DNA of 64,000 nucleotides. It comes from Acidimicrobiales bacterium (GTDB taxonomy: Bacteria; Actinomycetota; Acidimicrobiia; Acidimicrobiales; CATQHL01). The stretch covers positions 448,509 to 512,508 of the forward strand of contig CBDEFI010000001.1 in NCBI GenBank assembly GCA_965237375.1, in the 5' to 3' direction. The notes beneath the pieces were generated by a model, which made no database searches, was not told the origin of the DNA, and saw nothing but the letters and a program-made list of their open reading frames with translations. This document shows, in pieces, positions 1 to 64,000 of this stretch. A program made the position numbers and the translations under genes. The first letter of the stretch is position 1; every line of letters starts with the position of its first letter.

Positions 1-339
1 TCGCGAGCAATCCGCTGCGGCAACGTCATCGAGGTGGCCGGCACGACCGCCATGGGGCCCGGCGAAGAGGTCGAGATCATCGCCGTCGGCGACATGTACG
101 GCCAGACCAAGGCCTGCCTGGAGATCATCGTGGCGGCGTTGGCAAAGTTGGGTGCCGGCCCCGAACACGTCGTGCGCACCCGCATGTTCGTCACCGACAT
201 CTCGCTGTGGGAAGAGGCCGGGCGCGCCCACGCCGAGTTCTTCGGCGATGTGAAGCCCGCCAGTTCTCTCCTGGAGGTCAGCGCCTTCCTGGACCCGCGG
301 CTGCTCATCGAGATCGAGGCCACCGCCATCGTGGACTGA
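1..339 (+). CDS. RidA/YjgF-family (reactive intermediate deaminase-like) protein, 5' end outside window
   Basis: Frame 1 is open from the window edge (..IRCGNVIEVAGTTAMGP..). The C-terminal ..RTRMFVTDI..LLEVSAFLDPRLLIEIEATAIVD fits the YjgF/RidA fold pattern. GC3-rich codons. Confidence 0.7.
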   Translation, partial: SRAIRCGNVIEVAGTTAMGPGEEVEIIAVGDMYGQTKACLEIIVAALAKLGAGPEHVVRTRMFVTDISLWEEAGRAHAEFFGDVKPASSLLEVSAFLDPRLLIEIEATAIVD

Positions 340-385
340 GGCGAAACGCGGGCTCCGCGGCACGCGCTCGGTCGGCAGGTCAGAC

Positions 386-2218
386 TCAGTCGGGGAACTC
401 GGGGCCCTCGGGGTGGCCGGCTCGGAGCGCGGCTGTGGCCTCGGCGTCGAGGATGAAGTCGTCCGCCTCGGGATCCTCGACGGCCACCACGCCATAGTCC
501 CGCCGGGCGCCTTCGACGGTGACGTAACCGTCGCGCAGGTCCTCGAGGACGTGCTCGATGCGACGCGTGAACGGGTGGCCGTAGCCGCCGCCGCCGGGCT
601 GGAAGCAGTCCAGGATCTGCCCCTTGCGGATCGGCAGGTTGGTGCAGAACATGCCGACGTTCACTTCCTCGTCGGTTCCCGGGGAATACACGAACTTGTT
701 GGGCCGCGCATCCGTGCCGCCGGCGAAGCCCCACGGGCCGAACTTCTCGCCGTCGCCGAGGTCGGACAGCACGCCGTCGCCGTGGGTCAGGCTCCAGCGC
801 CGGGTCACGCCCAGACCGCCCCGCGACCACCCCGCTCCGGCGCTGTCGTTCTCCATCCGGTAGCAGTCGAACAGAACCGGGAACAGCCGCTCCTGGAGTT
901 CGACCGGTTGGTTCATGGCGGTTGTGGCGAACGTGGTCATGGCGGTGGCGTTGTCCTTGCGGGCGGCCCGGCCTCCCCAGCCGCCCTCCAGCCACAGGTA
1001 CATGACGAACTCGCGGTCGTAGCCGGGCCGCGGGTCGTGGCCCGCCGTGATCGTGTTCAGCAGGCCGGTGGGGCCGGCCATGGACCGCTCGGGCACCAGG
1101 TGCATGAACGCCTTCAACACCAGGTCGCACACCGCCGGATACACCCCGGCGGCGCAGCCCGACACCGGGGCCGGGAACTCCACGCTCAGCAGCAGCCCCG
1201 GCGGCAGCACGAAGTCGATGGCCCGGAACACGCCCTGGTTCATGGGGATGTGCGGGAAGATCATCTTCATGGTGACGACCGCGGCCGACAGCGTGACCGA
1301 CCGCGTCGAGTTCACCGCTCCCTTGGCGGGGCCGCTGGAGCCGGAGAAGTCCATCGTGGCCCGGTCGCCGTGCACAGTAAGGACCATGTGCGCCGAGAGA
1401 GGCTCGTCGGGGTCGCCGACGGGGTCGCAGTCGAGGAGCGCCTCGACCTCGACAGGGCCGTCGGGCAGCTTGGCGAACTCGGCGCGCAGCAGGTCCTCGG
1501 AGTACTCGATGAACTCGTCCATGGCGGCCAGGATCATGTCGCTGCCGTACCGCCGGGCGAGCGCCAAGAGCCGCTGCTCGCCGAGGCGGACGGCGCCGAT
1601 GGAGGTCAGCAGGTCGCCGCGAGCCGTGTCGGCCATCCGCACGTTGCGCAGGATGAGCGCGGAAACCTCCGGCTGGAAAACCCCCTCGCGCACGACGTGG
1701 ATGGGCGGCACCGCCAGGCCCTCGCCGTACGAACTGCGGGAGTTGGAGTCGAATGTGCCGGGCACGTGGCCGCCGATGTCGGTCCAGTGCATGGAGTTCT
1801 GGACGAAACCGGCGAGGGAACCGTCGAGGTAGAACGGCATGACGGCCCGCATGTCGTTGTGGTGCGTGCCGCCGATGTAGGGGTCGTTGATCAGCACGAC
1901 GTCGCCGGGCCGGAAGTACTCCTCGGGATCGGTGTCGATCCACTCCAGCATCCCCTTGATGGTGAAGGGATGCGTGCCGAGGTGGGCGGCCAGGTCGCGC
2001 ACGCCCGAGGCCACGAGGTCGCCCCGGCGGTTGCTGATGGTTCCGGAGTAGTCACCGCCCTCGCTGACGACGAGCGAGAAGGCGGCCCGCATCGTCAGCG
2101 CACTCATCTCGTCGACGATGCTGCTGAAGGCGCTGTTCAGCACCTGGAACAGGATGGGGTCGCGCTGGCGCAGACCCGTTGCCCCCTCCGACGGGGTCTC
2201 CACGATTCGCAGGCTCAT
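386..2218 (-). CDS. hydantoinase B/oxoprolinase-family subunit (HyuB-like), pair 1
   Basis: 610-aa ORF. DPILFQVLNSAFSSIVDEMSALTMRAAFSLVVSEGGDYSG and NDPYIGGTHHNDM are hallmark hydantoinase_B motifs. It lies directly downstream of the HyuA-like gene. Confidence 0.85.
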   Translation of the reverse strand: MSLRIVETPSEGATGLRQRDPILFQVLNSAFSSIVDEMSALTMRAAFSLVVSEGGDYSGTISNRRGDLVASGVRDLAAHLGTHPFTIKGMLEWIDTDPEEYFRPGDVVLINDPYIGGTHHNDMRAVMPFYLDGSLAGFVQNSMHWTDIGGHVPGTFDSNSRSSYGEGLAVPPIHVVREGVFQPEVSALILRNVRMADTARGDLLTSIGAVRLGEQRLLALARRYGSDMILAAMDEFIEYSEDLLRAEFAKLPDGPVEVEALLDCDPVGDPDEPLSAHMVLTVHGDRATMDFSGSSGPAKGAVNSTRSVTLSAAVVTMKMIFPHIPMNQGVFRAIDFVLPPGLLLSVEFPAPVSGCAAGVYPAVCDLVLKAFMHLVPERSMAGPTGLLNTITAGHDPRPGYDREFVMYLWLEGGWGGRAARKDNATAMTTFATTAMNQPVELQERLFPVLFDCYRMENDSAGAGWSRGGLGVTRRWSLTHGDGVLSDLGDGEKFGPWGFAGGTDARPNKFVYSPGTDEEVNVGMFCTNLPIRKGQILDCFQPGGGGYGHPFTRRIEHVLEDLRDGYVTVEGARRDYGVVAVEDPEADDFILDAEATAALRAGHPEGPEFPD

Positions 2219-2231
2219 ACGGTCGCCTCCT

Positions 2232-4307
2232 TCACTCCGAGCGGGTCATCAACAGGTTGCCGAGCTTGTCCACCTCGACCTCCCAGTGCGATGGAACCCA
2301 GGTGGTGGAGTCCTCCTGGGTGAGGACCAGCGGGCCGGTGAGGCGGCTGCCCACGTGGAGCCGGCTCCGCTCGGCGACCCGTGCGGTGACCTCGCCGTCG
2401 CGGGTGAGGACGGGTCGATCGACAGTGCGGAGTGGTGAGGTGGGGCCGCTGAACGGGATGTGGGGCCGCTCCGAACGCCGCACGCCGCGCACGCGCAACG
2501 CCGAGATCTCCACCGGGATGTCCACGGCCACCGAGTGGAACTGCCGCTCGTACTCCTCGAAGAACAGTGCGCGGAACTCTTCCTCGAAGCGCTCCGGCAC
2601 CACGCCGCTCTCCAGATCGACCGTCAGCGCCCGCACCTGGCCCAGGTAGCGGAGATCGATGAAGTACTCCAGGCGCTGCCGCTCCTCGTCCACGCCCTCA
2701 TCGCTGAGCCTCCCGCGCATCGCCGCTGCGAGCCCGTCGAAGACCTCCTGCAGGTGGGCGCGGTCGGCGTTGGCGAGTTCGGTGATGAGCGCCTCGCCGA
2801 TGTCGTGGGTGATGTCGACGTAGAGGCAGCCCAGACCCGACGTGACCCCCGGGGCGAGGGGCACCACGATCCGCCTGATCCCCAGCACGTCGGCCAACTC
2901 GGCAGCCATGAGCGGCCCGGCGCCGCCGAACGGCACCAGCGTGAAGTTGCGCGGATCCAGCCCGCGCTCCACGGTCACCACCCGAATGGAGCGCGCCATG
3001 TTGTTGTTGGTGATGTCGATGATCCCCAGGGCGGCATCGGTGTCGCTGAGGCCGAGTTCTGCGGCGAACTCGCCGACGGCGCGGCGCGCCGCGGCCACAT
3101 CGAGATTGATGCCGCCGGCGAGGGCCACGTCGGCCACGAGGCGCCCCGCCACCAGGTTGGCGTCGGTGACGGTGGCCTGCGTACCGCCGAGGAGGTAGGC
3201 GGCCGGGCCAGGGTCGGCGCCGGCGCTCTGCGGCCCGACGTGAGGCAGGTGACCGGCGTCGACCCAGGCGATCGAACCGCCGCCCGCCCCGATCGTGATG
3301 AGGTCGATGGCCGGGAAGCGCGCCGGCTGGCCGAAACGCGGCGAGAACTCGTGGACGATGCCCGCCCGGCCGCCCTGCACGACGGCGATGTCGGCGCTGG
3401 TGCCGCCGATGTCCAGCGAGATCACCTCGTCAAGCCCCTCCGATGAGGCCAGCACCCCGGCAGCCACGACGCCCGCCGCCGCGCCGGTGGAGGCGGCGAC
3501 GCCCTCCGCGGCCTTCGCCCCGGCGGCGGGCCCCGAGGTCAGCACCCGGGCGGGGAAGCGCGAGGCGCTCTCGAGGGTGAGGAGCCCGCCGCCGGAGTGC
3601 ATCACGTACAGCCGCCCGACGAAGCCGGCTTCCCGCAGGCGGGACTCCAGCGCGGTGAGGTAGTCGCTGACGACCGGGGCCAGGTAGGCGTTGAGGACCG
3701 TGGTGGAGGTGCGCTCGAACTCCGGCGGCTCCCGCAGCAGCGCCCCCGACGTGCTGATGAACGCCTCCGGCACCTCGGTGCGCACGAGTTCCGCCGCCTG
3801 ATCCTCGTGCGCGGTGTTCACATACGAGTGCAGGAAGGCGATGGCGAAGGTGCGGATGCCGCGCCGCGCCGCCGTGCGGGCCGCCGAGCGCACCTGCTCG
3901 GCGTCGAGTGGCGTCACGACGTTGCCCGCATAGTCGAGCCGCTCGGCGATCTCGAAGCGGTTGCGGCGCGCCACGAGGGGCGGCGGCGGATCCCACTGGA
4001 TGTCGTAGGGATCGCCGCGGTTGTGCCGGCGGAGTTCGAGCACGTCGCGGAAGCCCCGCGTTGTCAGCAACGCCGTCGGTGCGCCCCGCTGGGTGATCAC
4101 GGCGTTCGTGGCGATCGTGGTGCCGTGGGCGATCATTTCGATCTCGCCGATGGGGATACCGGCGGCCGCAATGGAGTCCAGGACGCCCTGATCGAACGCC
4201 GACGGGGTGGACGGCACCTTGGCGATACGTTGCTCGCCGCCCCGTACCCCTACCAGGTCGGTGAACGTCCCGCCCGTGTCGATCCCGACCTGCCAGCCGC
4301 CTTGCAT
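2232..4307 (-). CDS. hydantoinase A/oxoprolinase-family ATP-binding subunit (HyuA-like), pair 1
   Basis: Track ORF is 2232..4337. I prefer ATG 4307, which has AAGGAGG 8 nt upstream. Motifs WQVGIDTGGTFTDLV and SLDIGGTSADI are ASKHA-type ATPase motifs. Confidence 0.85.
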   Translation of the reverse strand: MQGGWQVGIDTGGTFTDLVGVRGGEQRIAKVPSTPSAFDQGVLDSIAAAGIPIGEIEMIAHGTTIATNAVITQRGAPTALLTTRGFRDVLELRRHNRGDPYDIQWDPPPPLVARRNRFEIAERLDYAGNVVTPLDAEQVRSAARTAARRGIRTFAIAFLHSYVNTAHEDQAAELVRTEVPEAFISTSGALLREPPEFERTSTTVLNAYLAPVVSDYLTALESRLREAGFVGRLYVMHSGGGLLTLESASRFPARVLTSGPAAGAKAAEGVAASTGAAAGVVAAGVLASSEGLDEVISLDIGGTSADIAVVQGGRAGIVHEFSPRFGQPARFPAIDLITIGAGGGSIAWVDAGHLPHVGPQSAGADPGPAAYLLGGTQATVTDANLVAGRLVADVALAGGINLDVAAARRAVGEFAAELGLSDTDAALGIIDITNNNMARSIRVVTVERGLDPRNFTLVPFGGAGPLMAAELADVLGIRRIVVPLAPGVTSGLGCLYVDITHDIGEALITELANADRAHLQEVFDGLAAAMRGRLSDEGVDEERQRLEYFIDLRYLGQVRALTVDLESGVVPERFEEEFRALFFEEYERQFHSVAVDIPVEISALRVRGVRRSERPHIPFSGPTSPLRTVDRPVLTRDGEVTARVAERSRLHVGSRLTGPLVLTQEDSTTWVPSHWEVEVDKLGNLLMTRSE

Positions 4308-4447
4308 GATTCGAGCCTCCTTGGTGCCCCGCACCACCCCCCGGCGTCAGAGCGAACCTACAACACCGGGCACGTCCGCCGGAATCGTCGGTCTAGGGGA
4401 TTGGCGACTTGCGCACCCGCAGCGCCTGTCGGACCGCTGGACAGTGG

Positions 4448-4467
4448 ATTCCGGCGTTCGCCGGAAT
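4448..4467. promoter_or_regulatory. perfect 20-bp palindrome ATTCCGGCG-TT-CGCCGGAAT in the 185-nt gap inside the hydantoinase cluster
   Basis: Read directly. A third CGCCGGAAT half-site lies at 4377-4385. Candidate operator or RNA hairpin. Confidence 0.4.
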
Positions 4468-4522
4468 GATGGTGGTGGGTGGCCGGGTGCCGCGAGTGCG
4501 AGCGGCACGGGCCGGTGGATTG

Positions 4523-4720
4523 CTAGAGCACGGTGCCGGGTTCGTCGATGCGGCGGAGCCGACCGAAGAGCCGCTCGCAGGTCTCGTCGCAACAGCGGCG
4601 GGTCTCGCCGCCCTCGGGCTCGACGAAGCTCCAGTAGCGGGCGATCAGGAGGTTGCCGCACACGTCGCAGTAGTCGACGGTCGTGTCGTGCCAGCTCTTG
4701 GCCAGTTCATGCCACGCCAT
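4523..4720 (-). CDS. small Cys-rich putative zinc-ribbon protein (65 aa)
   Basis: Strong GC3 codon bias. Contains DYCDVCGN...RRCCDETCE (CxxC + CCxxxC). Its start overlaps the stop of the upstream HyuB-like gene by 14 nt, so it is embedded in the operon. Confidence 0.6.
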   Translation of the reverse strand: MAWHELAKSWHDTTVDYCDVCGNLLIARYWSFVEPEGGETRRCCDETCERLFGRLRRIDEPGTVL

Positions 4721-6548
4721 CGCGCATGGACCTCCTCAGCTCGGCGGTGGCTGCGCCGTCGACGGCAAGAGCACCGCCGTCGACGGCAAGAGTTCCCCCG
4801 GCAGGGTCCCCGTCGGAGCCAACGAGTACCACGCCGTAGAGGGATCGGGCCGAGGACCGGCTCACGAAGCCCAGGGCCACGTCGGCCAGCACCTTCTCGG
4901 GGTCGCGCTCGAGCGGGTCGCCGTAGCCGCCCCCCGACGGTGACGTGATCCGCACCCGGTCGCCGCGGCGCAGGCGGATGTTGGCGAACTTCGACGGCGA
5001 CACCAGACCGAACGCCTCCTGAAAGGTCTCGTACTCCGAGGTGCCGGCGGGGGCCACCTCCAGGCAGGTCCGGCTGCCGTCGCTGCCGCCGAACAGCCCC
5101 CACGGGGAGCGTTTCATGCGCTCGCAGAGGGCGCTCACGGTAATCACCTCGCCCGCCACCTCCATGATCCGCCGCACACCCAGCCCGCCGCGGTGCCGCC
5201 CGGCACCGGCGGTGTCGTCGTTGAGGCAGTACTCCTCGTGCACCCAGGGCCACTTGGTCTCGAAAATCTCCACGGGGGTGTTCCGGCAGTTGGCGTGCGG
5301 CACGATCTGCGCGCTGTTGCCGTCGCTGGTGGCCCGGCCGCCCCACCCCATGCCCTCGAAGTGGTAGTGCGCGTAGTACTCGCCGTTGCGGGGGTCCACC
5401 CCGCCGAACAGGAAGTTCAGCGACGTGTTGCCGCTGGCGGCCGCCGCCCGCTCGGGCAGGATCTGCGACAGGATCTGCCCGAGGACCAGTTCCATGATCC
5501 GCGGCTGGAACTCGGTCTGCCCGCCCACGCACGGTCCCGGCAACCGCACGCAGGTGATCGTCCCGGCCGGGGCCACCACCTTGATCGGCCGCACGATGCC
5601 GGCGTTGACGGGCACGTCACGTGCGAGCACGTACAGCAGCCCGTTCAGCGAGGCCGACAGGGTCACGACGTACGGTGCGTTGATGGGTCCTACCGCCTGC
5701 TCGTCGGAGCGGGAGTAGTCGAAGATCAACTCGTCGCCCTCCACGATGATGCGCGAGCGGATCCAGTAGGGGCGGTCGGAGATGCCGTCGTCCTCCATGC
5801 AGTCCTCACCGGTGTAGATCCCGTCGGGGAGGCTCGCGATCTCCGAGCGCATGTAGGCCTCGGCGTAGTCCAGGATCTGGTCGAAGGACTCGTTGAGGCC
5901 GTCAGCGCCGCGCTCGGCAATGAGGTCGCCGACACGGCGCTCCCCCACCCGCAGCGAGCCCAGCATGGCGTGCAGGTCGCCCCAGGAGTTGTCCGGGGTG
6001 CGGTGGTTGGCCAGTATGATGCGCCAGATGTCCCGCACGGGCTCCCCCCGGTCGAAGAGCTTGGTGGGAGGAATACGCAGGCCCTCCTGGAAGATGTCGG
6101 TGGCTGTGGCCGCGAACGATCCGGGGGCCATCCCGCCGATCTCGGCCAGGTGGGCGATGTTGCCCACGAAGGCGGCAATCTCCCCGTCGTGGTAAACGGG
6201 CGCCACCATCATGTGCTCGGGCAGGTGTGATCCGCCCCGGTAGGGGTCGTTGTGGACGAAGACGTCACCGTCGGCGAAGTTCTCCGGGCCGACCTCGCGG
6301 ATGATCCAGGTGGCGGCGTACAGCGAGGCGCCCAGCATCGCCGGGTTGATCCCGGCAGTGGCGACGAGGCGGCCCCGGCGATCCAGGACCAGCGTCGAGA
6401 AGTCCAGTCCCTCGGAGAAAATCGGCGAGTAGGCGGTGCGCATCATGGCAAAGGCCATTTCGTCACAGATGTTCCGCACCCGCTTGTAGAGGAGGGTGAG
6501 ACCCACCCGGTCGACGCCGGCGGTCGACGGCGGGCTCGTAGCGCTCAT
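4707..6548 (-). CDS. hydantoinase B/oxoprolinase-family subunit (HyuB-like), pair 2
   Basis: Track ORF is 4707..6593. ATG 6548 forms an ATGA overlap with the upstream HyuA stop. Motifs LLYKRVRNICDEMAFAMMRTAYSPIFSEGLDFS and NDPYRGGSHLPEH. Confidence 0.85.
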   Translation of the reverse strand: MSATSPPSTAGVDRVGLTLLYKRVRNICDEMAFAMMRTAYSPIFSEGLDFSTLVLDRRGRLVATAGINPAMLGASLYAATWIIREVGPENFADGDVFVHNDPYRGGSHLPEHMMVAPVYHDGEIAAFVGNIAHLAEIGGMAPGSFAATATDIFQEGLRIPPTKLFDRGEPVRDIWRIILANHRTPDNSWGDLHAMLGSLRVGERRVGDLIAERGADGLNESFDQILDYAEAYMRSEIASLPDGIYTGEDCMEDDGISDRPYWIRSRIIVEGDELIFDYSRSDEQAVGPINAPYVVTLSASLNGLLYVLARDVPVNAGIVRPIKVVAPAGTITCVRLPGPCVGGQTEFQPRIMELVLGQILSQILPERAAAASGNTSLNFLFGGVDPRNGEYYAHYHFEGMGWGGRATSDGNSAQIVPHANCRNTPVEIFETKWPWVHEEYCLNDDTAGAGRHRGGLGVRRIMEVAGEVITVSALCERMKRSPWGLFGGSDGSRTCLEVAPAGTSEYETFQEAFGLVSPSKFANIRLRRGDRVRITSPSGGGYGDPLERDPEKVLADVALGFVSRSSARSLYGVVLVGSDGDPAGGTLAVDGGALAVDGAATAELRRSMRDGVA

Positions 6549-8695
6549 CGCCGGCCGTCCTCGGCTTCGGCCGCCCGGGCGATGATCAGGCACTGACTGT
6601 GGTGCACCGAGGCATCGAAGCCCGGCGGCACCCAGGTGGTGGAGTCGGCCTCTTCCACCACGGCCGGGCCGTGGACCATCTCGCCGACGCCCAACGAGTC
6701 GCGGTTGACGATGCGGGCGTCCACCCAGTGGCCGGCCGCCGCCAGCACCCGGCGCGTCACCGGCGCGCCCGATGCCCCGACCGATCCCGACGCCCCCGCC
6801 GAGTCGTTCGGGCCGGAGTACGGGCGGATCAGCACATCGGGCGCCGGCGAGAGCGCGGTGGCCCCCAGGTAGACCGACTGGATGGGTTGGTCACGCATTT
6901 CGTAGCCGTAGGCGGCCATGTGCGTGGCGTGGTAGCGGTCGGCGAGTTCTGCCACGAAGTCGCCGGCGTCAGGGCCGATGGGCACCGCCAACTCGAAGCT
7001 ACGGTCGACGTGGCCGAAGTCGGTGCGGATCTCCTGCTCGTAGTTCTGACCGAGGTAGCGGCAAGCCACGTACGTCGTGACGTCCACCTGGGCCTCGGTG
7101 CGGCGTAGTTGCGAGCGCAACTCCCCCGCCGCCTCGGCGGCCAGCCGGGCGAGGGCGCCGGGCAGGTCTGCCGACTCGGCGTGGTCCAATCGGCGCACGA
7201 GCGTGATACGGCGGTCCACCCGCTGGTCGGCAATGACCGTGCCGTAGGCGGAGACGAGCCCCGGATTGGGCGGGACGATGACGCGGTTCATCCCCATGCG
7301 GCGAGCGATCTCGGCAGCGTGTAGCGGGCCGGCTCCCCCGTAGGCCACCAGGTCGAACTCGCGGTAGTCCAAGCCGCGGTCCACGGTCACCAGCCGCATG
7401 GCACCGTCCATGTTCTCAATGGAGACCGACACGATGGCGTCGGCTGTGTCCTCGGGCGTGAGGCCCAGCCGGTCGGCCAGCGGTTGTGTGGCCCGGCGGG
7501 CCCGTGTCGCGTCGAGGCCCATCCTCCCGCCCAGGAAGTACTCGGGGTTCAGGCGGCCCATCACGACGTTGGCATCGGTCACCGTGGGCTGCTCACCGCC
7601 GAGGCCGTAGCACGCCGGACCGGGGTCGGCGCCGGCACTCTCGGGGCCGACCTTCAGCAGGCCACCCGAGTCGATGGACGCGATGGAGCCGCCACCGGCC
7701 CCGATTGTCGTCACGTCCAGGATCGGCAGCGCCAGCGGCAGGCCGAACTCCACCTCGAACAGGCCGGAGAACTGCAACTCGCCGTCGGTGATGACACCCA
7801 CGTCGGCGCTGGTGCCGCCCATATCGAGGGTCACCGCCTTGTCGGTGCCCACGGCGCGGGCAAAATGGGCGCCGGCGATCATCCCCGCCGCGAGGCCCGA
7901 GAGCACGATCTCCACCGGCCGCGCCGTGGCGTCGGGGATCGCCACCTGGCCGCCGTTGGAGCGCAGCAGCCCGTGCCAGCCACCCATGGCCACCTCGGTC
8001 AGCTCCCTGACGAGCCCCCCGGCGAAGTCGCCGACGATGGGCTTGACGTAGGCGTCCATGACGGTGGTGTTGCACCGCTCGTACTCGCGCCAGATGGGCG
8101 CAACCTCACTCGAGATCGAGACGGGTACGTCGGGTAGCGCCGCCGACAGCGCTGCGGCCAGCGCCTGCTCGTGCGCGGGGTTGACGTAGGAGAACAGCAG
8201 CGAGACGGCCACCGCCGGCTTGTGGTCCTGCGCCGTGAGCCGGCGGACGCTCTCGACGACGCGCCCCATCTCCTCGTCGCTGATCGTTGTGCGGACCGAC
8301 CCGTCGGCGAGGATCCGCTCGGCGACGCCCACGACCCGGTTGCGCGCCACATACGGCTCGGCCTTCACCCACTGCAGGTCGTACAGACCCTGCCGGTCGA
8401 TCCGCTGGATGTAGAGGACGTCCTCGAATCCCGCCGTGGTGACGAGCACCGTGGGGGCGCCGCGTCGCTGGATCAGGGCGTTGGTGGCGATGGTCGTGCC
8501 CATGACGAAGGAGTCGATGTCGCCCCCGGGGTCGACGCCCGACCGCTCAAGGGCGTCGAACGTGGCGCGGGCAGGCTCGGCGGGAGTGGAGGCGACCTTC
8601 TGCAGACGCACGTCGCCGTCGGGGCCGACGGCGACCAGGTCGGTGAACGTCCCGCCCGTGTCGACCCCGATGCGCCAGGAACCGTCAGGCGTCAC
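6545..8695 (-). CDS. hydantoinase A/oxoprolinase-family ATP-binding subunit (HyuA-like), pair 2
   Basis: 716-aa ORF with WRIGVDTGGTFTDLV and TLDMGGTSADVG. GTG start at 8695 overlaps (GTGA) the stop of the ABC ATPase. Confidence 0.85.
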   Translation of the reverse strand: MTPDGSWRIGVDTGGTFTDLVAVGPDGDVRLQKVASTPAEPARATFDALERSGVDPGGDIDSFVMGTTIATNALIQRRGAPTVLVTTAGFEDVLYIQRIDRQGLYDLQWVKAEPYVARNRVVGVAERILADGSVRTTISDEEMGRVVESVRRLTAQDHKPAVAVSLLFSYVNPAHEQALAAALSAALPDVPVSISSEVAPIWREYERCNTTVMDAYVKPIVGDFAGGLVRELTEVAMGGWHGLLRSNGGQVAIPDATARPVEIVLSGLAAGMIAGAHFARAVGTDKAVTLDMGGTSADVGVITDGELQFSGLFEVEFGLPLALPILDVTTIGAGGGSIASIDSGGLLKVGPESAGADPGPACYGLGGEQPTVTDANVVMGRLNPEYFLGGRMGLDATRARRATQPLADRLGLTPEDTADAIVSVSIENMDGAMRLVTVDRGLDYREFDLVAYGGAGPLHAAEIARRMGMNRVIVPPNPGLVSAYGTVIADQRVDRRITLVRRLDHAESADLPGALARLAAEAAGELRSQLRRTEAQVDVTTYVACRYLGQNYEQEIRTDFGHVDRSFELAVPIGPDAGDFVAELADRYHATHMAAYGYEMRDQPIQSVYLGATALSPAPDVLIRPYSGPNDSAGASGSVGASGAPVTRRVLAAAGHWVDARIVNRDSLGVGEMVHGPAVVEEADSTTWVPPGFDASVHHSQCLIIARAAEAEDGRR

Positions 8696-10272
8696 ACTCT
8701 CCCCCGCAGCGCGTCCATCCCAGCGGTGTCGCCCGGCGCAGGGGCCGCACCGCCGCTCATCCCGGCGACGGCCTCGGCCAGCGACCCGATGTCGCCATGG
8801 TCGGCCACATCCAGTTCTCCGGTGATCCTGCCGTGCGCCATCACCACCGCCCGGTCAGCCAACTCGAACACCTCCGGAATCTCCGTGCAGTAGGCCAGAA
8901 TGGCCCCGCCGTGATCCAGGAAGGTACGGAGGATACGGTAGATCTCCACCTTGCTCCCCACGTCCACCCCGCGCGTCGGTTCCTCGAGGAGCAGAACGTC
9001 CGGGCGTTCGGCGAGCGCCGAGGCGATGGCGACCTTCTGCTGGTTCCCGCCGCTCAGATCGCCGATGGGCTGGGCCACCGAGGCCGCCCGCACACGGAAC
9101 TCCTGCCTGTACCGCTCGCCGAGGCGCGCCATCGTCCGGCGCTTCAGCAGGCCGCCGGCGCCGGCGATACGCCCCCTGCCCAGGCGGGCGACCAGACTCC
9201 GGCCCACGTCGAAATCACCGAAGAGGCTCTCGCCCCGATCAGCGGGGAGGTAGCTGGTGGGCTGGGAAGCCCCCCGGGGCAGGGACGACTCGCCGGTCAC
9301 CTCCTCCAGTCCGGCCAGGGAGCGGACCAGTTCCCGGCCCCCCGATCCCTCCACGCCCACCACGGCAACGATCTCCCGGACGCGCACCGTCAGCTCCCCG
9401 ACCTGGAAGGATCCGCCGTCGTGGCGCCACCCCCTGACGGTCAGGGCCGGTCCGTCCCCCGGACCCCCGGCCCTTGACCGTCGCGAGACCGACCCCGGCG
9501 CCTGCACCGCCTCCCCCATCACCATCTCGCGGGCCAGCCGTTCCTCGCTGAGGGCCTCCCCGGCCAGATCGGCGCCGACCCTGCCGTCGCGCACGACGAT
9601 GACGCGGTCGGCCACGTGGGCAAGTTCGTTCAGCCGGTGGGACACCAGGATCACGATGTTCCCCGCGTCGCTCAACGCCCGCATCTGGGAGAACAACTCG
9701 GCCGACTCCTCCTCGGTCAGCGCCGAGTTGGGCTCGTCGAACAGAAAGATCTGCGCGTCGACCGCATGAGCCAGGGCGCGGGCGATCTCCGTGAACTGCC
9801 GCACGACGAGGGAACACTCCCCCAACTCCCGGTCGGCGTCGTGGGTGATCCCGAGGCTGCGGAGGATGTCGTAGTGGACAGGTCCGGGAACGGGGCGGCG
9901 TGCGAGACCATTCCCTCGCCTGCCGACGAGCAGGTTCTCCGCCACCGTGAGGTCGGGGAACAGCATGGCCTCCTGGTGCACCACCGGCACACGCGCCTCG
10001 GTGCGCGCCGGGGACCACGGAACGCCGCCCAGCATCATCTCCCCGGAGTCGGGCTCCTCCTCGCCGGAGATCATCCGCACCAGCGTGCTCTTGCCCGCCC
10101 CGTTGGGGCCGGCCACTCCCAGGAACTCCCCGCCGCTGATGTCGAGCGTGACGCCGGCGAGTGCCCGTGTGGGACCGTAGGCCTTCTGTAGGTCGCGCAC
10201 CGTGAGGCGCAGCCCCGACTCGGGGTGTTCCGCATGGGAAGCTTCCGCGCGGGGACGCTCCGCAACCGTCAT
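8692..10272 (-). CDS. ABC transporter ATP-binding protein, tandem-ATPase (CUT2 sugar-type)
   Basis: The real start is MTVAERP.. inside the 857-aa track ORF, with an ATGA overlap on the permease stop. First Walker A is GPNGAGKST; the second NBD carries LSGGNQQKV. The upstream 331 codons of the track ORF overlap the permease gene out of frame. Confidence 0.85.
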   Translation of the reverse strand: MTVAERPRAEASHAEHPESGLRLTVRDLQKAYGPTRALAGVTLDISGGEFLGVAGPNGAGKSTLVRMISGEEEPDSGEMMLGGVPWSPARTEARVPVVHQEAMLFPDLTVAENLLVGRRGNGLARRPVPGPVHYDILRSLGITHDADRELGECSLVVRQFTEIARALAHAVDAQIFLFDEPNSALTEEESAELFSQMRALSDAGNIVILVSHRLNELAHVADRVIVVRDGRVGADLAGEALSEERLAREMVMGEAVQAPGSVSRRSRAGGPGDGPALTVRGWRHDGGSFQVGELTVRVREIVAVVGVEGSGGRELVRSLAGLEEVTGESSLPRGASQPTSYLPADRGESLFGDFDVGRSLVARLGRGRIAGAGGLLKRRTMARLGERYRQEFRVRAASVAQPIGDLSGGNQQKVAIASALAERPDVLLLEEPTRGVDVGSKVEIYRILRTFLDHGGAILAYCTEIPEVFELADRAVVMAHGRITGELDVADHGDIGSLAEAVAGMSGGAAPAPGDTAGMDALRGRV

Positions 10273-11345
10273 GGCGCCTGACCGGGCCGGGCCCGCTTGC
10301 GGTAGGTGAAGCGGTCGAGCATCACCGCGCCGATCGTGGCAGTGCCGATGAAGATGGACTTGGCGAAGGCGCCCACGCCGATGATCGACAGCCCGTTGCT
10401 GAGCACCGACAACAGCAGGGCCCCCACGAGCGTCCCGAAGATCGTGGCCCTGCCTCCCGTGAGGGTGGCCCCACCCACGATCACCGCAGCGAACACCGGG
10501 AAGAGCAGCGAACGCCCGGCGCTCGGGTCGGTCGAGCCGAGGAACGAGAAGTCCAGGATCCCGGCAACGGCGGCCATGGCGCCGCCCAGCATGAAGACGA
10601 TGAACTTGTGCCGCGTGATCGAGAGCCGGGCGGCTCTGGCGGCGGGGGTGTTGCTGCCGATGGCAGCCAGCCGGAAGCCGAACAGGGTCCGGTGCAGGAG
10701 CACCCAGAAGACGACCCCCAGCCCTGCCAGCCAGACCACCTGCACGGGAACGGCCAGCGGGAGCTTGGTCGCACCCAGCGCCCGGAACATGTCCCATTCC
10801 GCCGCTGGGACCGGCGGCTCCGCGTACTTCGGATTGATGCCGCGCGCGCCGGAGATGAGCAGGGTCACCCCCTCGACGGCGTTCAGCATGCCCAGGGTGA
10901 CGATGAACGACGGGATGCCCGCCCAGGTCGTGAGAGCGGCGTTCAGGAAGCCGACGAACACACCCGCGCCGAGCCCGACGAGCAGGGCCGGGACGACGTG
11001 CACGCCGTCGACCCATATCGTGCCGGCGAGCATGGCGCTGAGGCCGTAGATCGCCCCGATCGAGAGATCCAACTCGCCCACGATGATCACGAGCGTGAGC
11101 CCGAGCGCCAACAGCCCAAGCGAACTCATCGCCCGCACCATGCCGAGCATGTTGCGCACGGTGAGGAAGTTGGGGTTGACGATGGAGAAGCTCATCCCCA
11201 CCAGGAAGATGGCGATGAGCAGGCCGATGACGCGCGGGTTCCGCACGGGCAACGCTGCTCGCCACGTCCCTCCCGTGCCGGTGGGCGCGGACATGGTGCC
11301 GTCGTCCGGGTGCAGGCTGTTCACGCTGCTTCGCTCAGATGCCAT
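10269..11345 (-). CDS. ABC transporter permease (RbsC/AraH-like)
   Basis: Multi-pass hydrophobic protein, e.g. GELDLSIGAIYGLSAMLAG. Sits between the binding-protein and ATPase genes. The start may be the internal Met 17 codons downstream. Confidence 0.8.
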   Translation of the reverse strand: MASERSSVNSLHPDDGTMSAPTGTGGTWRAALPVRNPRVIGLLIAIFLVGMSFSIVNPNFLTVRNMLGMVRAMSSLGLLALGLTLVIIVGELDLSIGAIYGLSAMLAGTIWVDGVHVVPALLVGLGAGVFVGFLNAALTTWAGIPSFIVTLGMLNAVEGVTLLISGARGINPKYAEPPVPAAEWDMFRALGATKLPLAVPVQVVWLAGLGVVFWVLLHRTLFGFRLAAIGSNTPAARAARLSITRHKFIVFMLGGAMAAVAGILDFSFLGSTDPSAGRSLLFPVFAAVIVGGATLTGGRATIFGTLVGALLLSVLSNGLSIIGVGAFAKSIFIGTATIGAVMLDRFTYRKRARPGQAP

Positions 11346-11440
11346 CGCTGGAGGCCGTGGGGTGGGGCGCTACCGCAACGTTCTGTCGCGGGAGGAGGGG
11401 CACCGATGCCGGTGCCCCTCCTCGATTCCCCACGTGCTGC

Positions 11441-12655
11441 CTACTGGTTTTCCGACTCGCTCCAGTCGACGGCGTCGACGTTGTCCTGAGTTGCCGCAAG
11501 GGGATCCAGAATCACGTGACCCGTCTCGAACTCCCCCTTGAACAGGAAGTCACCACACGCGTTGGCGCCGTTGTACGCCTGGTTCGAGAAGCCCTGGACC
11601 ATCGTCACCACGACCACGCCCTCGCGGATGAAGTCCGCAATGGCCGGGTTCATGTTGAATCCCGAGGTGTACATGTCGCCCCCGAGACCCTGGTCGGCGA
11701 TGACCTTCGCCACGAACTCCACGCCCTGGTCGGTGTGGAAGACGATGTCCACGTCCGGGTGGCCCAGAATCCACGCCTCCGAGGCGGCGTACTGCAGCGG
11801 CGGATCCCAGCCCTGCGACTCGATGTCCGTGTTGGGTCCGTTCACGAACTCGATGTCGGGCAGAACCGCCGTTATCCCCGCCATGAAGCCCTTCATCCGG
11901 TTCTGCGCCCAGGGACCTTCCACCGAGCCCGTTAGCAGTCCGGCCTTCTCAAGCGCGATGCCGTTGTCGGCGGCCCATTCGCCGGTGAGTGTCCCGGCCA
12001 GCGTGCCCGCCGAGAGTTCGTCGAGCGCATAGAACGCGAAACGCTTGGAGTCCGGGCTGTCGGCGTTGACGCCGAACACGGGAATGCCGGCGTCAACCGC
12101 CTTGGCGATAACGTCCACGTACGGACCGGGCTCGTGCGCCTCGAAGGCCAGGCAGTCGATCTGGCCGGCATCTATGAGCGAGTCGATCTCCGCAACCTGT
12201 GCGGGGATGTCTGTCTGGAGCGGTCCGATCACCCGCGCGCTGATGTCTACCCCGTGCTCTGCGGAGATCTCGCCGGCGCCGCGACTCCATCCGTCGTCCA
12301 TGGCCGCGCCGAAGATGGGGATGGCCGTCCCCTCGATGGAGAGAACGAAGTTGAACTCACCGTCGTTGGCGATCTTGTCGGCGATGCTGTCCGCCAGGGT
12401 AAAGCTGCCCCACGGCAACTCGGCGGTGTGCGGCGGACCCGATGGCATCTCGTCCATCGGCTCCGGTTCGGGTTCCGGCGGTGGTGGTGGCGGCGGCTCC
12501 GGCTCCGGCGGAGGAGGAGGCGCCGGGGCCTCCGGCTGCGGCGCCGCCTGCGCCGGAGCCGCCTCCTCGTCGTCCCCGCCGCAGGCGGCGGCGACGAGAG
12601 CGAGCGCACTGAGCACCGCTATCGCGGTCAACGTTCTGACGTGTCTGATCTTCAT
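11441..12655 (-). CDS. ABC transporter substrate-binding lipoprotein (periplasmic-binding-protein type I, sugar-like) with Pro/Glu-rich tether
   Basis: Track ORF starts at 12703. I prefer ATG 12655 (MKIRHVRTLTAIAVLSALALVAAAC|GG, a signal peptide plus lipobox preceded by a G-rich SD). A PPPPEPEPPPPPPPEPEPEP linker is followed by the binding-protein body. Confidence 0.75.
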   Translation of the reverse strand: MKIRHVRTLTAIAVLSALALVAAACGGDDEEAAPAQAAPQPEAPAPPPPPEPEPPPPPPPEPEPEPMDEMPSGPPHTAELPWGSFTLADSIADKIANDGEFNFVLSIEGTAIPIFGAAMDDGWSRGAGEISAEHGVDISARVIGPLQTDIPAQVAEIDSLIDAGQIDCLAFEAHEPGPYVDVIAKAVDAGIPVFGVNADSPDSKRFAFYALDELSAGTLAGTLTGEWAADNGIALEKAGLLTGSVEGPWAQNRMKGFMAGITAVLPDIEFVNGPNTDIESQGWDPPLQYAASEAWILGHPDVDIVFHTDQGVEFVAKVIADQGLGGDMYTSGFNMNPAIADFIREGVVVVTMVQGFSNQAYNGANACGDFLFKGEFETGHVILDPLAATQDNVDAVDWSESENQ

Positions 12656-12702
12656 GGGATTCCCCCCCAAGGTGTTTCCCCTCGCGTCAAGCGCCAGACT
12701 CA

Positions 12703-12717
12703 TTCACATATAGTGAA
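12703..12717. promoter_or_regulatory. inverted repeat TTCAC-N5-GTGAA with an AT core, 48 nt upstream of the binding-protein start
   Basis: TTCACATATAGTGAA read directly. The central TATAT could double as a -10 element on the minus strand. Confidence 0.35.
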
Positions 12718-12842
12718 CAACCCGCGCCTATCGAGGTCCTGAGCGCAAACTAACACCGTCGCCCGACGTGCGCCGCCCGCGCCCGGACGCCGATGGTGCC
12801 GGGATGCGGGAGGTCCGGAGTGTGGGACGTCCGGTCCGTGGA

Positions 12843-13676
12843 TCACCCGTCTGTCTTGGGCGGGATCGCCGCGACGCAGGCCAGCCCGCCGTCGACCGAC
12901 AGGATCGTGCCGCTCACGAACGAGGCGTCATCCGAGCACAGGAATGACACCACTGCCGCCACCTCCTCGGGAGTCCCCACCCGGCCGAGCGGGTGCGCCT
13001 TCCCCAGGGCCTCTTGACGCGCCGGCTTGTGCGACGTCTTGAACATGTCGGTGCGGATATAGCCCGGTGCGATGGCGTTGACCCGTATCCCGGCCGACCC
13101 CAGCTCGACGGCGAGGCCACGGGTGAGGTGGTTGACCGCCCCCTTGGATGCCAGGTAGCTGACGATGGTGGGCGTGGCGAGCAGGCTCAAGATCGAGCTC
13201 ACGTTCACCACCGAGGCGTTGATGGCCGCAGCGGCCCGCAACGCCGGCTCGAGAGCGCGCACCATCTCGAAGGTGGCCCGCACGTTCACCTCCATAACGT
13301 CGTCCCAGTCGGCGCCGTCGAAGTCCCTGACGGCGCCGATGCGCACGATGCCGGCATTGTTCACGAGCGCGTGGATGGCGGGATGGTCCTCCATCAGTCG
13401 ACCACAGACGGCCGCCAGCTGCCCGCGGTCGGTGAGATCGCAGACGACGACCTCCGCCTCACCTCCCGCGGCACGGATCCGATCGCAGAGATCGGTGAGC
13501 AGATCCTCTCTCGTCGCCATCAGCGACACACCGAACCCGTCGGCTGCCAGGCGGCGCGCCACCGCGGCGCCTATCCCCCGACTCGCCCCCGTAACAACCG
13601 CCCAACGTTGCCCGTTCTCCACAGCACCCCTCCCCGGTGAAAGTTCCTGCCGGGCGAGCGTACCCTCCCCCACCAT
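12843..13676 (-). CDS. SDR-family oxidoreductase
   Basis: Motifs VVTGASRGIGAAVARRLA (TGxxxGIG), NNAG and YLASKGAV (YxxxK). The start is uncertain: the track ORF begins at TTG 13781 and I chose the first ATG. Confidence 0.75.
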   Translation of the reverse strand: MVGEGTLARQELSPGRGAVENGQRWAVVTGASRGIGAAVARRLAADGFGVSLMATREDLLTDLCDRIRAAGGEAEVVVCDLTDRGQLAAVCGRLMEDHPAIHALVNNAGIVRIGAVRDFDGADWDDVMEVNVRATFEMVRALEPALRAAAAINASVVNVSSILSLLATPTIVSYLASKGAVNHLTRGLAVELGSAGIRVNAIAPGYIRTDMFKTSHKPARQEALGKAHPLGRVGTPEEVAAVVSFLCSDDASFVSGTILSVDGGLACVAAIPPKTDG

Positions 13677-13753
13677 CGTCGTTCCGGCGAGGTCAGGTTC
13701 CGGACTCCACCGTCCGGCATCCCGACCTGTGCCGCGCCCGGTACTGGTCCGGC

Positions 13754-13870
13754 GAAACTTCGGGACACTCCGACTTTCCAAACTTTCGGAATATTTCGAC
13801 TTTCTGTGGGCATGACCTTGCAGGATTCGTAAAAATCGGTATTATTTTCCCATCGCAGAAGCTGTTGACA
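13754..13870. promoter_or_regulatory. AT-rich divergent control region (SDR <-> RamB-like regulator) with repeated ACTTTC/AACTTTCGG motifs and a TTGACA hexamer
   Basis: GAAACTTCGGGA (13754-13765). ACTTTC at 13773, 13782 and 13799. Imperfect palindrome TCGGAATATTTCGA (13786-13799). TTGACA at 13865-13870. Confidence 0.4.
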
Positions 13871-13917
13871 CCCTGATCTTCGGTCACCGGCTTCGGCACG
13901 AACGGCGGAGGCGAGGG

Positions 13918-15330
13918 TTGACGCTCGCCGACTTGGGCGATCTCGTCGGCCGCCCCGCCCCCTACCTGTCGCAGTTGGAGAACGGCCGGATCGAGCCGCG
14001 GCTGTCGCTGCTGGGCGACCTGGCGGTGGCTCTGGGGTGCACCGTGGGCGACCTGCTGGAAACCGAACCGCCTACGCGGCGGGCGCAGTTGGAGGTGCGC
14101 TTCGCCCGGATCCAGCAAGCCGATTCCTACCGGGAGTTGCACCTACCGGAGTTGAAGGCGACCGCCCGCCTGCCCGACGCCGCCTTGGAGCACCTCGTGG
14201 CGCTGCACGATGCCTGGCGTCACAACGCCGAGGCCGCCGGCGCGGGCGCGGTGGCCGATCCCGTGCGCCGGGCCAACACCGTGCTCCGCGCCCAGATGCG
14301 CGCCCGCGACAACTACTACGGCGAGATCGAGGAAGTGGCGACAGCGGCGCTGCAGGCGGTCTCCTACGCGGGAGGCGGACCGATCTCCGAGCGCACGCTG
14401 ATGGACCTTGCCGCCCACTTCGGCTACGGCATCGACCGGGTGCGGGACATCCCCCGCTCGACCCGCTCGGTCACCGACCTGCGGCAGCAAATCGTCTACA
14501 TCCCCCAGCGCGACGAGATGCCGACACGGGCCGCCCGGTCGGTCGTCCTTTCCACCCTCGGCCACTTCGCCCTGGACCACTCCGAACCGGTCACCATCGA
14601 GGACTACCTGCGTCAGCGGGTGGAGTCCAACTACTTCGCCGCGGCGGTGCTGGCACCCGAGATCCCGGCCGTTGCCCTACTGCGGGAGGCCTCGGCAACG
14701 GGCCATATAGCCGTAGAGGACCTCAAGGACGTGTTCTACGTGTCCTACGAGATGGCCGCCCACCGGATCACCAACCTCGCCACCCGCCACCTCGACATCC
14801 CCATGCACTTCATGCGCGCCGATGAGGAGGGCCTCATCTCCAAGGCCTACGAGAACGACAACGTGCCCTTCCCCACCGCCGCCGACGGCAGCCTCGAGGG
14901 TGTACGGGTGCCGTCATCCTGGGCGCCCCGCCAGGTGTTCCACTCCGAGGACACCTATTCCACACACGCGCAGTACACCGACACGATCCACGGCGGCTTC
15001 TTCTGCGTCACTCAAGTGGACACCACCCGTGATCTCGGCCACACCGTGACCGTGGGCACGACCGAGGCGCACGCCCACCGTTTCCGGGGCAGCGAGACAA
15101 CCAGGCGCTTCACCGTCGCCGGAGAACCCGACGACGAGACCCGCTACGGAGACGCTGACACGCAGCAAGCCGGGCAGGTCTGGGCCTCTGCACGCGACCG
15201 TGACTTCGTACTCGGCCCCCTGGAAGCTCCCGACGGGGCTCTGGCACCCTCACCGGGCGTGGCTATGACCGAGGTGCATGCCTTTCTGGAGCGCCACAGG
15301 AAGAACAGCGGTGGTTCCCGGCCTGCCTAG
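13918..15330 (+). CDS. XRE-HTH + ImmA/IrrE-like (DUF955) + C-terminal domain regulator, RamB/PrpR (short-chain acyl-CoA regulator) family-like
   Basis: The HTH is LTLADLGDLVGRPAPYLSQLENGRIEPRLSLLGDLAVALG, and length (~470 aa) and layout resemble RamB/PrpR. The frame is open upstream to 13816 and encodes LIFGHRLRHERRRRG, which looks like the usual HTH lead-in. The true start may therefore be non-canonical (CTG 13873). Confidence 0.75.
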   Translation: MTLADLGDLVGRPAPYLSQLENGRIEPRLSLLGDLAVALGCTVGDLLETEPPTRRAQLEVRFARIQQADSYRELHLPELKATARLPDAALEHLVALHDAWRHNAEAAGAGAVADPVRRANTVLRAQMRARDNYYGEIEEVATAALQAVSYAGGGPISERTLMDLAAHFGYGIDRVRDIPRSTRSVTDLRQQIVYIPQRDEMPTRAARSVVLSTLGHFALDHSEPVTIEDYLRQRVESNYFAAAVLAPEIPAVALLREASATGHIAVEDLKDVFYVSYEMAAHRITNLATRHLDIPMHFMRADEEGLISKAYENDNVPFPTAADGSLEGVRVPSSWAPRQVFHSEDTYSTHAQYTDTIHGGFFCVTQVDTTRDLGHTVTVGTTEAHAHRFRGSETTRRFTVAGEPDDETRYGDADTQQAGQVWASARDRDFVLGPLEAPDGALAPSPGVAMTEVHAFLERHRKNSGGSRPA

Positions 15331-16859
15331 AGGCCGAACTCGTCGTTCAGCGGCGAGTCGACGACCATGATCTCCCGCAGGAAGTTCGGCGGTGCGGTGG
15401 CGTCGAAGGCGAAGATCCGCACAGCACTGGTGGGCCGGCGATTCTCGGGAAGGCCGTAGATGTAGTTCTCCGCGACGAGCCCTTCCAGATCCACCTCACC
15501 GAGTTGTGCCATCGCCGCCCGGATACCTTCGCGGCTGAAGTCGCCCAGTTCGGCGGCCTTCTCCAGCAGAGCATGCACGGCGACGGTCTGGTAGTAACCC
15601 GAGAGTAGGAACGTGGACAGGTTCCCCGTGCCGTAGGCCTCGAAGCGCTCCAGGAACTTGGCCATCCCGGGGACCGACGTGTCGTTCAGGTTGGGGGCGT
15701 CGAGGGCCACGTAGAAGTTGGTGTAGAGGTCGGGGAGTCCGGCCGCGAACAGGTTGAGGTACGCCGGCAGCAGCCCCAGCCAGACCGGATCGAAGCCCTG
15801 CCCGTTGGCTTCGGCCAGCATGGCGTTCTGCTCGGTGGGAACCGTGATGGCGAAGACCACCGTGCAGCCCGCGCCGGCAAACGCCGACACCTGGGCGGTG
15901 AACGCCCGGTCACCACGGTTGATGGTCTTGGTCTCCGTCAGCGTCACACCCAGGCGGTCGATCGCGAACTCCAGGCCGCGCAGCGAGTCCCGGCCGTACT
16001 TGTCGTTGACGTAGACCGCGCAGTACACGTCGTCGGCGCTCGCCATACCCGAGAGGTTCACGTACCACTCGGCCAGGTTGATGGCCTCGTACTCGTAGGC
16101 CGCGCCGTTGGGCAGCAGCAGAGGCTCGCGTGCCCATGCCCCCACCAGCGAGCCCGGGACCGCCACGACGCCGTCCTCTTTCAGGAACTCCAGAAGGGCC
16201 TGGGTGGGCGGCGTGGAGAGAACCTCGGCGAACATCACAACGTCGTCCTTGATGCGCTGGTACTCCTGGACGGTTTGGCCCTCGGAATCCTTGGTGTCGC
16301 CAACCACCAACTCCACCCGGTACCTGCCGGCGACGCCACCGGCGGTGTCGTTCAGCCAGTCCCAGTAGAGCTGCGAGCCGGCCAGCAGCGGCCCACCGAT
16401 GATGGCCAGGGAGCCGGACTGATCGGTCAGGTAGCCCAGCTTGAGCGTGCTGCCGTCGAAGCCTGTCGTGGATTGCGGTTCGGGCGGTGGACCGGGCGGC
16501 GGCGGAGGCGGCTCATCGGCGGGCGGCGGCGGGGCGGGATCGTCACCGGGCGGCGCCGGTGCAGGCTCGGGCGGTGGCGGAGTCGGCTCGTCACCCGACG
16601 GCTCAGGCGACGGCTCGGGCGGCGGCGGCACAGGCTCATCCCCCGGCGGCGCAGGCGGCGGATCGGCAGGTGGCGGCACAGGCTCGCCACCCGACGGCGC
16701 AGGCGGCGGATCGGACGGAGCGGCCGTGGTGCCGCCACCGTCGTCGCTGCCGCAGGCCGCCGCGAGCAGCGACACGGCGGCGATCAGCGCCACCCACCGG
16801 AACCTCGCTGCCCCCGGGGGCCTCAAGGTGGTTCTGCGTGTCGTGCGCTCTGGATTCAT
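15327..16859 (-). CDS. branched-chain-amino-acid-type ABC substrate-binding lipoprotein with ~100-aa Pro-rich tether
   Basis: ATG 16859 is preceded by AGGAGAGG. Lipobox LLAAAC|GS, a long P/E/D/A-rich linker, then a LivK-like body (LKLGYLTDQSGSLAIIGGPLLAGSQLY). Confidence 0.8.
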   Translation of the reverse strand: MNPERTTRRTTLRPPGAARFRWVALIAAVSLLAAACGSDDGGGTTAAPSDPPPAPSGGEPVPPPADPPPAPPGDEPVPPPPEPSPEPSGDEPTPPPPEPAPAPPGDDPAPPPPADEPPPPPPGPPPEPQSTTGFDGSTLKLGYLTDQSGSLAIIGGPLLAGSQLYWDWLNDTAGGVAGRYRVELVVGDTKDSEGQTVQEYQRIKDDVVMFAEVLSTPPTQALLEFLKEDGVVAVPGSLVGAWAREPLLLPNGAAYEYEAINLAEWYVNLSGMASADDVYCAVYVNDKYGRDSLRGLEFAIDRLGVTLTETKTINRGDRAFTAQVSAFAGAGCTVVFAITVPTEQNAMLAEANGQGFDPVWLGLLPAYLNLFAAGLPDLYTNFYVALDAPNLNDTSVPGMAKFLERFEAYGTGNLSTFLLSGYYQTVAVHALLEKAAELGDFSREGIRAAMAQLGEVDLEGLVAENYIYGLPENRRPTSAVRIFAFDATAPPNFLREIMVVDSPLNDEFGL

Positions 16860-17015
16860 GACCTCTCCTGACGCCAACGGGACGAAAGCTGTCCGCCGGT
16901 CATCGCATCCGGTCGGTTGTCCCGCCCGGAAAAGATCGGGACCGTCACCGACAAACCTGAGATGACCTCGCTATTCCCAAATCGGCCGTCACTCTACACG
17001 GCACCGGCAATCGCC

Positions 17016-18188
17016 CTACTGCGCCGCCCTGGCGGAGCGGCCCGCCAGGCGGGCACGCAGAGAGCGCACGAGGCCGGCGATCCCCTGGGGCTGGAACAGC
17101 AGCGCCAACACGAGCAGGAGCCCGAAGATCAACTCGCTGAAGGCGGACGTGCTGAACAGCGGCTCCGCGGCGACCGCGTCGGACACCAAGGGGCGCCCCA
17201 GGCCGGGCACGGTCACGTCCAGCACGCTCACGAACTCCTTCACCAACTCCGGCAGCGGCCCCAGCAGTAGCGCGCCGGCAATTGCGCCGTACACCGTTCC
17301 CATGCCGCCCACGATGATGATGGCCACGAAGCGGATCGACAGGAAAAGCTCGGCCAGCGGCTCGTTGGGCGTGATGAAGCGAAGGCCCACGGCATAGACC
17401 GCCCCCGCCATCGATGCCATGGCGCTGGAGATGGCGAAGGCGGCGATCTTGTAGCGGGCGTTGCTGACGCCGATGACTTCGGCCGCCAGGTCCCGGTCCC
17501 TGATGGCCTGCATGGCCCGGCCGGGGCGGGTCCGCACCAGGTTCCGCACGACGAGCGCGCTGAGCCCCACCAGGATCCACGACAGGTAGAACAGACCCTG
17601 CTGGCGGTCGAGGCGGTGCCCGAAGGCACTCATGTCGCCGAAGTCCAGCGGGCCGATGGCCAGGGGCGCCTTGTTGGTGGAGATCCCGTCGAAGCCACCG
17701 GTGAAGCTCTCCCAGTTGCGGGCGACGTGGGTAACCACGAAGATCAGGGCGAGGGTCACGACCACCAGGTAGTTGCCCTTGAAGCGCAGGGCGAACGGGC
17801 CCACCAGCGCCCCGATGACGGCGCCGACGGCGGCGGCCAGCAGCAGCCAGACCGGAAGCGGCCATCCACGCCCGGCGCCGAAGTAGGCCACCACGTAGCC
17901 GCCGACGGTCAGGAAGGCGGCGTGCCCCAGGGACACCTGCCCGGTGAAGCCGGTCAGCAGGCTGAGCCCCAGAGCCGCAACAGCGAAGGTGCCGGCGTTG
18001 CCCAGGACCGTGATCCAGAACGGGTCGTTCAGGAACAGCGGGCAGACGACCACGCCGGCCACCGCCAGCGCGGCGGCCACCCTGGCGCCACCCGATGGCA
18101 GGAGGGCGTTGACGCCCACCGCGCCGGGCCGTGCCGGGCGCTCCGCATCGGCTGACGGCAACATGCGGCGCAGGAAACCCTCGTTCAC
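17016..18188 (-). CDS. livM: branched-chain amino acid ABC permease (LivM-like)
   Basis: The real start GTG 18188 overlaps (GTGA) the LivH stop. Motif LGNAGTFAVAALGLSLLTGFTGQVSLGHAAF. The upstream 184 codons of the track ORF overlap livH out of frame. Confidence 0.85.
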   Translation of the reverse strand: MNEGFLRRMLPSADAERPARPGAVGVNALLPSGGARVAAALAVAGVVVCPLFLNDPFWITVLGNAGTFAVAALGLSLLTGFTGQVSLGHAAFLTVGGYVVAYFGAGRGWPLPVWLLLAAAVGAVIGALVGPFALRFKGNYLVVVTLALIFVVTHVARNWESFTGGFDGISTNKAPLAIGPLDFGDMSAFGHRLDRQQGLFYLSWILVGLSALVVRNLVRTRPGRAMQAIRDRDLAAEVIGVSNARYKIAAFAISSAMASMAGAVYAVGLRFITPNEPLAELFLSIRFVAIIIVGGMGTVYGAIAGALLLGPLPELVKEFVSVLDVTVPGLGRPLVSDAVAAEPLFSTSAFSELIFGLLLVLALLFQPQGIAGLVRSLRARLAGRSARAAQ

Positions 18189-19078
18189 ACTCGCTCCACC
18201 CGTCTCGTCCCCAGCAGGCCGTGCGGGCGCCACAGCAGCACAACCACCATCAGCACGTACGGCACCACCACCTCGATGTTGGAGCCCAGCCAGGAGACGT
18301 CCACATAGCCCTGCGTCATGATCTCGGCGAGGCCGATGAGGACCCCGCCCAGCACCGCCCCGCCGGCAGAGTCCAGCCCGCCCACGATCATGGCCGGGAA
18401 GGCGGCGAGAGCCACGAAGCCGATCGCCGGCGAGAGGGCTCCACCGCCACGACTGGTCAGCATGACGCCCGCCACGACCGCCACCGCCGCCGCCACCGCC
18501 CACGACACCGCGAACGAGCGCCCCACGGAGATGCCCTGCGCGGCGGCCGCCTCCTGGTCCAGGGCGGTGGCCCGCATCCCCAGGCCGGTGCGGGAATAGC
18601 GGAAGAACAGGAAGAACGCCCCCAGCAGCACCGCCGCGGCAACCATGGTCCACAGGTCGGCGTGGCGCAACGTAACGCCGCCGAATTGGCTGCGCCCGTT
18701 GCCCCACGGAACGCTCAGCACCAGCCCGGGCGCCGTCCACACCGATCGCACCACCTGTTCGATGATGAGCAGCAGGCCCAGTGTGATCAGGACAACAGTG
18801 AACACCGGCTTGCCGACCATGGGGCGCATCACCACCCGCTCCAGGAACATCCCGACGGCCGCCATGGCGATCATCACCAGCACGAGGGCGACCCAGAACG
18901 GCAGACCCCAGTCGGTACCGAACTGATACACCAGGTACGCGCCGAGGGTGACGAAACCACCCTGGGCAAAGTTGAAGGCGCCGCTGGACTTGTAGATCAC
19001 CACGAACCCCAGCGCCACCAGGGCGTAGATCCCCCCGAGGGCGACACCGGAGAGCAGCAACTGCAGGAACTTGTCCAT
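18185..19078 (-). CDS. livH: branched-chain amino acid ABC permease (LivH-like)
   Basis: MDKFLQLLLSGVALGGIYALVALGFVVIYKSSGAFNFAQG. ATG 19078 overlaps the LivG TAA stop by 1 nt. Confidence 0.85.
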   Translation of the reverse strand: MDKFLQLLLSGVALGGIYALVALGFVVIYKSSGAFNFAQGGFVTLGAYLVYQFGTDWGLPFWVALVLVMIAMAAVGMFLERVVMRPMVGKPVFTVVLITLGLLLIIEQVVRSVWTAPGLVLSVPWGNGRSQFGGVTLRHADLWTMVAAAVLLGAFFLFFRYSRTGLGMRATALDQEAAAAQGISVGRSFAVSWAVAAAVAVVAGVMLTSRGGGALSPAIGFVALAAFPAMIVGGLDSAGGAVLGGVLIGLAEIMTQGYVDVSWLGSNIEVVVPYVLMVVVLLWRPHGLLGTRRVERV

Positions 19079-20025
19079 TATGTCTGGGCGCCGGGCTCGG
19101 GCCAGTCGGCGGGCGTTGTCAGATGGGCGGCACCGTGCCCGGCGCCGGATTCTTGAGAGCCGGATGTCCGGGCGCCGGGCTCGGGCATGTCGGCGGGCGT
19201 TGTGGGCGCGGCGTCCTCGTCGGCGGCGCCGAGGTAGGCCTCCACGACGGCGGGATGGTTCGCCACCGCCTCCGGGGCGCCCGCGGCGATGACCGCCCCG
19301 AAGTTCATGGCGACGAGACGGTCGGCCACCTCCAGCACGAGATGCATGTGGTGCTCCACCAGCAGCATGGTCAGGCCCATCTCCGCCCTGATCCCGCTCA
19401 GCAACTCGCCCGTCTGCTCGCGCTCGCCGCGGGTCATGCCGGCAACGGGCTCGTCGAGCATCAGCAGCCGCGGCTCGGCGGCAAGGGCACGTCCGATCTC
19501 GATGCGCTTCTGCACTCCGTAGGGCAGGAGGCCCACGGGACGGCCCACGTAGCTGCCGAGATCCAGGAAGTCCACGATCTCCGCGCACTGCCGCCGGTGA
19601 GCAATCTCCTCGCGCCGGGCGCGGCCGAACCACACGGCGCCGGCTGCCAGACCCGTCCGCATCAAGGTGTGGCGTCCCAGCATCAGGTTGTCGACCACGT
19701 CGAGATTCTCGAACAGCGCCAGATTCTGGAACGTGCGGGCCACGCCGGCGGCGGCGATGCGCGAGGGCCGCATTCCGGTCAGGTCCATGCCGTCGAAGAG
19801 CAGGGATCCCTGCTGGGGGTGATACACGCCGCTGATGCAGTTGAACATCGACGTCTTGCCGGCGCCGTTGGGGCCGATCAGAGCGAGCAACTCGCCGCCA
19901 CGCAAGTCGAACGACACCCCGTTGAGGGCTTTCACACCCCCGAAGGACAGGCTCACACCGTCCACGCTCAGCAGCGGCTCCCCACCACGTCCGCCGGCGC
20001 CGGTCACGTTGGTCACCGTGCTCAC
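19078..20025 (-). CDS. livG: branched-chain amino acid ABC ATP-binding protein (LivG-like) with ~45-aa C-terminal extension
   Basis: Motifs GPNGAGKTSMFN and LPYGVQKRIEIGRALAAEPRLLMLDEPVAG. GTG start overlaps (GTGA) the LivF stop. Confidence 0.85.
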   Translation of the reverse strand: MSTVTNVTGAGGRGGEPLLSVDGVSLSFGGVKALNGVSFDLRGGELLALIGPNGAGKTSMFNCISGVYHPQQGSLLFDGMDLTGMRPSRIAAAGVARTFQNLALFENLDVVDNLMLGRHTLMRTGLAAGAVWFGRARREEIAHRRQCAEIVDFLDLGSYVGRPVGLLPYGVQKRIEIGRALAAEPRLLMLDEPVAGMTRGEREQTGELLSGIRAEMGLTMLLVEHHMHLVLEVADRLVAMNFGAVIAAGAPEAVANHPAVVEAYLGAADEDAAPTTPADMPEPGARTSGSQESGAGHGAAHLTTPADWPEPGAQT

Positions 20026-20801
20026 CCGTCACCCAGGTAGAGCTTCTGCACGTCGGTGTCGTGGCGCAGCGCAGCAGCGGGGCCGCTCATCGCCACACGA
20101 CCCGCCTGCAGCACATACGCGCTCTCAGCGATCGACAGCGCCATGGCAGCGTTCTGCTCCACCAGCAGCACGGTGGTGCCGGCGGCGTTGAGGGCGCTGA
20201 TTATCCCGGCGATCTGCTTCACGATGCGCGGCGCCAAGCCCAGCGACGGTTCGTCGAGCAGCAACAGCCGCGGCGAACTCATGAGCGCCCGCCCGATGGC
20301 CAGCATCTGCTGCTCCCCGCCGGACAGGTAGCCGGCCTGACTGCGACGCCGCTCGGCCAGCAGCGGGAACCCCTCGAAGACCTCCCTGGTGGCAGCGGCC
20401 ACCCTGCGACGGTCCCGCACCGTCACAGCGCCCGCCCGCAGGTTCTCCTCCACGGTCAACTCGGCGAAGATCCGGCGCCCCTCCATGACCTGCGCCATGC
20501 CGCGTCGCACCAATGCCGTGGCGGATGCCCGCCCGACGGGCGCCCCGTCGAACAGCACCTGCCCGTCGGTGATGCGCCCGCCGTGGAACGACAGCAGCCC
20601 GGTGATTGCCCGCAGCAGGGTGGTCTTGCCGGCGCCGTTGGCTCCCAGCAGGGCCACCACCGTGCCAGATGCCACCCGCATGTCCAGGTCGTGGAGAACC
20701 GACAGGGCGGGGCCGTAGCGGACGCTCAGGCCGGAGACCTCGAGTATGGGCTCCCCCGCCGCATCCCCGCTCATCGGACCGCACCGTACCAGCGCCCGCA
20801 A
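20022..20801 (-). CDS. livF: branched-chain amino acid ABC ATP-binding protein (LivF-like)
   Basis: Motifs LLGANGAGKTTLLRAITG and LSGGEQQMLAIGRALMSSPRLLLLDEPSLGLAP. The start could be Met10 (20774). Confidence 0.85.
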   Translation of the reverse strand: MRALVRCGPMSGDAAGEPILEVSGLSVRYGPALSVLHDLDMRVASGTVVALLGANGAGKTTLLRAITGLLSFHGGRITDGQVLFDGAPVGRASATALVRRGMAQVMEGRRIFAELTVEENLRAGAVTVRDRRRVAAATREVFEGFPLLAERRRSQAGYLSGGEQQMLAIGRALMSSPRLLLLDEPSLGLAPRIVKQIAGIISALNAAGTTVLLVEQNAAMALSIAESAYVLQAGRVAMSGPAAALRHDTDVQKLYLGDG

Positions 20802-21006
20802 CGACGGCCCGCCATCGCCGCCACCGTCGTCTCGTGGTCGACGTGCGGTTGCCGCTTCACCGCCGTGGGGTTGCGCCTATCGTTCGGTCCGTGGGTCGGC
20901 GCGGCGCGCTAGCCTATGCGAACAGAAGTTCTAATCCGATGCGCCCGGACGGCTGCCCCGCCGGTCGAGCGCCAACCGCCCGGAGGCGGAGGAACCCGGA
21001 CGCACC

Positions 21007-24000
21007 ATGACCACCGTCCAAGCCGCCCCACCCACTCCCGGCCCCGCAGATACTCGCGCCGACGCCCTGGCCGGTTTCCACCCTGCGGTCCGAGCGTGGT
21101 TCTGTCAGCGCTTCCCCGGCGGACCCACACCCGCGCAGGCCGGCGCCTGGCCCGCCATCGCCGCCGGCGCCGACACGCTCGTGAGCGCCCCCACCGGGTC
21201 GGGCAAGACCCTGTCGGCCTTCTTCGTGGCCATCAACGCCCTCTGGCAAGCCCACGAGCGGGGCGAGGAGGTGGCCGGGCAGACCCAGGTGGTCTACGTC
21301 TCGCCGCTGAAGGCCCTGGCCACCGACGTGAGCGAGAACCTCACCGGCCCGCTGGCCGAGATCGAGAAGATCGCCCGGGAGATGGGCTACGAGCCCCCGC
21401 CGCTGCGTGTGGCCGTCCGCTCCGGCGACACCACCGCGTCGGCGCGGGCCACGATGCTGCGCAACCCGCCCAACTTCGTCATCACCACACCCGAGTCGCT
21501 CTACCTCCTGCTCACCGCCGCTCGCAGCCGGGAGATGCTGCGCACCGCCCGCTGGGTGATCGTGGACGAGATCCACGCCGTGGCCCGAGACAAGCGTGGC
21601 TCCCACCTGGCCCTGAGCCTGGAGCGCCTGGCCCACGTGTGCGAGCGGCGACCGCTGCGGATCGGCCTGTCGGCCACGCAGCGACCCATCGCCACGATCC
21701 AGCGGCTCCTCGTGGGTGTCGAACCTCCCGGCGAGGCCGGCCGCCCGTCGGTCGTGATCGACGTGGGGCACCGGCGGCAGCTGGATCTGGCCCTGGAATT
21801 GCCCCCCAGCGAGTTGGAGGCCGTGGCCCCCGCCGAGCAGACCGCCGAGGTCCTCGACCGGATCGCCGAGTTGATCGAGGCCCACCACACGACGCTGGTG
21901 TTCGTCAACACCCGCCGCGAAGCCGAGCGCATCGCCCACCTGCTGGCCGAGCGGCTCGGCGACGGCGACGTGGCCTCACACCACGGCTCGCTCTCCAAGG
22001 AGCGCCGCCTGCGCGTCGAGACCCGGCTCCGGGCCGGCGACCTGCGCGCCCTCGTCGCCACCGCCTCCCTGGAGTTGGGCATCGACATCGGTCCGGTGGA
22101 CCTGGCGTGCCAGATCGGCAGCCCCCGCAGCATGGCCACGTTCCTGCAGCGGGTCGGGCGCTCGGGCCACGCCGTGGGCGCCGTCCCCAAGGGCCGCCTG
22201 TTCCCCACGACGCGGGACCAACTCGTGGAGTGCGCCGCGCTGCTGGCAGGCGTGCGAGCCGGGCGGCTCGATGCCGTCACGCCGCCCGTGGCGCCCCTCG
22301 ACGTGCTGGCGCAGCAGATCACGGCGGAGTGCGCCGCCGAGCGCTGGGACATCGACGCCCTGTTCGGGCTGATGCGCCGCGCCGCGCCCTACGCGGAGCT
22401 TCCCCGGGAGGCGTTCGACGAGGCGCTTCAGTTCGTCAACACCGGCATCACGACCGGGCGCGGCCGCCGCGGCGCCTACGTCCACGTCGACACCGCTGCC
22501 GGCGAGGCCGCAGGACGGCGCGGCGCCCGGCTGGCCGCTCTGACCTCGGGCGGAGCGATCCCCGACGTGGCCGACTACCGGGTGCTGCTGGACCCCGACG
22601 ACACCTTCCTGGGAACGGTCAACGAGGACTGGGCCATCGAGTCGATGGCCGGCGACGTGTTCCTGCTGGGCTCGCACTCGTGGCGCATCCGGCGCATCGA
22701 ATCGGGCGTGGTGCGGGTGGTCGACGCCGAGGGCGCGCCGCCCTCGGTGCCGTTCTGGCTGGGCGAGGCCCCCTCCCGCACCGCCGAGTTGAGCGTCGAG
22801 GTGAGCGACCTGCGGGCACTGGTCGACGGCTTCCTCGCCGCCGGCGACCCCGACGGCGCCCGGCGGGCGGTCGCCGAACGGTGCGGCATCTCGACGGTCG
22901 CGGCGGAGATCCTGGTGTCGTACCTGGCCGCCGCCCGAGCGACCCTGGGTTCGCTGCCCACCCAGCACCGGCTGGTCATCGAGCGCTTCTTCGACGACAC
23001 CGGCAGCATGCAACTCGTGATCCACAGCCCCTACGGGGGGCGGGTGAACCGGGGGCTGGGTCTGGCGCTGCGCAAGCGCTTCTGTCGCACGTTCGACTTC
23101 GAGTTGCAGGCGGCGGCCAACGACGACGCCGTCGTGCTGTCGCTCGGGCCCCAGCACAGCTTCCCCCTCGCCGACGTGCCGCGGATGCTCGACCCCAACA
23201 CCGTGACCGACGTGCTGACGCAGGCGATCATCGTCTCGCCCCTGTTCGGGGTGCGCTGGCGCTGGAACCTGAACCGGTCGCTCACCGTGCTGCGGTTCAA
23301 GGGCGGGCGCCGCAACCCGCCGCCCATCCAGCGCATGGAGGCCGACGACGTCATGGCCGCCGTCTTCCCCGGCTTGGCGGCCTGCGGCGACAACAACCCG
23401 GGACCGATCCCGATCCCCGACCACCTGCTGGTGCGCCAGACGCTCCACGACGCCCTGCACGAAGCCGCCGACATCGACGGACTGGTGGAGTTGCTGGGGG
23501 CGATGCGCTCCGGGGAGGTGGCCGTGGAGTTGCGCGACACGCCCGAGCCCTCCCCGTTGGCGCACGAAATCCTCAACGGCCGACCCTTCACGTTCCTCGA
23601 CGAGGCCCCACTGGAGGAACGCCGCACCCGGGCCGTGCGGCTGCCGCGCGGGCTGCCGGTGGACCTGAGCGAGATCGGCGTGCTGCACCCCGACGCCATC
23701 GAGCGGGTGTGCGCCGAGGTGGCACCCGACGTGCGCGACCCCGACGAACTCCACGACCTGCTGTCGCAGCTGGTGCTGTGCCGACCGCGGGCCGACTGGG
23801 CCGACCTCCACGCCCAGCTGGTCACCGCCGGGCGAGCCGGTACCGCGGGTGGGTTCTGGTGCGCAACGGAGTGGCGCCCCGCAGTGGCCTCCCTGCTGGG
23901 CGAGCAGCAGTCGGACGCGACGACGAATGGTGAGGGCCCCGGACCGACCGCGACGCAGCTGGAGGCCGCTGCGATCGAAACCGTCCGCGGGCACCTCGAG

Positions 24001-25353
24001 GTGTTGGGACCGGTGACCGTCGGCGAACTCTGCGCCGCCACGTTGCTCGCCGAGGGAACCGTGCGGATCGCCCTGGCGGCGCTGCAAGCCGAAGGTTTCG
24101 CTCTCTCGGGGACGTTCCGCCGGCCGAACCCGGCCGAGGCCAACTCCGAGGACCCGGAGTGGTGCAGCCGCCGGCTGCTGGCGCGCATCCACGTGTACTC
24201 CCAGCGCCGTCGGCGGCGTGACATCGAGCCGGTCACCGCGGCGGACTTCATGCGCTTCCTGTTCCGCTGGCAGCACGTCGCACCCGGCACGCAGGTGCGG
24301 GGGCGGGCCGGGCTCAGCGCCGTCATTGAGCAGTTGCAGGGTTTCGAGGCCGCAGCCGGAGCCTGGGAGAAGCAGATCCTCGCCCGGCGCATCGACGGCT
24401 ACCTGCCCGTCTGGCTCGACGAGTTGTGCCTGTCCGGCGAGTTGGCCTGGGGACGTCTCGGGCTGCGGCGCACCGACGAGACGCGGCCGGGCACCGGCAC
24501 CTCTCGGGCCACGCCCGTGACGCTGGGGCTGCGCGGCGACTTCGAGTGGCTGACGGCAGCGGCCCGTGGCGGCGAGACGCCGGTGGTGCCCGAGGCGGGT
24601 GCGGTGGCGGAGATCGTCGAGGCCCTGGAGTGCCACGGCGCCCGCTTCGGCAGCGAACTTGCCGCCGACTGCGGGCGGCTGCCGACCGACATCGAGGCAG
24701 GGCTCACCGACGGCGTCTCTCGCGGGCTGCTGACCGCCGACAGCTTCGGCGCGTTGCGCACCCTGCTCGGTGGCCACCGCCGGGGCACCCGCGGCGGCCG
24801 GCTACAGCCGCGGCGAGGCTTGCGCCGCGGGGCGCAGGGTCTCACCGGTCCGGTGGGCCGTTGGTCGCTGCTGGCGGCCCCCGAGGGCGACTACGAACCC
24901 GACGAGTTGGCCGAGGCCACCGCCGAGCAACTCCTGGCTCGCTGGGGGGTGGTGTTCCGCGATCTCGCCCGGACGGAGACCCTGGCCCTGCCGTGGCGGG
25001 AGGTGCTGTGGGCGCTGCGCCGCCTCGAGGCTCGAGGCGTGATCCGCGGTGGGCGTTTCGTCACAGGATTCACCGGCGAGCAGTTCGCGCTGCCGGCCGC
25101 CGTCGACGAGTTGCGCCGGGTGCGCCGCAGCGAGCGCAACGGCGAACGGGTGGCGATCTCGGCGACCGACCCGCTGAACCTCACCGGTATCGTCACCCCG
25201 GGGCCGCGGATTCCGGCTGTGGCCACGCGGTCGGTGACCTACACCGACGGCGTCCCCTCCCCCGCCCCGGCAACGCCGGAAGCCCCGACCGTCGATGTTG
25301 CGTCGCACGACGACGGGCACGAGACCCGTCCGGTCGGAGCATCGCTGTCGTGA
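21007..25353 (+). CDS. lhr: Lhr-family large ATP-dependent DEXH-box helicase
   Basis: 1,448 aa. Walker A SAPTGSGKTLSAFF, VIVDEIHAV (DEIH box), SATQRP, and a long Lhr-type C-terminal extension. Confidence 0.9.
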   Translation: MTTVQAAPPTPGPADTRADALAGFHPAVRAWFCQRFPGGPTPAQAGAWPAIAAGADTLVSAPTGSGKTLSAFFVAINALWQAHERGEEVAGQTQVVYVSPLKALATDVSENLTGPLAEIEKIAREMGYEPPPLRVAVRSGDTTASARATMLRNPPNFVITTPESLYLLLTAARSREMLRTARWVIVDEIHAVARDKRGSHLALSLERLAHVCERRPLRIGLSATQRPIATIQRLLVGVEPPGEAGRPSVVIDVGHRRQLDLALELPPSELEAVAPAEQTAEVLDRIAELIEAHHTTLVFVNTRREAERIAHLLAERLGDGDVASHHGSLSKERRLRVETRLRAGDLRALVATASLELGIDIGPVDLACQIGSPRSMATFLQRVGRSGHAVGAVPKGRLFPTTRDQLVECAALLAGVRAGRLDAVTPPVAPLDVLAQQITAECAAERWDIDALFGLMRRAAPYAELPREAFDEALQFVNTGITTGRGRRGAYVHVDTAAGEAAGRRGARLAALTSGGAIPDVADYRVLLDPDDTFLGTVNEDWAIESMAGDVFLLGSHSWRIRRIESGVVRVVDAEGAPPSVPFWLGEAPSRTAELSVEVSDLRALVDGFLAAGDPDGARRAVAERCGISTVAAEILVSYLAAARATLGSLPTQHRLVIERFFDDTGSMQLVIHSPYGGRVNRGLGLALRKRFCRTFDFELQAAANDDAVVLSLGPQHSFPLADVPRMLDPNTVTDVLTQAIIVSPLFGVRWRWNLNRSLTVLRFKGGRRNPPPIQRMEADDVMAAVFPGLAACGDNNPGPIPIPDHLLVRQTLHDALHEAADIDGLVELLGAMRSGEVAVELRDTPEPSPLAHEILNGRPFTFLDEAPLEERRTRAVRLPRGLPVDLSEIGVLHPDAIERVCAEVAPDVRDPDELHDLLSQLVLCRPRADWADLHAQLVTAGRAGTAGGFWCATEWRPAVASLLGEQQSDATTNGEGPGPTATQLEAAAIETVRGHLEVLGPVTVGELCAATLLAEGTVRIALAALQAEGFALSGTFRRPNPAEANSEDPEWCSRRLLARIHVYSQRRRRRDIEPVTAADFMRFLFRWQHVAPGTQVRGRAGLSAVIEQLQGFEAAAGAWEKQILARRIDGYLPVWLDELCLSGELAWGRLGLRRTDETRPGTGTSRATPVTLGLRGDFEWLTAAARGGETPVVPEAGAVAEIVEALECHGARFGSELAADCGRLPTDIEAGLTDGVSRGLLTADSFGALRTLLGGHRRGTRGGRLQPRRGLRRGAQGLTGPVGRWSLLAAPEGDYEPDELAEATAEQLLARWGVVFRDLARTETLALPWREVLWALRRLEARGVIRGGRFVTGFTGEQFALPAAVDELRRVRRSERNGERVAISATDPLNLTGIVTPGPRIPAVATRSVTYTDGVPSPAPATPEAPTVDVASHDDGHETRPVGASLS

Positions 25354-26705
25354 CGACCGGCAGCGGCATCGCCGTCACAATCGGGATCGACATCGGCACC
25401 ACATCGGTGAAGGCGGTGGCCGTTGACGACGACGGGCGGATCCTGGCGCGGAGCAGGCGAGCCCACGAGTTGCGCGCCCCGGTGCCGGGACTGCTGGAGC
25501 ACGACGCGGCGAGCGCCTGGCGCGACGGCCCGCTGCGGGCCTGGGACGATGTCGGCGGCGCGGGCGACCCGCGGGCGGTGTGCGTGGCTGCCATGGTGCC
25601 GTCGCTCACCGCGGTCGACGGCAGGGGTGTCCCCGTCGGGCCCGGGCTGCTGTACGGCGACGCCCGCGGCGACGCCCTCCCCGGCCTCCCGCCGGTGGGC
25701 AACGAGGAGTTCGTCGGGTTCCTCCGTCATCTGGCGCAGCAGCATCCCGAAGCCGCCGGCTACTGGCCGGCGCAGACCGTCGCCAACCATGCCCTGGGCG
25801 GCGTGGCGGCCCTCGACACCGCCACGGCCATGGCCGCGCTGCCGCTGTTCACCGGCACCGGCTGGGACCGGGCGCTGTGCGACGAACTGGGCGCGCGCCC
25901 CGAGCAACTCCCGACGCTCGTGGCGGGCTGGACACCGGCCGGCGACATCGACGGGGTGCCGCTGGGTGCCGGCACCGTGGACGGCCTCGCCGAGTTGGCC
26001 GTCGCCGGGGCCGCCGAGGTGGGCGACGTGATCGTCACGCTCGGCAGCACCCTGGTGTGCTGGATCGTGACCGACACGTGGCGCGAGGTGGAGGGCCTCT
26101 GGTCGATCCCCCACGTTGCGCCCGACCGGTTCCTCGTCGGCGGCCCGAGCAACGCCGGGGGGCTGTTCTGGGACCGGGTACGGGCGATGCTGGGCGACCC
26201 GCCCGACGGTGGAGAGTTCGACGCTCTGGTGGCAGGCCTCGAGCCGGGGGACCTGCCGATGTGGCTGCCGTCCATCCACCCCGAACGCACCCCCGTCGCC
26301 GGCACCGCCCGCTCGGCGTCGCTGCTGGGGCTGGAGGCCACGCACACCCGGACGCACCTGCACCGGGCGGCCCTGGAAGCCACCGGCTTCGTCGTGCGCC
26401 GCCACATCGAGGCAGCCGGACTACCGGCGCACCGCATCGTGGCCACCGGCGGTGGCACCACGCTCGGGCCGTGGATGCAGGCCCTTGCCGACTGCTGCGG
26501 CCTACCGGTCGACGTGGCCGCCATCCCCGAGGGCGCCGCCCTGGGCGCCGCCTTCGCCGCCCGCCTGGTGGCCGGTCTGGAGACCGACCTGGCCGACGGC
26601 GCCCGCTGGGCGGCCACCGCCCGCACCGTCGAGCCGGACCCCCACTGGACAGGCCCCGCCGACGAGCGCTACCGGCGTTTCGACACCCTGCTGGCACAGG
26701 CGTAG
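25350..26705 (+). CDS. FGGY-family carbohydrate kinase
   Basis: GTG 25350 overlaps (GTGA) the lhr stop. Motifs IGIDIGTTSVKAVAVDDDGRILA at the N-terminus and RIVATGGGTTLGPWMQALADCCGLPV at the C-terminus. The upstream part of the 759-aa track ORF is antisense-frame noise inside lhr. Confidence 0.75.
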   Translation: MTTGSGIAVTIGIDIGTTSVKAVAVDDDGRILARSRRAHELRAPVPGLLEHDAASAWRDGPLRAWDDVGGAGDPRAVCVAAMVPSLTAVDGRGVPVGPGLLYGDARGDALPGLPPVGNEEFVGFLRHLAQQHPEAAGYWPAQTVANHALGGVAALDTATAMAALPLFTGTGWDRALCDELGARPEQLPTLVAGWTPAGDIDGVPLGAGTVDGLAELAVAGAAEVGDVIVTLGSTLVCWIVTDTWREVEGLWSIPHVAPDRFLVGGPSNAGGLFWDRVRAMLGDPPDGGEFDALVAGLEPGDLPMWLPSIHPERTPVAGTARSASLLGLEATHTRTHLHRAALEATGFVVRRHIEAAGLPAHRIVATGGGTTLGPWMQALADCCGLPVDVAAIPEGAALGAAFAARLVAGLETDLADGARWAATARTVEPDPHWTGPADERYRRFDTLLAQA

Positions 26706-26860
26706 CGACCACGACGGTACAGACGATCTGAACCGCCCCGGACTCTCAGGAGACCCACGAAACGGCTCGCGTCGCGCCCCAGGTCTTCGACGGGGCGTCC
26801 GCCGGGACGATGACACGGTTGGCCTGCAGGATTGCGGCGCGGCCTTCTAGTGTCGCGGAC

Positions 26861-27718
26861 ATGACGACGGCGGTGACCATCACCGGAAGCGGCATACCGA
26901 TGCCGTCACCGGGGCGGGCCGGGGCCGGCGCCCTAGTGCGCCACAACGACACGCTCATCCAGGTCGACGCCGGCCCGGCGACGCTGTTCCGCCTCACCGA
27001 GGCCGAGATCGACATCACCGGACTGGCGGCGCTGGTCATCACCCATCACCACAGTGACCACCTCATGGGGATCCCGGAGTTGGTCCTTACCCGGTGGATT
27101 CGCAACGGGGCACGCCCCTGCCCGGCTCTCGGTATTCATTGCCCCGCCGGTGCCGCGGTGCGCTACCTCGAGTCGCTGTTCGACAACCTGGAGCCCGACA
27201 TAGCGGCGCGCATCAGCCTGGCGCGGTTCCCCGATCGGCCCGAACCCGCAGTCCACCCCTTCCAGCCGGCAACGCATCCAACCGCTGTCGCCCGTTTGGG
27301 CGACGTACTCGTGGAAGCCGTTTCTGTCGAACACGGCGACATCGTGCCCGCAGTGGCCTACCGGTTCACCACACCCGACGGCGTCGTCGTCATCTCCGGT
27401 GACACGCGGGCGTGCGACGCCGTCGAAGATCTGGCGGAGGGGGCCGACATCCTGGTGCACGAGGTCTGCTCACCCCGGAAACTCCTCGAGGCGGGTCTGG
27501 CAACCGAGCGGGTGGATCGGCTCGCGCACCATCACGCAGAGCCACACATGGTTGGAGCCCTCGCGGACCGCGCCGACGTGGCGCAATTGGTGCTCACGCA
27601 CCTCATGCCGCCGCCACGGGGACCCGACGACACCGCCGCGCTCGTCGCCGATGTCCGCTCCGGCGGCTACGAGGGCGACGTCGTGGTGGCATCGGACCTG
27701 TACACCGCAACCGTGTAG
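26861..27718 (+). CDS. MBL-fold metallo-hydrolase (RNase Z/BN-like)
   Basis: MTTAVTITGSGIPMPSPGRAG.. and VITHHHSDHLMG (HxHxDH). ATG 26861 chosen inside track ORF 26810..27718. Confidence 0.75.
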   Translation: MTTAVTITGSGIPMPSPGRAGAGALVRHNDTLIQVDAGPATLFRLTEAEIDITGLAALVITHHHSDHLMGIPELVLTRWIRNGARPCPALGIHCPAGAAVRYLESLFDNLEPDIAARISLARFPDRPEPAVHPFQPATHPTAVARLGDVLVEAVSVEHGDIVPAVAYRFTTPDGVVVISGDTRACDAVEDLAEGADILVHEVCSPRKLLEAGLATERVDRLAHHHAEPHMVGALADRADVAQLVLTHLMPPPRGPDDTAALVADVRSGGYEGDVVVASDLYTATV

Positions 27719-27837
27719 CGGCCCGGATCGGCGCTCAGGCGTCGGCGGCGGGCTCGACGGACTGGCGAAGTTCCTGCGCACAGGCAAACGTCGGCATCGC
27801 GGTTGCGGGCAGCCCCGGCGTTATCGCTGCGGTCGGG

Positions 27838-28323
27838 TCAGGGGCGGCGGCCGATGGGGTGCATTGTCGACCGGTGGAAGTCCTGCGTGCCCGCCCCGCA
27901 CAGCCGCAGTTCCGCGATGCGCCAGCCGTCCGCCGTGCGGCGCATGCGGCAGTGGTACTGGCCCCAGAGGTAGCCGTCGGGTGCGCCGCTGCGGTAGCGG
28001 TGCCAGGCGTACACGTAGGCGGTGACTCGGGCTCGGCCGGCGCCGTCGGCGCTGATGCGCACGTTGGAGATGTGGTGCGAGGTGGCTGCGAAGATCTCCT
28101 GCAAGCCCCGAGCCACGGAGGCGGTGAGGTTGTGGCGCCCGATGATGCGGGGAAACTCCGGCCCGTAGTCGACGACGGCGTCGTCGCAGAACAATGCGCC
28201 CAGGTCCTCGGGCTCGTTGCGGTCGAAGTGCCAGGCGTACGCGAGAAAAAGATCGGCGATCGCCGTCCGGTCGGCGGCGTCGAGCAGGGCGGTGGAGGGA
28301 TCTTCGACGGGCATGGGAGTCAC
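27838..28323 (-). CDS. SnoaL-like / NTF2-fold protein, paralog A
   Basis: 161 aa; ..DRTAIADLFLAYAWHFDRNEPEDLGALFCDDAVVDYGPEF.. is typical of SnoaL_4/NTF2-like proteins. Confidence 0.65.
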   Translation of the reverse strand: MTPMPVEDPSTALLDAADRTAIADLFLAYAWHFDRNEPEDLGALFCDDAVVDYGPEFPRIIGRHNLTASVARGLQEIFAATSHHISNVRISADGAGRARVTAYVYAWHRYRSGAPDGYLWGQYHCRMRRTADGWRIAELRLCGAGTQDFHRSTMHPIGRRP

Positions 28324-28371
28324 GGGTGGTGATTCATGATGCGGCGTATCAGCTCCGCCGCGCCCGCCCGG

Positions 28372-28857
28372 TTAGGGCCGGCGGCCGATGGGGTGCATTG
28401 TCGACCGGTGAAAGTCCTGCGTACCGGCTGCCCGCAGCACCATTTCGGCAATCCGCCAGCCGTCCGCCGTGCGGCGGATGCGGCAGTGGTACTGGGCCCA
28501 GAGGTAGCCGTCGGGAACCTCGCTGCGGTAGCGGGCCCAGGCGTACACGTAGGCAACCACTTGGACTCCATCTGCGCCGTCGGGGCTGATGCGCACGTTG
28601 GAGATGTGGTGCGATGTGGCGGCGAATGTCTCCTTCAGCCCACGAGCCACGGAGGAGATGATGTTGCCGCGACCGACGACGTTGGGGAACTCCGGCCCGT
28701 AGTCGATGACGGCGTCGTCGGAGAATAATCCGGCCACTTCGTCGGGCTCGTTGCGGTCGAAATGCCACGCGTAGGCGTACACCAGGTCGGTGATCGCGAC
28801 CCGGTCGGCGGCGTCGAGCGGGGCGGCGGGGGGATCCTCGACGGGCACGGGTGTCAC
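28372..28857 (-). CDS. SnoaL-like / NTF2-fold protein, paralog B
   Basis: GTG 28857 gives a 161-aa product collinear with paralog A (VTPVPVEDPPAAPLDAADRVAITDLVYAYAWHFDRNEPDEV..). The track ORF extends to 29166 without support. Confidence 0.65.
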   Translation of the reverse strand: MTPVPVEDPPAAPLDAADRVAITDLVYAYAWHFDRNEPDEVAGLFSDDAVIDYGPEFPNVVGRGNIISSVARGLKETFAATSHHISNVRISPDGADGVQVVAYVYAWARYRSEVPDGYLWAQYHCRIRRTADGWRIAEMVLRAAGTQDFHRSTMHPIGRRP

Positions 28858-29348
28858 GGGTGGTTGGTCTCGGACGCGGTCGAGCAATTCATCGGCAGCG
28901 CAGGCCGGGCCACTGGAACTTGGATTCCGGCCCCGGATCGGGGTCCGGAACATACCTTCGCCGGAATGACCGAATAGGTGGACTGCGTCATCACTCGGCA
29001 CTGGTCTAGTCGAAACGCCGCCCCGGCGCCGAGGATGCGGCCCATCGGCTGCGGGCTGCGGCACGGCGCGGACCGCGCTGTCGATACACAGCCCGTGGGA
29101 TCGTCCGCTCCGCACGCAGGCCGGATCGCTCTTGCATCCACGTCGCGCCGCATCTCGCGTTGTCAATAGACAGAATAGTTACTAAAATATCACTAAACTG
29201 GCTTAAAGCGGAGGTTCACAAGGAGTGTCGCACGTCCACCCGACAGCCTCCGACGCGCCAGACGGCGGTGAGTCGGCGGACCATGCCGTATCGGAAGAGC
29301 AGACCGTTGGGGAGCGCGCCGGCGATGATCCGGCCGCAGGAGTTGGCG

Positions 29349-29354
29349 TAGAAT
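29349..29354 (+). promoter_or_regulatory. -10-like hexamer TAGAAT placed for a leaderless antitoxin mRNA
   Basis: TAGAAT ends 6 nt before ATG 29361 and no SD lies between. An AT-rich tract at 29161-29215 is upstream. Confidence 0.35.
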
Positions 29355-29360
29355 GGAGCG

Positions 29361-29609
29361 ATGAAGATGCGTATCGGCCTGCTGAGGGCAAGGATTCGTC
29401 TCACGAGACTGATCGAGAATCTCGAGACGGACGACGTGGTACTGATCATGCGACGGGGACGCCCGATCGCCCGCCTGACGCGTCCGACCGACGGGGATAT
29501 CCGGCCGAGAGGGCTCGGCTGCATGATCGGCGAGGGCACGGTCACCGACACACCGCTGGAGTACTGGAAGGAGAGCGACAAGGAGGTTCTCGCCGACTTC
29601 GGACTCTGA
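29361..29609 (+). CDS. Phd/YefM-type antitoxin
   Basis: 82 aa; ..LLRARIRLTRLIENLETDDVVLIMRRGRPIARLTRP.. matches the Phd/YefM N-terminal pattern (..L..V..GE.v.ItrrGkPvA.L.p). It overlaps the PIN gene. Confidence 0.65.
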   Translation: MKMRIGLLRARIRLTRLIENLETDDVVLIMRRGRPIARLTRPTDGDIRPRGLGCMIGEGTVTDTPLEYWKESDKEVLADFGL

Positions 29610-30016
29610 TCCCCGATCGGCCCCCAGCTCTCCTTCTGGACACCCACGTATTCGTCTGGTTCGTCAACGATCCGGAGAAGCTCCCGCTAGAGGTCAGAGA
29701 CCTCATCGGCAGCGCCCGCCGTGTCTCGGTCAGCCTCGTGGCGCTCTGGGAGATCGTGATCAAAGAGTCCAAGGCTCGGCCCATACTCCGCGTCAGCGAC
29801 GCACACGGTTGGTTCGTGCGGGCCATTGACTACGCCGGCTTCCATCGCCTGGGCATCCGGACGCGTCACGTGGGCACGGTCCAGAGCCTGCCGCTGCACC
29901 ACCGGGATCCGTTCGACCGCCTGCTCGTGGCGCAGGCCATGGTTGAGGAGATGCCGATCGTCACCGCGGATTCGGTTCTCGAGCGCTACGACATCGAGGT
30001 GATCCGGGCGTACTGA
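29606..30016 (+). CDS. vapC: PIN-domain toxin (VapC-like); start codon uncertain
   Basis: LLLDTHVFVWFVND....SLVALWEIVIK....HRDPFDRLLVAQA..MPIVTAD are PIN acidic-residue motifs. The only in-frame candidate near the N-terminus is CTG 29606, overlapping (CTGA) the antitoxin stop. Confidence 0.7.
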   Translation: MIPDRPPALLLDTHVFVWFVNDPEKLPLEVRDLIGSARRVSVSLVALWEIVIKESKARPILRVSDAHGWFVRAIDYAGFHRLGIRTRHVGTVQSLPLHHRDPFDRLLVAQAMVEEMPIVTADSVLERYDIEVIRAY

Positions 30017-30096
30017 TCGGCGCTGGGGGCTCGATGCCGCGCCATCACGCCGACACCGCCACCTGTCGACGCCGCGACCGGCCGTCACGGGCCATA

Positions 30097-31041
30097 ATGC
30101 AGCCCATGCGCTTCGGATTCTGGCTCGACACCAGCAACACGTTCACCCACATTCAGCACGTCAGTCAGGTCGCGGAGGCGGCCGGCTGGGACAGCGTGTG
30201 GATACCCGACCACTTCATGCCGCCCCCCGAGGGCTACCCCATGAAGACCGACTACCCCGACGGCGAGCCGGAACTGGGCCCCGTGCAGGAAGCCTGGGTG
30301 CTGGCGGCCTCCCTCGCCGCCACCGTGCCCCGCGTCCGTCTCGGGCATCTCGTGGCCGGCAACACCTACCGCCACCCCGCCGTGACGGCCAAGATGGCCG
30401 CCACCGTCGACCAGGTCTCCAGCGGGCGCTTCGTGCTGGGCCTCGGCGCCGCCTGGCAGGAGAACGAGCACCGGCGCTACGGCATCCCCTACGCCACGGT
30501 TCGCGAGCGGGCCGACCGCTTCGACGAGGCCTGTGCCATCATCACGAGCCTGTTCGCCAACGCCAGGACCGACTTCGCCGGGCGGCACTACCAACTCGAC
30601 GGTGCCCCGCTGGAACCCAAGCCGGTCGGGCACCTCCCGCTCCTCGTCGGCGGTGCCGGCGAGCGGCGAACCATCCCCACCGCGGCCCGCTTCGCGGACG
30701 AGTGGAACTGTTGGGGCACGCCCGAGCGGATGATCCAGAAGATGGCCGTCCTCGACCGTGCCTGCGCCGACATTGGGCGAGATCCGGCGGACATCGTGCG
30801 CTCCGCCGCCCTGCTGCTGGATCTGCGCGACAAGCCTGCCGGGGCCGCCGAACGCGCCGAGGGTACCGCCGCGCCCCATCCCCGCCTGATCGGCACCGTC
30901 GAGCAGATCACCGACGTACTGGCGCAGTACGACGCCGCCGGCGTCGCCGAGGTCATCATCCCCGACTTCAACATGTCCACCGACGAGACCCCCGACGTCC
31001 TACGGCGCATCGCCGAGGAGATCATCAGCACCTTCCGCTGA
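30097..31041 (+). CDS. LLM-class (luciferase-like) F420-dependent-type oxidoreductase
   Basis: Motifs MQPMRFGFWLD..AAGWDSVWIPDHF and LGLGAAWQENEHRRYGIPY. Confidence 0.8.
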   Translation: MQPMRFGFWLDTSNTFTHIQHVSQVAEAAGWDSVWIPDHFMPPPEGYPMKTDYPDGEPELGPVQEAWVLAASLAATVPRVRLGHLVAGNTYRHPAVTAKMAATVDQVSSGRFVLGLGAAWQENEHRRYGIPYATVRERADRFDEACAIITSLFANARTDFAGRHYQLDGAPLEPKPVGHLPLLVGGAGERRTIPTAARFADEWNCWGTPERMIQKMAVLDRACADIGRDPADIVRSAALLLDLRDKPAGAAERAEGTAAPHPRLIGTVEQITDVLAQYDAAGVAEVIIPDFNMSTDETPDVLRRIAEEIISTFR

Positions 31042-31048
31042 TCCGCCA

Positions 31049-34000
31049 TTACTGCTCGGGTCGGCAATAGCCGGGTGGTCCTGCCGGGGTTCCTGTCTGA
31101 TAGATCCAGTCGAGATCGGCGTCGGAATCCTCGTACTCCCGCACGACCACCGTGTACGGCCCCCACGCGCGGACGCTGAAGTCGAACACGGTGGGAGGAT
31201 CGACAGGCAGTTCGGTGATCACGCGAGAGCCGTCGTGCGCATAGACACTGCTGTACGAGTCAGGTGAGGCATCCGACGCTCCGCCCCTCTCCCCATCCAC
31301 CTCGATCACATAGAACGGATGATCGAGCCGTACCCGGTAACGATCGATCCCGCCCGGATCATCGACCTCATGGACCTGCCCCGGTTCGAGCGGTGTGGCC
31401 AAGTCCCAGGGGTCGACGTAGTCGTCGCCGAGTTGTGTGACCTCGAGCGTGTAGCTCTCCGGCCCCTCGAAGCGGCGCCCCCTACCCACCAGGACCCAAT
31501 AGTCGCCTGTGCGGGTTGCCTCCCAGATGCCCGGCTTCAGAAGAGCGCAGCCGCTCTCGGTCAGAACGGCAAGGCTAGGAGAATCCTCGGAAGCGCTGTG
31601 CACCGTGAACTCATAGGTCTCTCCCTCAACCAGAGGCAGCTGGAAATAGTCACTGTCGCCGCCGTAGTCGATCCCTCCGGTAATCGTCGTGCTGCCCGGG
31701 CATCCCTCGCCAGGAGTCTCACTCTCGCACACCGGATCCGGCGACTCCGGAGTGGGCAGCAGGTGAGCCTGTCCCCGCGAACCGCCGTAGTCATCCTGCA
31801 CATCCAACCGTTCAACGGTCAAGCTGTAGTCGCCGCTGGAATCAGGGCTTCCAACCGAGATGAACCACACCCCGTCCACCGGCGTGGTCAGGAATCCTGC
31901 CTGGCCATATGCCAGCGTCGCGACCCGATCGCGCACGTCTTCAGTGCCCTCGAAGAACTGCACATCGTACCTAGTCCCATGGTACGACCTCGCTAGGCCT
32001 ACCTGCCATATCTCGCCCGACTTGACGCTGAGCCGGAATACATCCCGGTCGTCCACATAGTCGATGACGCCCAGTTGTGCCTCCCCCGGAACCAGTACGG
32101 AGGCCTGTGCGAGATCGTTTCCGTGATCGTCAGACTCGGCGACACTAAGGGTGAGTTCGTATTCGGCTGGCGCCCGGTAGGTCTGGTACGAGTAGATCCG
32201 TGGGGACAATCTGATCCCGAATTCCCCGCTCTCCGCGGCGGTCCATGCAAGATGCCCCTCCCAGCAATCCTCGCGCAGTGCGTGATCCTGATCGGGCCCA
32301 TAGATCTGCATACAACCCCATCGCTCATTCGGGGACCTCACGAGCCACGTCTGCCCTTCAGTGGCCTCGACAACAAACCAGTCAACATCGTTCCGCGAGT
32401 TCAGAGAACCGGCAATGACATCGCTGGCGGAAACCGGCGAGGCTCCCGACCGGAGATCAGAGAAATCGTCCGCCGTCAGGATCGCAATCTCGAACCCGTA
32501 GGCGAACGGCTCCAGGAATGGGCTCTCCCGACCCCGCGTTACCTGAATGTGATACGTCCCGGTCGTCGTCGGCACGTAGTCGATAGAGTCGTCCCACTTG
32601 CGCCACCGGTCCAGCACGGTATCCCCATCCCACAAGCTGATCGTGGCGTCCACGTCCCAACTCGGCGGGTTGTAAGACGCCGCCTGGTCATAGGGTCTGA
32701 TCCGGTACTTCACGCCCCTCTCCAACTGGAGAGCGAACCAGTCGCTGTCCAGGAAGTACCCGACGTGCCCCTCCACCAGAGCCTGCTGGATGCCTTGCTC
32801 CACCCCTGATCGAGCGCGCTTCTCGGCCAACTCCGCCGCCCTCGCCGGGAGTGCCTCCGGGTCGAACGTCACCTCCGCCGCCTCGCCGGGCGAGTCGCCG
32901 TAGTCATCCACAACTATCTCAGTCACGGTGTACCCCAGCTCATAAGCGAAGGGGGCCGCCCACTTCCCGGATATCCGTATCCAGTATGTGCCGGGACTCG
33001 GCACAGTCCACAGCCCGCTACCCAGGCTCGCCCACTGCTGGCCATAGTAGGGAAAACCGCTGCTGAGAGCAGGCACATCACCGCTCTCGTCGAAGACAGT
33101 GATGTTGAAGAATCCATGTCCTGACTGGCCCGAAGCGATGCTGTATATGAGCTCCGGGACGGCTTCGAAGGCGAACCAGTCAGAATCCTGATCGGTGACC
33201 GAGCCTCTCACCGTCTCGGCGACTTCGATCGGCGACGCGGTCGCACGATCGTCCCCGTGGTCAACCTCCTCGTTGGCGACAAGACGGAAACGATAGGACA
33301 GGATGCGCGGACGAATAGCCGAGAACATGAGATAGAGGACGCCGTTCTCGGCGATAGCGAGGCTTTGGCGCGCGTCGTCCTTCCAGCCGTCACCCACGAA
33401 GGAAGCGTGCAACGATCGTCCACCGTAGTAATCGTCGGCCGGCACGTAATTTCCGGAGTCTTCGTCGAGTACTTCGAACTCCACGTTGTACACCGTGCCG
33501 GCCGTGACTAGGAACTGGAACCAATCAGTATCCGTCAATGCGTCCAATTCCGCCTGAATCCAGTCACGGGATCGGATGAGAGTGGCGCCATCCGGAGCAT
33601 CGGAGTGATCATCCGCCGGCCTCCGGCTGACTGCGATGACGTACTCGGTGGGATAATGCCTGTCGTCTTCTGAACGCCGGTTACTTACCTTGATGAGGTG
33701 AGGGCCGCTTTGCCTGGCCTGCCATACGAGACGACCAATTCCGGGCGCGATCAACTCATCTCTCTCAAGGTCATACCAGTCGCCGTAGCTGACCTGGCTC
33801 TCTTCGCTGTAGAGAGCCACCTCTGGAAATGCTCGGTCCTCCTCAAGGGCATAGGCGTCTACGACGTAGCGTTCACCCTGAACCATGTCCACGTAGAACC
33901 AGTCCTCGTCGTGTGTGTAGTTGAGGCTGGCGGTCCGCTCCTGACCGGGCTGAAGCAAGGTCGCACCGACGGGGATATTCGAGTGGTCATCCACGAGTAT

Positions 34001-34906
34001 CTCGAACTTGAGGGTGTAGGTGTTCGGCAGCCCGTAAGAATTCGAACCCGCTTCAACGAGCGCGGCATATCGACCAGTCTCCTCCATATGCCAGGGACCC
34101 GGGTCGAAAACCCAGTCGCGGGAGGACGTGCCCCACTGAACGAGATCGGTCAGTTCGAACTCGTCGGCACTGCCGTCGCCATCCTCGTGAGCTGTGGTGA
34201 GCATGTACAGCCGGAAGGACACCCCGTAGGACTTCTCCGGCTCTCCCTCGATCCAGATCTTGAAGAGGTCGCCTGCCTGAGCATCGAAGACGAGCCAGTC
34301 CTTGTCACCCTCATAGTCGATCGCTCCGGTGTATTCCGTGGCAACCGCGAGATCGATTTCTGTGGCAGCGGACGGCTCATCCCCATGCTCGTCATCGATT
34401 CGGTTCACCGCGATCATGTACTCGCCGGTCGGATCGTACGTCGCACCCACAATGCGCAGGTAGTACGTCCTTTCTTCGGCGCCGCGCAGCAACGACCAGT
34501 GGGTTCTGAGCGAGTCGGGATCGGCTTCGGTGGCGATCTCTGCTCCGGTGGCGTCGTGGAGCGAGAGTTCGACGGCGACATCCCGGGAACTTCCGCCCAA
34601 CCTGCCGCTGACGATGATCCGGTAGTCCTGGCCTTCGTGGGCCTCGAAGCGGTACCAGTGGATCTCGTACAGATCGGCGAGTTGCGCAACATGCGATTCT
34701 CCGTCGACGACGAGGACCACTGCGTCGGTCGGTGGCCCCTCGGGGGTCGCGGCATCGGAGGTCTCAGCCACCGAACCGTCGTCCAGAACCACCAGAGCGG
34801 ACGACGACTCGGTGCCCGCGCCGCTCACCGCGCACCCGACCGGCAGGACCAGAGCAGCGAGCACGCCGCAGAACGCACGAAGCCCGGGGCGGTCCACTGT
34901 CGGCAT
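31049..34906 (-). CDS. giant secreted lipoprotein made of about ten PPC-like (pre-peptidase C-terminal type) repeat domains
   Basis: ATG 34906 gives MPTVDRPGLRAFCGVLAALVLPVGC|AVSG (lipobox). A recurring module begins (D)DHG/DDY.. and contains DxDW[FL]xFxxxxGxxYxI (DKDWLVF, DEDWFYV, DTDWFQF, DSDWFAF, DSDWFAL, DVDWFVV, DRDVFRL, DSDYFQL ..). No catalytic domain is recognisable. The 334 upstream codons of the track ORF run antisense through the RCC1 gene. Confidence 0.75.
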   Translation of the reverse strand: MPTVDRPGLRAFCGVLAALVLPVGCAVSGAGTESSSALVVLDDGSVAETSDAATPEGPPTDAVVLVVDGESHVAQLADLYEIHWYRFEAHEGQDYRIIVSGRLGGSSRDVAVELSLHDATGAEIATEADPDSLRTHWSLLRGAEERTYYLRIVGATYDPTGEYMIAVNRIDDEHGDEPSAATEIDLAVATEYTGAIDYEGDKDWLVFDAQAGDLFKIWIEGEPEKSYGVSFRLYMLTTAHEDGDGSADEFELTDLVQWGTSSRDWVFDPGPWHMEETGRYAALVEAGSNSYGLPNTYTLKFEILVDDHSNIPVGATLLQPGQERTASLNYTHDEDWFYVDMVQGERYVVDAYALEEDRAFPEVALYSEESQVSYGDWYDLERDELIAPGIGRLVWQARQSGPHLIKVSNRRSEDDRHYPTEYVIAVSRRPADDHSDAPDGATLIRSRDWIQAELDALTDTDWFQFLVTAGTVYNVEFEVLDEDSGNYVPADDYYGGRSLHASFVGDGWKDDARQSLAIAENGVLYLMFSAIRPRILSYRFRLVANEEVDHGDDRATASPIEVAETVRGSVTDQDSDWFAFEAVPELIYSIASGQSGHGFFNITVFDESGDVPALSSGFPYYGQQWASLGSGLWTVPSPGTYWIRISGKWAAPFAYELGYTVTEIVVDDYGDSPGEAAEVTFDPEALPARAAELAEKRARSGVEQGIQQALVEGHVGYFLDSDWFALQLERGVKYRIRPYDQAASYNPPSWDVDATISLWDGDTVLDRWRKWDDSIDYVPTTTGTYHIQVTRGRESPFLEPFAYGFEIAILTADDFSDLRSGASPVSASDVIAGSLNSRNDVDWFVVEATEGQTWLVRSPNERWGCMQIYGPDQDHALREDCWEGHLAWTAAESGEFGIRLSPRIYSYQTYRAPAEYELTLSVAESDDHGNDLAQASVLVPGEAQLGVIDYVDDRDVFRLSVKSGEIWQVGLARSYHGTRYDVQFFEGTEDVRDRVATLAYGQAGFLTTPVDGVWFISVGSPDSSGDYSLTVERLDVQDDYGGSRGQAHLLPTPESPDPVCESETPGEGCPGSTTITGGIDYGGDSDYFQLPLVEGETYEFTVHSASEDSPSLAVLTESGCALLKPGIWEATRTGDYWVLVGRGRRFEGPESYTLEVTQLGDDYVDPWDLATPLEPGQVHEVDDPGGIDRYRVRLDHPFYVIEVDGERGGASDASPDSYSSVYAHDGSRVITELPVDPPTVFDFSVRAWGPYTVVVREYEDSDADLDWIYQTGTPAGPPGYCRPEQ

Positions 34907-35168
34907 GGAACCCACCCCCCTGCAGGCGCAAGAATCGGCCCCGGATCCGGCCGCCCGCATCAACTCCGGATCCGATGCCACCCAGACTGTAACGCCGGCA
35001 CGCTCCGGAGTCCGATTCGCGCGCATGCCGACGCAGCCCGGATCGCCCGGCAGGCAAGGGGTTGACGTGCCAAGGTGGTGCCGCCGCAGAGCCACGGGCG
35101 CTACGGTCGAGTCGAAGCTGGCGGGATCCCGACGAGTGGCGTGACCGGGACGGATAGGGGGATGCGCA

Positions 35169-38084
35169 GTGCACCGACTGTTCATCGCCGTCCTGGCCCT
35201 TGTCATCACGGCGACTGCATGTTCAGGCACGCAGGAAGGGGCGACGCCGACTGCGACCCGAGCCGGCTCGGGCACAGCCGCGACCGCGGCGCCGGACAGC
35301 CCGCCCGGTTCCCCCGACGGCGAGCGCGCCGACGCTCCGGATAGCGGTCCCGCCGACGATGGCGCAGAGGCCGTCCCGCCCGGACAATCCAATGGTGCTG
35401 CGGCGGCCACCCTGGCCGAACAAACCGACGAGAGCACAGAGACCGCCCAGCCCGAACAACCCGACGACGGCACAGAGACCGCCGAGCCCGAACAACCCGA
35501 CGCCCGCGCAGAGACCGCGCAGCCCGAGCCGCCCGACGGCGGCACCGAGACCGCGCAGCCCGAGCCGCCCACCGAGGTCGTCGCAGAGGTGGCGTCGCCA
35601 GCGGGCCCGCTCGACGCCGTAACCGCTGGCGATGGCTTCTCCTGCCGGCTGCGTGTCGACGGCACCGCGGAATGCTGGGGACGCAACGAAGACGGGCAGC
35701 TGCAGGCACCGGGCGGGGAATTCACGACGCTGGCCAGCGGTCTGTCGCACTCCTGCGGCGTGCGTACCGATGGCACGGCCGCCTGCTGGGGTGGCGACGA
35801 GTACGGGCAACTGCAGGCGCCGGGCGGGCAGTTCGCTGCTGTGGCTGCCGGCAGCGGCCATTCGTGCGGGCTGCAAACAGACGGCTTCGTCGCCTGCTGG
35901 GGCGCCAACTGGGACGGTCAGGCAGAGGCGCCGGCTGGGAGTTTCGTGTCCCTGGCCGCTGGGTTGTCGCACTCGTGCGGGGTGCGCACCGACGGCACCG
36001 TCACCTGCTGGGGCAGCAACGCCTGGGGACAGGTCGACGCGCCGACCGGGGAGTTCGTCGCCGTGGCCACCGGCCTGGAGCATTCGTGCGGACTGCGCAC
36101 CGACGACACCGTCGCCTGCTGGGGCAGCAACGCGTGGGGACAGGTCGACGCGCCGACCGGGGAGTTCGTCGCTGTGGCCGCCGGCCAGCGGCATTCGTGC
36201 GGACTCCGCACCGACGGCACGCTCGCCTGCTGGGGGGACAACGCCTGGGGACAGGTCGACGCGCCGGACGGGGAGTTCGTGGGCGTGGCGACCGGCCTGG
36301 AGCATTCGTGCGGGGCGCGCACCGACGACAGCGTCGTCTGCTGGGGCCTCCTCCCGGTCCTCGAGTCGCCGGACGGTGTGCGTTCCGACGAAGCCGCAGG
36401 GGAGCGATCCGGCAGCAGTGTCCCTGAGGCGGACCCATCCGCGGGGCCGTTCAGTGCGGTGGCCGTCGGGGAGCAGCACGTCTGCGCTCTACGTACCAAC
36501 GGCACCGTCGCCTGCTGGGACCTCCGACCGGTCGTGGAGGCGCCCGACGGCGTGCTGGTGGCGCGTTGGGCCGACGCCGCGGAGGCCGACGGCGATCCGT
36601 TCGTCGCCATAACCGCCGGCCGCTTGCATTCGTGCGGGTTACGCGCCAGCGGTAGTGTCCGCTGCTGGGGGATAAACGAGAGCGGACGGTCCGACCCGCC
36701 GGCCGGGGAGTTCACATCTGTGGGCGCGGGCACCAACCACACGTGCGGAGTGCGTACCGACGGCACGCTCGCCTGCTGGGGCTGGTACATGGGGGAGAAG
36801 CCGGATTCCCCGGGTGATCGGTTCAGCATGGTGGACGTTGGTCAGCACTCGTGCGCCTTGCGCATCGACAGCGCCATCGTCTGCTGGGGAAGCAACTCAA
36901 GTGGCGAGAACGATGCGCCGGACGGTCCGTTCGCCGCCGTGGCAGCTGGCGTGCTCTACACCTGCGGGTTGCGCACTGACGGCACTGTCGACTGCTGGGG
37001 GCGGGACTCGGGGTCCGGCGTGTCGGAGTCCCCGCCCGGGAGATTCACCGCGATCGCCGCGGGCGCTTCTCACGCCTGCGGGCTGCGCCCCCAAGGCACC
37101 GTCGACTGCTGGGGCGCCAACTACGACGGCCGGGCAGCGCCGCCCAGTGGTCGGTTCATCGCCGTGGATGCCGGCGAGGATTTCTCGTGCGGGGTGCGCA
37201 CCGGTGGCGCCCTGGTGTGCTGGGGGCTGTCGCAACCCGTGGGAACAGCCGACGGCGCACAGCCCGAGGCTGCCGGCCGTGCACCCGGTGAGACCGGCCC
37301 GTTCACCTCCGTGGCACCCGGAGGGTCGCATTGGTGCGGATTGCGCTCCGGTGGCACCGTCACCTGCTGGGGCGGCAACCGCGTTGGTCAAGCCGATGCG
37401 CCGGGCGGTCGGTTCGTCAGCGTGGTGGCCGGCTGGTATCACTCGTGCGGATTGCGTGTCGAGGGCACCGTCGAATGCTGGGGCGACAACGCCTGGGGAC
37501 AGCTCGATGCCCCGGACGAGCATTTCACCACCATTGCCTCGGGGGGCGGACACACGTGTGGGTTGCGCACTGACGGCGCCGCCACCTGCTGGGGGTACAA
37601 CGACGACGGGCAAGCGGACGCGCCCGACGGGCGATTCATCGATGTGGACGGCGGCGATCAGCATTCATGTGGTGTGCGCGCCGACGGCACAATCGACTGC
37701 TGGGGCGACAGCGAATTCGGCGAGGCCGACCCTCCCGACGGACGGTTCACTTCCATCGTCGCCGCAAGCCTGCACTCCTGCGGATTGCGTGCCGAAGGCA
37801 CAATCGACTGCTGGGGCTACAGCGACGGGCGGACCGATCCGCCGGACGGGCGGTTCGTTGCCGTCGTCGCCGGCCGTGGATACACCTGTGCCTTCCGGGC
37901 AGACGGCACCGCCGAATGCTGGGGGCTCAACTACGAGGGGCAGACCGATGTGCCCGACGGGCTGTTCACCGCGCTCTTCCCCGGCGGTACGCATTCGTGC
38001 GGATTGCGTACCGACGGCACCGTCGAATGCTGGGGACAGATGGCCGTCATACCAACACCGGACGGCGTGGAGGAGGTCTGTTAG
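35169..38084 (+). CDS. RCC1-repeat (beta-propeller) lipoprotein, 21 blades
   Basis: MHRLFIAVLALVITATAC|SG is a lipobox, followed by an acidic TETAQPEQPD-type linker. Then come 21 copies of HSCG[LV]R.DGT..CWG.N..GQ.DAP.G.F..V..G. Confidence 0.8.
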   Translation: MHRLFIAVLALVITATACSGTQEGATPTATRAGSGTAATAAPDSPPGSPDGERADAPDSGPADDGAEAVPPGQSNGAAAATLAEQTDESTETAQPEQPDDGTETAEPEQPDARAETAQPEPPDGGTETAQPEPPTEVVAEVASPAGPLDAVTAGDGFSCRLRVDGTAECWGRNEDGQLQAPGGEFTTLASGLSHSCGVRTDGTAACWGGDEYGQLQAPGGQFAAVAAGSGHSCGLQTDGFVACWGANWDGQAEAPAGSFVSLAAGLSHSCGVRTDGTVTCWGSNAWGQVDAPTGEFVAVATGLEHSCGLRTDDTVACWGSNAWGQVDAPTGEFVAVAAGQRHSCGLRTDGTLACWGDNAWGQVDAPDGEFVGVATGLEHSCGARTDDSVVCWGLLPVLESPDGVRSDEAAGERSGSSVPEADPSAGPFSAVAVGEQHVCALRTNGTVACWDLRPVVEAPDGVLVARWADAAEADGDPFVAITAGRLHSCGLRASGSVRCWGINESGRSDPPAGEFTSVGAGTNHTCGVRTDGTLACWGWYMGEKPDSPGDRFSMVDVGQHSCALRIDSAIVCWGSNSSGENDAPDGPFAAVAAGVLYTCGLRTDGTVDCWGRDSGSGVSESPPGRFTAIAAGASHACGLRPQGTVDCWGANYDGRAAPPSGRFIAVDAGEDFSCGVRTGGALVCWGLSQPVGTADGAQPEAAGRAPGETGPFTSVAPGGSHWCGLRSGGTVTCWGGNRVGQADAPGGRFVSVVAGWYHSCGLRVEGTVECWGDNAWGQLDAPDEHFTTIASGGGHTCGLRTDGAATCWGYNDDGQADAPDGRFIDVDGGDQHSCGVRADGTIDCWGDSEFGEADPPDGRFTSIVAASLHSCGLRAEGTIDCWGYSDGRTDPPDGRFVAVVAGRGYTCAFRADGTAECWGLNYEGQTDVPDGLFTALFPGGTHSCGLRTDGTVECWGQMAVIPTPDGVEEVC
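35620..36400 (+). repeat. seven strictly phased 111-bp tandem units inside the RCC1 gene
   Basis: The CTGCTGGGG core recurs at 35671, 35782, 35893, 36004, 36115, 36226 and 36337, exactly 111 bp apart. Units 4-6 are near-identical at the DNA level. Confidence 0.85.
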
Positions 38085-38100
38085 CCTGAATCCACCGATT

Positions 38101-38296
38101 CGGGCTGGTGGGGGGTGTGTTGGGGTGGTTTTTGGGGCGGTTGGGGTTGTGGGGTGTTGGTTGGGGTCGCCGGTGGCGGTGTGGGGCGCCGGTGAGGGGG
38201 CGCTGGGGTGGTTCGGGGCGCGTGGGGGCGTGTTGGGGCGCGTGGGGGCGCGCTAGGGCGCCGGGGCGGTGGGGCGGTGGGTGTTCTGGTGGGGGC
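38101..38296 (+). repeat. G-tract-rich non-coding segment inside IS copy A (between the IR and the transposase stop)
   Basis: About 16 runs of four or more G in under 200 nt (GGGGGG, GGGG, GGGGG ...), including the duplicated GGGGCGCGTGGGGGCG. The same segment is reverse-complemented at 47313-47508. Confidence 0.8.
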
Positions 38297-39664
38297 TCAG
38301 CAGAGTTGGGGTAGGGCGCGGATGTTGGTGAGGGTGGTGTGGAAGGTGGTTGCCCAGGGCCATCGGGCGGGGAGGCGCAGGACGGGGCGTCCGGCGTGGT
38401 TGACGAGGCGCCCGGGCACAGCGAGGAGTTGGTTGCGGACGGTTCGCCCGACGCGCAGACGTCCCGTGGGGTGGGTTTCGGCGAGTGTGGTGATCCAGCG
38501 GTAGAGGTTGTGGGCCAGTGCGGCGCAGGTCAGCCAGGCGGCGTTGGCGAAGAAGTTCCCCGACGGCAGGTGCGCCAGTCCGGTGCTCGCCTTGAGGTCG
38601 CGGATGGCGAGTTCGACGGTGGCGTGTTGGCGGTGATAGGCGTCGCCGGCGGCGCTGTTGAGGTCGTCTCGGTTGGTGACCAAGGCGTGGTGGCGCCAGT
38701 CGGGCCACAGCGCGGCCTGCGCGCTGTCGGTGAGGCGGGTGCGCCGCACGACGAGGCGCACGTCGCGGCGGTTGTCGCGCCCGCCGGCGATGATGGTGGT
38801 CTCCGCGACCTGCGCGTCGCCGCCGTCGCGGTAGGGGATGGGCTCCCAGTCGTCTTCGTCGATGGCACCAATGGCGGCTTTGACGTGGCCATACAGGGGG
38901 ATCGTGACCGACCAGCGCACCTTGGCGGCGTCGAGGCGGTCGATGAGTTCGTTGGACCAGAACCCCGAGTCGGCGCGCACGGTGAGTTGGCCCGCCGCGC
39001 CGGCGCGGCGGGCGCGGGCGACCGTCTCGGCGATGAAGTGCACGTTGCCTCTCTGGGAGGATCCCTTGCGCAGGCGGGTGTGCAGCGTCTCGCCGGTCTC
39101 GGCGCGGGTCGCGATGAGCGGGTGATAACCGAGCTGTTGGGTGTGCCCGTAGGCGGCGCCGGCTTTGGTCTTGGCGGACACCTCACAGATCGTCGAGTCC
39201 ACATCGATGGTCATCGGATCCTCCCCGGGGCCGCCGCCGGCGGCCCACGCCCGCGCCAGCGCCACACCTGCGGCTTTGTCCAACTGCCGGACGTGACCCC
39301 ACGTGAACGAACGCAGCAACGACCCCACCGTCGACGCCGCCGCCACCGAGAATCCCAACACCCGGCGCGTCGCCCCGGCGCGCAGACGATTCACGTGATC
39401 GATATGGGTGGCGCCGACCAGCATCGCCGCCACCAAACTCAACACCTTGCGCCCCGGAGACGCGCCGCCGACGCGGCCCCCCAAGCGCACCGTCTCATCA
39501 ACCAGAGACTCCAAACCCAACCGATCCATCAACGTCGCCGCCACCACCAGCCCCGCGTCGGCCACCAACGACTCGTCGTCGAAGGTCACCCCGAACCGGT
39601 CAATCTTGCGCGATACTCCACTCACAGGAAGTGCCTCCTCGATCTGGGCCGAAGCCGCTATCAC
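38297..39664 (-). CDS. IS1380-family DDE transposase
   Basis: 455 aa; ..KIDRFGVTFDDESLVADAGLVVAATLMDRLGLESLVDETVRLGG.. is typical of IS1380-family transposases. The amino-acid sequence is identical to copy B. Confidence 0.85.
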   Translation of the reverse strand: MIAASAQIEEALPVSGVSRKIDRFGVTFDDESLVADAGLVVAATLMDRLGLESLVDETVRLGGRVGGASPGRKVLSLVAAMLVGATHIDHVNRLRAGATRRVLGFSVAAASTVGSLLRSFTWGHVRQLDKAAGVALARAWAAGGGPGEDPMTIDVDSTICEVSAKTKAGAAYGHTQQLGYHPLIATRAETGETLHTRLRKGSSQRGNVHFIAETVARARRAGAAGQLTVRADSGFWSNELIDRLDAAKVRWSVTIPLYGHVKAAIGAIDEDDWEPIPYRDGGDAQVAETTIIAGGRDNRRDVRLVVRRTRLTDSAQAALWPDWRHHALVTNRDDLNSAAGDAYHRQHATVELAIRDLKASTGLAHLPSGNFFANAAWLTCAALAHNLYRWITTLAETHPTGRLRVGRTVRNQLLAVPGRLVNHAGRPVLRLPARWPWATTFHTTLTNIRALPQLC

Positions 39665-39843
39665 TACCGGCCATTCTCCCAGGTCAGCGAGGCACTTCCG
39701 CGCACCCCCACCCCCAACACACCCAACCCATCGGTGGATCCAGGGTTAGTCCGCGGGGTGCGGGAGCGGCGGTAGTAGCTTGCTCAGCGGTGGTGTGAAC
39801 CGCCGCCGGAGCTGCCGCCCTTCCTGCACGAACCCGACTCCGC

Positions 39844-41232
39844 ATGCTCTTCCCCACCTTCACGTTCGCCCTGTTCTTCGTCGTGGTGCTGACCGTTGGG
39901 TGGCTCATTCCCGGGCGCCGTGCCTGGTGGAAGCTTTTCATGCTGGCCGCCAGCTACGTGTTCTACGGCTACTGGGATGCCCGCTTCGTGGGCCTCATCG
40001 TCGCCTCCACAGTGCTGAACCAGGCGGCGGCCGCCTCCCTGGGTCGGCTGCGGCGACCCGGCGCCCGGCGGGCGGTGGTGAGCCTGGCCGTGGGGGTGAA
40101 CCTGGCCTCGCTGGGGTTCTTCAAGTACGCGGGCTTCTTCGTGGACAGCGCCGAGCGGGCCCTGGAGGGTCTCGGCGTGGCCGCCGATCTGCCGCTGCTG
40201 AACATCATCCTGCCGGTGGGGATCTCCTTCTTCACGTTCCAGGCCATCAGCTACGTCCTCGACGTGTACCGCGGCGACGCCGAACCGGCCAAACCCCTGG
40301 ACTTCGCCGTCTACCAGGCCTTTTTCCCACAACTCGTGGCCGGCCCCATCGTGCGGGCCAACGAGCTGATCCCACAGATCAACCAGCCCCGCGCCCTGCG
40401 CCACACCGACTTCACCCGGGCGATCACCCTCATCGCCGCCGGCCTGTTCAAGAAGATGGTCGTGGCCACCTATCTGGCCGACGCCCTGGTGGACGACGTG
40501 TTCGCCTTCCCCGACCGCTTCTCGTCGCTGGAAGTGCTGATGGGGGTCTACGGCTACGCGGTGCAGATCTACGCCGACTTCAGCGGCTACACCGACATCG
40601 CCATCGGGGTGGCGCTGCTGCTGGGCATCCGGCTACCCGACAACTTCGACCAGCCGTACCGGGCAACGTCTATCCAGGACTTCTGGCGGCGCTGGCACAT
40701 GTCGCTGTCGCGCTGGCTGCGGGACTACCTCTACATCCCCCTCGGCGGCAACCGCGGCGGCCCCCGACGGCGTGACCGCAACCTGTTCCTGACCATGTTG
40801 CTGGGGGGCCTGTGGCACGGCGCGGCCTGGACCTTCGTGCTGTGGGGGGCGTTCCACGGTCTCGGCCTCCTGGTGGAGCGCCGGCTGGGGCTGCGCCTGC
40901 CCGGCATCGTGGCCCGCCTGGTGACCTTCCACTTCGTGTGCTTCGGCTGGATCCTCTTCCGCGCCGACTCGCTGGGCGGCGCCGGAGACGTGTTGCGGCG
41001 GCTCTTCGTCGCCTGGACGGTGGAGTCCGCCCGGCTCCCGTGGGTGGCGGCGGCGCTGGTCCTGGCGATGCTGGCCACCCACTTCTGGCCGCGGGCGGTC
41101 GGCGAGCGGGCCATCGTCGCGGTGAGCCACGTGCCGGTACTGGTCACCGGGCTGGCATTCGCCTTCTGGCTGGTGGTTCTCGAGCAGTTCGGACCGGACG
41201 GCGTGGCGCCCTTCATCTACTTCCAGTTCTGA
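39844..41232 (+). CDS. MBOAT-family membrane O-acyltransferase (AlgI/DltB/PatA-like)
   Basis: 462 aa, polytopic. ..LPVGISFFTFQAISYVLDVYRG.., ..FWRRWHMSLSRWLRDYLYIPLGGNR.., ..LLGGLWHGAAW.. (conserved MBOAT His). Confidence 0.85.
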   Translation: MLFPTFTFALFFVVVLTVGWLIPGRRAWWKLFMLAASYVFYGYWDARFVGLIVASTVLNQAAAASLGRLRRPGARRAVVSLAVGVNLASLGFFKYAGFFVDSAERALEGLGVAADLPLLNIILPVGISFFTFQAISYVLDVYRGDAEPAKPLDFAVYQAFFPQLVAGPIVRANELIPQINQPRALRHTDFTRAITLIAAGLFKKMVVATYLADALVDDVFAFPDRFSSLEVLMGVYGYAVQIYADFSGYTDIAIGVALLLGIRLPDNFDQPYRATSIQDFWRRWHMSLSRWLRDYLYIPLGGNRGGPRRRDRNLFLTMLLGGLWHGAAWTFVLWGAFHGLGLLVERRLGLRLPGIVARLVTFHFVCFGWILFRADSLGGAGDVLRRLFVAWTVESARLPWVAAALVLAMLATHFWPRAVGERAIVAVSHVPVLVTGLAFAFWLVVLEQFGPDGVAPFIYFQF

Positions 41233-41235
41233 CCG

Positions 41236-43128
41236 ATGAACGCCCGAACGCCACCACAGCCGCCACAACCGCCCGGGAGGCGTCGGCAGCCGCCCGCCGG
41301 ACCGCCACAACCGCCCGGCACACCGCCACGACCGCCGGCCGGCGAGCGGCCACCGTGGCCCCCCATCCGACCGGTCGCCGCGGCGGGGCCGCGGCGCGAT
41401 CGCCGCCCACCGCTGCGCCCGCGGCAAATCATCTCGGCCGTGCTCGTGGCGTTGGGCATGGGTGCCCTGCTGAGTTCGGGCTCCCTCGTCGGTCTGGCCG
41501 AGCGGCAGCCGCTGGGCACCCAACGCGACGTCGTTCTCGGAACGGCCGAGGTGGTGGACCGTCTGGCTCACTTCCTGTCGCTGAACCGGCCCGCAGATCG
41601 CCTGGCCGTGGCCCTCGACCATGAGGAGCAGGTCTACGACGTGGAGGCTCTGATCGCCCGCGCCCGGACCACCACCACGACCGTTGCCGCTGGAGAACCA
41701 TCGGTGGCCGATGACGACAAGAGCGTTGCAAGCCCCACCGGCGGCGCCGCGTCGGACGATCCCGATCCCGACCAACCTCTCGACGCCGATGACAGCGGCC
41801 CCGGCACCGACGATGCCACCACACCGCCGACCGCCGAGGACTGCTCACCGGTCGACGGCCTCCAACCGGACCTTCTCGGCGACAGTACGGCGACCGGCGG
41901 GAGCACCGGGGACACGGACGCCGGGGACGGCACCCGAGACGCCGACCCCGACGAACCCACCACAGGCAGCGGCGCGGACGAACCCGCTGCCGGATCGACG
42001 GAGCGCGACGACTCCGCCGAGGACACGAACCCCGATGAACCAATCACGGGCAGCGACCCGGACCCGACCGACGCGTCCACAGGCACCGGCGGACCAGCGG
42101 ACCTCGGCGACGTTGACGAGGACACGGACCCCACCGGAGAAAGCACGAGCGAGGGCTCCGACGATCCGGCTGAACCCATCGAATCGGACTCCACCGACGA
42201 CAGCGAACCCACCCGCAGCACGGGCACCACCGGCTCAACCGACGGCGACGACCCGACCCAACGCGCCGGCGACGCCGACCCGGAGGACTCCGCCGAAAAC
42301 GCCGACCCCGGCGGCTCCGGCAGCGACGACGACGCGACCGAGCCGGCCGACCGCGTCGAGTGTCCCCCCGGCTACGTCCCCGCCGACCACACGACCGCAA
42401 CAACCGATCCGACCACGACCTCCACGCCCACCTCCACCTCGACCTCCACCACGGCACCGGTAACGACAACCACCACAACCGTCGACTTCGATGCCCCGCG
42501 TGTCCCCGAACAGGATCAACCCCTGCGGCTGTACGTCGGGGGCGACTCCATCAGCCGGGACCTCGGCGAGGGTCTGGCACGGCTCACCGCCGCCGACCTG
42601 GTGACGATCGATGTGGACCCCCGTCCGGCCACCGGTCTGTCCCGCCCGGACTTCTTCGACTGGGCCCAGCATCTCGCCGGCCTGCTCACCGAGAGCGGGG
42701 CCGACGTGATCGTTGTGCTCTTCGGCGCCAACGACTTCCAGAACGTCGAGCACGAGGGAAAGATTCTGGACCGCTTCACCGACGAGTGGCTGGACCTGTA
42801 CCGCGAGCGCGTGGGGCGGATCATGGCCCTGGTGAGCCAGCCCGACGTGCAGACCGTGTGGGTCGGCCAGCCTCCCGTCCGGGAGTCGCGCCTTTCCGGC
42901 GGCCTCGCCCGGCTCAACGAGGTCTACGCCGAGCAGGCCGAGCAGCACCCCCAGATCACGTTCGTGGACACGTGGGAACTGTTCAGCAACGACGAGGGCG
43001 GCTACGCCGACGAGATCGACGGTGTCCGGGTGCGGCGCGAGGACGGCGTCCACCTGACCGTCGCCGGTGGGAATCGCCTGGCTCGCGCGGTCTGGGACGT
43101 GATCGCACCCGCCTGGGGGCTCGACTGA
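41236..43128 (+). CDS. membrane-anchored SGNH/GDSL-like hydrolase (DUF459-like) with Pro-rich N-terminus and a long acidic low-complexity spacer
   Basis: Starts 4 nt after the MBOAT stop. One TM segment (ISAVLVALGMGALLSSGSLVGL), about 230 aa of D/E/T/P/G-rich sequence, a poly-Thr/Ser linker, then LRLYVGGDSISRDLG ... VVLFGANDF ... DGVHLT (SGNH blocks). Confidence 0.7.
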   Translation: MNARTPPQPPQPPGRRRQPPAGPPQPPGTPPRPPAGERPPWPPIRPVAAAGPRRDRRPPLRPRQIISAVLVALGMGALLSSGSLVGLAERQPLGTQRDVVLGTAEVVDRLAHFLSLNRPADRLAVALDHEEQVYDVEALIARARTTTTTVAAGEPSVADDDKSVASPTGGAASDDPDPDQPLDADDSGPGTDDATTPPTAEDCSPVDGLQPDLLGDSTATGGSTGDTDAGDGTRDADPDEPTTGSGADEPAAGSTERDDSAEDTNPDEPITGSDPDPTDASTGTGGPADLGDVDEDTDPTGESTSEGSDDPAEPIESDSTDDSEPTRSTGTTGSTDGDDPTQRAGDADPEDSAENADPGGSGSDDDATEPADRVECPPGYVPADHTTATTDPTTTSTPTSTSTSTTAPVTTTTTTVDFDAPRVPEQDQPLRLYVGGDSISRDLGEGLARLTAADLVTIDVDPRPATGLSRPDFFDWAQHLAGLLTESGADVIVVLFGANDFQNVEHEGKILDRFTDEWLDLYRERVGRIMALVSQPDVQTVWVGQPPVRESRLSGGLARLNEVYAEQAEQHPQITFVDTWELFSNDEGGYADEIDGVRVRREDGVHLTVAGGNRLARAVWDVIAPAWGLD

Positions 43129-43174
43129 GCACCGTCCGATCCCCCGGTCAGACGGCGTCCGCTAGAGTTCGCCC

Positions 43175-43525
43175 ATGGCCGGCATCGTCGTGTACCACAA
43201 CCCTGGTTGAGGCAGTTCTCGCAGCACTCTCGAGTTGTTGCGGGAGCAGGACGTCGAGTTCGACGTCGTTCACTACCTCAAGGAACCTCCCAGCCGCGGC
43301 GACCTCGAAGGCCTACTGTCGCTGCTGCCCAACGAGCCGACAGACCTGGTACGGCGCGACAAGAACTTCAGCGATCTGGGGTTGAGCGACGAGGATGTCC
43401 GGAGCCCCGAACAGGTCGTGGACATCCTGGTGGCCCACCCGCGGCTCATGCAGCGCCCCGTGGTGGTGCGCGGCGAGCGTGCAGTCATCTCACGCCCCCC
43501 GAAAACCGTCCTGCAGTTGCTCTGA
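43175..43525 (+). CDS. ArsC-family (glutaredoxin-type arsenate-reductase-like) protein with in-frame TGA at the catalytic Cys position: candidate selenoprotein, or pseudogene
   Basis: Reads MAGIVVYHNPG-TGA(43208-43210)-GSSRSTLELLREQDVEFDVVHYLKEPPSR...HPRLMQRPVVV... in one frame, 116 codons. The track reports only the part after TTG 43235. Confidence 0.6.
43216..43246 (+). promoter_or_regulatory. SECIS-like stem-loop immediately downstream of the in-frame TGA
   Basis: An 11-bp stem pairs UUCUCGCAGCA (43216-43226) with UGUUGCGGGAG (43236-43246), with 8 Watson-Crick and 3 G-U pairs. The 9-nt loop is CUCUCGAGU, and the stem starts 5 nt after the UGA. Confidence 0.35.
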
Positions 43526-43581
43526 GGGTCGCCCGCCGGCATCGACCACCGGCCTGATGTGACGACCGGAACGAGGCGCGA

Positions 43582-44688
43582 GTGAACCAGCCGGAGGACA
43601 CCCCCACCCTGGTCGTGGAGGATCTGTGCACGTCGTTCGCCACCGACCGGGGCGAACTCAAGGCAGTGGAGGGCGTCTCCTTCACACTTCGCCGCGGCCG
43701 GACGCTGGGCGTGGTGGGTGAGTCCGGCTCAGGAAAGTCGGCCATGGCCCGCTCGGTCATGAATCTCCTGCCACCCGGCTCGTCCACGAGCAGCGGCCGG
43801 GTCGTCCTCGACGGCCGGGATCTCCGGAACCTGACCCGACGGGAGGCCCGGCACGTCTGGGGTGTGGAGTTGGCCATGGTCTTCCAGGATCCCATGACCT
43901 CGCTGAATCCGGTGATGCAGGTCGGTCGCCAGATCGGCGAGGGGCTCCGCTACCACCGCGGGCTCCACCGCCGGGCCGCCCAAATTCGGGCGCTGGAGTT
44001 GCTCGAGCGGGTGGGCATCGGCGACCCCGAGCGGCGGCTGCGGGAGTACCCGCACCAACTCTCCGGCGGGATGCGCCAGCGGGTCATGATCGCCATGGCC
44101 CTGGCCTGCGAGCCGAAGCTGCTGATCGCCGACGAACCCACCACGGCGCTGGACGTGACCGTGCAGAAGCAGATCCTGGACCTGCTGGACCGGCTCCGCC
44201 GGCGGCACCGGATGGCCATGATCCTCATCACGCACGACCTCAGCGTGGTGGCAGGACGCGCCGACGAGGTCGTCGTCATGTACGCCGGGAGGATCGTGGA
44301 GAAGGCGCCGACGGCGCGGCTGTTCACCGCCATGCGCCACCCGTACACGCAGGCACTGTTCGAGTCGATCCCTAAGATCGCCCAGGAGAGTCACACCCGC
44401 CTGCGGGTCATTCAGGGGCGCCCCCCCGACCTGAGCGCCCTCCCGGCGGGATGCGCCTTCGCCCCGCGCTGCGCGTCCGCGCAACCCCGGTGTCTGGACG
44501 AGGTCCCCGGACTCTCCGGCGACGGCGACGGCGGCACCGGGCACAGCTTCGCCTGCTTCTACCCGGCGGGGACCGAACGGGGCGAAGCCGCTCTGGCCGC
44601 CAACCGTGTAGCGGGCACGACGGCAGCGGGCCTGGCACTGACGGACCCGTCGGCCGATGTCGGCGCGATCACCACGGGCGCCCTCTGA
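43582..44688 (+). CDS. oligopeptide/dipeptide ABC transporter ATP-binding protein (OppD/DppD-like)
   Basis: Motifs GESGSGKS, YPHQLSGGMRQRVMIAMALACEPKLLIADEPTTALD and the C-terminal oligopeptide-type extension HPYT..L..S.P. Confidence 0.85.
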   Translation: MNQPEDTPTLVVEDLCTSFATDRGELKAVEGVSFTLRRGRTLGVVGESGSGKSAMARSVMNLLPPGSSTSSGRVVLDGRDLRNLTRREARHVWGVELAMVFQDPMTSLNPVMQVGRQIGEGLRYHRGLHRRAAQIRALELLERVGIGDPERRLREYPHQLSGGMRQRVMIAMALACEPKLLIADEPTTALDVTVQKQILDLLDRLRRRHRMAMILITHDLSVVAGRADEVVVMYAGRIVEKAPTARLFTAMRHPYTQALFESIPKIAQESHTRLRVIQGRPPDLSALPAGCAFAPRCASAQPRCLDEVPGLSGDGDGGTGHSFACFYPAGTERGEAALAANRVAGTTAAGLALTDPSADVGAITTGAL

Positions 44689-45779
44689 TGGCGGGCATCG
44701 GCACCGCTCACCTACGGCCGCCGGAGGAGGTGCTGCTGCGGGTCGTGGACATGGTCGTGGACTACCCCAGCCGCGGGCGCCGCACGGTCAGCGCCGTGAG
44801 CGGCGTCAGCTTCGACGTCGCCGAGGGCGAGACGCTGGGTCTGGTGGGTGAGTCCGGCTGCGGGAAGTCCACGACCGCCCGCGCCGTGCTACAACTTCCC
44901 CGGCCCACGTCCGGGCAGGTGATCTTCGACGGCGTTGATCTGACGACGCTGCGCGGCGAGGAACTGCGGCGGGTGCGCACGGGCGTGCAGATGATCTATC
45001 AGGATCCGATCGCCTCGCTGAACCCGCGCCGGCGGGTCGGCGACATCGTGCGCGAGGGGCTGGACATCTGGCCGGATCACCCTTACCGCGGTTCTGGCGG
45101 CAACGACGGCGACTCCGGCGGTGACGACGGCCCGTCGACCGAGCAACGGGTGCGCGCCGCCATGCGGAGCGTCGGTATGGATCTCGACGAGGTGGGCAGT
45201 CGCCGCCCGCACGAGTTCTCCGGCGGTCAGTGCCAGCGCATCTGCATCGCCCGCGCACTGGCGCTGAACCCACGGGTGCTGCTATGCGACGAGCCGGTGT
45301 CGGCGCTCGACGTCTCGATTCAGGCCCAGATCCTGAACCTGCTGGAGGACATGAAGGATCTCTACAGCCTGACCATGCTCTTCATCGCCCACGACCTGGC
45401 CGTCGTGAAGAACATCAGCGACCGGGTGTGCGTGATGTACCTGGGCAGGATCTGCGAGATCAGCCCCGTGGCGCAACTGTACAAGCAACCGGCGCACCCC
45501 TACACGGAGGCCCTGCTGGCCTCGATCCCCCAAGTCGACCAGCCCGAGGGCGGCGCGCAGGACGCGCTCAGCGGCGACCCGCCGTCACCCTTCGACGTGC
45601 CGTCGGGCTGCCGGTTCCGCACCCGCTGCCCGCGGGCCACCGAACTCTGTGCCGAGAAGGTCCCCGAGTTGCGCCCGGTCTCCCCGGGGCAGTTCGTCGC
45701 CTGCCACTTCCCCCTGACCGAGACCCCGCCGGACACCACCGGCCCCGCGGCGCTGCCCGCGGCCGCCTCTCCCTCCTAG
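44688..45779 (+). CDS. oligopeptide/dipeptide ABC transporter ATP-binding protein (OppF/DppF-like)
   Basis: ATG 44688 overlaps the OppD TGA by 1 nt. Motifs GESGCGKST, PHEFSGGQCQRICIARALALNPRVLLCDEPVSALD and HPYTEALLASIP. The track ORF starts further upstream (44451) inside oppD. Confidence 0.85.
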   Translation: MAGIGTAHLRPPEEVLLRVVDMVVDYPSRGRRTVSAVSGVSFDVAEGETLGLVGESGCGKSTTARAVLQLPRPTSGQVIFDGVDLTTLRGEELRRVRTGVQMIYQDPIASLNPRRRVGDIVREGLDIWPDHPYRGSGGNDGDSGGDDGPSTEQRVRAAMRSVGMDLDEVGSRRPHEFSGGQCQRICIARALALNPRVLLCDEPVSALDVSIQAQILNLLEDMKDLYSLTMLFIAHDLAVVKNISDRVCVMYLGRICEISPVAQLYKQPAHPYTEALLASIPQVDQPEGGAQDALSGDPPSPFDVPSGCRFRTRCPRATELCAEKVPELRPVSPGQFVACHFPLTETPPDTTGPAALPAAASPS

Positions 45780-45790
45780 CCCGCAACCGC

Positions 45791-45863
45791 ATGAGGGGCC
45801 GGCGCCCGGGCGAGCGCGAGTTCATCGCGCTCATGGCGGCCCTCACCGCCAGCACAGCCTTAG
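45791..45863 (+). pseudogene. 5' fragment (24 codons + 1 nt) of an MFS (Bcr/CflA-type) transporter gene cut by IS copy B
   Basis: Encodes MRGRRPGEREFIALMAALTASTAL-. It joins in frame to 47530.. (-GIDVMLPALGEIRTAF..) once the IS and one CTTAG copy are removed. Confidence 0.7.
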
Positions 45864-47524
45864 CCTGGATCCACCGATTTGGTGGGTGCGTTGAGGGTTG
45901 GGGGTCCGCGGAAGTGCCTCTCTGACCTGGGAGAATGGCCGGTAGTGATAGCGGCTTCGGCCCAGATCGAGGAGGCACTTCCTGTGAGTGGAGTATCGCG
46001 CAAGATTGACCGGTTCGGGGTGACCTTCGACGACGAGTCGTTGGTGGCCGACGCGGGGCTGGTGGTGGCGGCGACGTTGATGGATCGGTTGGGTTTGGAG
46101 TCTCTGGTTGATGAGACGGTGCGCTTGGGGGGCCGCGTCGGCGGCGCGTCTCCGGGGCGCAAGGTGTTGAGTTTGGTGGCGGCGATGCTGGTCGGCGCCA
46201 CCCATATCGATCACGTGAATCGTCTGCGCGCCGGGGCGACGCGCCGGGTGTTGGGATTCTCGGTGGCGGCGGCGTCGACGGTGGGGTCGTTGCTGCGTTC
46301 GTTCACGTGGGGTCACGTCCGGCAGTTGGACAAAGCCGCAGGTGTGGCGCTGGCGCGGGCGTGGGCCGCCGGCGGCGGCCCCGGGGAGGATCCGATGACC
46401 ATCGATGTGGACTCGACGATCTGTGAGGTGTCCGCCAAGACCAAAGCCGGCGCCGCCTACGGGCACACCCAACAGCTCGGTTATCACCCGCTCATCGCGA
46501 CCCGCGCCGAGACCGGCGAGACGCTGCACACCCGCCTGCGCAAGGGATCCTCCCAGAGAGGCAACGTGCACTTCATCGCCGAGACGGTCGCCCGCGCCCG
46601 CCGCGCCGGCGCGGCGGGCCAACTCACCGTGCGCGCCGACTCGGGGTTCTGGTCCAACGAACTCATCGACCGCCTCGACGCCGCCAAGGTGCGCTGGTCG
46701 GTCACGATCCCCCTGTATGGCCACGTCAAAGCCGCCATTGGTGCCATCGACGAAGACGACTGGGAGCCCATCCCCTACCGCGACGGCGGCGACGCGCAGG
46801 TCGCGGAGACCACCATCATCGCCGGCGGGCGCGACAACCGCCGCGACGTGCGCCTCGTCGTGCGGCGCACCCGCCTCACCGACAGCGCGCAGGCCGCGCT
46901 GTGGCCCGACTGGCGCCACCACGCCTTGGTCACCAACCGAGACGACCTCAACAGCGCCGCCGGCGACGCCTATCACCGCCAACACGCCACCGTCGAACTC
47001 GCCATCCGCGACCTCAAGGCGAGCACCGGACTGGCGCACCTGCCGTCGGGGAACTTCTTCGCCAACGCCGCCTGGCTGACCTGCGCCGCACTGGCCCACA
47101 ACCTCTACCGCTGGATCACCACACTCGCCGAAACCCACCCCACGGGACGTCTGCGCGTCGGGCGAACCGTCCGCAACCAACTCCTCGCTGTGCCCGGGCG
47201 CCTCGTCAACCACGCCGGACGCCCCGTCCTGCGCCTCCCCGCCCGATGGCCCTGGGCAACCACCTTCCACACCACCCTCACCAACATCCGCGCCCTACCC
47301 CAACTCTGCTGAGCCCCCACCAGAACACCCACCGCCCCACCGCCCCGGCGCCCTAGCGCGCCCCCACGCGCCCCAACACGCCCCCACGCGCCCCGAACCA
47401 CCCCAGCGCCCCCTCACCGGCGCCCCACACCGCCACCGGCGACCCCAACCAACACCCCACAACCCCAACCGCCCCAAAAACCACCCCAACACACCCCCCA
47501 CCAGCCCGAATCGGTGGATTCAGG
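45864..47524 (+). mobile_element. IS1380-family insertion sequence, copy B (1,661 bp), inverted relative to copy A
   Basis: Same IRs as copy A. Flanked by the 5-bp direct repeat CTTAG (45859-45863 and 47525-47529). All six-frame translations match copy A except in about 60 bp next to the transposase-proximal end. Confidence 0.85.
45945..47312 (+). CDS. IS1380-family DDE transposase (identical to copy A product)
   Basis: Same GTG-initiated 455-aa product as 38297..39664. The track ORF extends to TTG 45879 only because of substitutions in the subterminal region. Confidence 0.85.
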   Translation: MIAASAQIEEALPVSGVSRKIDRFGVTFDDESLVADAGLVVAATLMDRLGLESLVDETVRLGGRVGGASPGRKVLSLVAAMLVGATHIDHVNRLRAGATRRVLGFSVAAASTVGSLLRSFTWGHVRQLDKAAGVALARAWAAGGGPGEDPMTIDVDSTICEVSAKTKAGAAYGHTQQLGYHPLIATRAETGETLHTRLRKGSSQRGNVHFIAETVARARRAGAAGQLTVRADSGFWSNELIDRLDAAKVRWSVTIPLYGHVKAAIGAIDEDDWEPIPYRDGGDAQVAETTIIAGGRDNRRDVRLVVRRTRLTDSAQAALWPDWRHHALVTNRDDLNSAAGDAYHRQHATVELAIRDLKASTGLAHLPSGNFFANAAWLTCAALAHNLYRWITTLAETHPTGRLRVGRTVRNQLLAVPGRLVNHAGRPVLRLPARWPWATTFHTTLTNIRALPQLC

Positions 47525-48677
47525 CTTAGGCATCGACGTCATGCTGCCCGCGCTCGGCGAGATCAGGACCGCTTTCGGGCTGGCGGCGGACTCCACGACG
47601 GTGTCGTGGACCGTGACCCTCTACCTGCTGGGCCTGGGCTGCGCCCAACTCATCTTCGGACCCCTCGCCGACCGGTTCGGGCGCAAGCCGGCGCTGTGGG
47701 CCGGTCTCACCCTCTACGCGCTGGGAGCCGCCGGCGCCGCACTGGCTCCCTCGCTGGAGTTCCTGCTGGTGAGCCGCCTGCTCTGGGGCATCGGAGCAGC
47801 CTCACCGCGGGCCATGGCGCTGACAATCACGCGCGACGTCTACGTGGGCGACCGGATGGCTCGGGCGTTGTCGATGATCATGGCGGTGTTCATGATCGCC
47901 CCGATCCTGGGGCCGGGTATCGGCGAGTTGCTGCTGCTGAGCGGATCGTGGCGGTGGGTCTTCGGTTTCTCCGTACTGACGGCCACGGCACTGTGCCTAT
48001 GGGTGATCCGCCTCGACGAGACCCTGGATCCCCGCCACCGGATGTCCCTCGACGTGCGGCGCCTCACGGGGGCGTTCCGAGCCATCGTCGGCAACCGTGC
48101 CACGCTGGGATACGGCCTGGCGCTGACCTGCATGCTGGGGGCGTTCGTGGCCTACCTCGCCGGCTTGGAGTTGCTTTTCGACGACGTCTACGGCCGCGGT
48201 GGGCAGTTCGCCCTGCTATTCGGCGCAAGTGCGGCTGTCATGGCGCCCTCCGCTCTCAGCAGTATGCGGACCATCAGGGCACTGGGCGCCGAAGCGGTGA
48301 TGCACCGCGCCGTCGCCGTCTACATCGTCGTGGGGATCACGCTGGCGGTGGTGTCTCTCGCCGGCGGGGGTGCCCCGCCGTTCTGGCTCTGGTGGGCGCT
48401 GCTCACCGCCCTGAACGCCCTGCACGTGGTGATCGTCCCCATCTGCAACACCCTGGCGATGACCCCGATGGGCGAGATCGCCGGCACCGCCTCGGCTGTG
48501 ATCGGCGCCTTCTCGATGGGCGTCGGCTCCCTGCTGGCGTCGCTCACCACCCGATTCCTCCAGGGGTCGGTCACCCCGCTGTCGCTGGGATACCTCGGCT
48601 ACGGGACGTTGGCCGCCGTCTGCATCTTCTGGGCCGGCCGGCAGCATGGGGCGGCGCCAGAGGGGCGCGCCGGTTAG
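47525..48677 (+). pseudogene. remainder of the IS-interrupted MFS (Bcr/CflA-type) transporter gene
   Basis: ..GIDVMLPALGEIRTAFGL...GLGCAQLIFGPLADRFGRKPAL.. (MFS motif A region). Track ORF 47514..48677 starts at a GTG located inside the IS terminal repeat. Confidence 0.75.
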
Positions 48678-48686
48678 CTTTCGCCT

Positions 48687-49517
48687 ATGAGTTTCTCCGG
48701 GAAGTCCGTCATCGTGACCGGCGCCAGCCGGGGCGTGGGCAAGGCCATCGCCGTGGAGTTGGGGCGTCGGGGGGCACTGGTGGCGTGCGCCGCCCGCGCC
48801 AGCGCCGAGAACCCTCTCCGGTTGCCCGGCACGGTGGACGAGACCGCCCGCCTGGTGACCGAGGCCGGGGGCACCGGACTGGCCGTGCCCTGCGATCTGA
48901 CCGATGACGGCGACATCGCGCGCCTGTTCGACGTCACGCTCGAGCGTTTCGGCCGCCTCGACGTGCTGGTCAACAACGCCGCCGTGAGCTTCGGCGGCGA
49001 CATGGACATCGATCTGAAGCGCTACGACCTGCTCATGGGTATCAACGTGCGGGCGCCGCTGCTGGCCACCCGCCTGGCGCGCCCGCACCTGGCTGCGGCG
49101 TCCGGCGGGGGGCGCATCCTGAACGTGGGATCGGTGACCGCCACCGGCTACTTCCCCTCGATGATGACCTACGGCATGTCCAAGGCGGCTCTCGATCACC
49201 TGACGGTCACATCCGCGGCCGTCCTGCGTGCCGAGAACATCGCCGTCAACTGCTACCGGATCGACGTCCAGGTGGCGTCGGAGGGCTACGTGATGAACGC
49301 CCCCGACGCCGACCACTCCGCCTGGGCCGACACCGCCTCGGCGGCCGACGGGGCGGTCTGGATGCTCGGCCGGCCCGTCGGCTGGACCGGGCGCATCGTC
49401 CCGATGCTGGAACTGGCCGAGCACGTCCCCTCCATCGCCCGCCTGGGGCAGGAACCGTTCAAACCGTCGGGACGGTGGACCCTGACCGGAGCGCTCCGCG
49501 ACCCCCTCGACCGGTAG
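48687..49517 (+). CDS. SDR-family oxidoreductase
   Basis: Motifs GKSVIVTGASRGVGKAIAVELG, NNAA and YGMSKAAL. Confidence 0.8.
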   Translation: MSFSGKSVIVTGASRGVGKAIAVELGRRGALVACAARASAENPLRLPGTVDETARLVTEAGGTGLAVPCDLTDDGDIARLFDVTLERFGRLDVLVNNAAVSFGGDMDIDLKRYDLLMGINVRAPLLATRLARPHLAAASGGGRILNVGSVTATGYFPSMMTYGMSKAALDHLTVTSAAVLRAENIAVNCYRIDVQVASEGYVMNAPDADHSAWADTASAADGAVWMLGRPVGWTGRIVPMLELAEHVPSIARLGQEPFKPSGRWTLTGALRDPLDR

Positions 49518-49628
49518 CGCCGGCCGCCCGCCAGCGGTCGGAGCGCATCGGCGCCACGCACGGCGTACGGTGAGCCGATTGGGCTATTGTACATACATCT
49601 ATGCAAAGTAGATATATAAGTATAGTAG

Positions 49629-49640
49629 CATATGCATATG
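49629..49640. promoter_or_regulatory. perfect 12-nt palindrome CATATGCATATG overlapping the Fic start codon, inside an ~80-bp AT-rich tract
   Basis: Read directly. The surrounding 49570-49650 (..tgtacatacatctatgcaaagtagatatataagtatagtagcatatgcatatg..) is strikingly AT-rich for this window. Confidence 0.4.
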
Positions 49641-50816
49641 ATCTATACCACACCCGCCGTGAGCGGCCTTGACGAGACCGTCTTGGGCATGATCGATGAA
49701 CTCAGGGCCGAACTGCGGTTCTACCTGCACGAACCGCGACGCTGGAGCGGGTCGCTGCGTCGCGCCGCCTTTGCCGCGGCGGCGCAGGGATCACTGTCCA
49801 TCGAGGGGTACCGCGCGAGTGTGGAGAGCACCGCGGCGGTCATCGACGGCGAGGAGCCTCCCGAGGTGGACACTGCGACCCGTCAGGCCATCGCCGGCTA
49901 TCGCGACGCCATGACATGCGTGCTGCAAATGGCAACGGACTCGCCGGAGATCAACGCCCGGCTCCTGCAGTCGCTGCACTTCATGATGATGCGGCACGAT
50001 CTCAGCAAGAACCCCGGCCAGTGGCGCCCTGGCGCCGTGTGGATCAGCGACAGGAGTGGCCACGTCGTTTACGAAGCTCCCGCCCGCGATCTGCTGGAAC
50101 CCCTCGTGGAAGAGACGTTGACGCATATCGCCGGGAGCGACGCGCCTACTTCGGTGACCGCCGCCATGGCACACCTGAACCTCACGCTCGTACACCCGTT
50201 CAGCGACGGCAACGGACGCATGGCCCGATGCCTGCAGACCTTCGTTCTCGTCGGCGGCGGTCTCGGCTCACCGGCGTTCGTGAGCGTCGAGGAGTACCTG
50301 GGCGCCAACACCGCCGCGTATTACGAAGTCCTCGCCGAGGTGGGCGGCGGCGCATGGTCGCCGCAGAGCAGCGCACGGCCCTGGATCGAGTTCTGCCTTA
50401 CCGCCCACTACCGCCAGACGCTCGCACTGCGGCAACGCATCCGGGAAACCGAAGCGCTGTGGGACAGATGCGAACAACTCGTCGGGCGCCACGGGTTGGC
50501 GAACCGCTGCGTTGGCGGACTCGCCGACGCAGCCCGCGGCTGGACCCTGCGCCGAGCGCTCTACGTGAAGACAACCAAGCTCACCACCGGCGACGAGATC
50601 AGCGACAACACCGCCACGAGCGACCTCGCCGCCATGGTCTCCGCCGGTCTGCTGCGCCCCCTGGGGGAGAGACGCACCCGCACCTACGAAGCCACCGATG
50701 AACTGCGGTCCGTGTGGCAGCGGATCCACCTGCAAGGACCGCCCCCCGAGACGACCGATCCCTACGAACACTCCCGCAGCCGCAGCCAGGGACACCTCTC
50801 GCCGCCTCCCACATGA
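49632..50816 (+). CDS. Fic-family protein (AMPylase-type) with N-terminal inhibitory-helix motif and a C-terminal winged-helix-like tail
   Basis: Fic core motif HPFSDGNGRMAR (HxFx[DE]GNGRxxR). An upstream SLSIEG matches the [ST]xxxE[GN] auto-inhibition motif. Confidence 0.85.
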   Translation: MHMIYTTPAVSGLDETVLGMIDELRAELRFYLHEPRRWSGSLRRAAFAAAAQGSLSIEGYRASVESTAAVIDGEEPPEVDTATRQAIAGYRDAMTCVLQMATDSPEINARLLQSLHFMMMRHDLSKNPGQWRPGAVWISDRSGHVVYEAPARDLLEPLVEETLTHIAGSDAPTSVTAAMAHLNLTLVHPFSDGNGRMARCLQTFVLVGGGLGSPAFVSVEEYLGANTAAYYEVLAEVGGGAWSPQSSARPWIEFCLTAHYRQTLALRQRIRETEALWDRCEQLVGRHGLANRCVGGLADAARGWTLRRALYVKTTKLTTGDEISDNTATSDLAAMVSAGLLRPLGERRTRTYEATDELRSVWQRIHLQGPPPETTDPYEHSRSRSQGHLSPPPT

Positions 50817-50885
50817 AACGGACTGCGGCGGAGTGGCCGCTGGATGCGGTCATCGCGGCGCCCCGCAGTCACGCTGCGCCCGGCG

Positions 50886-52358
50886 TTACTCGGCTTCGAG
50901 GCGCAGCAGGGCTGACATGGCGGCCAACGGCCGGATGCCGCCCCAGACGGTTATCAGTCCCCTCATGTACTGTCCGGCGGCCTCCGTGGTGGCAGCCCGT
51001 GCGATGAGGTCGGTCCGCACGTCGTCGGGCAGCCCTCCCTGGTCCAGCGCGTTGTTGAAGGAACCCCACCGGTCAAGGGCGCCCATGTTGGCCAGGCTGC
51101 TCATGACGCGCACAGTTCGCTCGTCGAGCCCGCCGATCTGGCGCAGGAGCCTCAGCGTGTCCTCCTCCAGGCCACCACGATGGACGTGCAGTCTGCGCAG
51201 GGCGCCTAGACGGAACGCCGATTGCGCTGGGTCACTACCGGACAGTTCGCTGGCGGGCACGTGGACCCGGTCGTCGGCGGACAGAACCGTCGGGTCGTCG
51301 GCGGACAATTCGGCAAGAGCCTCCGTGGCGGACAGAGAGGCAAGGCGGTGCAGCGTGTCGGCGTCGAGGCGGCCCAGGAACCACAGTGCACACAGCACGT
51401 TCGCGTCGGGCGGGGCATTCGGGGTCCCGGCTCGCATGGTCAACTCGCTAACAGCGACCAGGTCGGCTTGGGACAAATCGGCCAAGTCGGTGACGGCGTA
51501 CACGCCGAACAGGTCGGGGCTGCGGTGGCTCGTCACGAACGGGTGGCGCAAGATGGCCAGCGTGTCGGCATCCAGGACACCCAGGCGATGCAGGCCGGCA
51601 AGCGTCACGGGGGCCATGGTGCCCATGGCGGCCAGGATGTCCAGGCGGGCCGTGTGGCCCCGCCCGCCCAGGAAGCCCAGCGTGATCAGGTCGACGGCGG
51701 TCAGCGTGGCCAGACGGTCCAGGGTGGCCAGGTCGGCGCCGGTCAGGGCGCCCAGGCGCCGCAGGGACTCTGCGGGGGACGAGCCGAACCTGCCCAGGCC
51801 GGCGGCGGGCAGGACACCCAGGCGCCGCAAGGTGTCTCGTTTGTCGCCGGGCAGGCCGGCCAGCGTCTCGGCGACGCGGGCGCTCAGCTCGTAACCCAGT
51901 TTTGCCCAGCCGCCATCGCGCCCGGCGACCCGCTCGGCCTCCCGGGAAGCCAGCTCAGCGGTCAGGCCGGCCATGTCGATGGCCGTGTCGGCGGACAGGG
52001 CGGTCAGCGCGGCCGGCACGTTGGCGGGCAGGTCGGCCAACTCCGCTGCGGCGCAGTCAGCGAGGGCGGCCAGTTTGTCGGCGGGCAGGTCGGCCAGCGC
52101 CTCGGCCACGTTCGGGTCGGTCAGGACATCGGCGGGCGGGTGGGCCAGGGTGGCGAGATCACCCAAGCGGCCCAGGCTGCCCAGGCGGTCCAGGGCATCC
52201 CGCGTGTCGGCGGCGAACCGGCGCACGTCGGCCCGCAGTCCGGCGGGCAGCATGGCATCCTCCGCGCCCACGTCCGGGCAGCCCGGCACGTCGGCGGGAA
52301 GGACGACCAAGCGCTCCAGAACATCCTCTCCGGGGCGGGGTGGTCGGTAGGCGGTCAC
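50886..52358 (-). CDS. hypothetical protein with degenerate Leu-rich repeats (RLGxL..(A)DLxxL type)
   Basis: GC3-rich ORF. I start it at GTG 52358, just downstream of the AT-rich promoter-like tract. The track ORF (to 53267) would run antisense through the exonuclease gene. Recurrent ..SLRRLGALTGADLATLDRLATLTAVDLITLGFL.., ..LHRLGVLDADTLAILRH.., ..FLGRLDADTLHRLASL... No family recognised. Confidence 0.5.
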   Translation of the reverse strand: MTAYRPPRPGEDVLERLVVLPADVPGCPDVGAEDAMLPAGLRADVRRFAADTRDALDRLGSLGRLGDLATLAHPPADVLTDPNVAEALADLPADKLAALADCAAAELADLPANVPAALTALSADTAIDMAGLTAELASREAERVAGRDGGWAKLGYELSARVAETLAGLPGDKRDTLRRLGVLPAAGLGRFGSSPAESLRRLGALTGADLATLDRLATLTAVDLITLGFLGGRGHTARLDILAAMGTMAPVTLAGLHRLGVLDADTLAILRHPFVTSHRSPDLFGVYAVTDLADLSQADLVAVSELTMRAGTPNAPPDANVLCALWFLGRLDADTLHRLASLSATEALAELSADDPTVLSADDRVHVPASELSGSDPAQSAFRLGALRRLHVHRGGLEEDTLRLLRQIGGLDERTVRVMSSLANMGALDRWGSFNNALDQGGLPDDVRTDLIARAATTEAAGQYMRGLITVWGGIRPLAAMSALLRLEAE

Positions 52359-52391
52359 GCCCAGGACTGTATCGGCTCGCCAGAACAATAT

Positions 52392-52439
52392 ATCCCAATA
52401 TATTACAAGTATGTAGAGCACGTTTAGATGATTGTGCTC
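52392..52439. promoter_or_regulatory. AT-rich divergent promoter-like tract with two inverted repeats
   Basis: Contains AATATAT-CCCA-ATATATT and GAGCAC(52416-52421)-N12-GTGCTC(52434-52439). Lies between the repeat-protein gene (-) and the exonuclease gene (+). Confidence 0.35.
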
Positions 52440-52682
52440 CGACCATCCGCTCCGGTGCCGCGGCAACGAGCGCCCGACGTCGGTGAGCCATCGGTTGGGA
52501 TTCCTCCCCCAGCATCCGGACACCACAATCAGGCCTCGACCGACAGGTTTGCAATTCAAATTATCAGGTCGTAGTTTGCTGCCGTACCCGGCGCCTCGAC
52601 ACCGGCCCCGGCGGGGACCGACGCCACCGCGGACAAGCATCAACCAGCGATACGACAAGCGATCGATCGGAAGGGAGAGGCC

Positions 52683-53285
52683 ATGCCCCAACATGGCGCC
52701 AGGCCACTTCGAGTCGTTATTGACTGCGAAACAACCGGGTTCAGTAGAAGCGACCGAATCATCGAGATTGCTATGACCACTCTTGACCGCGACGGTAGGA
52801 CCGTCGAAGAATTCGACACGCTCGTCGACCCACAACGTGACACCGGACCAGTCCATATCCACGGCGTGACTACGTACATGGTCGAGACCGCCCCGACGTT
52901 CGCCGAGATTGCGAGTGCTGTCGCCGGCCGGGTCCATGGAGCGGTACTCGTCGCCCACAACCTTGCCTTCGACACCAGGATGCTCACCCAGGAGTTCAAC
53001 AGGGTCAGTATCAACTTCCACCCCGGCAACGGGATCTGCACGCAGAAACTCACACGACAGAAGCTCAAAGTGGCCTGCCACGCGCTTGGAATCGAATACA
53101 TCGATCAACATGCGGCGCTTGCCGACGCCCGTGCCACCGCTGAGGTGCTCCAACACGTCGCCCCCCACTGGAGCGGCACCCCAGCCAAGGCCGGACCCTT
53201 CGACACCGAAGCCGGCCACCCACCGACGCTGAGCCGGCACACGGTGCAGAAGCGGCGCACCGTCCATTCCGAAAGAACGTGGTGA
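52683..53285 (+). CDS. stand-alone DEDDh 3'-5' exonuclease (DnaQ/epsilon-like)
   Basis: Exo I VVIDCETTGF, Exo II LVAHNLAFD, Exo III HAALADARATAEVL. SD GGAAGGGAGAGG precedes the ATG. Confidence 0.8.
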   Translation: MPQHGARPLRVVIDCETTGFSRSDRIIEIAMTTLDRDGRTVEEFDTLVDPQRDTGPVHIHGVTTYMVETAPTFAEIASAVAGRVHGAVLVAHNLAFDTRMLTQEFNRVSINFHPGNGICTQKLTRQKLKVACHALGIEYIDQHAALADARATAEVLQHVAPHWSGTPAKAGPFDTEAGHPPTLSRHTVQKRRTVHSERTW

Positions 53286-53312
53286 GACGACCAGGAGAAA
53301 CCGAGTTCGATG

Positions 53313-53337
53313 CCCGCCGCACGCGCGTGCGCTCGGG
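53313..53337. terminator. GC-rich imperfect hairpin between convergent genes (possible bidirectional terminator)
   Basis: CCCGCCGCACGC/GCGTGCGCTCGGG is centred on the palindrome GCACGCGCGTGC. There is no U-tract, so this is weak. Confidence 0.3.
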
Positions 53338-53349
53338 GGTCGGTCGCGG

Positions 53350-55020
53350 CTAGGAGCCCGGCACCACCACGGGGACGATCATGGGTCGGCGCTGGGAGCG
53401 GCTCGCCACCAGGGAACCCGCCGTGCGGCGCACCACCCGGCGCACCTCGGCCGGCTCGGGAGCCGATTCGGTTCGCAGGAACTCCCCGACCGCCTCGGCA
53501 AGCGCCTCCTCTATCTCGGCCTCCAGAGGGTCGGCGTCGGATTCGTCCAGCCAGCCCCGGCTGGTGACCCGCGGCTCGCCCACCACGACACCGGAATCGA
53601 AGTCCACCACCACGACGGCAACCACTGCCCCTCGGTCGCCGAGGATGAGCCGCTCGCCGAGCACCCCCCGGTCCGGCCCGGTGAACGGCCCGTGGACCAA
53701 GATGTGGTCGCCGGCACTTACGCCGGCGACGACCTGCAGGCCGTCGTCGGTGAGCACGACCTGATCGCCGTCACGGGCCAGCAGCACCCGGTCATCGGGC
53801 ATGCCCAGCCGCCGCGCAAGGGCGGCGTGCGCCCGCAGGTGGCGCAGTTCACCGTGCACCGGCACGAACCACTCGGGTGAGGCCGCCTGGTGCAGCGCCG
53901 CCAGCTCGTCCTGGCGCCCGTGACCCGAGGTGTGGATCTCGATCTCGCCGGAGTGCACCACCTTGGCGCCCCGCTCGATCAGGTCGTTGATCATGCGGCT
54001 GACGCGGGCCTCGTTGCCGGGGATGGGGTTGGAACTCAGCACGACGGTGTCGTCGGAGCCGATGTCGATCCAGCGGCTGTCGCCGGCGGCGGCGGTCGCC
54101 AGCGACGAACGCTCCTCGGCCTGCGACCCCGTAGAGATGACACACAACTCCCCCGGTTCCATACCGGCGGCGTCGGCGATGTCCACGACGGCGCCGTCGG
54201 GCAGCTTCAGCAGGCCCAACTCCCGGCCCAGGGCCACGTTCTTCTTCATCGACAACCCGAGCGTGGCCACCTTGCGCCCGCACGCCAGCGCCGCGGCGAC
54301 GATCTGCTGCACCCGGTGCAGGTGGCTGGCGAAGCACGCCGTCACGATGCGCCGCCCCGCGTGCGCAGCGAACACGTTGGCCAGCACGGGGCCGATCTCG
54401 CTCTCGGAGCGGGAACTGCCCGGCTGCTCGGAGTTGGTGGAGTCGGCCAGCAGCAGCCTGATGCCCGGATCCTGGGAGATCGCACCGATGCGGGCCAAGT
54501 CGGTGCGGCGGCCGTCCACCGGGAAGAAGTCCAGCTTGAAGTCGCAGGAGTGCAGCAGCACCCCCTGCGGCGTGCCGATGGCGGTGATGACGCCGCCGGG
54601 CACAGAGTGCGTCACGGGGACGAACTCGCAGTCGAAGGGGCCGATGCGCACCCGTTCGCCGTCGCCCACGGGGATCAGCCGGGCGCGGTCGGCGTAGCCG
54701 GACTCGGTGATCCGGCGGCGGGCAATCCCGAGCGTGAACGGCGTGCCGTAGATGTCGCACCGCACCTCGGTGAGCAGATGGCCGAGCGCCCCGACGTGGT
54801 CCTCGTGGCCGTGCGTGGTGATGCACCCCACGACCTTGTCGGCCCGCTCGAAGACGTAGGAGAGGTCGGGCAGGACAGAATCCGCGCCGGGACGGATGTC
54901 GTCGGCGAACATCTGCCCGCAGTCCAGCAGGAGCAGCGCATCGCCGGTTTCGATGGCTGCGCAGTTACGTCCGATGTCGCCGAGGCCGCCGAGGAAGGTG
55001 ACCCGGACGTCGTCAGCCAA
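53350..55020 (-). CDS. rnj: ribonuclease J
   Basis: VRVTFLGGLGDIGRNCAAIE..LLLDCG, TTHGHEDHVGAL (MBL + beta-CASP). TTG 55020 overlaps the dapA stop. The dapA-rnj order matches that in mycobacteria. The track ORF extends to 55257 inside dapA. Confidence 0.85.
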   Translation of the reverse strand: MADDVRVTFLGGLGDIGRNCAAIETGDALLLLDCGQMFADDIRPGADSVLPDLSYVFERADKVVGCITTHGHEDHVGALGHLLTEVRCDIYGTPFTLGIARRRITESGYADRARLIPVGDGERVRIGPFDCEFVPVTHSVPGGVITAIGTPQGVLLHSCDFKLDFFPVDGRRTDLARIGAISQDPGIRLLLADSTNSEQPGSSRSESEIGPVLANVFAAHAGRRIVTACFASHLHRVQQIVAAALACGRKVATLGLSMKKNVALGRELGLLKLPDGAVVDIADAAGMEPGELCVISTGSQAEERSSLATAAAGDSRWIDIGSDDTVVLSSNPIPGNEARVSRMINDLIERGAKVVHSGEIEIHTSGHGRQDELAALHQAASPEWFVPVHGELRHLRAHAALARRLGMPDDRVLLARDGDQVVLTDDGLQVVAGVSAGDHILVHGPFTGPDRGVLGERLILGDRGAVVAVVVVDFDSGVVVGEPRVTSRGWLDESDADPLEAEIEEALAEAVGEFLRTESAPEPAEVRRVVRRTAGSLVASRSQRRPMIVPVVVPGS

Positions 55021-55936
55021 AACCGAGTTCCCGACCCAGCCGGGTAGTGGCCAGCACGGCTCGAGCGTCGTCCGCGAGGTCCTCCGGCACGGCGTCCATG
55101 GGCGGGCGGCACGGTCCGGCCGGGCGGCCCAGCAACCGCAGGAGCGCCTTGGTGGGGATGGGGTTGGGGGCCTCCAGCCCGCTCTCATAGTCGAACGACG
55201 GCCCCAACGCGGCGTTGAGCGCCCGGGCGGCGGCGATGTCGCCCCGCTGCCAGGCATCGAAGAGGGCCACGTGCTCGGCGGCCGTCCAGTGGGTGGCCAC
55301 GCCGATCACACCCACCGCCCCGACCGCCAGCAGCGGCAGGGTCAGCCCGTCGTCGCCGCTGTAGACCTCGAAGCCGTCGGGCGCTTCGGCGATGAGCCGA
55401 CCCGTCTCGGCAGGATCGCCGGCGGCGTCCTTGATGCCGGCGATGTTGTCGACGGCGTGCGCCAGCGCCAGCAGCGTGGCGGTGTCCACCTTGCGGCCGG
55501 TGCGCACCGGAATGTCGTAGATGACCACCGGCAGGTGGGTGGCGGCGGCGACGGCCCGGAAGTGGCCCACGAGGCCGGCCTGCGGGGGACGGTTGTAGTA
55601 GGGGGTGACGGACAGGATGCCGTGCGCGCCGACGGCGGTGGCCTTCTCGGTGAGTTCCACGGCGGCGGCGGTGTCGTTGCTGCCCGCCCCGGCCAGGACC
55701 GGCACATCGACGGCGGCCACGACAGCGGCAATGAGGTCGATCTGCTCGGCGTGGCTGAGCGTGGGGGACTCGCCCGTGGTACCCGCCACGACGAGGCCCT
55801 CGTTGCCACAGTCCACCAGCCAGCGAGCCAGATCGGCGGCACCGGCGAGGTCGAGCGCACCGTCGTCGGTGAACGGTGTCACCATGGCGGTGACCACGCG
55901 ACCGAAGCGGGGCCTCGCGGCGCCGGCAGTTGACAT
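55013..55936 (-). CDS. dapA: 4-hydroxy-tetrahydrodipicolinate synthase
   Basis: FGRVVTAMVTPFTDDGALDL..GLVVAGTTGESPTLS..VLAGAGSNDT..ILSVTPYYN are DapA signatures. ATG 55936 chosen. Confidence 0.9.
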   Translation of the reverse strand: MSTAGAARPRFGRVVTAMVTPFTDDGALDLAGAADLARWLVDCGNEGLVVAGTTGESPTLSHAEQIDLIAAVVAAVDVPVLAGAGSNDTAAAVELTEKATAVGAHGILSVTPYYNRPPQAGLVGHFRAVAAATHLPVVIYDIPVRTGRKVDTATLLALAHAVDNIAGIKDAAGDPAETGRLIAEAPDGFEVYSGDDGLTLPLLAVGAVGVIGVATHWTAAEHVALFDAWQRGDIAAARALNAALGPSFDYESGLEAPNPIPTKALLRLLGRPAGPCRPPMDAVPEDLADDARAVLATTRLGRELGFG

Positions 55937-56089
55937 GACGGCGAGGCTACCGCTCCGGGCCGCCACCGTGTCCCATCCCGCGTGCTCGGCAACACCGCAG
56001 GATCGTCCGGGTGCGCATGTCGCCCCGACGGGAGCCCGGATTCAAGGTCCGACGGCCTCAGCGGCCTTGGACTTGCCGTCCACCGGCGT

Positions 56090-56875
56090 TCAGCAGGACT
56101 CGTCGGCGGGATCCTCGTCATCGGGTGGGGCGCTGTCGGGGCGGCGAGCGACGTGCCGCAGGACCAGCGGGTAGCCGGCGACGGCGATGATCGAGAAGAT
56201 GAACCACTGCACGGCGTAGCCCAGGTGCGGGCCGTCGCCGCGGGCGGGCAGTGCCAGCATCAGCGGGTAGTCGCCAGGGGGTGGATCCTGGCTGTTGAGT
56301 TGCAGGTAGAACGGGTGCACCGGATAGTCCAGTTGGGCGGCATACCGTCCGATGTCGGGGCGAGCCAGGCTGCCGAGGCGCCCGTCGGCGGGGTCGGCCA
56401 CCCCAAGGCCACTCCGCTGCTCGCTGAGGCGCACGGCGCCCCGCACCACCACCTCGCCGACGGGAGCCGGAGCGGGCGCCCGCGAGGCCGGATCGCTGGC
56501 GCCCTGCGGCACCCAGCCCCGGTTGACGACGAGAGCCGGACCGTCAGCCGGCACCAGCGGCGTGAGCAGCCACACGCCGGGGCGACCGTTGAGAGACCTC
56601 CCCCGCACCGCCACCTCGTCGTCGCTGCGGTAGCGGCCCGTCACCTCGACCAACCGGTACTCGGCAATGTCGACGCTGCCCGCTGAGGCGATCTCGTCGG
56701 CAAGTGAGCCCACCGGCACCACCGCAGCGGCGGTGCGATCGTCCTGCAGGGCGTTGAGATCACGCCGCTCCTCCAGCCGCCGCAACTGCCAGAACCCCAG
56801 GTTGATCAACACCACCACCAGCGCCACCACCAGCACGTGCGACACCACCCACCAGGGTCGCAGGAACCGCCGCAT
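56090..56875 (-). CDS. SURF1-family (cytochrome oxidase assembly) membrane protein
   Basis: MRRFLRPWWVVSHVLVVALVVVLINLGFWQLRRLEER.. plus a C-terminal TM segment with YAVQWFIFS. Confidence 0.75.
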   Translation of the reverse strand: MRRFLRPWWVVSHVLVVALVVVLINLGFWQLRRLEERRDLNALQDDRTAAAVVPVGSLADEIASAGSVDIAEYRLVEVTGRYRSDDEVAVRGRSLNGRPGVWLLTPLVPADGPALVVNRGWVPQGASDPASRAPAPAPVGEVVVRGAVRLSEQRSGLGVADPADGRLGSLARPDIGRYAAQLDYPVHPFYLQLNSQDPPPGDYPLMLALPARGDGPHLGYAVQWFIFSIIAVAGYPLVLRHVARRPDSAPPDDEDPADESC

Positions 56876-56987
56876 GACCGCCAGTATGCCCGGCCACCCC
56901 ACCGGAGCCCGATCTGCTGCGCAGCAGGTTCCTCGCTAACCTGCCTGCTCGACTCAATGCCCCTTCCTGTCAGGAGCATCTTCCCCC

Positions 56988-59900
56988 ATGTCCTCTGCCC
57001 GCAGCCCGGATCCGTCCCCACAAACCGCCGGCGACGATAGTGCGCCACCGATTCCGGCCTTCGTCGTCATTGACATCGAGACCTCCGGGCTGGACTTCGA
57101 CGCCGACAACTTCCGGATATTGGAAGTGGCAGCGTGTCGGGTGGAGCCGGGACAGCCCGTGAGCACGTTCCAGACACTTGTCCGTGAGGACGCCCAACTG
57201 CTGACGGAGCGTCTCCCCGGAGTGACCGACGACGAAGTCCGATCCGCGGTCGGGGAGGCGGAGGCCCTAGCCATACTGGCCTCGTTCTGCGGCCTTCTGC
57301 CGGTAGTGGCGCACAACGGCACGGGGTACGACTTTCCGATCCTCGGCGCCGCCCTCAAGCGCCACAGCGCTCCCCCGATCGTGGGACAGCAACTCGACAG
57401 TCTGGAGTTGGCACTGCTGGTAGCTCCCCGCTCGGGAAGGCGTGTTCCACCGAACATCGACGGTGCCAAGCCACCGGAGAGCCTCTCTTTGGACAGTCTG
57501 TGCGGCTGGCTGGCAGTGGCACCGCCAGAACCTCGCCACCGCGCTCTGCCCGACGCCGCGGCCACCGCAAGAGTCGTAGTGAAGATGCTGGCGCTTCTGA
57601 ACCAAGATCGGCCTGAGCACAACGCCCAGCGCTTCCTGCTGCACCGCGGCCATCACCCCTGGGCGGCCTTCCTGACAGCATCCGACCGACTGTCCCCGCT
57701 GGAAGAACTGGTGCCAGCGCCGCCCGATGGCGCGTCACCGACCAGCGCTCCTACCTCCTTCTCGGTGGATGCAGCGGTGTCACCGCTGTCGCCCGGTGGA
57801 ATGCTCGTGCGCGCACCGGACCGGAGCCACCGACCCCAGCAGGAGCAGATGGCGCGGTACGTGGCCGGGGCACTCGCCGGAGGACGCACGGCGCTCATCG
57901 AGGCTCCGACGGGGACCGGCAAGACCCTCGGCTACCTGGTTCCCGCAGTGGCCTTCGCTCGCTGCAACCCAGAGGCCAGAGTAGGCGTCAGCATGCACAC
58001 CAAGATCCTGCAGGACCAGGTCATGGTCACCCTCATGGAGTTGAAGGACACGCTCGGACCGTTGAGGTGGACGGTGCTGAAAGGGGCCAGCAACTATCTG
58101 TCACTACCCGACCTAGCCGACGAGATGGACGATCCCCCGTCAACGCCAGAGGGATCGTGGGCTTTGGCCGCCGTCGTGGGGTGGGCGGCACAGACGCCGA
58201 CGGGTGAGTGGGACGACCTGCAAGATTGGCTGCTTCGAGAGCGGTCCGCGGGCTTCCCGGCTCTGCGCTGGCGTATCTCCTGCGAAGGAACCCGCGCGGC
58301 TCCGACAGCGCTGGATCAGAAGTGCTTCCACCACCGAGCCGTCATGGCTTTGAACAGCGCCGATATTGCAGTGCTGAATCACGCCGTGCTGTTGAGTCGG
58401 GCGAGCGTCGCAAACGAACTCACGCACCTCGTCTGCGACGAGGCGCACAATCTGGAAGAGAGCGCCACGAGCGCGCTCACCGAAGAAGTGTCCGAAGCCT
58501 CGCTGGAACGACTCCTCGACGTTATCGGGGCCACCCCTAGAAGGGGACTATTGCGGCGCTACCGGGACTACCACCGTCGCGCTGATGATAGCGACTTAGC
58601 AGCGATCGCCGAAAGCGTACACCTCGTCACGGACTGTACCGAGGCCTGCCGCCTGCACACGGGCAGTTTCGGCAGCTTGCTGGTGGAGTATGCCCGCAGC
58701 CGGGCCGAGACACGCACCGGCCAACTTGAGCGGTATGGCGTGCAGTATCGGCTGCGACCCGGCTTCGACACCGGTCGTGGCGACTACCGGCCCGTGCGCC
58801 GCGCAGCCGAATCGCTAGCAGGTTCTCTGGAGGCCATCGCCAACAATCTGGACAGACTCCACCTACCGACGGACTGCAACCCCACCGGCCGTCGTAGGCG
58901 CCTCAACCTTGAAGCCCAGATCGTCCGAGCCAGCAGGGAGGCCCGTCGAGCGGCGACCTGCTTGCGGTCCGGCGTCGGTACGCACGACGACGACCGGTGG
59001 ATCAGCGTGGCCGCGCTGGAGATGCGCGACGACGCGATCAGCTGGGCACTGCGTCGCCTGCCAATCGACGTCTCAGAGAAGCTGCAGACGCTCTGGGGAA
59101 ACATGCGGGCAGTCGTCTGTACGTCCGCCACACTGCGCGTCGCTGGGACATTCACCCACATGATCGAACGCCTCGGGCTCACCGCCGAGTTGACCGAGAA
59201 GCTCGACTCTCCGTTCGCGGACCTCGCCCGGAACCAACTCGTCGTGCTGCTCGGACACCTACCCCTACCGCGGGGCATGCTGCTGGAGGAGTTCGGCGAG
59301 GCCACAACCGGAGAGTTGGCCCGCTTGTTCACCCTTTCCTCCGGTGGCGCGATGGCCCTGTTCACCGCTCGCGACCGGATGCTGCGCTCCCGCGACCATC
59401 TGAAACCGCTGCTGGCGAAGAACGACATGGAATTGTTGTGCCAGGGTGACCAGGCCGCAACGAAGCTCGTGGAACGCATGCGCACCGACGAGGGATCCTG
59501 CCTGCTGGGCACCCGGTCCTTTTGGGAGGGCGTGGACATCCCGGGTGATGCGCTGCGACTGCTCGCCATCGAGAAGCTGCCCTTTCCCAACTTCTCCGAT
59601 CCTCTGGTGGCGGCTCGCACGGAAGAACTCCAGCGGCGCGGCAAGGATCCCTTCCAGCACTATGTGGTCCCCCAAGCGGTGCTCGCTTTCGCGCAGGGCG
59701 CCGGGAGGCTCATCCGGACCGAAGACGACCGAGGTGCCCTCGTCCTTCTCGACAAGCGTCTGCGCATGCCCCTGTCGTACAGCAGCGCGTTTCTGGACGC
59801 ACTCCCCGACGGGACCGAACCGCGGCGGCCTAACACCGCTGAGGAGGCCTACGAAGCGATCGCCGAGCACTTGGGATTGGCGTGGGGCAGCGGGATCGCC

Positions 59901-62048
59901 GAAACGCTCGCCGCTCTTCCCTCAGCCGGAACCTCCAAGGACTTCACCGACCTGGCGATCCGCGCCGATCAGCGCCGCGACCGGACGCTCATCCGACAAC
60001 GCCTCGAACAAGTCCGGGAGCGCATGGACATCGGCGCGTGGCGACTCGGCCAGCAGGAGTTGATAGAACAACTCCTCGGCGACGAACGAGCAGACGTGCT
60101 GGCGGTGCTGCCCACCGGTAGCGGTAAGTCACTCATCTACCAGATCCCCGGACTGCTGCTGCCAGGTATCACCCTCGTCACGTCGCCGCTCCTGGCCCTG
60201 ATGCGCGATCAGATCGACGGGCTGCGCCAGCGCGGCTACCACCAAGTTGCCGCCATCCACACTGGACAGTCGCAGACGGAGCAGAACGAAGTCCTCACCG
60301 GTGTCCGCGAAGGCCGCTACAAGCTGTTGTACGTCTCGCCGGAACGCCTCTGGACGACCCGCTTTCGAGAGGCGATGGAGGGCGTGGCCATCGACTTGGT
60401 GGTGGTCGACGAGGCCCACTGCGTGTCGCTGTGGGGGCACAGCTTCCGACCTGAGTACCTCCAGATCACCCGGGCCATCACGGAGATGTGCGATGCGCGG
60501 GCAGAGATCGGACGACCCGTCCTCGCCGCTCTGACGGGAACCGCCACACCCCAAACGCAGGCCGACATCATCGAACAACTCCGGCTGCGGCTGCCGGACG
60601 GTGCCGTTGCCCACAACCCCGACCGCCCGGAGTTGCGCTTCTACGTGCAGGAGTGCAAGTCGTTCGAAGACAGGAAGCTGCAGGTACTGGCAATCCTCGG
60701 CGCCTTCCGGAACAAGCCCGCCATCGTCTACGTCCCGCGCCGACGTGACACGATGCACCTATCGGCCCTGCTGCGGGCCGACAATCACGTCTGCCTCCCC
60801 TACCACGGAGGCATGGAACAGCCCCAGCGCACCCATACCGAGGAGGCATTCCGCCACGGCGAGGTGGACGTGATCGTGGGAACCAACGCCTTCGGCCTGG
60901 GCATCGACAAACCCGATGTCGAGTTGGTCGTCCACCTGGAGATGCCCCAAACCATCGAGGACTATGTCCAAGAAACCGGCCGTGCGGCGCGCGGAACGAC
61001 CGACGGACGGGGCCCCGAGATCGGCACCTGCATCCTGCTGCGCACGCCTCGTGACTGCGGCATACACAACTTCTTCGGGAAGAACGCCGTCCCGAGTTTC
61101 GAGACGGTCCGCTCCGTCTGGCAGCGCCTGAGCGGTCGCAGCCTGATCCCGCTCGGCGAACTCTCCCGGAGCGCTGACGAGAACGAGCGGGAACATACCG
61201 GATTGGCCGTGCAGTACCTCGTCGTACACGGTGCTGCGCAACGCCGGCCCGACGTGACTTGGCGCTGCACGGTAAACGTACCCCAGGACTGGAGAGGGCG
61301 ACTGGCACGGGCCAACCGACTCGACGATGCCGAGCGAGCCTTGCTGAATACGGCCGTCGAGTCGTGGAGGCGCTTCGGCGGGGAGCCGTTCAACCTCGTC
61401 GAGGAATGCGAGAGGCGGGCCTGGGAGCCCGCCGACACCGAACGGCTGCTCCTCAAGGCCGACCGCTGCGAGATCATCACGTTCCGCACCATCGAACCGG
61501 CCTTGGACATCGTGTGTGCATCCGAACATGAACCCGACTGGGAGGCGATTCAGGAAGCCCTGGACGAGCAAGGCCGACGGATCGGGGACCGAATCCGCCG
61601 CGCCCGGGAGTTCGCCCGCAGTGACGAGACCTGTCGGCGCGCACGGATGCTCAGCTATCTCGGCGTGGACGCACCTCCCTGCTGTGAGGGCTGCGACGTG
61701 TGCGTGCCCGACATGCCGCGTCCGTGGGCAGGGCACGAGTTCACCCCGGAGCAACTCGAACATGCCATCCCGGCGCGAGAGGTCGTCCGCGTGCTGCTCA
61801 GTGACGTAGCGGGAGCCAAGTATTCCCGTGCCAACATCCTCCGTACGCTGAGCGACACCGGCGGGCCGTACGAGTTGCCCGCCGAGTTGAAGTCCCACCA
61901 TCTCCGGGGCGCCTTGGCGCACCTGAGCGACAACCGCATCGAGGAGACGATTGCGCAGATGGTGGCCGATGGCATGGTCGAGGAGTTTCAGACGACCAGG
62001 CACCCCGACGAAGGCTCCGGCCCTTACAGTGCTCTGCGGTTGCGGTAG
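56988..62048 (+). CDS. 1,686-aa fusion protein: DnaQ-like exonuclease + DinG/XPD-like helicase + RecQ-like helicase
   Basis: Exonuclease motifs: FVVIDIETSGLD, VAHNGTGYDFPIL, HRALPDAAATARVV. DinG motifs: LIEAPTGTGKTLGYLVP, LVCDEAHNLEE. RecQ motifs: LAVLPTGSGKSLIYQIP, VVVDEAHCVSLWGHSFRPEY, LTGTATP, and the Zn cluster CRRARMLSYLG..CCEGCDVC. Confidence 0.8.
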   Translation: MSSARSPDPSPQTAGDDSAPPIPAFVVIDIETSGLDFDADNFRILEVAACRVEPGQPVSTFQTLVREDAQLLTERLPGVTDDEVRSAVGEAEALAILASFCGLLPVVAHNGTGYDFPILGAALKRHSAPPIVGQQLDSLELALLVAPRSGRRVPPNIDGAKPPESLSLDSLCGWLAVAPPEPRHRALPDAAATARVVVKMLALLNQDRPEHNAQRFLLHRGHHPWAAFLTASDRLSPLEELVPAPPDGASPTSAPTSFSVDAAVSPLSPGGMLVRAPDRSHRPQQEQMARYVAGALAGGRTALIEAPTGTGKTLGYLVPAVAFARCNPEARVGVSMHTKILQDQVMVTLMELKDTLGPLRWTVLKGASNYLSLPDLADEMDDPPSTPEGSWALAAVVGWAAQTPTGEWDDLQDWLLRERSAGFPALRWRISCEGTRAAPTALDQKCFHHRAVMALNSADIAVLNHAVLLSRASVANELTHLVCDEAHNLEESATSALTEEVSEASLERLLDVIGATPRRGLLRRYRDYHRRADDSDLAAIAESVHLVTDCTEACRLHTGSFGSLLVEYARSRAETRTGQLERYGVQYRLRPGFDTGRGDYRPVRRAAESLAGSLEAIANNLDRLHLPTDCNPTGRRRRLNLEAQIVRASREARRAATCLRSGVGTHDDDRWISVAALEMRDDAISWALRRLPIDVSEKLQTLWGNMRAVVCTSATLRVAGTFTHMIERLGLTAELTEKLDSPFADLARNQLVVLLGHLPLPRGMLLEEFGEATTGELARLFTLSSGGAMALFTARDRMLRSRDHLKPLLAKNDMELLCQGDQAATKLVERMRTDEGSCLLGTRSFWEGVDIPGDALRLLAIEKLPFPNFSDPLVAARTEELQRRGKDPFQHYVVPQAVLAFAQGAGRLIRTEDDRGALVLLDKRLRMPLSYSSAFLDALPDGTEPRRPNTAEEAYEAIAEHLGLAWGSGIAETLAALPSAGTSKDFTDLAIRADQRRDRTLIRQRLEQVRERMDIGAWRLGQQELIEQLLGDERADVLAVLPTGSGKSLIYQIPGLLLPGITLVTSPLLALMRDQIDGLRQRGYHQVAAIHTGQSQTEQNEVLTGVREGRYKLLYVSPERLWTTRFREAMEGVAIDLVVVDEAHCVSLWGHSFRPEYLQITRAITEMCDARAEIGRPVLAALTGTATPQTQADIIEQLRLRLPDGAVAHNPDRPELRFYVQECKSFEDRKLQVLAILGAFRNKPAIVYVPRRRDTMHLSALLRADNHVCLPYHGGMEQPQRTHTEEAFRHGEVDVIVGTNAFGLGIDKPDVELVVHLEMPQTIEDYVQETGRAARGTTDGRGPEIGTCILLRTPRDCGIHNFFGKNAVPSFETVRSVWQRLSGRSLIPLGELSRSADENEREHTGLAVQYLVVHGAAQRRPDVTWRCTVNVPQDWRGRLARANRLDDAERALLNTAVESWRRFGGEPFNLVEECERRAWEPADTERLLLKADRCEIITFRTIEPALDIVCASEHEPDWEAIQEALDEQGRRIGDRIRRAREFARSDETCRRARMLSYLGVDAPPCCEGCDVCVPDMPRPWAGHEFTPEQLEHAIPAREVVRVLLSDVAGAKYSRANILRTLSDTGGPYELPAELKSHHLRGALAHLSDNRIEETIAQMVADGMVEEFQTTRHPDEGSGPYSALRLR

Positions 62049-62075
62049 CGGACACGCTGCAATGAAGGACACGAC

Positions 62076-63968
62076 ATGGCGTTCCTGATACCAGAGAACC
62101 TGGCGTCACGAAGCGACGTGCCAGAGCGCTTCCGAATTGTGGCGGCAGCGTTGCGCGAGCAACTCCCCGACGACGTGACCGTCTGGCTGGAACACTTCTC
62201 CCTCGATGCGCAGCTCGCGCCGCCGAGGTCATTACGAGGCCAGGGCGAATCCTCCGTACCCTTCCTGGCGATTGTCCTGCCACGTCACGGTCTGCTCTGG
62301 CTCGATGTACTCGCCGGAGGATCGAGAGCTCTCGAACAACAGCGGGGGCGTCGAACCAAGGGCAACCCGGTGCCGGCAGCCATCGGACGGCTGGAGGAAC
62401 ACAGCCGTCCGGTCTTCGGCCGACTAGCCGAATCGGGCGACTCCCGAACAAGGGGCATTCCTGTGCTCACGGCATGTGCCGCCCCAATGGTGCCAGCCCG
62501 CGCCGCACCACCTGGCAGCGACCGGAAGCGAGTGCTTTTCGCGGATGACATCGTAGGCCTCGAAGATGCGATCGCCGGCCTCTTCGAGCGCGCTCGGCGG
62601 GAGAGCACCCCGTTGACGAGCAATGAGCAAGACGTTCTGCGCGCCGCGCTACATCCGGAGTGCGTGATACGCGACGACAGGACGCGTCAAGAGCAGGGAC
62701 GGCTCGCGCTACGCCAGCGCAACTCTCCCGACGATGAGCAGACCATCAAGCTTCTCGACCGTGAGCAGGAACGCTTGGCCAAGGACCTCGGCAGTGGATA
62801 TCGAGTCATCAAGGGGGTTGCCGGTAGTGGCAAGACCCTTGTCCTGGTGTTCCGCGCCAAGTTCGTACGATCGGACTTGCGCGTCCTGCTCACCTGTTTC
62901 AATCGAGTACTCGCCGACCAACTCGAGAATCAACTGAGCAACCGGACGAACGTCACGGTTCGGAACATCGACCGTCTCCCTTACGAGTTGGATCGCCGCG
63001 CCCATGACCGAGGGATTCCGTTCTCACTTTCGAAGGATGGCACTGACTTTGACCTTCGTATCACAGAATCCCTCGATCTGTTGACAAGACACCCTGAACT
63101 GGGACTGTTCGACATCGTGCTGGTGGACGAGGCGCAGGACTTCGACCCGCAGCGCTTGGAGTTCGCCTACCGGCTCCTCAAGCCGGAAAAGACTGATTTC
63201 GTAGTGGCACGCGACGCCGCCCAGAACGTATACCGGCGTCCGGACTGGATTCCCCCGGAGACATCCGGGAGGGGCCGCACGAAGATCCTGAAGCGCAACT
63301 ACCGCAACACACGAGAGATCCTCTACCTGGCATGGGAAGTTCTCCGCGCCGGCGATCAAAGCAGCGTTCAGGGCGATCCCGAGATCGACGACGTGATCAT
63401 CGAACCCGAGGCCGCACTGCGCCGCGGCCCGCTACCCGAGACTCTCTCCGTGCGCGAGGAGGACGAACAGCGTGAGGTGTCCAATCGCATTCAGCGCGCC
63501 GCCGATGAGGGTGCCCGGTGGGACGACATCGCCGTCCTGTGCGGTAACCGCAAGACACAGAGGCGGTACGCCGACGAACTAGAGCGACGCTCCATCCCCC
63601 ACCTGAACACCGCCGACACCCGAGAACGCAACAGGGTGGCCAGCACAAGGAACCATGTGCTGATCGCATCTTTGCGACATCTCAAGGGTCTGGAGTTCCC
63701 GTACGTTTTTCTTGGCGGGATCTCGGAGATTGCTGTGGGCGGGGAGGAGGCCGACGACGTCACGGAACGTCGCGCCCTCTACGTAGCAATGACTCGCGCC
63801 ACTCGCCATCTGACGGTCGTGCTGAGCGGCGACAGCGCCTACGCAGACGATATCCAACGGTGGATCCACCGCTGGCGGCACGACCAATCCAATTATGATC
63901 TGATCGATCCCTCCGAGGACAAGCCCGGTCAACCGCCCGTCACCAGCCACACGACCGACCGCACCTAG
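62076..63968 (+). CDS. SF1 (UvrD/PcrA-like) helicase with a NERD/PD-(D/E)xK-like but apparently degenerate N-terminal domain
   Basis: Motifs IKGVAGSGKTLVLVF, IVLVDEAQDF, KRNYRNTREIL, LKGLEFPYVFL and LYVAMTRATRHLTVV. Starts 27 nt after the fusion-helicase stop. Confidence 0.75.
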   Translation: MAFLIPENLASRSDVPERFRIVAAALREQLPDDVTVWLEHFSLDAQLAPPRSLRGQGESSVPFLAIVLPRHGLLWLDVLAGGSRALEQQRGRRTKGNPVPAAIGRLEEHSRPVFGRLAESGDSRTRGIPVLTACAAPMVPARAAPPGSDRKRVLFADDIVGLEDAIAGLFERARRESTPLTSNEQDVLRAALHPECVIRDDRTRQEQGRLALRQRNSPDDEQTIKLLDREQERLAKDLGSGYRVIKGVAGSGKTLVLVFRAKFVRSDLRVLLTCFNRVLADQLENQLSNRTNVTVRNIDRLPYELDRRAHDRGIPFSLSKDGTDFDLRITESLDLLTRHPELGLFDIVLVDEAQDFDPQRLEFAYRLLKPEKTDFVVARDAAQNVYRRPDWIPPETSGRGRTKILKRNYRNTREILYLAWEVLRAGDQSSVQGDPEIDDVIIEPEAALRRGPLPETLSVREEDEQREVSNRIQRAADEGARWDDIAVLCGNRKTQRRYADELERRSIPHLNTADTRERNRVASTRNHVLIASLRHLKGLEFPYVFLGGISEIAVGGEEADDVTERRALYVAMTRATRHLTVVLSGDSAYADDIQRWIHRWRHDQSNYDLIDPSEDKPGQPPVTSHTTDRT

Positions 63969-64000
63969 CGGCGGGCGAAGGCCAGGAGGTCGTCCAGATT

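Follow-up and report, generated by a model that had tools for sequence, protein, structure and literature searches.

The reading frame at 43175-43525 of the 64,000-nucleotide stretch of DNA analyzed here (the window) very probably encodes a 116-residue, R773-like reductase of the ArsC family, in which the nucleophile at position 12 is a selenocysteine (Sec) specified by an in-frame UGA. The UGA occupies the same codon in 35 of 35 TGA-carrying homologues, the sequence before and after it is under coding constraint, the catalytic ArsC residues are in place, Sec and Cys versions of the protein occur as pairs, and a downstream hairpin covaries specifically in the homologues with a UGA (Sec forms). 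These observations support the preliminary description in treating the locus as a selenoprotein gene rather than as a pseudogene or a fragment. Taken together, they point to Sec, rather than another amino acid, as the residue inserted at the UGA, as far as this can be judged from nucleotide sequences.

The frame comprises 116 codons from ATG 43175, with the UGA as codon 12, and is followed by the stop codon TGA 43523-43525. It translates as MAGIVVYHNPG*GSSRSTLELLREQDVEFDVV...RPPKTVLQLL*, and the motif around the UGA is YHNPG-U-GSS-R, i.e., UxxS. The limits given in the preliminary description (start at ATG 43175, TGA at 43208-43210, stop at 43525, 116 codons) are reproduced exactly. Its remark that the ORF track held only a fragment initiated at TTG 43235 also agrees with the output of the ORF lister, which reports a 96-aa product from this TTG, located entirely after the TGA; the public gene call (P0001, 95 aa) likewise covers only the part after the TGA. 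The window has a G+C content of 69%, and TGA terminates 25 of its 36 high-GC3 ORFs as well as the present gene. Since TGA is therefore an ordinary stop codon here, the genetic code is not reassigned. A scan of the 64-kb window for further TGA-interrupted ORFs showing coding signal before and after the TGA gave no credible case; its one candidate, at 9475, was rejected as a Pro/Arg-rich wrong-frame artefact. The features of the locus are collected in Table 1.

Table 1. Coordinates of the ArsC-family gene, its predicted RNA elements and the two flanking insertion sequence (IS) copies in the window
Feature	Position	Strand	Basis or description
Probable Sec-containing ArsC-family reductase, full CDS	43175..43525	+	Reading frame, family matches, alignment with R773 ArsC
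In-frame UGA, putative selenocysteine codon	43208..43210	+	Aligns with catalytic Cys12 of R773 ArsC
Hairpin 1, earlier SECIS candidate	43215..43247	+	Predicted fold
Hairpin 2, candidate SelB-binding hairpin	43250..43267	+	Covariation specific to Sec forms
IS copy	38085-39744	-	477-aa DDE_Tnp_1_4/DDE_Tnp_1 transposase, target duplication GTTAG
IS copy	45864-47524	+	477-aa DDE_Tnp_1_4/DDE_Tnp_1 transposase, target duplication CTTAG

Family searches were carried out with Cys substituted at codon 12. The substituted protein matches the Pfam family ArsC, PF03960 (8.5e-13, 48.9 bits against a cut-off of 24), and marginally passes the NCBIfam equivalog arsC, arsenate reductase (glutaredoxin), TIGR00014 (108.8 bits against 106.05). 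The structures of R773 ArsC (1JZW, 1I9D) align end to end over residues 1-116 with E = 3e-20. His8, Cys/Sec12, Ser15, Arg60, Arg94 and Arg107 are invariant in a 15-sequence alignment and match the residues that bear these numbers in 1JZW and 1I9D. The nucleophile position 12 of the HNPxCxxS motif is thus occupied here by UGA instead of TGY, in agreement with the earlier assignment of the UGA to the catalytic-Cys position of a glutaredoxin-type ArsC; the later family blocks, previously judged intact, are indeed kept in the alignment. In R773 ArsC the catalytic roles of Cys12 and of three arginines are established.

Several features nevertheless distinguish the present protein from its counterpart encoded on the E. 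coli plasmid. Apart from Sec in place of Cys12, it has 116 rather than 141 residues, the C-terminal extension being absent, and it lacks an ars operon context. No ars genes (arsR, arsB/acr3 etc.) lie beside the gene in any Sec-form locus, and no ars families occur among the 25 commonest families in 103 neighbor ORFs of these loci. Arsenate is suggested as the substrate by homology only; because of the lack of nearby ars operon genes and a TIGR00014 score barely over the cut-off, arsenate reduction is not established. The selenoprotein family NF041106 ('Arsenate reductase-like protein', UxxC) and the Spx/MgsR regulators belong to the same ArsC/Spx superfamily (PF03960) and share the same fold, but the motif found here is UxxS, in contrast to UxxC in NF041106 and to CxxC. 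NF041106 is absent among the NCBIfam matches at E <= 0.01, and the Spx models score far under their cut-offs.

The conservation of the UGA was followed in 13 genome loci from GTDB representatives, namely, sponge-associated Acidimicrobiia (Ca. Poriferisocius among them) and one MAG each from Thermoleophilia and Pseudomonadales, and in 80 further loci obtained by a metagenome scan that included soil metagenomes. TGA is present at the same codon in 13/13 genome relatives (53-78% identity). Over all fetched sequences, codon 12 is TGA in 35 cases, TGC in 53 and TGT in 4, and in all 35 TGA-carrying homologues, which are as little as 37.5% identical to each other, the TGA falls exactly at this codon. 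The homologue alignment proposed earlier as a search for Sec/Cys pairs therefore places 35 TGA and 57 TGC/TGT codons in one column. The scenario raised at that time, in which close relatives carry TGC and the hairpin is unconserved, did not materialize: the relatives carry TGA, and the hairpin at 43250-43267 shows compensatory conservation. In the protein databases, the nearest matches (65-99% identity) are without exception gene calls of 95-96 aa that begin after the TGA; full-length Cys forms (116-117 aa) reach at most 62% identity. Within the fetched set, Sec and Cys forms are interleaved, as illustrated by L033 (Sec) and L022 (Cys), which are 87% identical, and by the L084 group (Sec), which is about 80% identical to L085 (Cys). 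A UGA aligned with a redox-active Cys, together with the alternation of Sec and Cys within one family, is the classical signature of a selenoprotein.

Some additional features of these sequences were observed. In the close Cys/Sec pairs (L022 vs L033; L085 vs L084/L038/L060/L061), the pairing of hairpin 2 is decayed in the Cys versions, in which the Sec-specific pair of hairpin 1 is lost as well, Ala GCG being replaced by Glu GAG. This decay suggests recent switches from Sec to Cys or from Cys to Sec. Codon 13 (43211-43213) encodes Gly in 35/35 Sec forms (GGC 22, GGA 8, GGG 3, GGT 2), so that the base after the UGA is always G and the Sec forms read UGxS; in the Cys forms, codon 13 is mostly Ser (35/57). 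The constant Gly may stem from protein chemistry or from decoding context. With respect to annotation, the NCBI/ENA MAG calls P0001-P0008, P0035, P0060 and others, as well as loci L096-L099, are 95-96-aa fragments starting after the UGA, some of them named 'MAG: arsenate reductase', and database entries systematically lack the N-terminus with the active site. A JGI call of 114 aa (P0022) reads YHNQGWGKSR, with Trp at the Sec/Cys position, which reflects either a TGA translated under an alternative code by the gene caller or a true TGG variant.

The region before the UGA is particularly informative for the alternatives to a selenoprotein. In every Sec form the start codon, ATG and once GTG, is located 11 codons before the TGA, and the N-terminal peptide xxxx[VIL][YF]HNPG is kept, with synonymous variation of the Pro (CCA/CCC/CCG/CCT), Gly (GGT/GGC/GGA), Tyr (TAC/TAT) and Asn codons. 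This synonymous-only variation reflects purifying selection on translation through the TGA. It rules out a nonsense pseudogene as well as a start at TTG 43235, the two alternatives named in the preliminary description. A TGC-to-TGA nonsense mutation that killed an ordinary ArsC gene needs one base change, and gene callers do read the TGA as a stop. However, 35 homologues from several phyla share the TGA at identities as low as 37%, and these are not one recent clone; the frame is otherwise intact with its catalytic residues kept, the variation before the TGA is exclusively synonymous, and synteny is stable across the clade. The conservation of the UGA effectively refutes this explanation, which we regard as extremely improbable. 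It is very improbable, too, that the product is a shorter protein of 95-96 aa from TTG 43235, devoid of the active site and preceded by a 60-nt untranslated leader, as the ORF lister and the public annotation (P0001 and the 95-aa 'MAG: arsenate reductase' entries) have it. In the supposed leader, the ATG stays at a constant distance, and the codons turn over synonymously while still specifying the N-terminal beta-strand and the HNPx motif conserved in ArsC. The TTG itself is not conserved, the corresponding codon being CTC in L006-L010. Moreover, a protein without residues 1-20 would miss His8, position 12 and Ser15.

A somewhat larger, albeit still small, probability may be given to readthrough or recoding of the UGA without Sec, with Trp, Cys or Gly inserted by a suppressor or near-cognate tRNA, or with the hairpins stimulating readthrough. 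Such a process would accommodate the facts that the Sec machinery is only predicted for the genome, that hairpin 2 lies beyond the canonical SECIS spacing and that one JGI call (P0022) has W at this position. On the other hand, the UGA aligns precisely with the redox-active Cys, Sec and Cys alternate within the family, and the family is already catalogued as a selenoprotein. TGA is also the main stop codon in the window, and Trp or Gly in the place of the catalytic nucleophile would inactivate the enzyme. Insertion of Sec is thus the preferred reading of codon 12.

Bacterial Sec insertion relies on a stem-loop downstream of the UGA, and the bSECIS model specifies a loop of 3-9 nt with a G in its first two positions, a spacing of 16-37 nt and an energy <= -7.5 kcal/mol (PMC13188914). 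The candidate originally proposed for this role, hairpin 1, has the described form, with an 11-bp stem (43216-43226 with 43236-43246; 8 Watson-Crick and 3 G-U pairs) closing the 9-nt loop CUCUCGAGU. In the ViennaRNA fold the hairpin is longer and spans 43215-43228/43233-43247; here the stem has 14 bp, one U is bulged and the loop is CUCG. In these two versions, the loop begins 16-18 nt after the UGA. The 56-nt stretch folds with an MFE of -22.6 kcal/mol (z = -2.08), a value reached equally well by 8/200 shuffles. Spacing and energy are within the bSECIS model, but the first two loop bases are C and U. Consequently, the statement that the loop contains G/GU and fits a bacterial SECIS holds literally for the presence of G/GU and does not hold for a G among the first two loop bases.

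Hairpin 1 is furthermore poorly maintained among homologues. Consensus folding with RNAalifold, applied to 14, 29 and 33 codon-aligned Sec forms, yielded only hairpin 2 and omitted hairpin 1, and folding of the nearest relatives (L001-L009) gives z = -1.4 to +0.5. When the register is held fixed, the paired cells amount to 71.5% in the Sec forms vs 62% in the Cys forms, and columns 21-38 make up the only pair with clear Sec specificity. Over the 42 nt following the codon, the mean z is -1.23 for Sec forms vs -0.11 for Cys forms, with a Mann-Whitney p = 1e-5 that is only indicative because the sequences are phylogenetically related. Two genome loci have canonical-looking versions of hairpin 1: the Thermoleophilia locus (L011) with the loop CGUGC and a degenerate hairpin 2, and the Pseudomonadales locus (L013) with the loop GCGA and an intact hairpin 2 (-8.1 kcal/mol). 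The SECIS candidate at 43216-43246 is a real hairpin, but it is not conserved in register and has no G at the required loop positions; the conserved element is located at 43250-43267.

This element, hairpin 2, is GACGUCG-AGUU-CGACGUC, a 7-bp stem of -9.9 kcal/mol that overlaps codons 26-31 (DVEFDV). Among 29 distinct Sec forms, 99% of its cells are paired; three of the seven pairs change on both sides, giving 17 compensatory cells, and 0/500 shuffles perform as well. The paired variants include GAC..GUC, GAU..AUC, GGU..ACC, GGC..GCC and AAG..CUU, several of them accompanied by amino-acid changes. In contrast, the same columns of 54 Cys forms are 75% paired, which corresponds to the shuffle level, and exhibit no covariation. 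Constraint is also apparent at the codon level: Val27 is GTC in 29/29 and Glu28 is GAG in 29/29 Sec forms, whereas other conserved Val and Glu columns vary freely. Elsewhere in the window, the hairpin-2 core GTCGAGTTCGAC has only one-mismatch matches, which lie inside the two IS copies.

Like the canonical bacterial SECIS (E. coli fdhF type; Zhang and Gladyshev model, PMC13188914 Fig. 2), both hairpins are stem-loops within the coding sequence, 3' of the UGA, and each departs from it in a different way. Hairpin 1 has the appropriate spacing of 16-18 nt and energy, but fails the G rule and is not conserved. Hairpin 2 satisfies the loop, G and energy criteria, its loop AGUU following the N-G-[G/U]-N rule, but with a loop starting 46 nt after the UGA it exceeds the spacing range of 16-37 nt. 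The stretch of unpaired exterior bases that separates hairpin 2 from the UGA measures anywhere from 0 to 15 nt; no constant 'effective spacer' emerges, and a 'folded spacer' of simple, fixed geometry is not apparent. Hairpin 2 is a candidate SelB site, to which hairpin 1 may contribute. A more far-reaching reading, which is conceivable but on balance doubtful, is that the SECIS of the ArsC family is non-canonical, the SelB element being the distal GUCG-AGUU-CGAC, whose loop at 46 nt lies beyond the 16-37 nt rule, and hairpin 1 serving only as a foldable spacer; this would amount to a two-hairpin bSECIS class present in Actinomycetota, Pseudomonadota and soil lineages.

On the basis of these elements, a mechanism may be proposed. 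Translation would start at ATG 43175, and at the UGA a SelB-type factor carrying Sec-tRNA(Sec), recruited by the mRNA structure inside the downstream coding sequence, would insert Sec. The TGA at 43523 would terminate translation because no such structure follows it. In the folded protein, the Sec12 selenolate would take the role of the Cys12 thiolate of R773 ArsC, beside Arg60, Arg94 and Arg107, and would attack an oxyanion substrate, with regeneration by a partner of the thiol/glutaredoxin type.

Such a mechanism requires the Sec machinery, and the long-term upkeep of both the UGA and the hairpin suggests that selA/B/C/D are present in the genome. In the 64-kb window and the fetched loci, which amount to about 0.5 Mb and represent a small fraction of each genome, ARAGORN, run for tRNA-Sec, found no tRNA, and tblastn with approximate E. 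coli SelA and SelD queries gave no match to selA or selD. Rfam at gathering thresholds returned neither SECIS nor tRNA-Sec. According to a 2026 preprint, Actinomarina, another group of Acidimicrobiia, carries selA/B/C/D and about five selenoproteins per genome, which makes the use of Sec in Acidimicrobiia plausible.

The gene belongs to a conserved chromosomal block that comprises a luciferase-like protein, MBOAT, DUF459/GDSL, the putative Sec-containing ArsC, two oligopeptide-type ABC ATPases, MFS and SDR. As previously noted, it lies between two IS copies. These copies, of about 1.66 kb each, are in inverted orientation, 100% identical over 1632 nt and bounded by the terminal inverted repeats CCTGRATCCACCGAT. 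Neither the near-identical contig L015 nor the genome L014 (95% identical) has the copy at 45864, and their gene order is unchanged. A composite transposon was considered and rejected, given that each IS has its own 5-bp target duplication, that the 45864 copy is missing in relatives and that the order is syntenic. The separate target duplications and the relatives without the 45864 copy indicate recent independent insertions with no bearing on the ArsC gene; the reported position between the two copies is therefore correct, and its supposed relevance to the gene falls away with the independent insertions and the syntenic locus.

Several other features of the surroundings were recorded. An 8.7-kb segment (31045-39746), which includes the IS copy at 38085, is missing from L014 and looks like a strain-specific insertion. 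It contains a 1619-aa ORF on the minus strand (31049-35908) with one PPC domain, the DNA of which has a G+C content of 59-64% vs about 70%, and a 971-aa RCC1-repeat protein (35169-38084). At 37550-38044, a unit of 108-111 nt occurs five times in direct orientation; this array is the DNA counterpart of the RCC1_2 repeats in the 971-aa protein and is not non-coding. The sole Rfam match, to the actinobacterial sRNA Ms_IGR-7 (39626-39743, + strand), lies inside an IS end and is marginal (45.2 bits vs a cut-off of 45), so that the model may be capturing the IS terminus. In L096-L098, a BrxC/BrxD-like and SNF2-helicase cluster (BREX-type defence) and a Fic gene are found about 5-10 kb upstream of ArsC, near the conserved block, in the neighborhood where the window has the apparent strain-specific insertion.

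The Sargasso Sea metagenome yielded 14 sequences of a Sec-containing 'arsenate reductase' whose motif is UxxS (Zhang, Fomenko and Gladyshev 2005, PMC1088965), and a 2026 review lists a Sec arsenate reductase under TIGR00014, with MBT3519430.1 as an example (PMC13188914). The present protein resembles this Sec 'arsenate reductase' (TIGR00014/COG1393) in its family, in the position of Sec, in the UxxS motif (U-G-S-S here) and in the stem-loop that follows the UGA inside the ORF. Taking into account that the motif is exactly U-G-S-S, it is probably a further member of a selenoprotein family known since 2005. It differs from the published examples in its lineage, sponge-associated Acidimicrobiia, which is absent from PMC1088965 and PMC13188914, and in being represented in public records by a 95-aa fragment. 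Nothing specific on selenoproteins in sponge Acidimicrobiia or Poriferisocius was found in the literature. The hairpin shown in PMC1088965 is possibly, but not necessarily, the conserved distal one. The novelty is accordingly limited to the lineage and, possibly, to a non-canonical, deeply conserved distal hairpin, and for a specialist the surprise is modest because a Sec-containing ArsC has been known since 2005.

The significance of the gene lies first in annotation: the public entries for it and for dozens of its orthologues are 'arsenate reductase' fragments of 95-96 aa, and reading the UGA as Sec would restore a complete redox enzyme. The family also offers a clean natural experiment, in which Sec and Cys versions are up to 87% identical and the hairpin is maintained only with the UGA. 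Reviews mention 'distinct classes of bSECIS' without characterizing them, and hairpin 2, being farther from the UGA than in the consensus model, could help to define such classes. As for the organisms themselves, the sponge-associated Acidimicrobiia would be probable selenium users.

Follow-up and report, generated by a model that had tools for sequence, protein, structure and literature searches.

A two-gene unit pairing an Exo-DinG-RecQ fusion protein with an SF1 helicase in an Acidimicrobiales genome

The 64,000-nucleotide stretch of Acidimicrobiales DNA analysed here (the window) carries two adjacent genes that very probably form a real, conserved and accessory unit. The first encodes a 1,686-aa protein that joins a DEDDh exonuclease, a DinG helicase and a RecQ helicase in a single chain, and the second a 630-aa SF1 helicase with a NERD head that is predicted to be inactivated. 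The pair is best explained as a self-contained, horizontally exchangeable operon within a broader family, the core of which is the Exo-DinG-RecQ fusion and in which the partner genes are interchangeable. The architecture has been known in print since 2005 but has since gone unstudied; the probable task of the unit is accessory DNA surveillance, in either defence or repair.

The fusion protein and its three parts

The fusion gene (56988..62048, + strand) is an open reading frame with no internal stops, and its Pfam and NCBIfam domains follow the order DEDDh exonuclease, DinG, RecQ. A preliminary description had read three enzymes from the letters; it had the extents of both genes right, every motif string that it quoted is found in the translations and the domain scans agree with its reading. 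The 3'-5' exonuclease domain (aa 26-196; 57063..57575, + strand) matches RNase_T (38.6 bits; cut-off 24), and across 18 homologues D29 and E31 are conserved in at least 90% while D115, H184 and D189 are invariant. The DinG/XPD-like SF2 helicase (aa ~279-949; 57822..59834, + strand) is recognised by ResIII (aa 282-352) and Helicase_C_2 (aa 778-941, 137.9 bits), and the PADLOC typeIV_DinG profile aligns to it over positions 15-566 of 575 (E = 1e-103). In the homologue alignment its Walker A EAPTGTGKT, DEAH (484-487) and QGxGRLIR (903-910) are invariant and no conserved four-Cys set was found; this part belongs to the DinG helicases that lack an Fe-S cluster. Among solved structures, those closest to it are E. 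coli DinG (6fwr) and 8zef, an 897-aa protein deposited as '3'-5' exonuclease DinG'.

The RecQ-family helicase core (aa ~1004-1345; 59997..61022, + strand) passes TIGR00614 recQ_fam (281 bits; cut-off 219.8), contains the Pfam domains DEAD (aa 1021-1189) and Helicase_C (aa 1239-1335), matches E. coli RecQ (1oyw) with E = 3e-67 and includes motif 0 (W1018, R1019, Q1022); PTGSGKS, DEAHC and QETGRAARG are invariant among the homologues. The TIGR01389 alignment ends at aa 1370, and an insertion of ~155-200 aa that canonical RecQ lacks separates the core from the zinc-binding motif (aa 1527-1572; 61566..61703, + strand; RecQ_Zn_bind, 26 bits with the cut-off at 25), whose cysteines C1549, C1566, C1569 and C1572 are invariant. 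The C-terminal tail of ~114 aa (61704..62045, + strand) has conserved L1621, L1634 and L1643; it shows no match to HRDC or winged-helix domains, and aa 1573-1686 match no Pfam family at a whole-protein E-value of 0.01 or below. The catalytic motifs of the exonuclease, DinG and RecQ parts are all intact.

Could such a chain be a frameshift or mis-join of neighbouring dinG and recQ genes, a split that the preliminary description had allowed for, or else a decaying pseudogene? An independent ENA metagenome contig is 99.84% identical over 16.5 kb, and its 25 mismatches all lie outside the 6,981-bp module, where there are zero differences. Among the matches listed there are at least 120 homologues, nearly all of about full length, which conserve the junction residues including RecQ motif 0; all 120 carry RecQ-type DEAD/Helicase_C and Helicase_C_2, and most carry RNase_T. 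An assembly artefact is therefore exceedingly improbable, and both artefact and pseudogene were rejected, given also the intact motifs and the presence of the fusion in the finished Thermus thermophilus HB27 genome, for which the same architecture was pointed out in 2005 (PMC1274311). The fusion, which the preliminary description did not recognise from any precedent, is in fact common in Acidimicrobiia.

The partner helicase and the layout of the module

The partner gene (62076..63968, + strand) encodes a 630-aa protein with Pfam matches to UvrD_C, UvrD_C_2, AAA_19, AAA_30 and UvrD-helicase; its AlphaFold model (pLDDT 85.6, pTM 0.87) finds SLFN11, UvrD, PcrA and Rep as best Foldseek matches. 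Within the SF1 (UvrD-like) ATPase/helicase core (aa ~225-595; 62748..63860, + strand), the residues of Walker A GVAGSGK(T), motif II DE-QD and motif VI Y-TR are invariant in 60 homologues and most of the NYRNT residues are invariant or conserved in at least 90%, which bears out the earlier assignment to SF1. The core also matches PADLOC C3a187 'NERD+UvrD' (E = 2.7e-47). The head (aa 1-205; 62076..62690, + strand) is predicted to be a divergent, catalytically degenerate NERD-like domain, as had been suspected by eye. Pfam NERD does not match it, and its profile search found only 153 cluster representatives among 1.84 billion, but seven of the ten remote matches of the profile are genuine NERD proteins that carry Pfam NERD, and hhalign relates head and NERD with 95.8% probability. 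The alignment places 'PDL...EVK' of NERD opposite 'P(Y/F)L...(D/E/H)-x-(L/V/P)', in which the catalytic Asp and Lys are replaced. Modelled alone, the head reached a pLDDT of 81 and had no significant match in a PDB fold search.

Upstream of the fusion gene, the intergenic region towards the divergent SURF1 gene on the minus strand (56903..56987, + strand) holds AGGAG 11 nt ahead of the ATG, and no sigma-70-like consensus was found in it. The 27-nt spacer between the two genes (62049..62075, + strand) has a GAAGGA Shine-Dalgarno sequence 6-7 nt ahead of the partner ATG; since no terminator was found in this spacer, fusion and partner are probably co-transcribed. They are followed by a Fic fragment and an HTH_3 gene, both on the opposite strand. 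Because these next genes are antiparallel and only two genes are conserved among relatives, the module ends within the window and does not, as had been suggested, run past its end. The lower GC3 noted earlier is real but modest: 0.79 for the fusion and 0.73 for the partner, against a window median of 0.87 and a 5th percentile of 0.72 over 34 ORFs of at least 150 aa, picked by their own GC3-GC2 bias in a crude form of ORF calling. Overall GC falls from ~0.70 to 0.62-0.67.

Distribution, partners and probable role

Members of the family were found in Acidimicrobiia, Armatimonadota, Chloroflexota, Mycobacteriales, Micromonosporales, Planctomycetota and Deinococcota. Wherever the fusion is at least 38% identical, the partner lies directly 3' on the same strand; the linkage holds in all Acidimicrobiia and Armatimonadota loci examined (at least 37), fusion and partner are the only genes that recur in 37 of 37 loci, and their pairwise identities correlate with r = 0.94. 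The two genes thus co-evolve. Next to more distant fusions the partner changes: in Mycobacteriales and Micromonosporales it is a giant SNF2 helicase resembling BrxH, DrmD and HmaA, in Chloroflexota and Planctomycetota a giant protein like TmtA of Tiamat (PADLOC TmtA matches of 2e-158 and 8e-107), both adjoining or overlapping the fusion, and on the Thermaceae megaplasmids it is three small proteins. Through the TmtA-like partners, the fusion is tied to proteins that are listed under defence. No published description of these fusion-partner pairings was found.

Flanks across the loci are not syntenic, so the module is not a fixed core-genome locus, and the patchy distribution over several phyla supports horizontal spread, as the preliminary description had hinted. 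It had set against this a widespread, syntenic core-genome feature; the pair is indeed widespread and has housekeeping neighbours, but the flanks do not fit. Patchiness, an Armatimonadota copy that nests inside acidimicrobial diversity, one genome with two modules that share only 49% and 45% identity, and the low GC3 all speak for defence or mobility. Many Acidimicrobiia species representatives, on the other hand, retain the pair, and it is syntenic in the close relatives L002 and L003, which a repair function inherited vertically over a long time could also explain.

We favour an accessory module against mobile elements, a defence role which, like the mechanism proposed for it, we consider about evenly balanced. 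The fusion would be a single-chain bipolar helicase-nuclease. RecQ helicases move 3'-5'; the RecQ module would do so on one strand and the DinG module would translocate 5'-3' on the other, so that both would push the enzyme the same way along the duplex, in a two-motor arrangement like that of RecB and RecD in RecBCD, while the N-terminal DEDDh exonuclease would trim the released 3'-ended strand. In S. aureus Exo-DinG, 3'-5' exonuclease and 5'-3' helicase activities are both present (PMC12345164). The SF1 ATPase of the partner is probably still active, and since its NERD head seems catalytically dead, the partner is more likely a sensor of DNA ends or structures, a loader or a regulator of the fusion, with which it may physically interact, than a second nuclease. 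Such an assembly would most likely watch for foreign or aberrant DNA and degrade it, as an accessory anti-plasmid or anti-phage system.

The anti-phage reading, first raised in the preliminary description, remains an inference. PADLOC recognised no complete known defence system in the window, and its matches to DpdF, PsyrT, typeIV_DinG and GajB are generic RecQ, DinG or UvrD similarity. Pfam scans of the genes around 19 related loci (150 genes in all) gave mainly metabolic and housekeeping families (SDR, luciferase-like, cysS, ABC, MFS), and DNA_methylase, Fic and PIN turned up only twice each; since the Acidimicrobiia neighbours are mostly metabolic, the defence-island argument is weakened. 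The other neighbours of the window copy, dapA, rnj and SURF1, likewise count against a defence role. In its favour are toxin-antitoxin, AbiEii, McrBC, Uma2, integrase and Fic genes near several loci, the window included, and the position of the dispensable Thermus gene between CRISPR-Cas loci.

Flanks of mostly metabolic or housekeeping genes suit a different, less probable reading, in which the pair is lineage-specific equipment for DNA repair or replication-fork processing: the Exo-DinG part would clear obstacles linked to crosslinks or R-loops, RecQ would process gaps and forks for RecFOR-type recombination, and the SF1 partner would strip RecA or RNA polymerase off DNA, like UvrD and PcrA. 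The characterised relatives SaDinG, BsDinG and RecQ are repair enzymes: S. aureus needs SaDinG, with both of its activities, to resist crosslinking agents (PMC12345164), and in B. subtilis DinG eases replication stress (PMC12525004). The wide retention in Acidimicrobiia fits, the Armatimonadota copy is flanked by UDG and RmuC, and in Thermus research the gene on pTT27 counts as the recQ of the strain and is paired with recJ (PMC13140390, PMC11143384). That same Thermus gene, however, is a dispensable 'shell' gene that tolerates Tn-seq insertions ('Highly Permissive'; PMC13140390), is present in HB27 and absent from HB8 (PMC1274311), and sits on the megaplasmid flanked by type I-C cas and type III-B cmr genes. 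The patchy and strain-variable occurrence, the two divergent copies in one genome, the exchange of the partner for TmtA-like or giant SNF2 proteins and the depressed GC3 also argue against repair, as do stand-alone Exo-DinG genes in other Acidimicrobiia genomes, which make it less likely that the fusion is simply the DinG of the class.

It is improbable that the pair instead belongs to a mobile element or megaplasmid and helps it to replicate, persist or compete with other elements. In Thermaceae the fusion was found on megaplasmids, the replicons that the search covered; in Meiothermus taiwanensis the operon lies ~1.7 kb from plasmid repA-parAB and adjoins a PIN-like toxin-antitoxin pair, in one locus (L088) an integrase lies ~10 kb upstream, and the window copy is flanked by Fic and HTH genes. 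Most copies, however, are chromosomal (multi-megabase) with integrase, transposase, conjugation and replication genes absent within 8-10 kb, no phage was found to carry the fusion, and conservation is limited to the two genes, with no element backbone.

Comparison with known systems

The nearest precedent, the HB27 fusion, has never been characterised biochemically, nor genetically beyond its Tn-seq dispensability. It has the same three parts in the same order (1,649 aa against 1,686 in the window) and is homologous across most of its length at ~31% identity; NCBI labels it 'RecQ family ATP-dependent DNA helicase', the annotation that the window protein's named relatives have too. It differs in being plasmid-borne between CRISPR-Cas loci and in being followed by three small conserved hypothetical proteins in place of the NERD-SF1 helicase.

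Like the Firmicute Exo-DinG proteins of S. aureus and B. subtilis, the window protein has an N-terminal DEDDh exonuclease and a DinG helicase with no Fe-S cluster; NCBIfam DinG NF005981 and dinG_rel TIGR01407 both align with its N-terminal 950 aa, and PDB 8zef aligns with its Helicase_C_2 region. It falls below the DinG equivalog cut-offs (409 against 789; 351 against 547.7) and, unlike them, adds a C-terminal RecQ helicase and an obligate SF1 partner gene. With bacterial RecQ (E. coli, 1oyw) it shares both RecA-like domains, motif 0, DEAHC, the arginine finger and four zinc cysteines, but the RecQ domain is one part of a 1,686-aa chain, the insertion precedes the zinc motif, and HRDC and a recognisable winged-helix are undetected; it passes the subfamily model TIGR00614, whereas with the RecQ equivalog it scores 345, short of the cut-off of 640.

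RecBCD, AddAB and AdnAB combine a motor pair of opposite polarity and a nuclease in one particle, and may be functional analogues of the fusion. Their motors are SF1 and separate subunits, and their nucleases PD-(D/E)xK, whereas the fusion has two SF2 motors and a DEDDh exonuclease in one chain, and homology is limited to the P-loop fold. The partner shares the order NERD-then-SF1 with the NERD-UvrD helicases (C3a187), although its seemingly degenerate head did not align to their NERD part. It makes weak GajB and Nhi matches, and the module resembles Gabija (GajA-GajB) in pairing a nuclease-bearing protein with a UvrD-like ATPase; unlike Gabija, it lacks the OLD-family GajA and carries its DEDDh nuclease on the double helicase. 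Tiamat, finally, is an experimentally validated system defined as a single gene and not known to include a helicase. TmtA-like giant proteins stand directly 3' of distant fusions, a TmtA-like gene is absent from the window, and the TmtA family is listed as a defence system in PADLOC and later defence surveys (PMC12629846).

The triple fusion and its operon

The 1,686-aa Exo-DinG-RecQ protein is encoded on the forward strand at 56988-62048, and the gene for its partner, a 630-aa SF1 helicase, follows on the same strand at 62076-63968. Both are uninterrupted ORFs, as had been read directly from the DNA. A spacer of 27 nt separates the two genes, with GAAGGA ahead of the second start; a scan of the operon found no terminator between them and nothing informative by way of promoters or terminators elsewhere. 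The less GC3-saturated codons noticed by eye in both genes are confirmed: GC3 is 0.79 in the fusion and 0.73 in the partner, against a window median of 0.87 and a 5th percentile of 0.72, though the deviation is modest.

The possibility that an assembly join or a frameshift created the fusion is excluded. Over 16.5 kb the window shares 99.84% identity with an independent ENA metagenome contig, and the 25 mismatches and one gap all lie elsewhere than in the module, whose 6,981 bp show zero differences. A search of 5.8 billion proteins with the fusion returned 420 relatives; the 120 listed are 40-59% identical, all of them combine RecQ-type DEAD/Helicase_C with Helicase_C_2, and most carry RNase_T. 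Nearly all of these 120 are about full length (1,629-1,818 aa), with a single one of 1,451 aa. The identical contig, the full-length homologues, the conserved motifs and the copy in Thermus thermophilus HB27 together rule out an artefact.

The reading of the polypeptide as three joined enzymes is borne out by Pfam and NCBIfam scans and by intact motifs. The N-terminal part is a DEDDh exonuclease (RNase_T, aa 26-196, 38.6 bits against a cut-off of 24), also matched by the DEDDh profile of the PADLOC collection of defence-gene profiles at 1e-20. In an alignment of 18 homologues D29 and E31 are at least 90% conserved and D115, H184 and D189 invariant, which supplies the D-x-E of Exo I, the D of Exo II and the H-x4-D of Exo III that define DEDDh exonucleases. 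The DinG part comprises ResIII (aa 282-352) and Helicase_C_2 (aa 778-941, 137.9 bits), and its Walker A motif EAPTGTGKT, its DEAH box and its motif VI QGxGRLIR are invariant in the same 18 proteins. The Fe-S cluster domain of the E. coli DinG/XPD type gave no DEAD_2 match in a Pfam scan of the fusion, and the cysteines between motifs Ia and II are unconserved in the 18 homologues; since no four-cysteine set is conserved, the DinG part is of the cluster-free kind, as in the Firmicute Exo-DinG subgroup, which is likewise not known to carry an Fe-S cluster. The RecQ part consists of DEAD (aa 1021-1189), Helicase_C (aa 1239-1335) and a threshold-level RecQ_Zn_bind match (aa 1527-1572, 26 bits against a cut-off of 25), with an insertion of about 155-200 aa between the RecQ core and the zinc motif. 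Motif 0, Walker A, DEAHC and the arginine finger are conserved or invariant in the 18 homologues, the zinc cysteines C1549, C1566, C1569 and C1572 invariant; Pfam matched neither HRDC nor an RQC winged-helix domain in the fusion.

In NCBIfam the middle part groups with DinG, YoaA and the 'DnaQ exonuclease/DinG helicase' model and the C-terminal part with RecQ, the TIGR00614 RecQ subfamily model being passed at 281.1 bits versus 219.8. Every equivalog cut-off is missed, both for Exo-DinG (NF005981, 409 versus 789; TIGR01407, 351 versus 547.7) and for RecQ (TIGR01389, 345 versus 640; PRK11057, 286 versus 1015). The fusion is thus a relative of the Exo-DinG equivalogs, below ortholog-level membership. 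Some Acidimicrobiia (loci L045, L046, L051 and L067) encode a stand-alone Exo-DinG protein that aligns with aa 9-965 of the fusion at about 39% identity and has no RecQ part in the 8 kb around it; this protein may be an unfused ancestor or a paralogue.

The partner helicase and its linkage to the fusion

The partner is a UvrD-like SF1 helicase, as first proposed, judging from its Pfam matches (UvrD_C at 59.8 bits, UvrD_C_2, AAA_19, AAA_30 and UvrD-helicase), from SF1 motifs I, II, III, IV and VI, which are invariant across 60 homologues, and from an AlphaFold model (pLDDT 85.6, pTM 0.87) that Foldseek matches to SLFN11, UvrD, PcrA and Rep, the last three at E ~1e-15. The nearly invariant MAFLIPEN at its N-terminus is a candidate contact surface with the fusion. 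The N-terminal head as a whole is more elusive. A direct match to Pfam NERD (PF08378) failed in all 20 family members scanned, even at E = 1, and no Pfam family of any kind matched aa 1-205 in 20 members. Foldseek found no significant match in the PDB for the isolated head model (pLDDT 81; best E = 0.38), and the best matches, which include SLFN14, VC1899, NucS/EndoMS and BstEII at E = 0.4-1.3, are suggestive only. Homology was found instead by profile search and hhalign. Against 1.84 billion cluster representatives the head profile (A4) retrieved only 153 proteins, nearly all with the same head and SF1 layout, and seven of ten remote matches with other architectures have Pfam NERD exactly in the aligned region; hhalign of the partner head with one such NERD protein gave a probability of 95.8% (E = 7e-9). 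The alignment sets the NERD catalytic PDL...EVK opposite P(Y/F)L...(D/E/H)-x-(L/V/P) of the partner heads, so that Asp is replaced by Y or F and Lys by L, V or P, while D, E or H occurs where NERD has Glu; in the window partner the aligned catalytic region reads PFLAIVLPRHGLLWLDVL. The profile matches and this alignment show the head to be a divergent NERD domain in which the catalytic Asp and Lys are lost, and the degenerate NERD-like layout suspected by eye was correct.

The distribution of the pair was surveyed by a scan of one genome per GTDB species and by tblastn of both proteins on the retrieved loci. At every locus with a fusion at least 38% identical to that of the window the partner lies directly downstream on the same strand; these loci belong to Armatimonadota and to Acidimicrobiia, the latter with many genera of sponge symbionts (Poriferisodalis and Spongiisocius among them). 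Clustering of the ORFs of 37 such loci left only the fusion and the partner recurring in 37/37, the next genuine neighbour family being a generic SDR (15/37), and the pairwise identities of the two proteins correlate at r = 0.94. It is firmly established that the two genes form a conserved, co-evolving operon, that all ATPase and nuclease sites are intact with the exception of the NERD head, and that the distribution is patchy across phyla. The complete genome OZ241858.1 (Candidatus Spongiisocius sp.) carries two full modules at distant positions, only 49% and 45% identical, which fall into different subclades; each resembles modules found in other genomes more than it resembles its companion. 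The Armatimonadota copy is as near to the copies of sponge-symbiont Acidimicrobiia as these are to one another, which points to transfer between phyla.

Genomic surroundings and alternative partners

Upstream of the module the opposite strand carries SURF1, dapA and RNase J, and a full-length Fic gene (49632-50816) lies 6 kb upstream. Beyond the window end the sister ENA contig L001 continues with a 96-aa Fic fragment (L001:16978-17268) and an HTH_3 regulator (L001:17634-18128), and these flanking genes are possibly what is left of Fic/Doc-type toxin-antitoxin loci on either side of the region. PIN, PemK, PhdYeFM, TacA, AbiEii, McrBC, Uma2 and integrase genes are scattered over related loci. 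A Pfam survey of four genes on each side of the module (19 loci, 150 proteins) returned 147 different families, dominated by SDR, luciferase-like oxidoreductases, cysS, ABC and MFS, with DNA_methylase, Fic and PIN appearing only twice each; no enrichment of defence genes was evident in these 150 genes. Because the flanks are diverse and mainly metabolic, the location of the module in Acidimicrobiia is variable, yet in no obvious defence island.

Several features of the vicinity deserve separate mention. The dapA gene adjoins the module both in the window (55013-55966) and in an Armatimonadota MAG (L005:7523-8410), where about 17 kb between dapA and ftsK hold a UDG gene, a Cas_GSU0053-like gene of 100 aa, the module, RmuC and transporters; the shared neighbour may mark a hotspot of insertion or be coincidental. 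In the window a single 635-aa ORF encodes RNase J (53350-55257), but the gene is split into two of 299 and 257 aa on the sister contig (L001:6364-8033), where the single gap between the two sequences probably sits; that contig is named 2.13x, presumably its coverage, and the split is likely an assembly error at low coverage. A 793-aa ORF without Pfam match (50886-53267, reverse strand) overlaps a 200-aa RNase_T/Rv2179c-like exonuclease ORF (52683-53285, forward strand); the sister contig was called with a 500-aa gene on the minus strand and the 200-aa exonuclease, and the longer ORF is probably over-extended. Farther away, a 1,619-aa ORF (31049-35908, reverse strand) with a GC3 low for the window (0.75) and one weak PPC (pre-peptidase C-terminal) domain as its sole Pfam match perhaps encodes a further giant protein, of foreign origin or secreted.

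Triple fusions of lower similarity (28-34% identity) are present in Chloroflexota, Mycobacterium, Mycolicibacterium, Gordonia, Micromonospora, Planosporangium, Singulisphaera, Deinococcus and Fervidibacter, and tblastn of the fetched loci found no NERD-SF1 gene directly downstream of any of them. At seven actinomycete loci (L052, L054, L059, L061, L062, L064 and L078), among them Mycobacterium, Mycolicibacterium, Micromonospora and Planosporangium, the fusion stop is overlapped by a following gene that encodes a protein of 1,666-2,624 aa, about 2,150 aa in most. The only one of these scanned (L054:12947-19378) begins with a SNF2 helicase of about 600 aa followed by some 1,500 aa without recognisable domain, and its best PADLOC matches are BrxH, DrmD and HmaA. 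In Chloroflexota and Singulisphaera a giant Sacsin/HATPase protein of 1,735-2,375 aa comes immediately after the fusion (L047:11863-18708, L056:13177-18381, and likewise L041, L042, L048, L058 and L066); it matches the PADLOC profile of the Tiamat protein TmtA at 2e-158 and 8e-107, and TPR repeats are also present in the Chloroflexota protein scanned (L047). The fusion and the TmtA-like gene could constitute a two-gene Tiamat variant. Downstream of the fusion on Thermaceae megaplasmids come three conserved small proteins of about 260-280, 180 and 510 aa, homologous between Thermus and Meiothermus (L086:16804-19702, L089:14153-16984 and L090:14002-16879). None of the three has a Pfam or PADLOC match, the third is annotated 'BglG antiterminator', and two of them recur behind the fusion on a contig from an uncultured bacterium. 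In T. thermophilus HB27 the fusion gene (TT_RS10770) and its operon are flanked by type I-C cas3/cas5/cas8c on one side and by type III-B cmr genes on the other. The swapping of partner genes around a constant fusion core is firmly established.

Functional proposals and known systems

RecQ helicases translocate in the 3'-5' direction. Going by family membership, the DinG part would work 5'-3' and the RecQ part 3'-5', making the fusion a putative bipolar helicase-exonuclease in which the DEDDh part would trim 3'-5', while the partner would sense or regulate rather than cut. The Exo-DinG protein of Staphylococcus aureus combines a 3'-5' exonuclease with a 5'-3' helicase, both needed for crosslink repair (PMC12345164). 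Since the characterised relatives are repair enzymes, and since the Acidimicrobiia neighbours are mostly housekeeping genes, an accessory role in repair or fork processing is a serious, if somewhat unlikely, alternative. The partner swapping, which includes a Tiamat homologue, the CRISPR-flanked megaplasmid location, and the dispensability of the gene, its variation between strains and the presence of paralogous modules in a single genome favour an accessory function against mobile elements instead, to which we give about an even chance. The preliminary description had named anti-phage or anti-plasmid systems, or specialised fork-repair machines, as typical of such gene clusters; PADLOC profiles, matched individually, detect single helicase components in the window module and no full system. 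Searches for phage-borne fusions yielded only partial RecQ-like or DinG-like matches, and maintenance of a mobile element itself is an improbable role for the module.

The architecture of the large protein has been on record since a comparative-genomics note of 2005 (Omelchenko et al. 2005, PMC1274311), the only mention that literature searches for a characterised DinG-RecQ fusion or a named defence system turned up. A Tn-seq study of 2026 counts the pTT27 recQ among the shell genes and rates it 'Highly Permissive' (PMC13140390). No member of the family has been studied so far, and there seems to be no earlier description of the obligate inactivated-NERD SF1 partner, of the alternative partner classes or of how widely the family extends. 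The recurrence of the fusion with varied partners suggests a modular effector-plus-sensor family that is absent from current defence catalogues. A fusion with four or more partners, one of them homologous to Tiamat, a defence protein of no known mechanism, offers tangible access to Tiamat-like systems. Sponge-symbiont Acidimicrobiia are rich in the family, which is also present in the genetically tractable T. thermophilus HB27 and in mycobacterial isolates, so that these hypotheses are directly testable.

Gabija, Dpd, PsyrTA, Tiamat and type IV CRISPR-Cas differ from the window module in their defining full gene sets, which it lacks: none of the known sets searched for (GajA, the other Dpd genes, PsyrA, TmtA and the Csf proteins) is complete beside it. 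We tentatively entertain a broader possibility, in which the fusion would be the shared effector core of a hitherto overlooked multi-type anti-mobile-element family in bacteria and an SF2-based counterpart of RecBCD, the first bipolar helicase-exonuclease known to consist of a single polypeptide. The types would be set by the partner (inactivated-NERD SF1, giant SNF2, Tiamat-like TmtA or the Thermus three-gene set), and the partner would act as a licensing sensor. If the two SF2 motors do cooperate with opposite polarity, the fusion would be a useful model of motor coupling and a compact single-chain answer to the task that RecBCD, AddAB and AdnAB perform with several subunits. The proposed likeness to RecBCD would be one of function only, namely opposite-polarity motors on both strands of the duplex together with a nuclease, the polarities of the fusion being those predicted from family membership.
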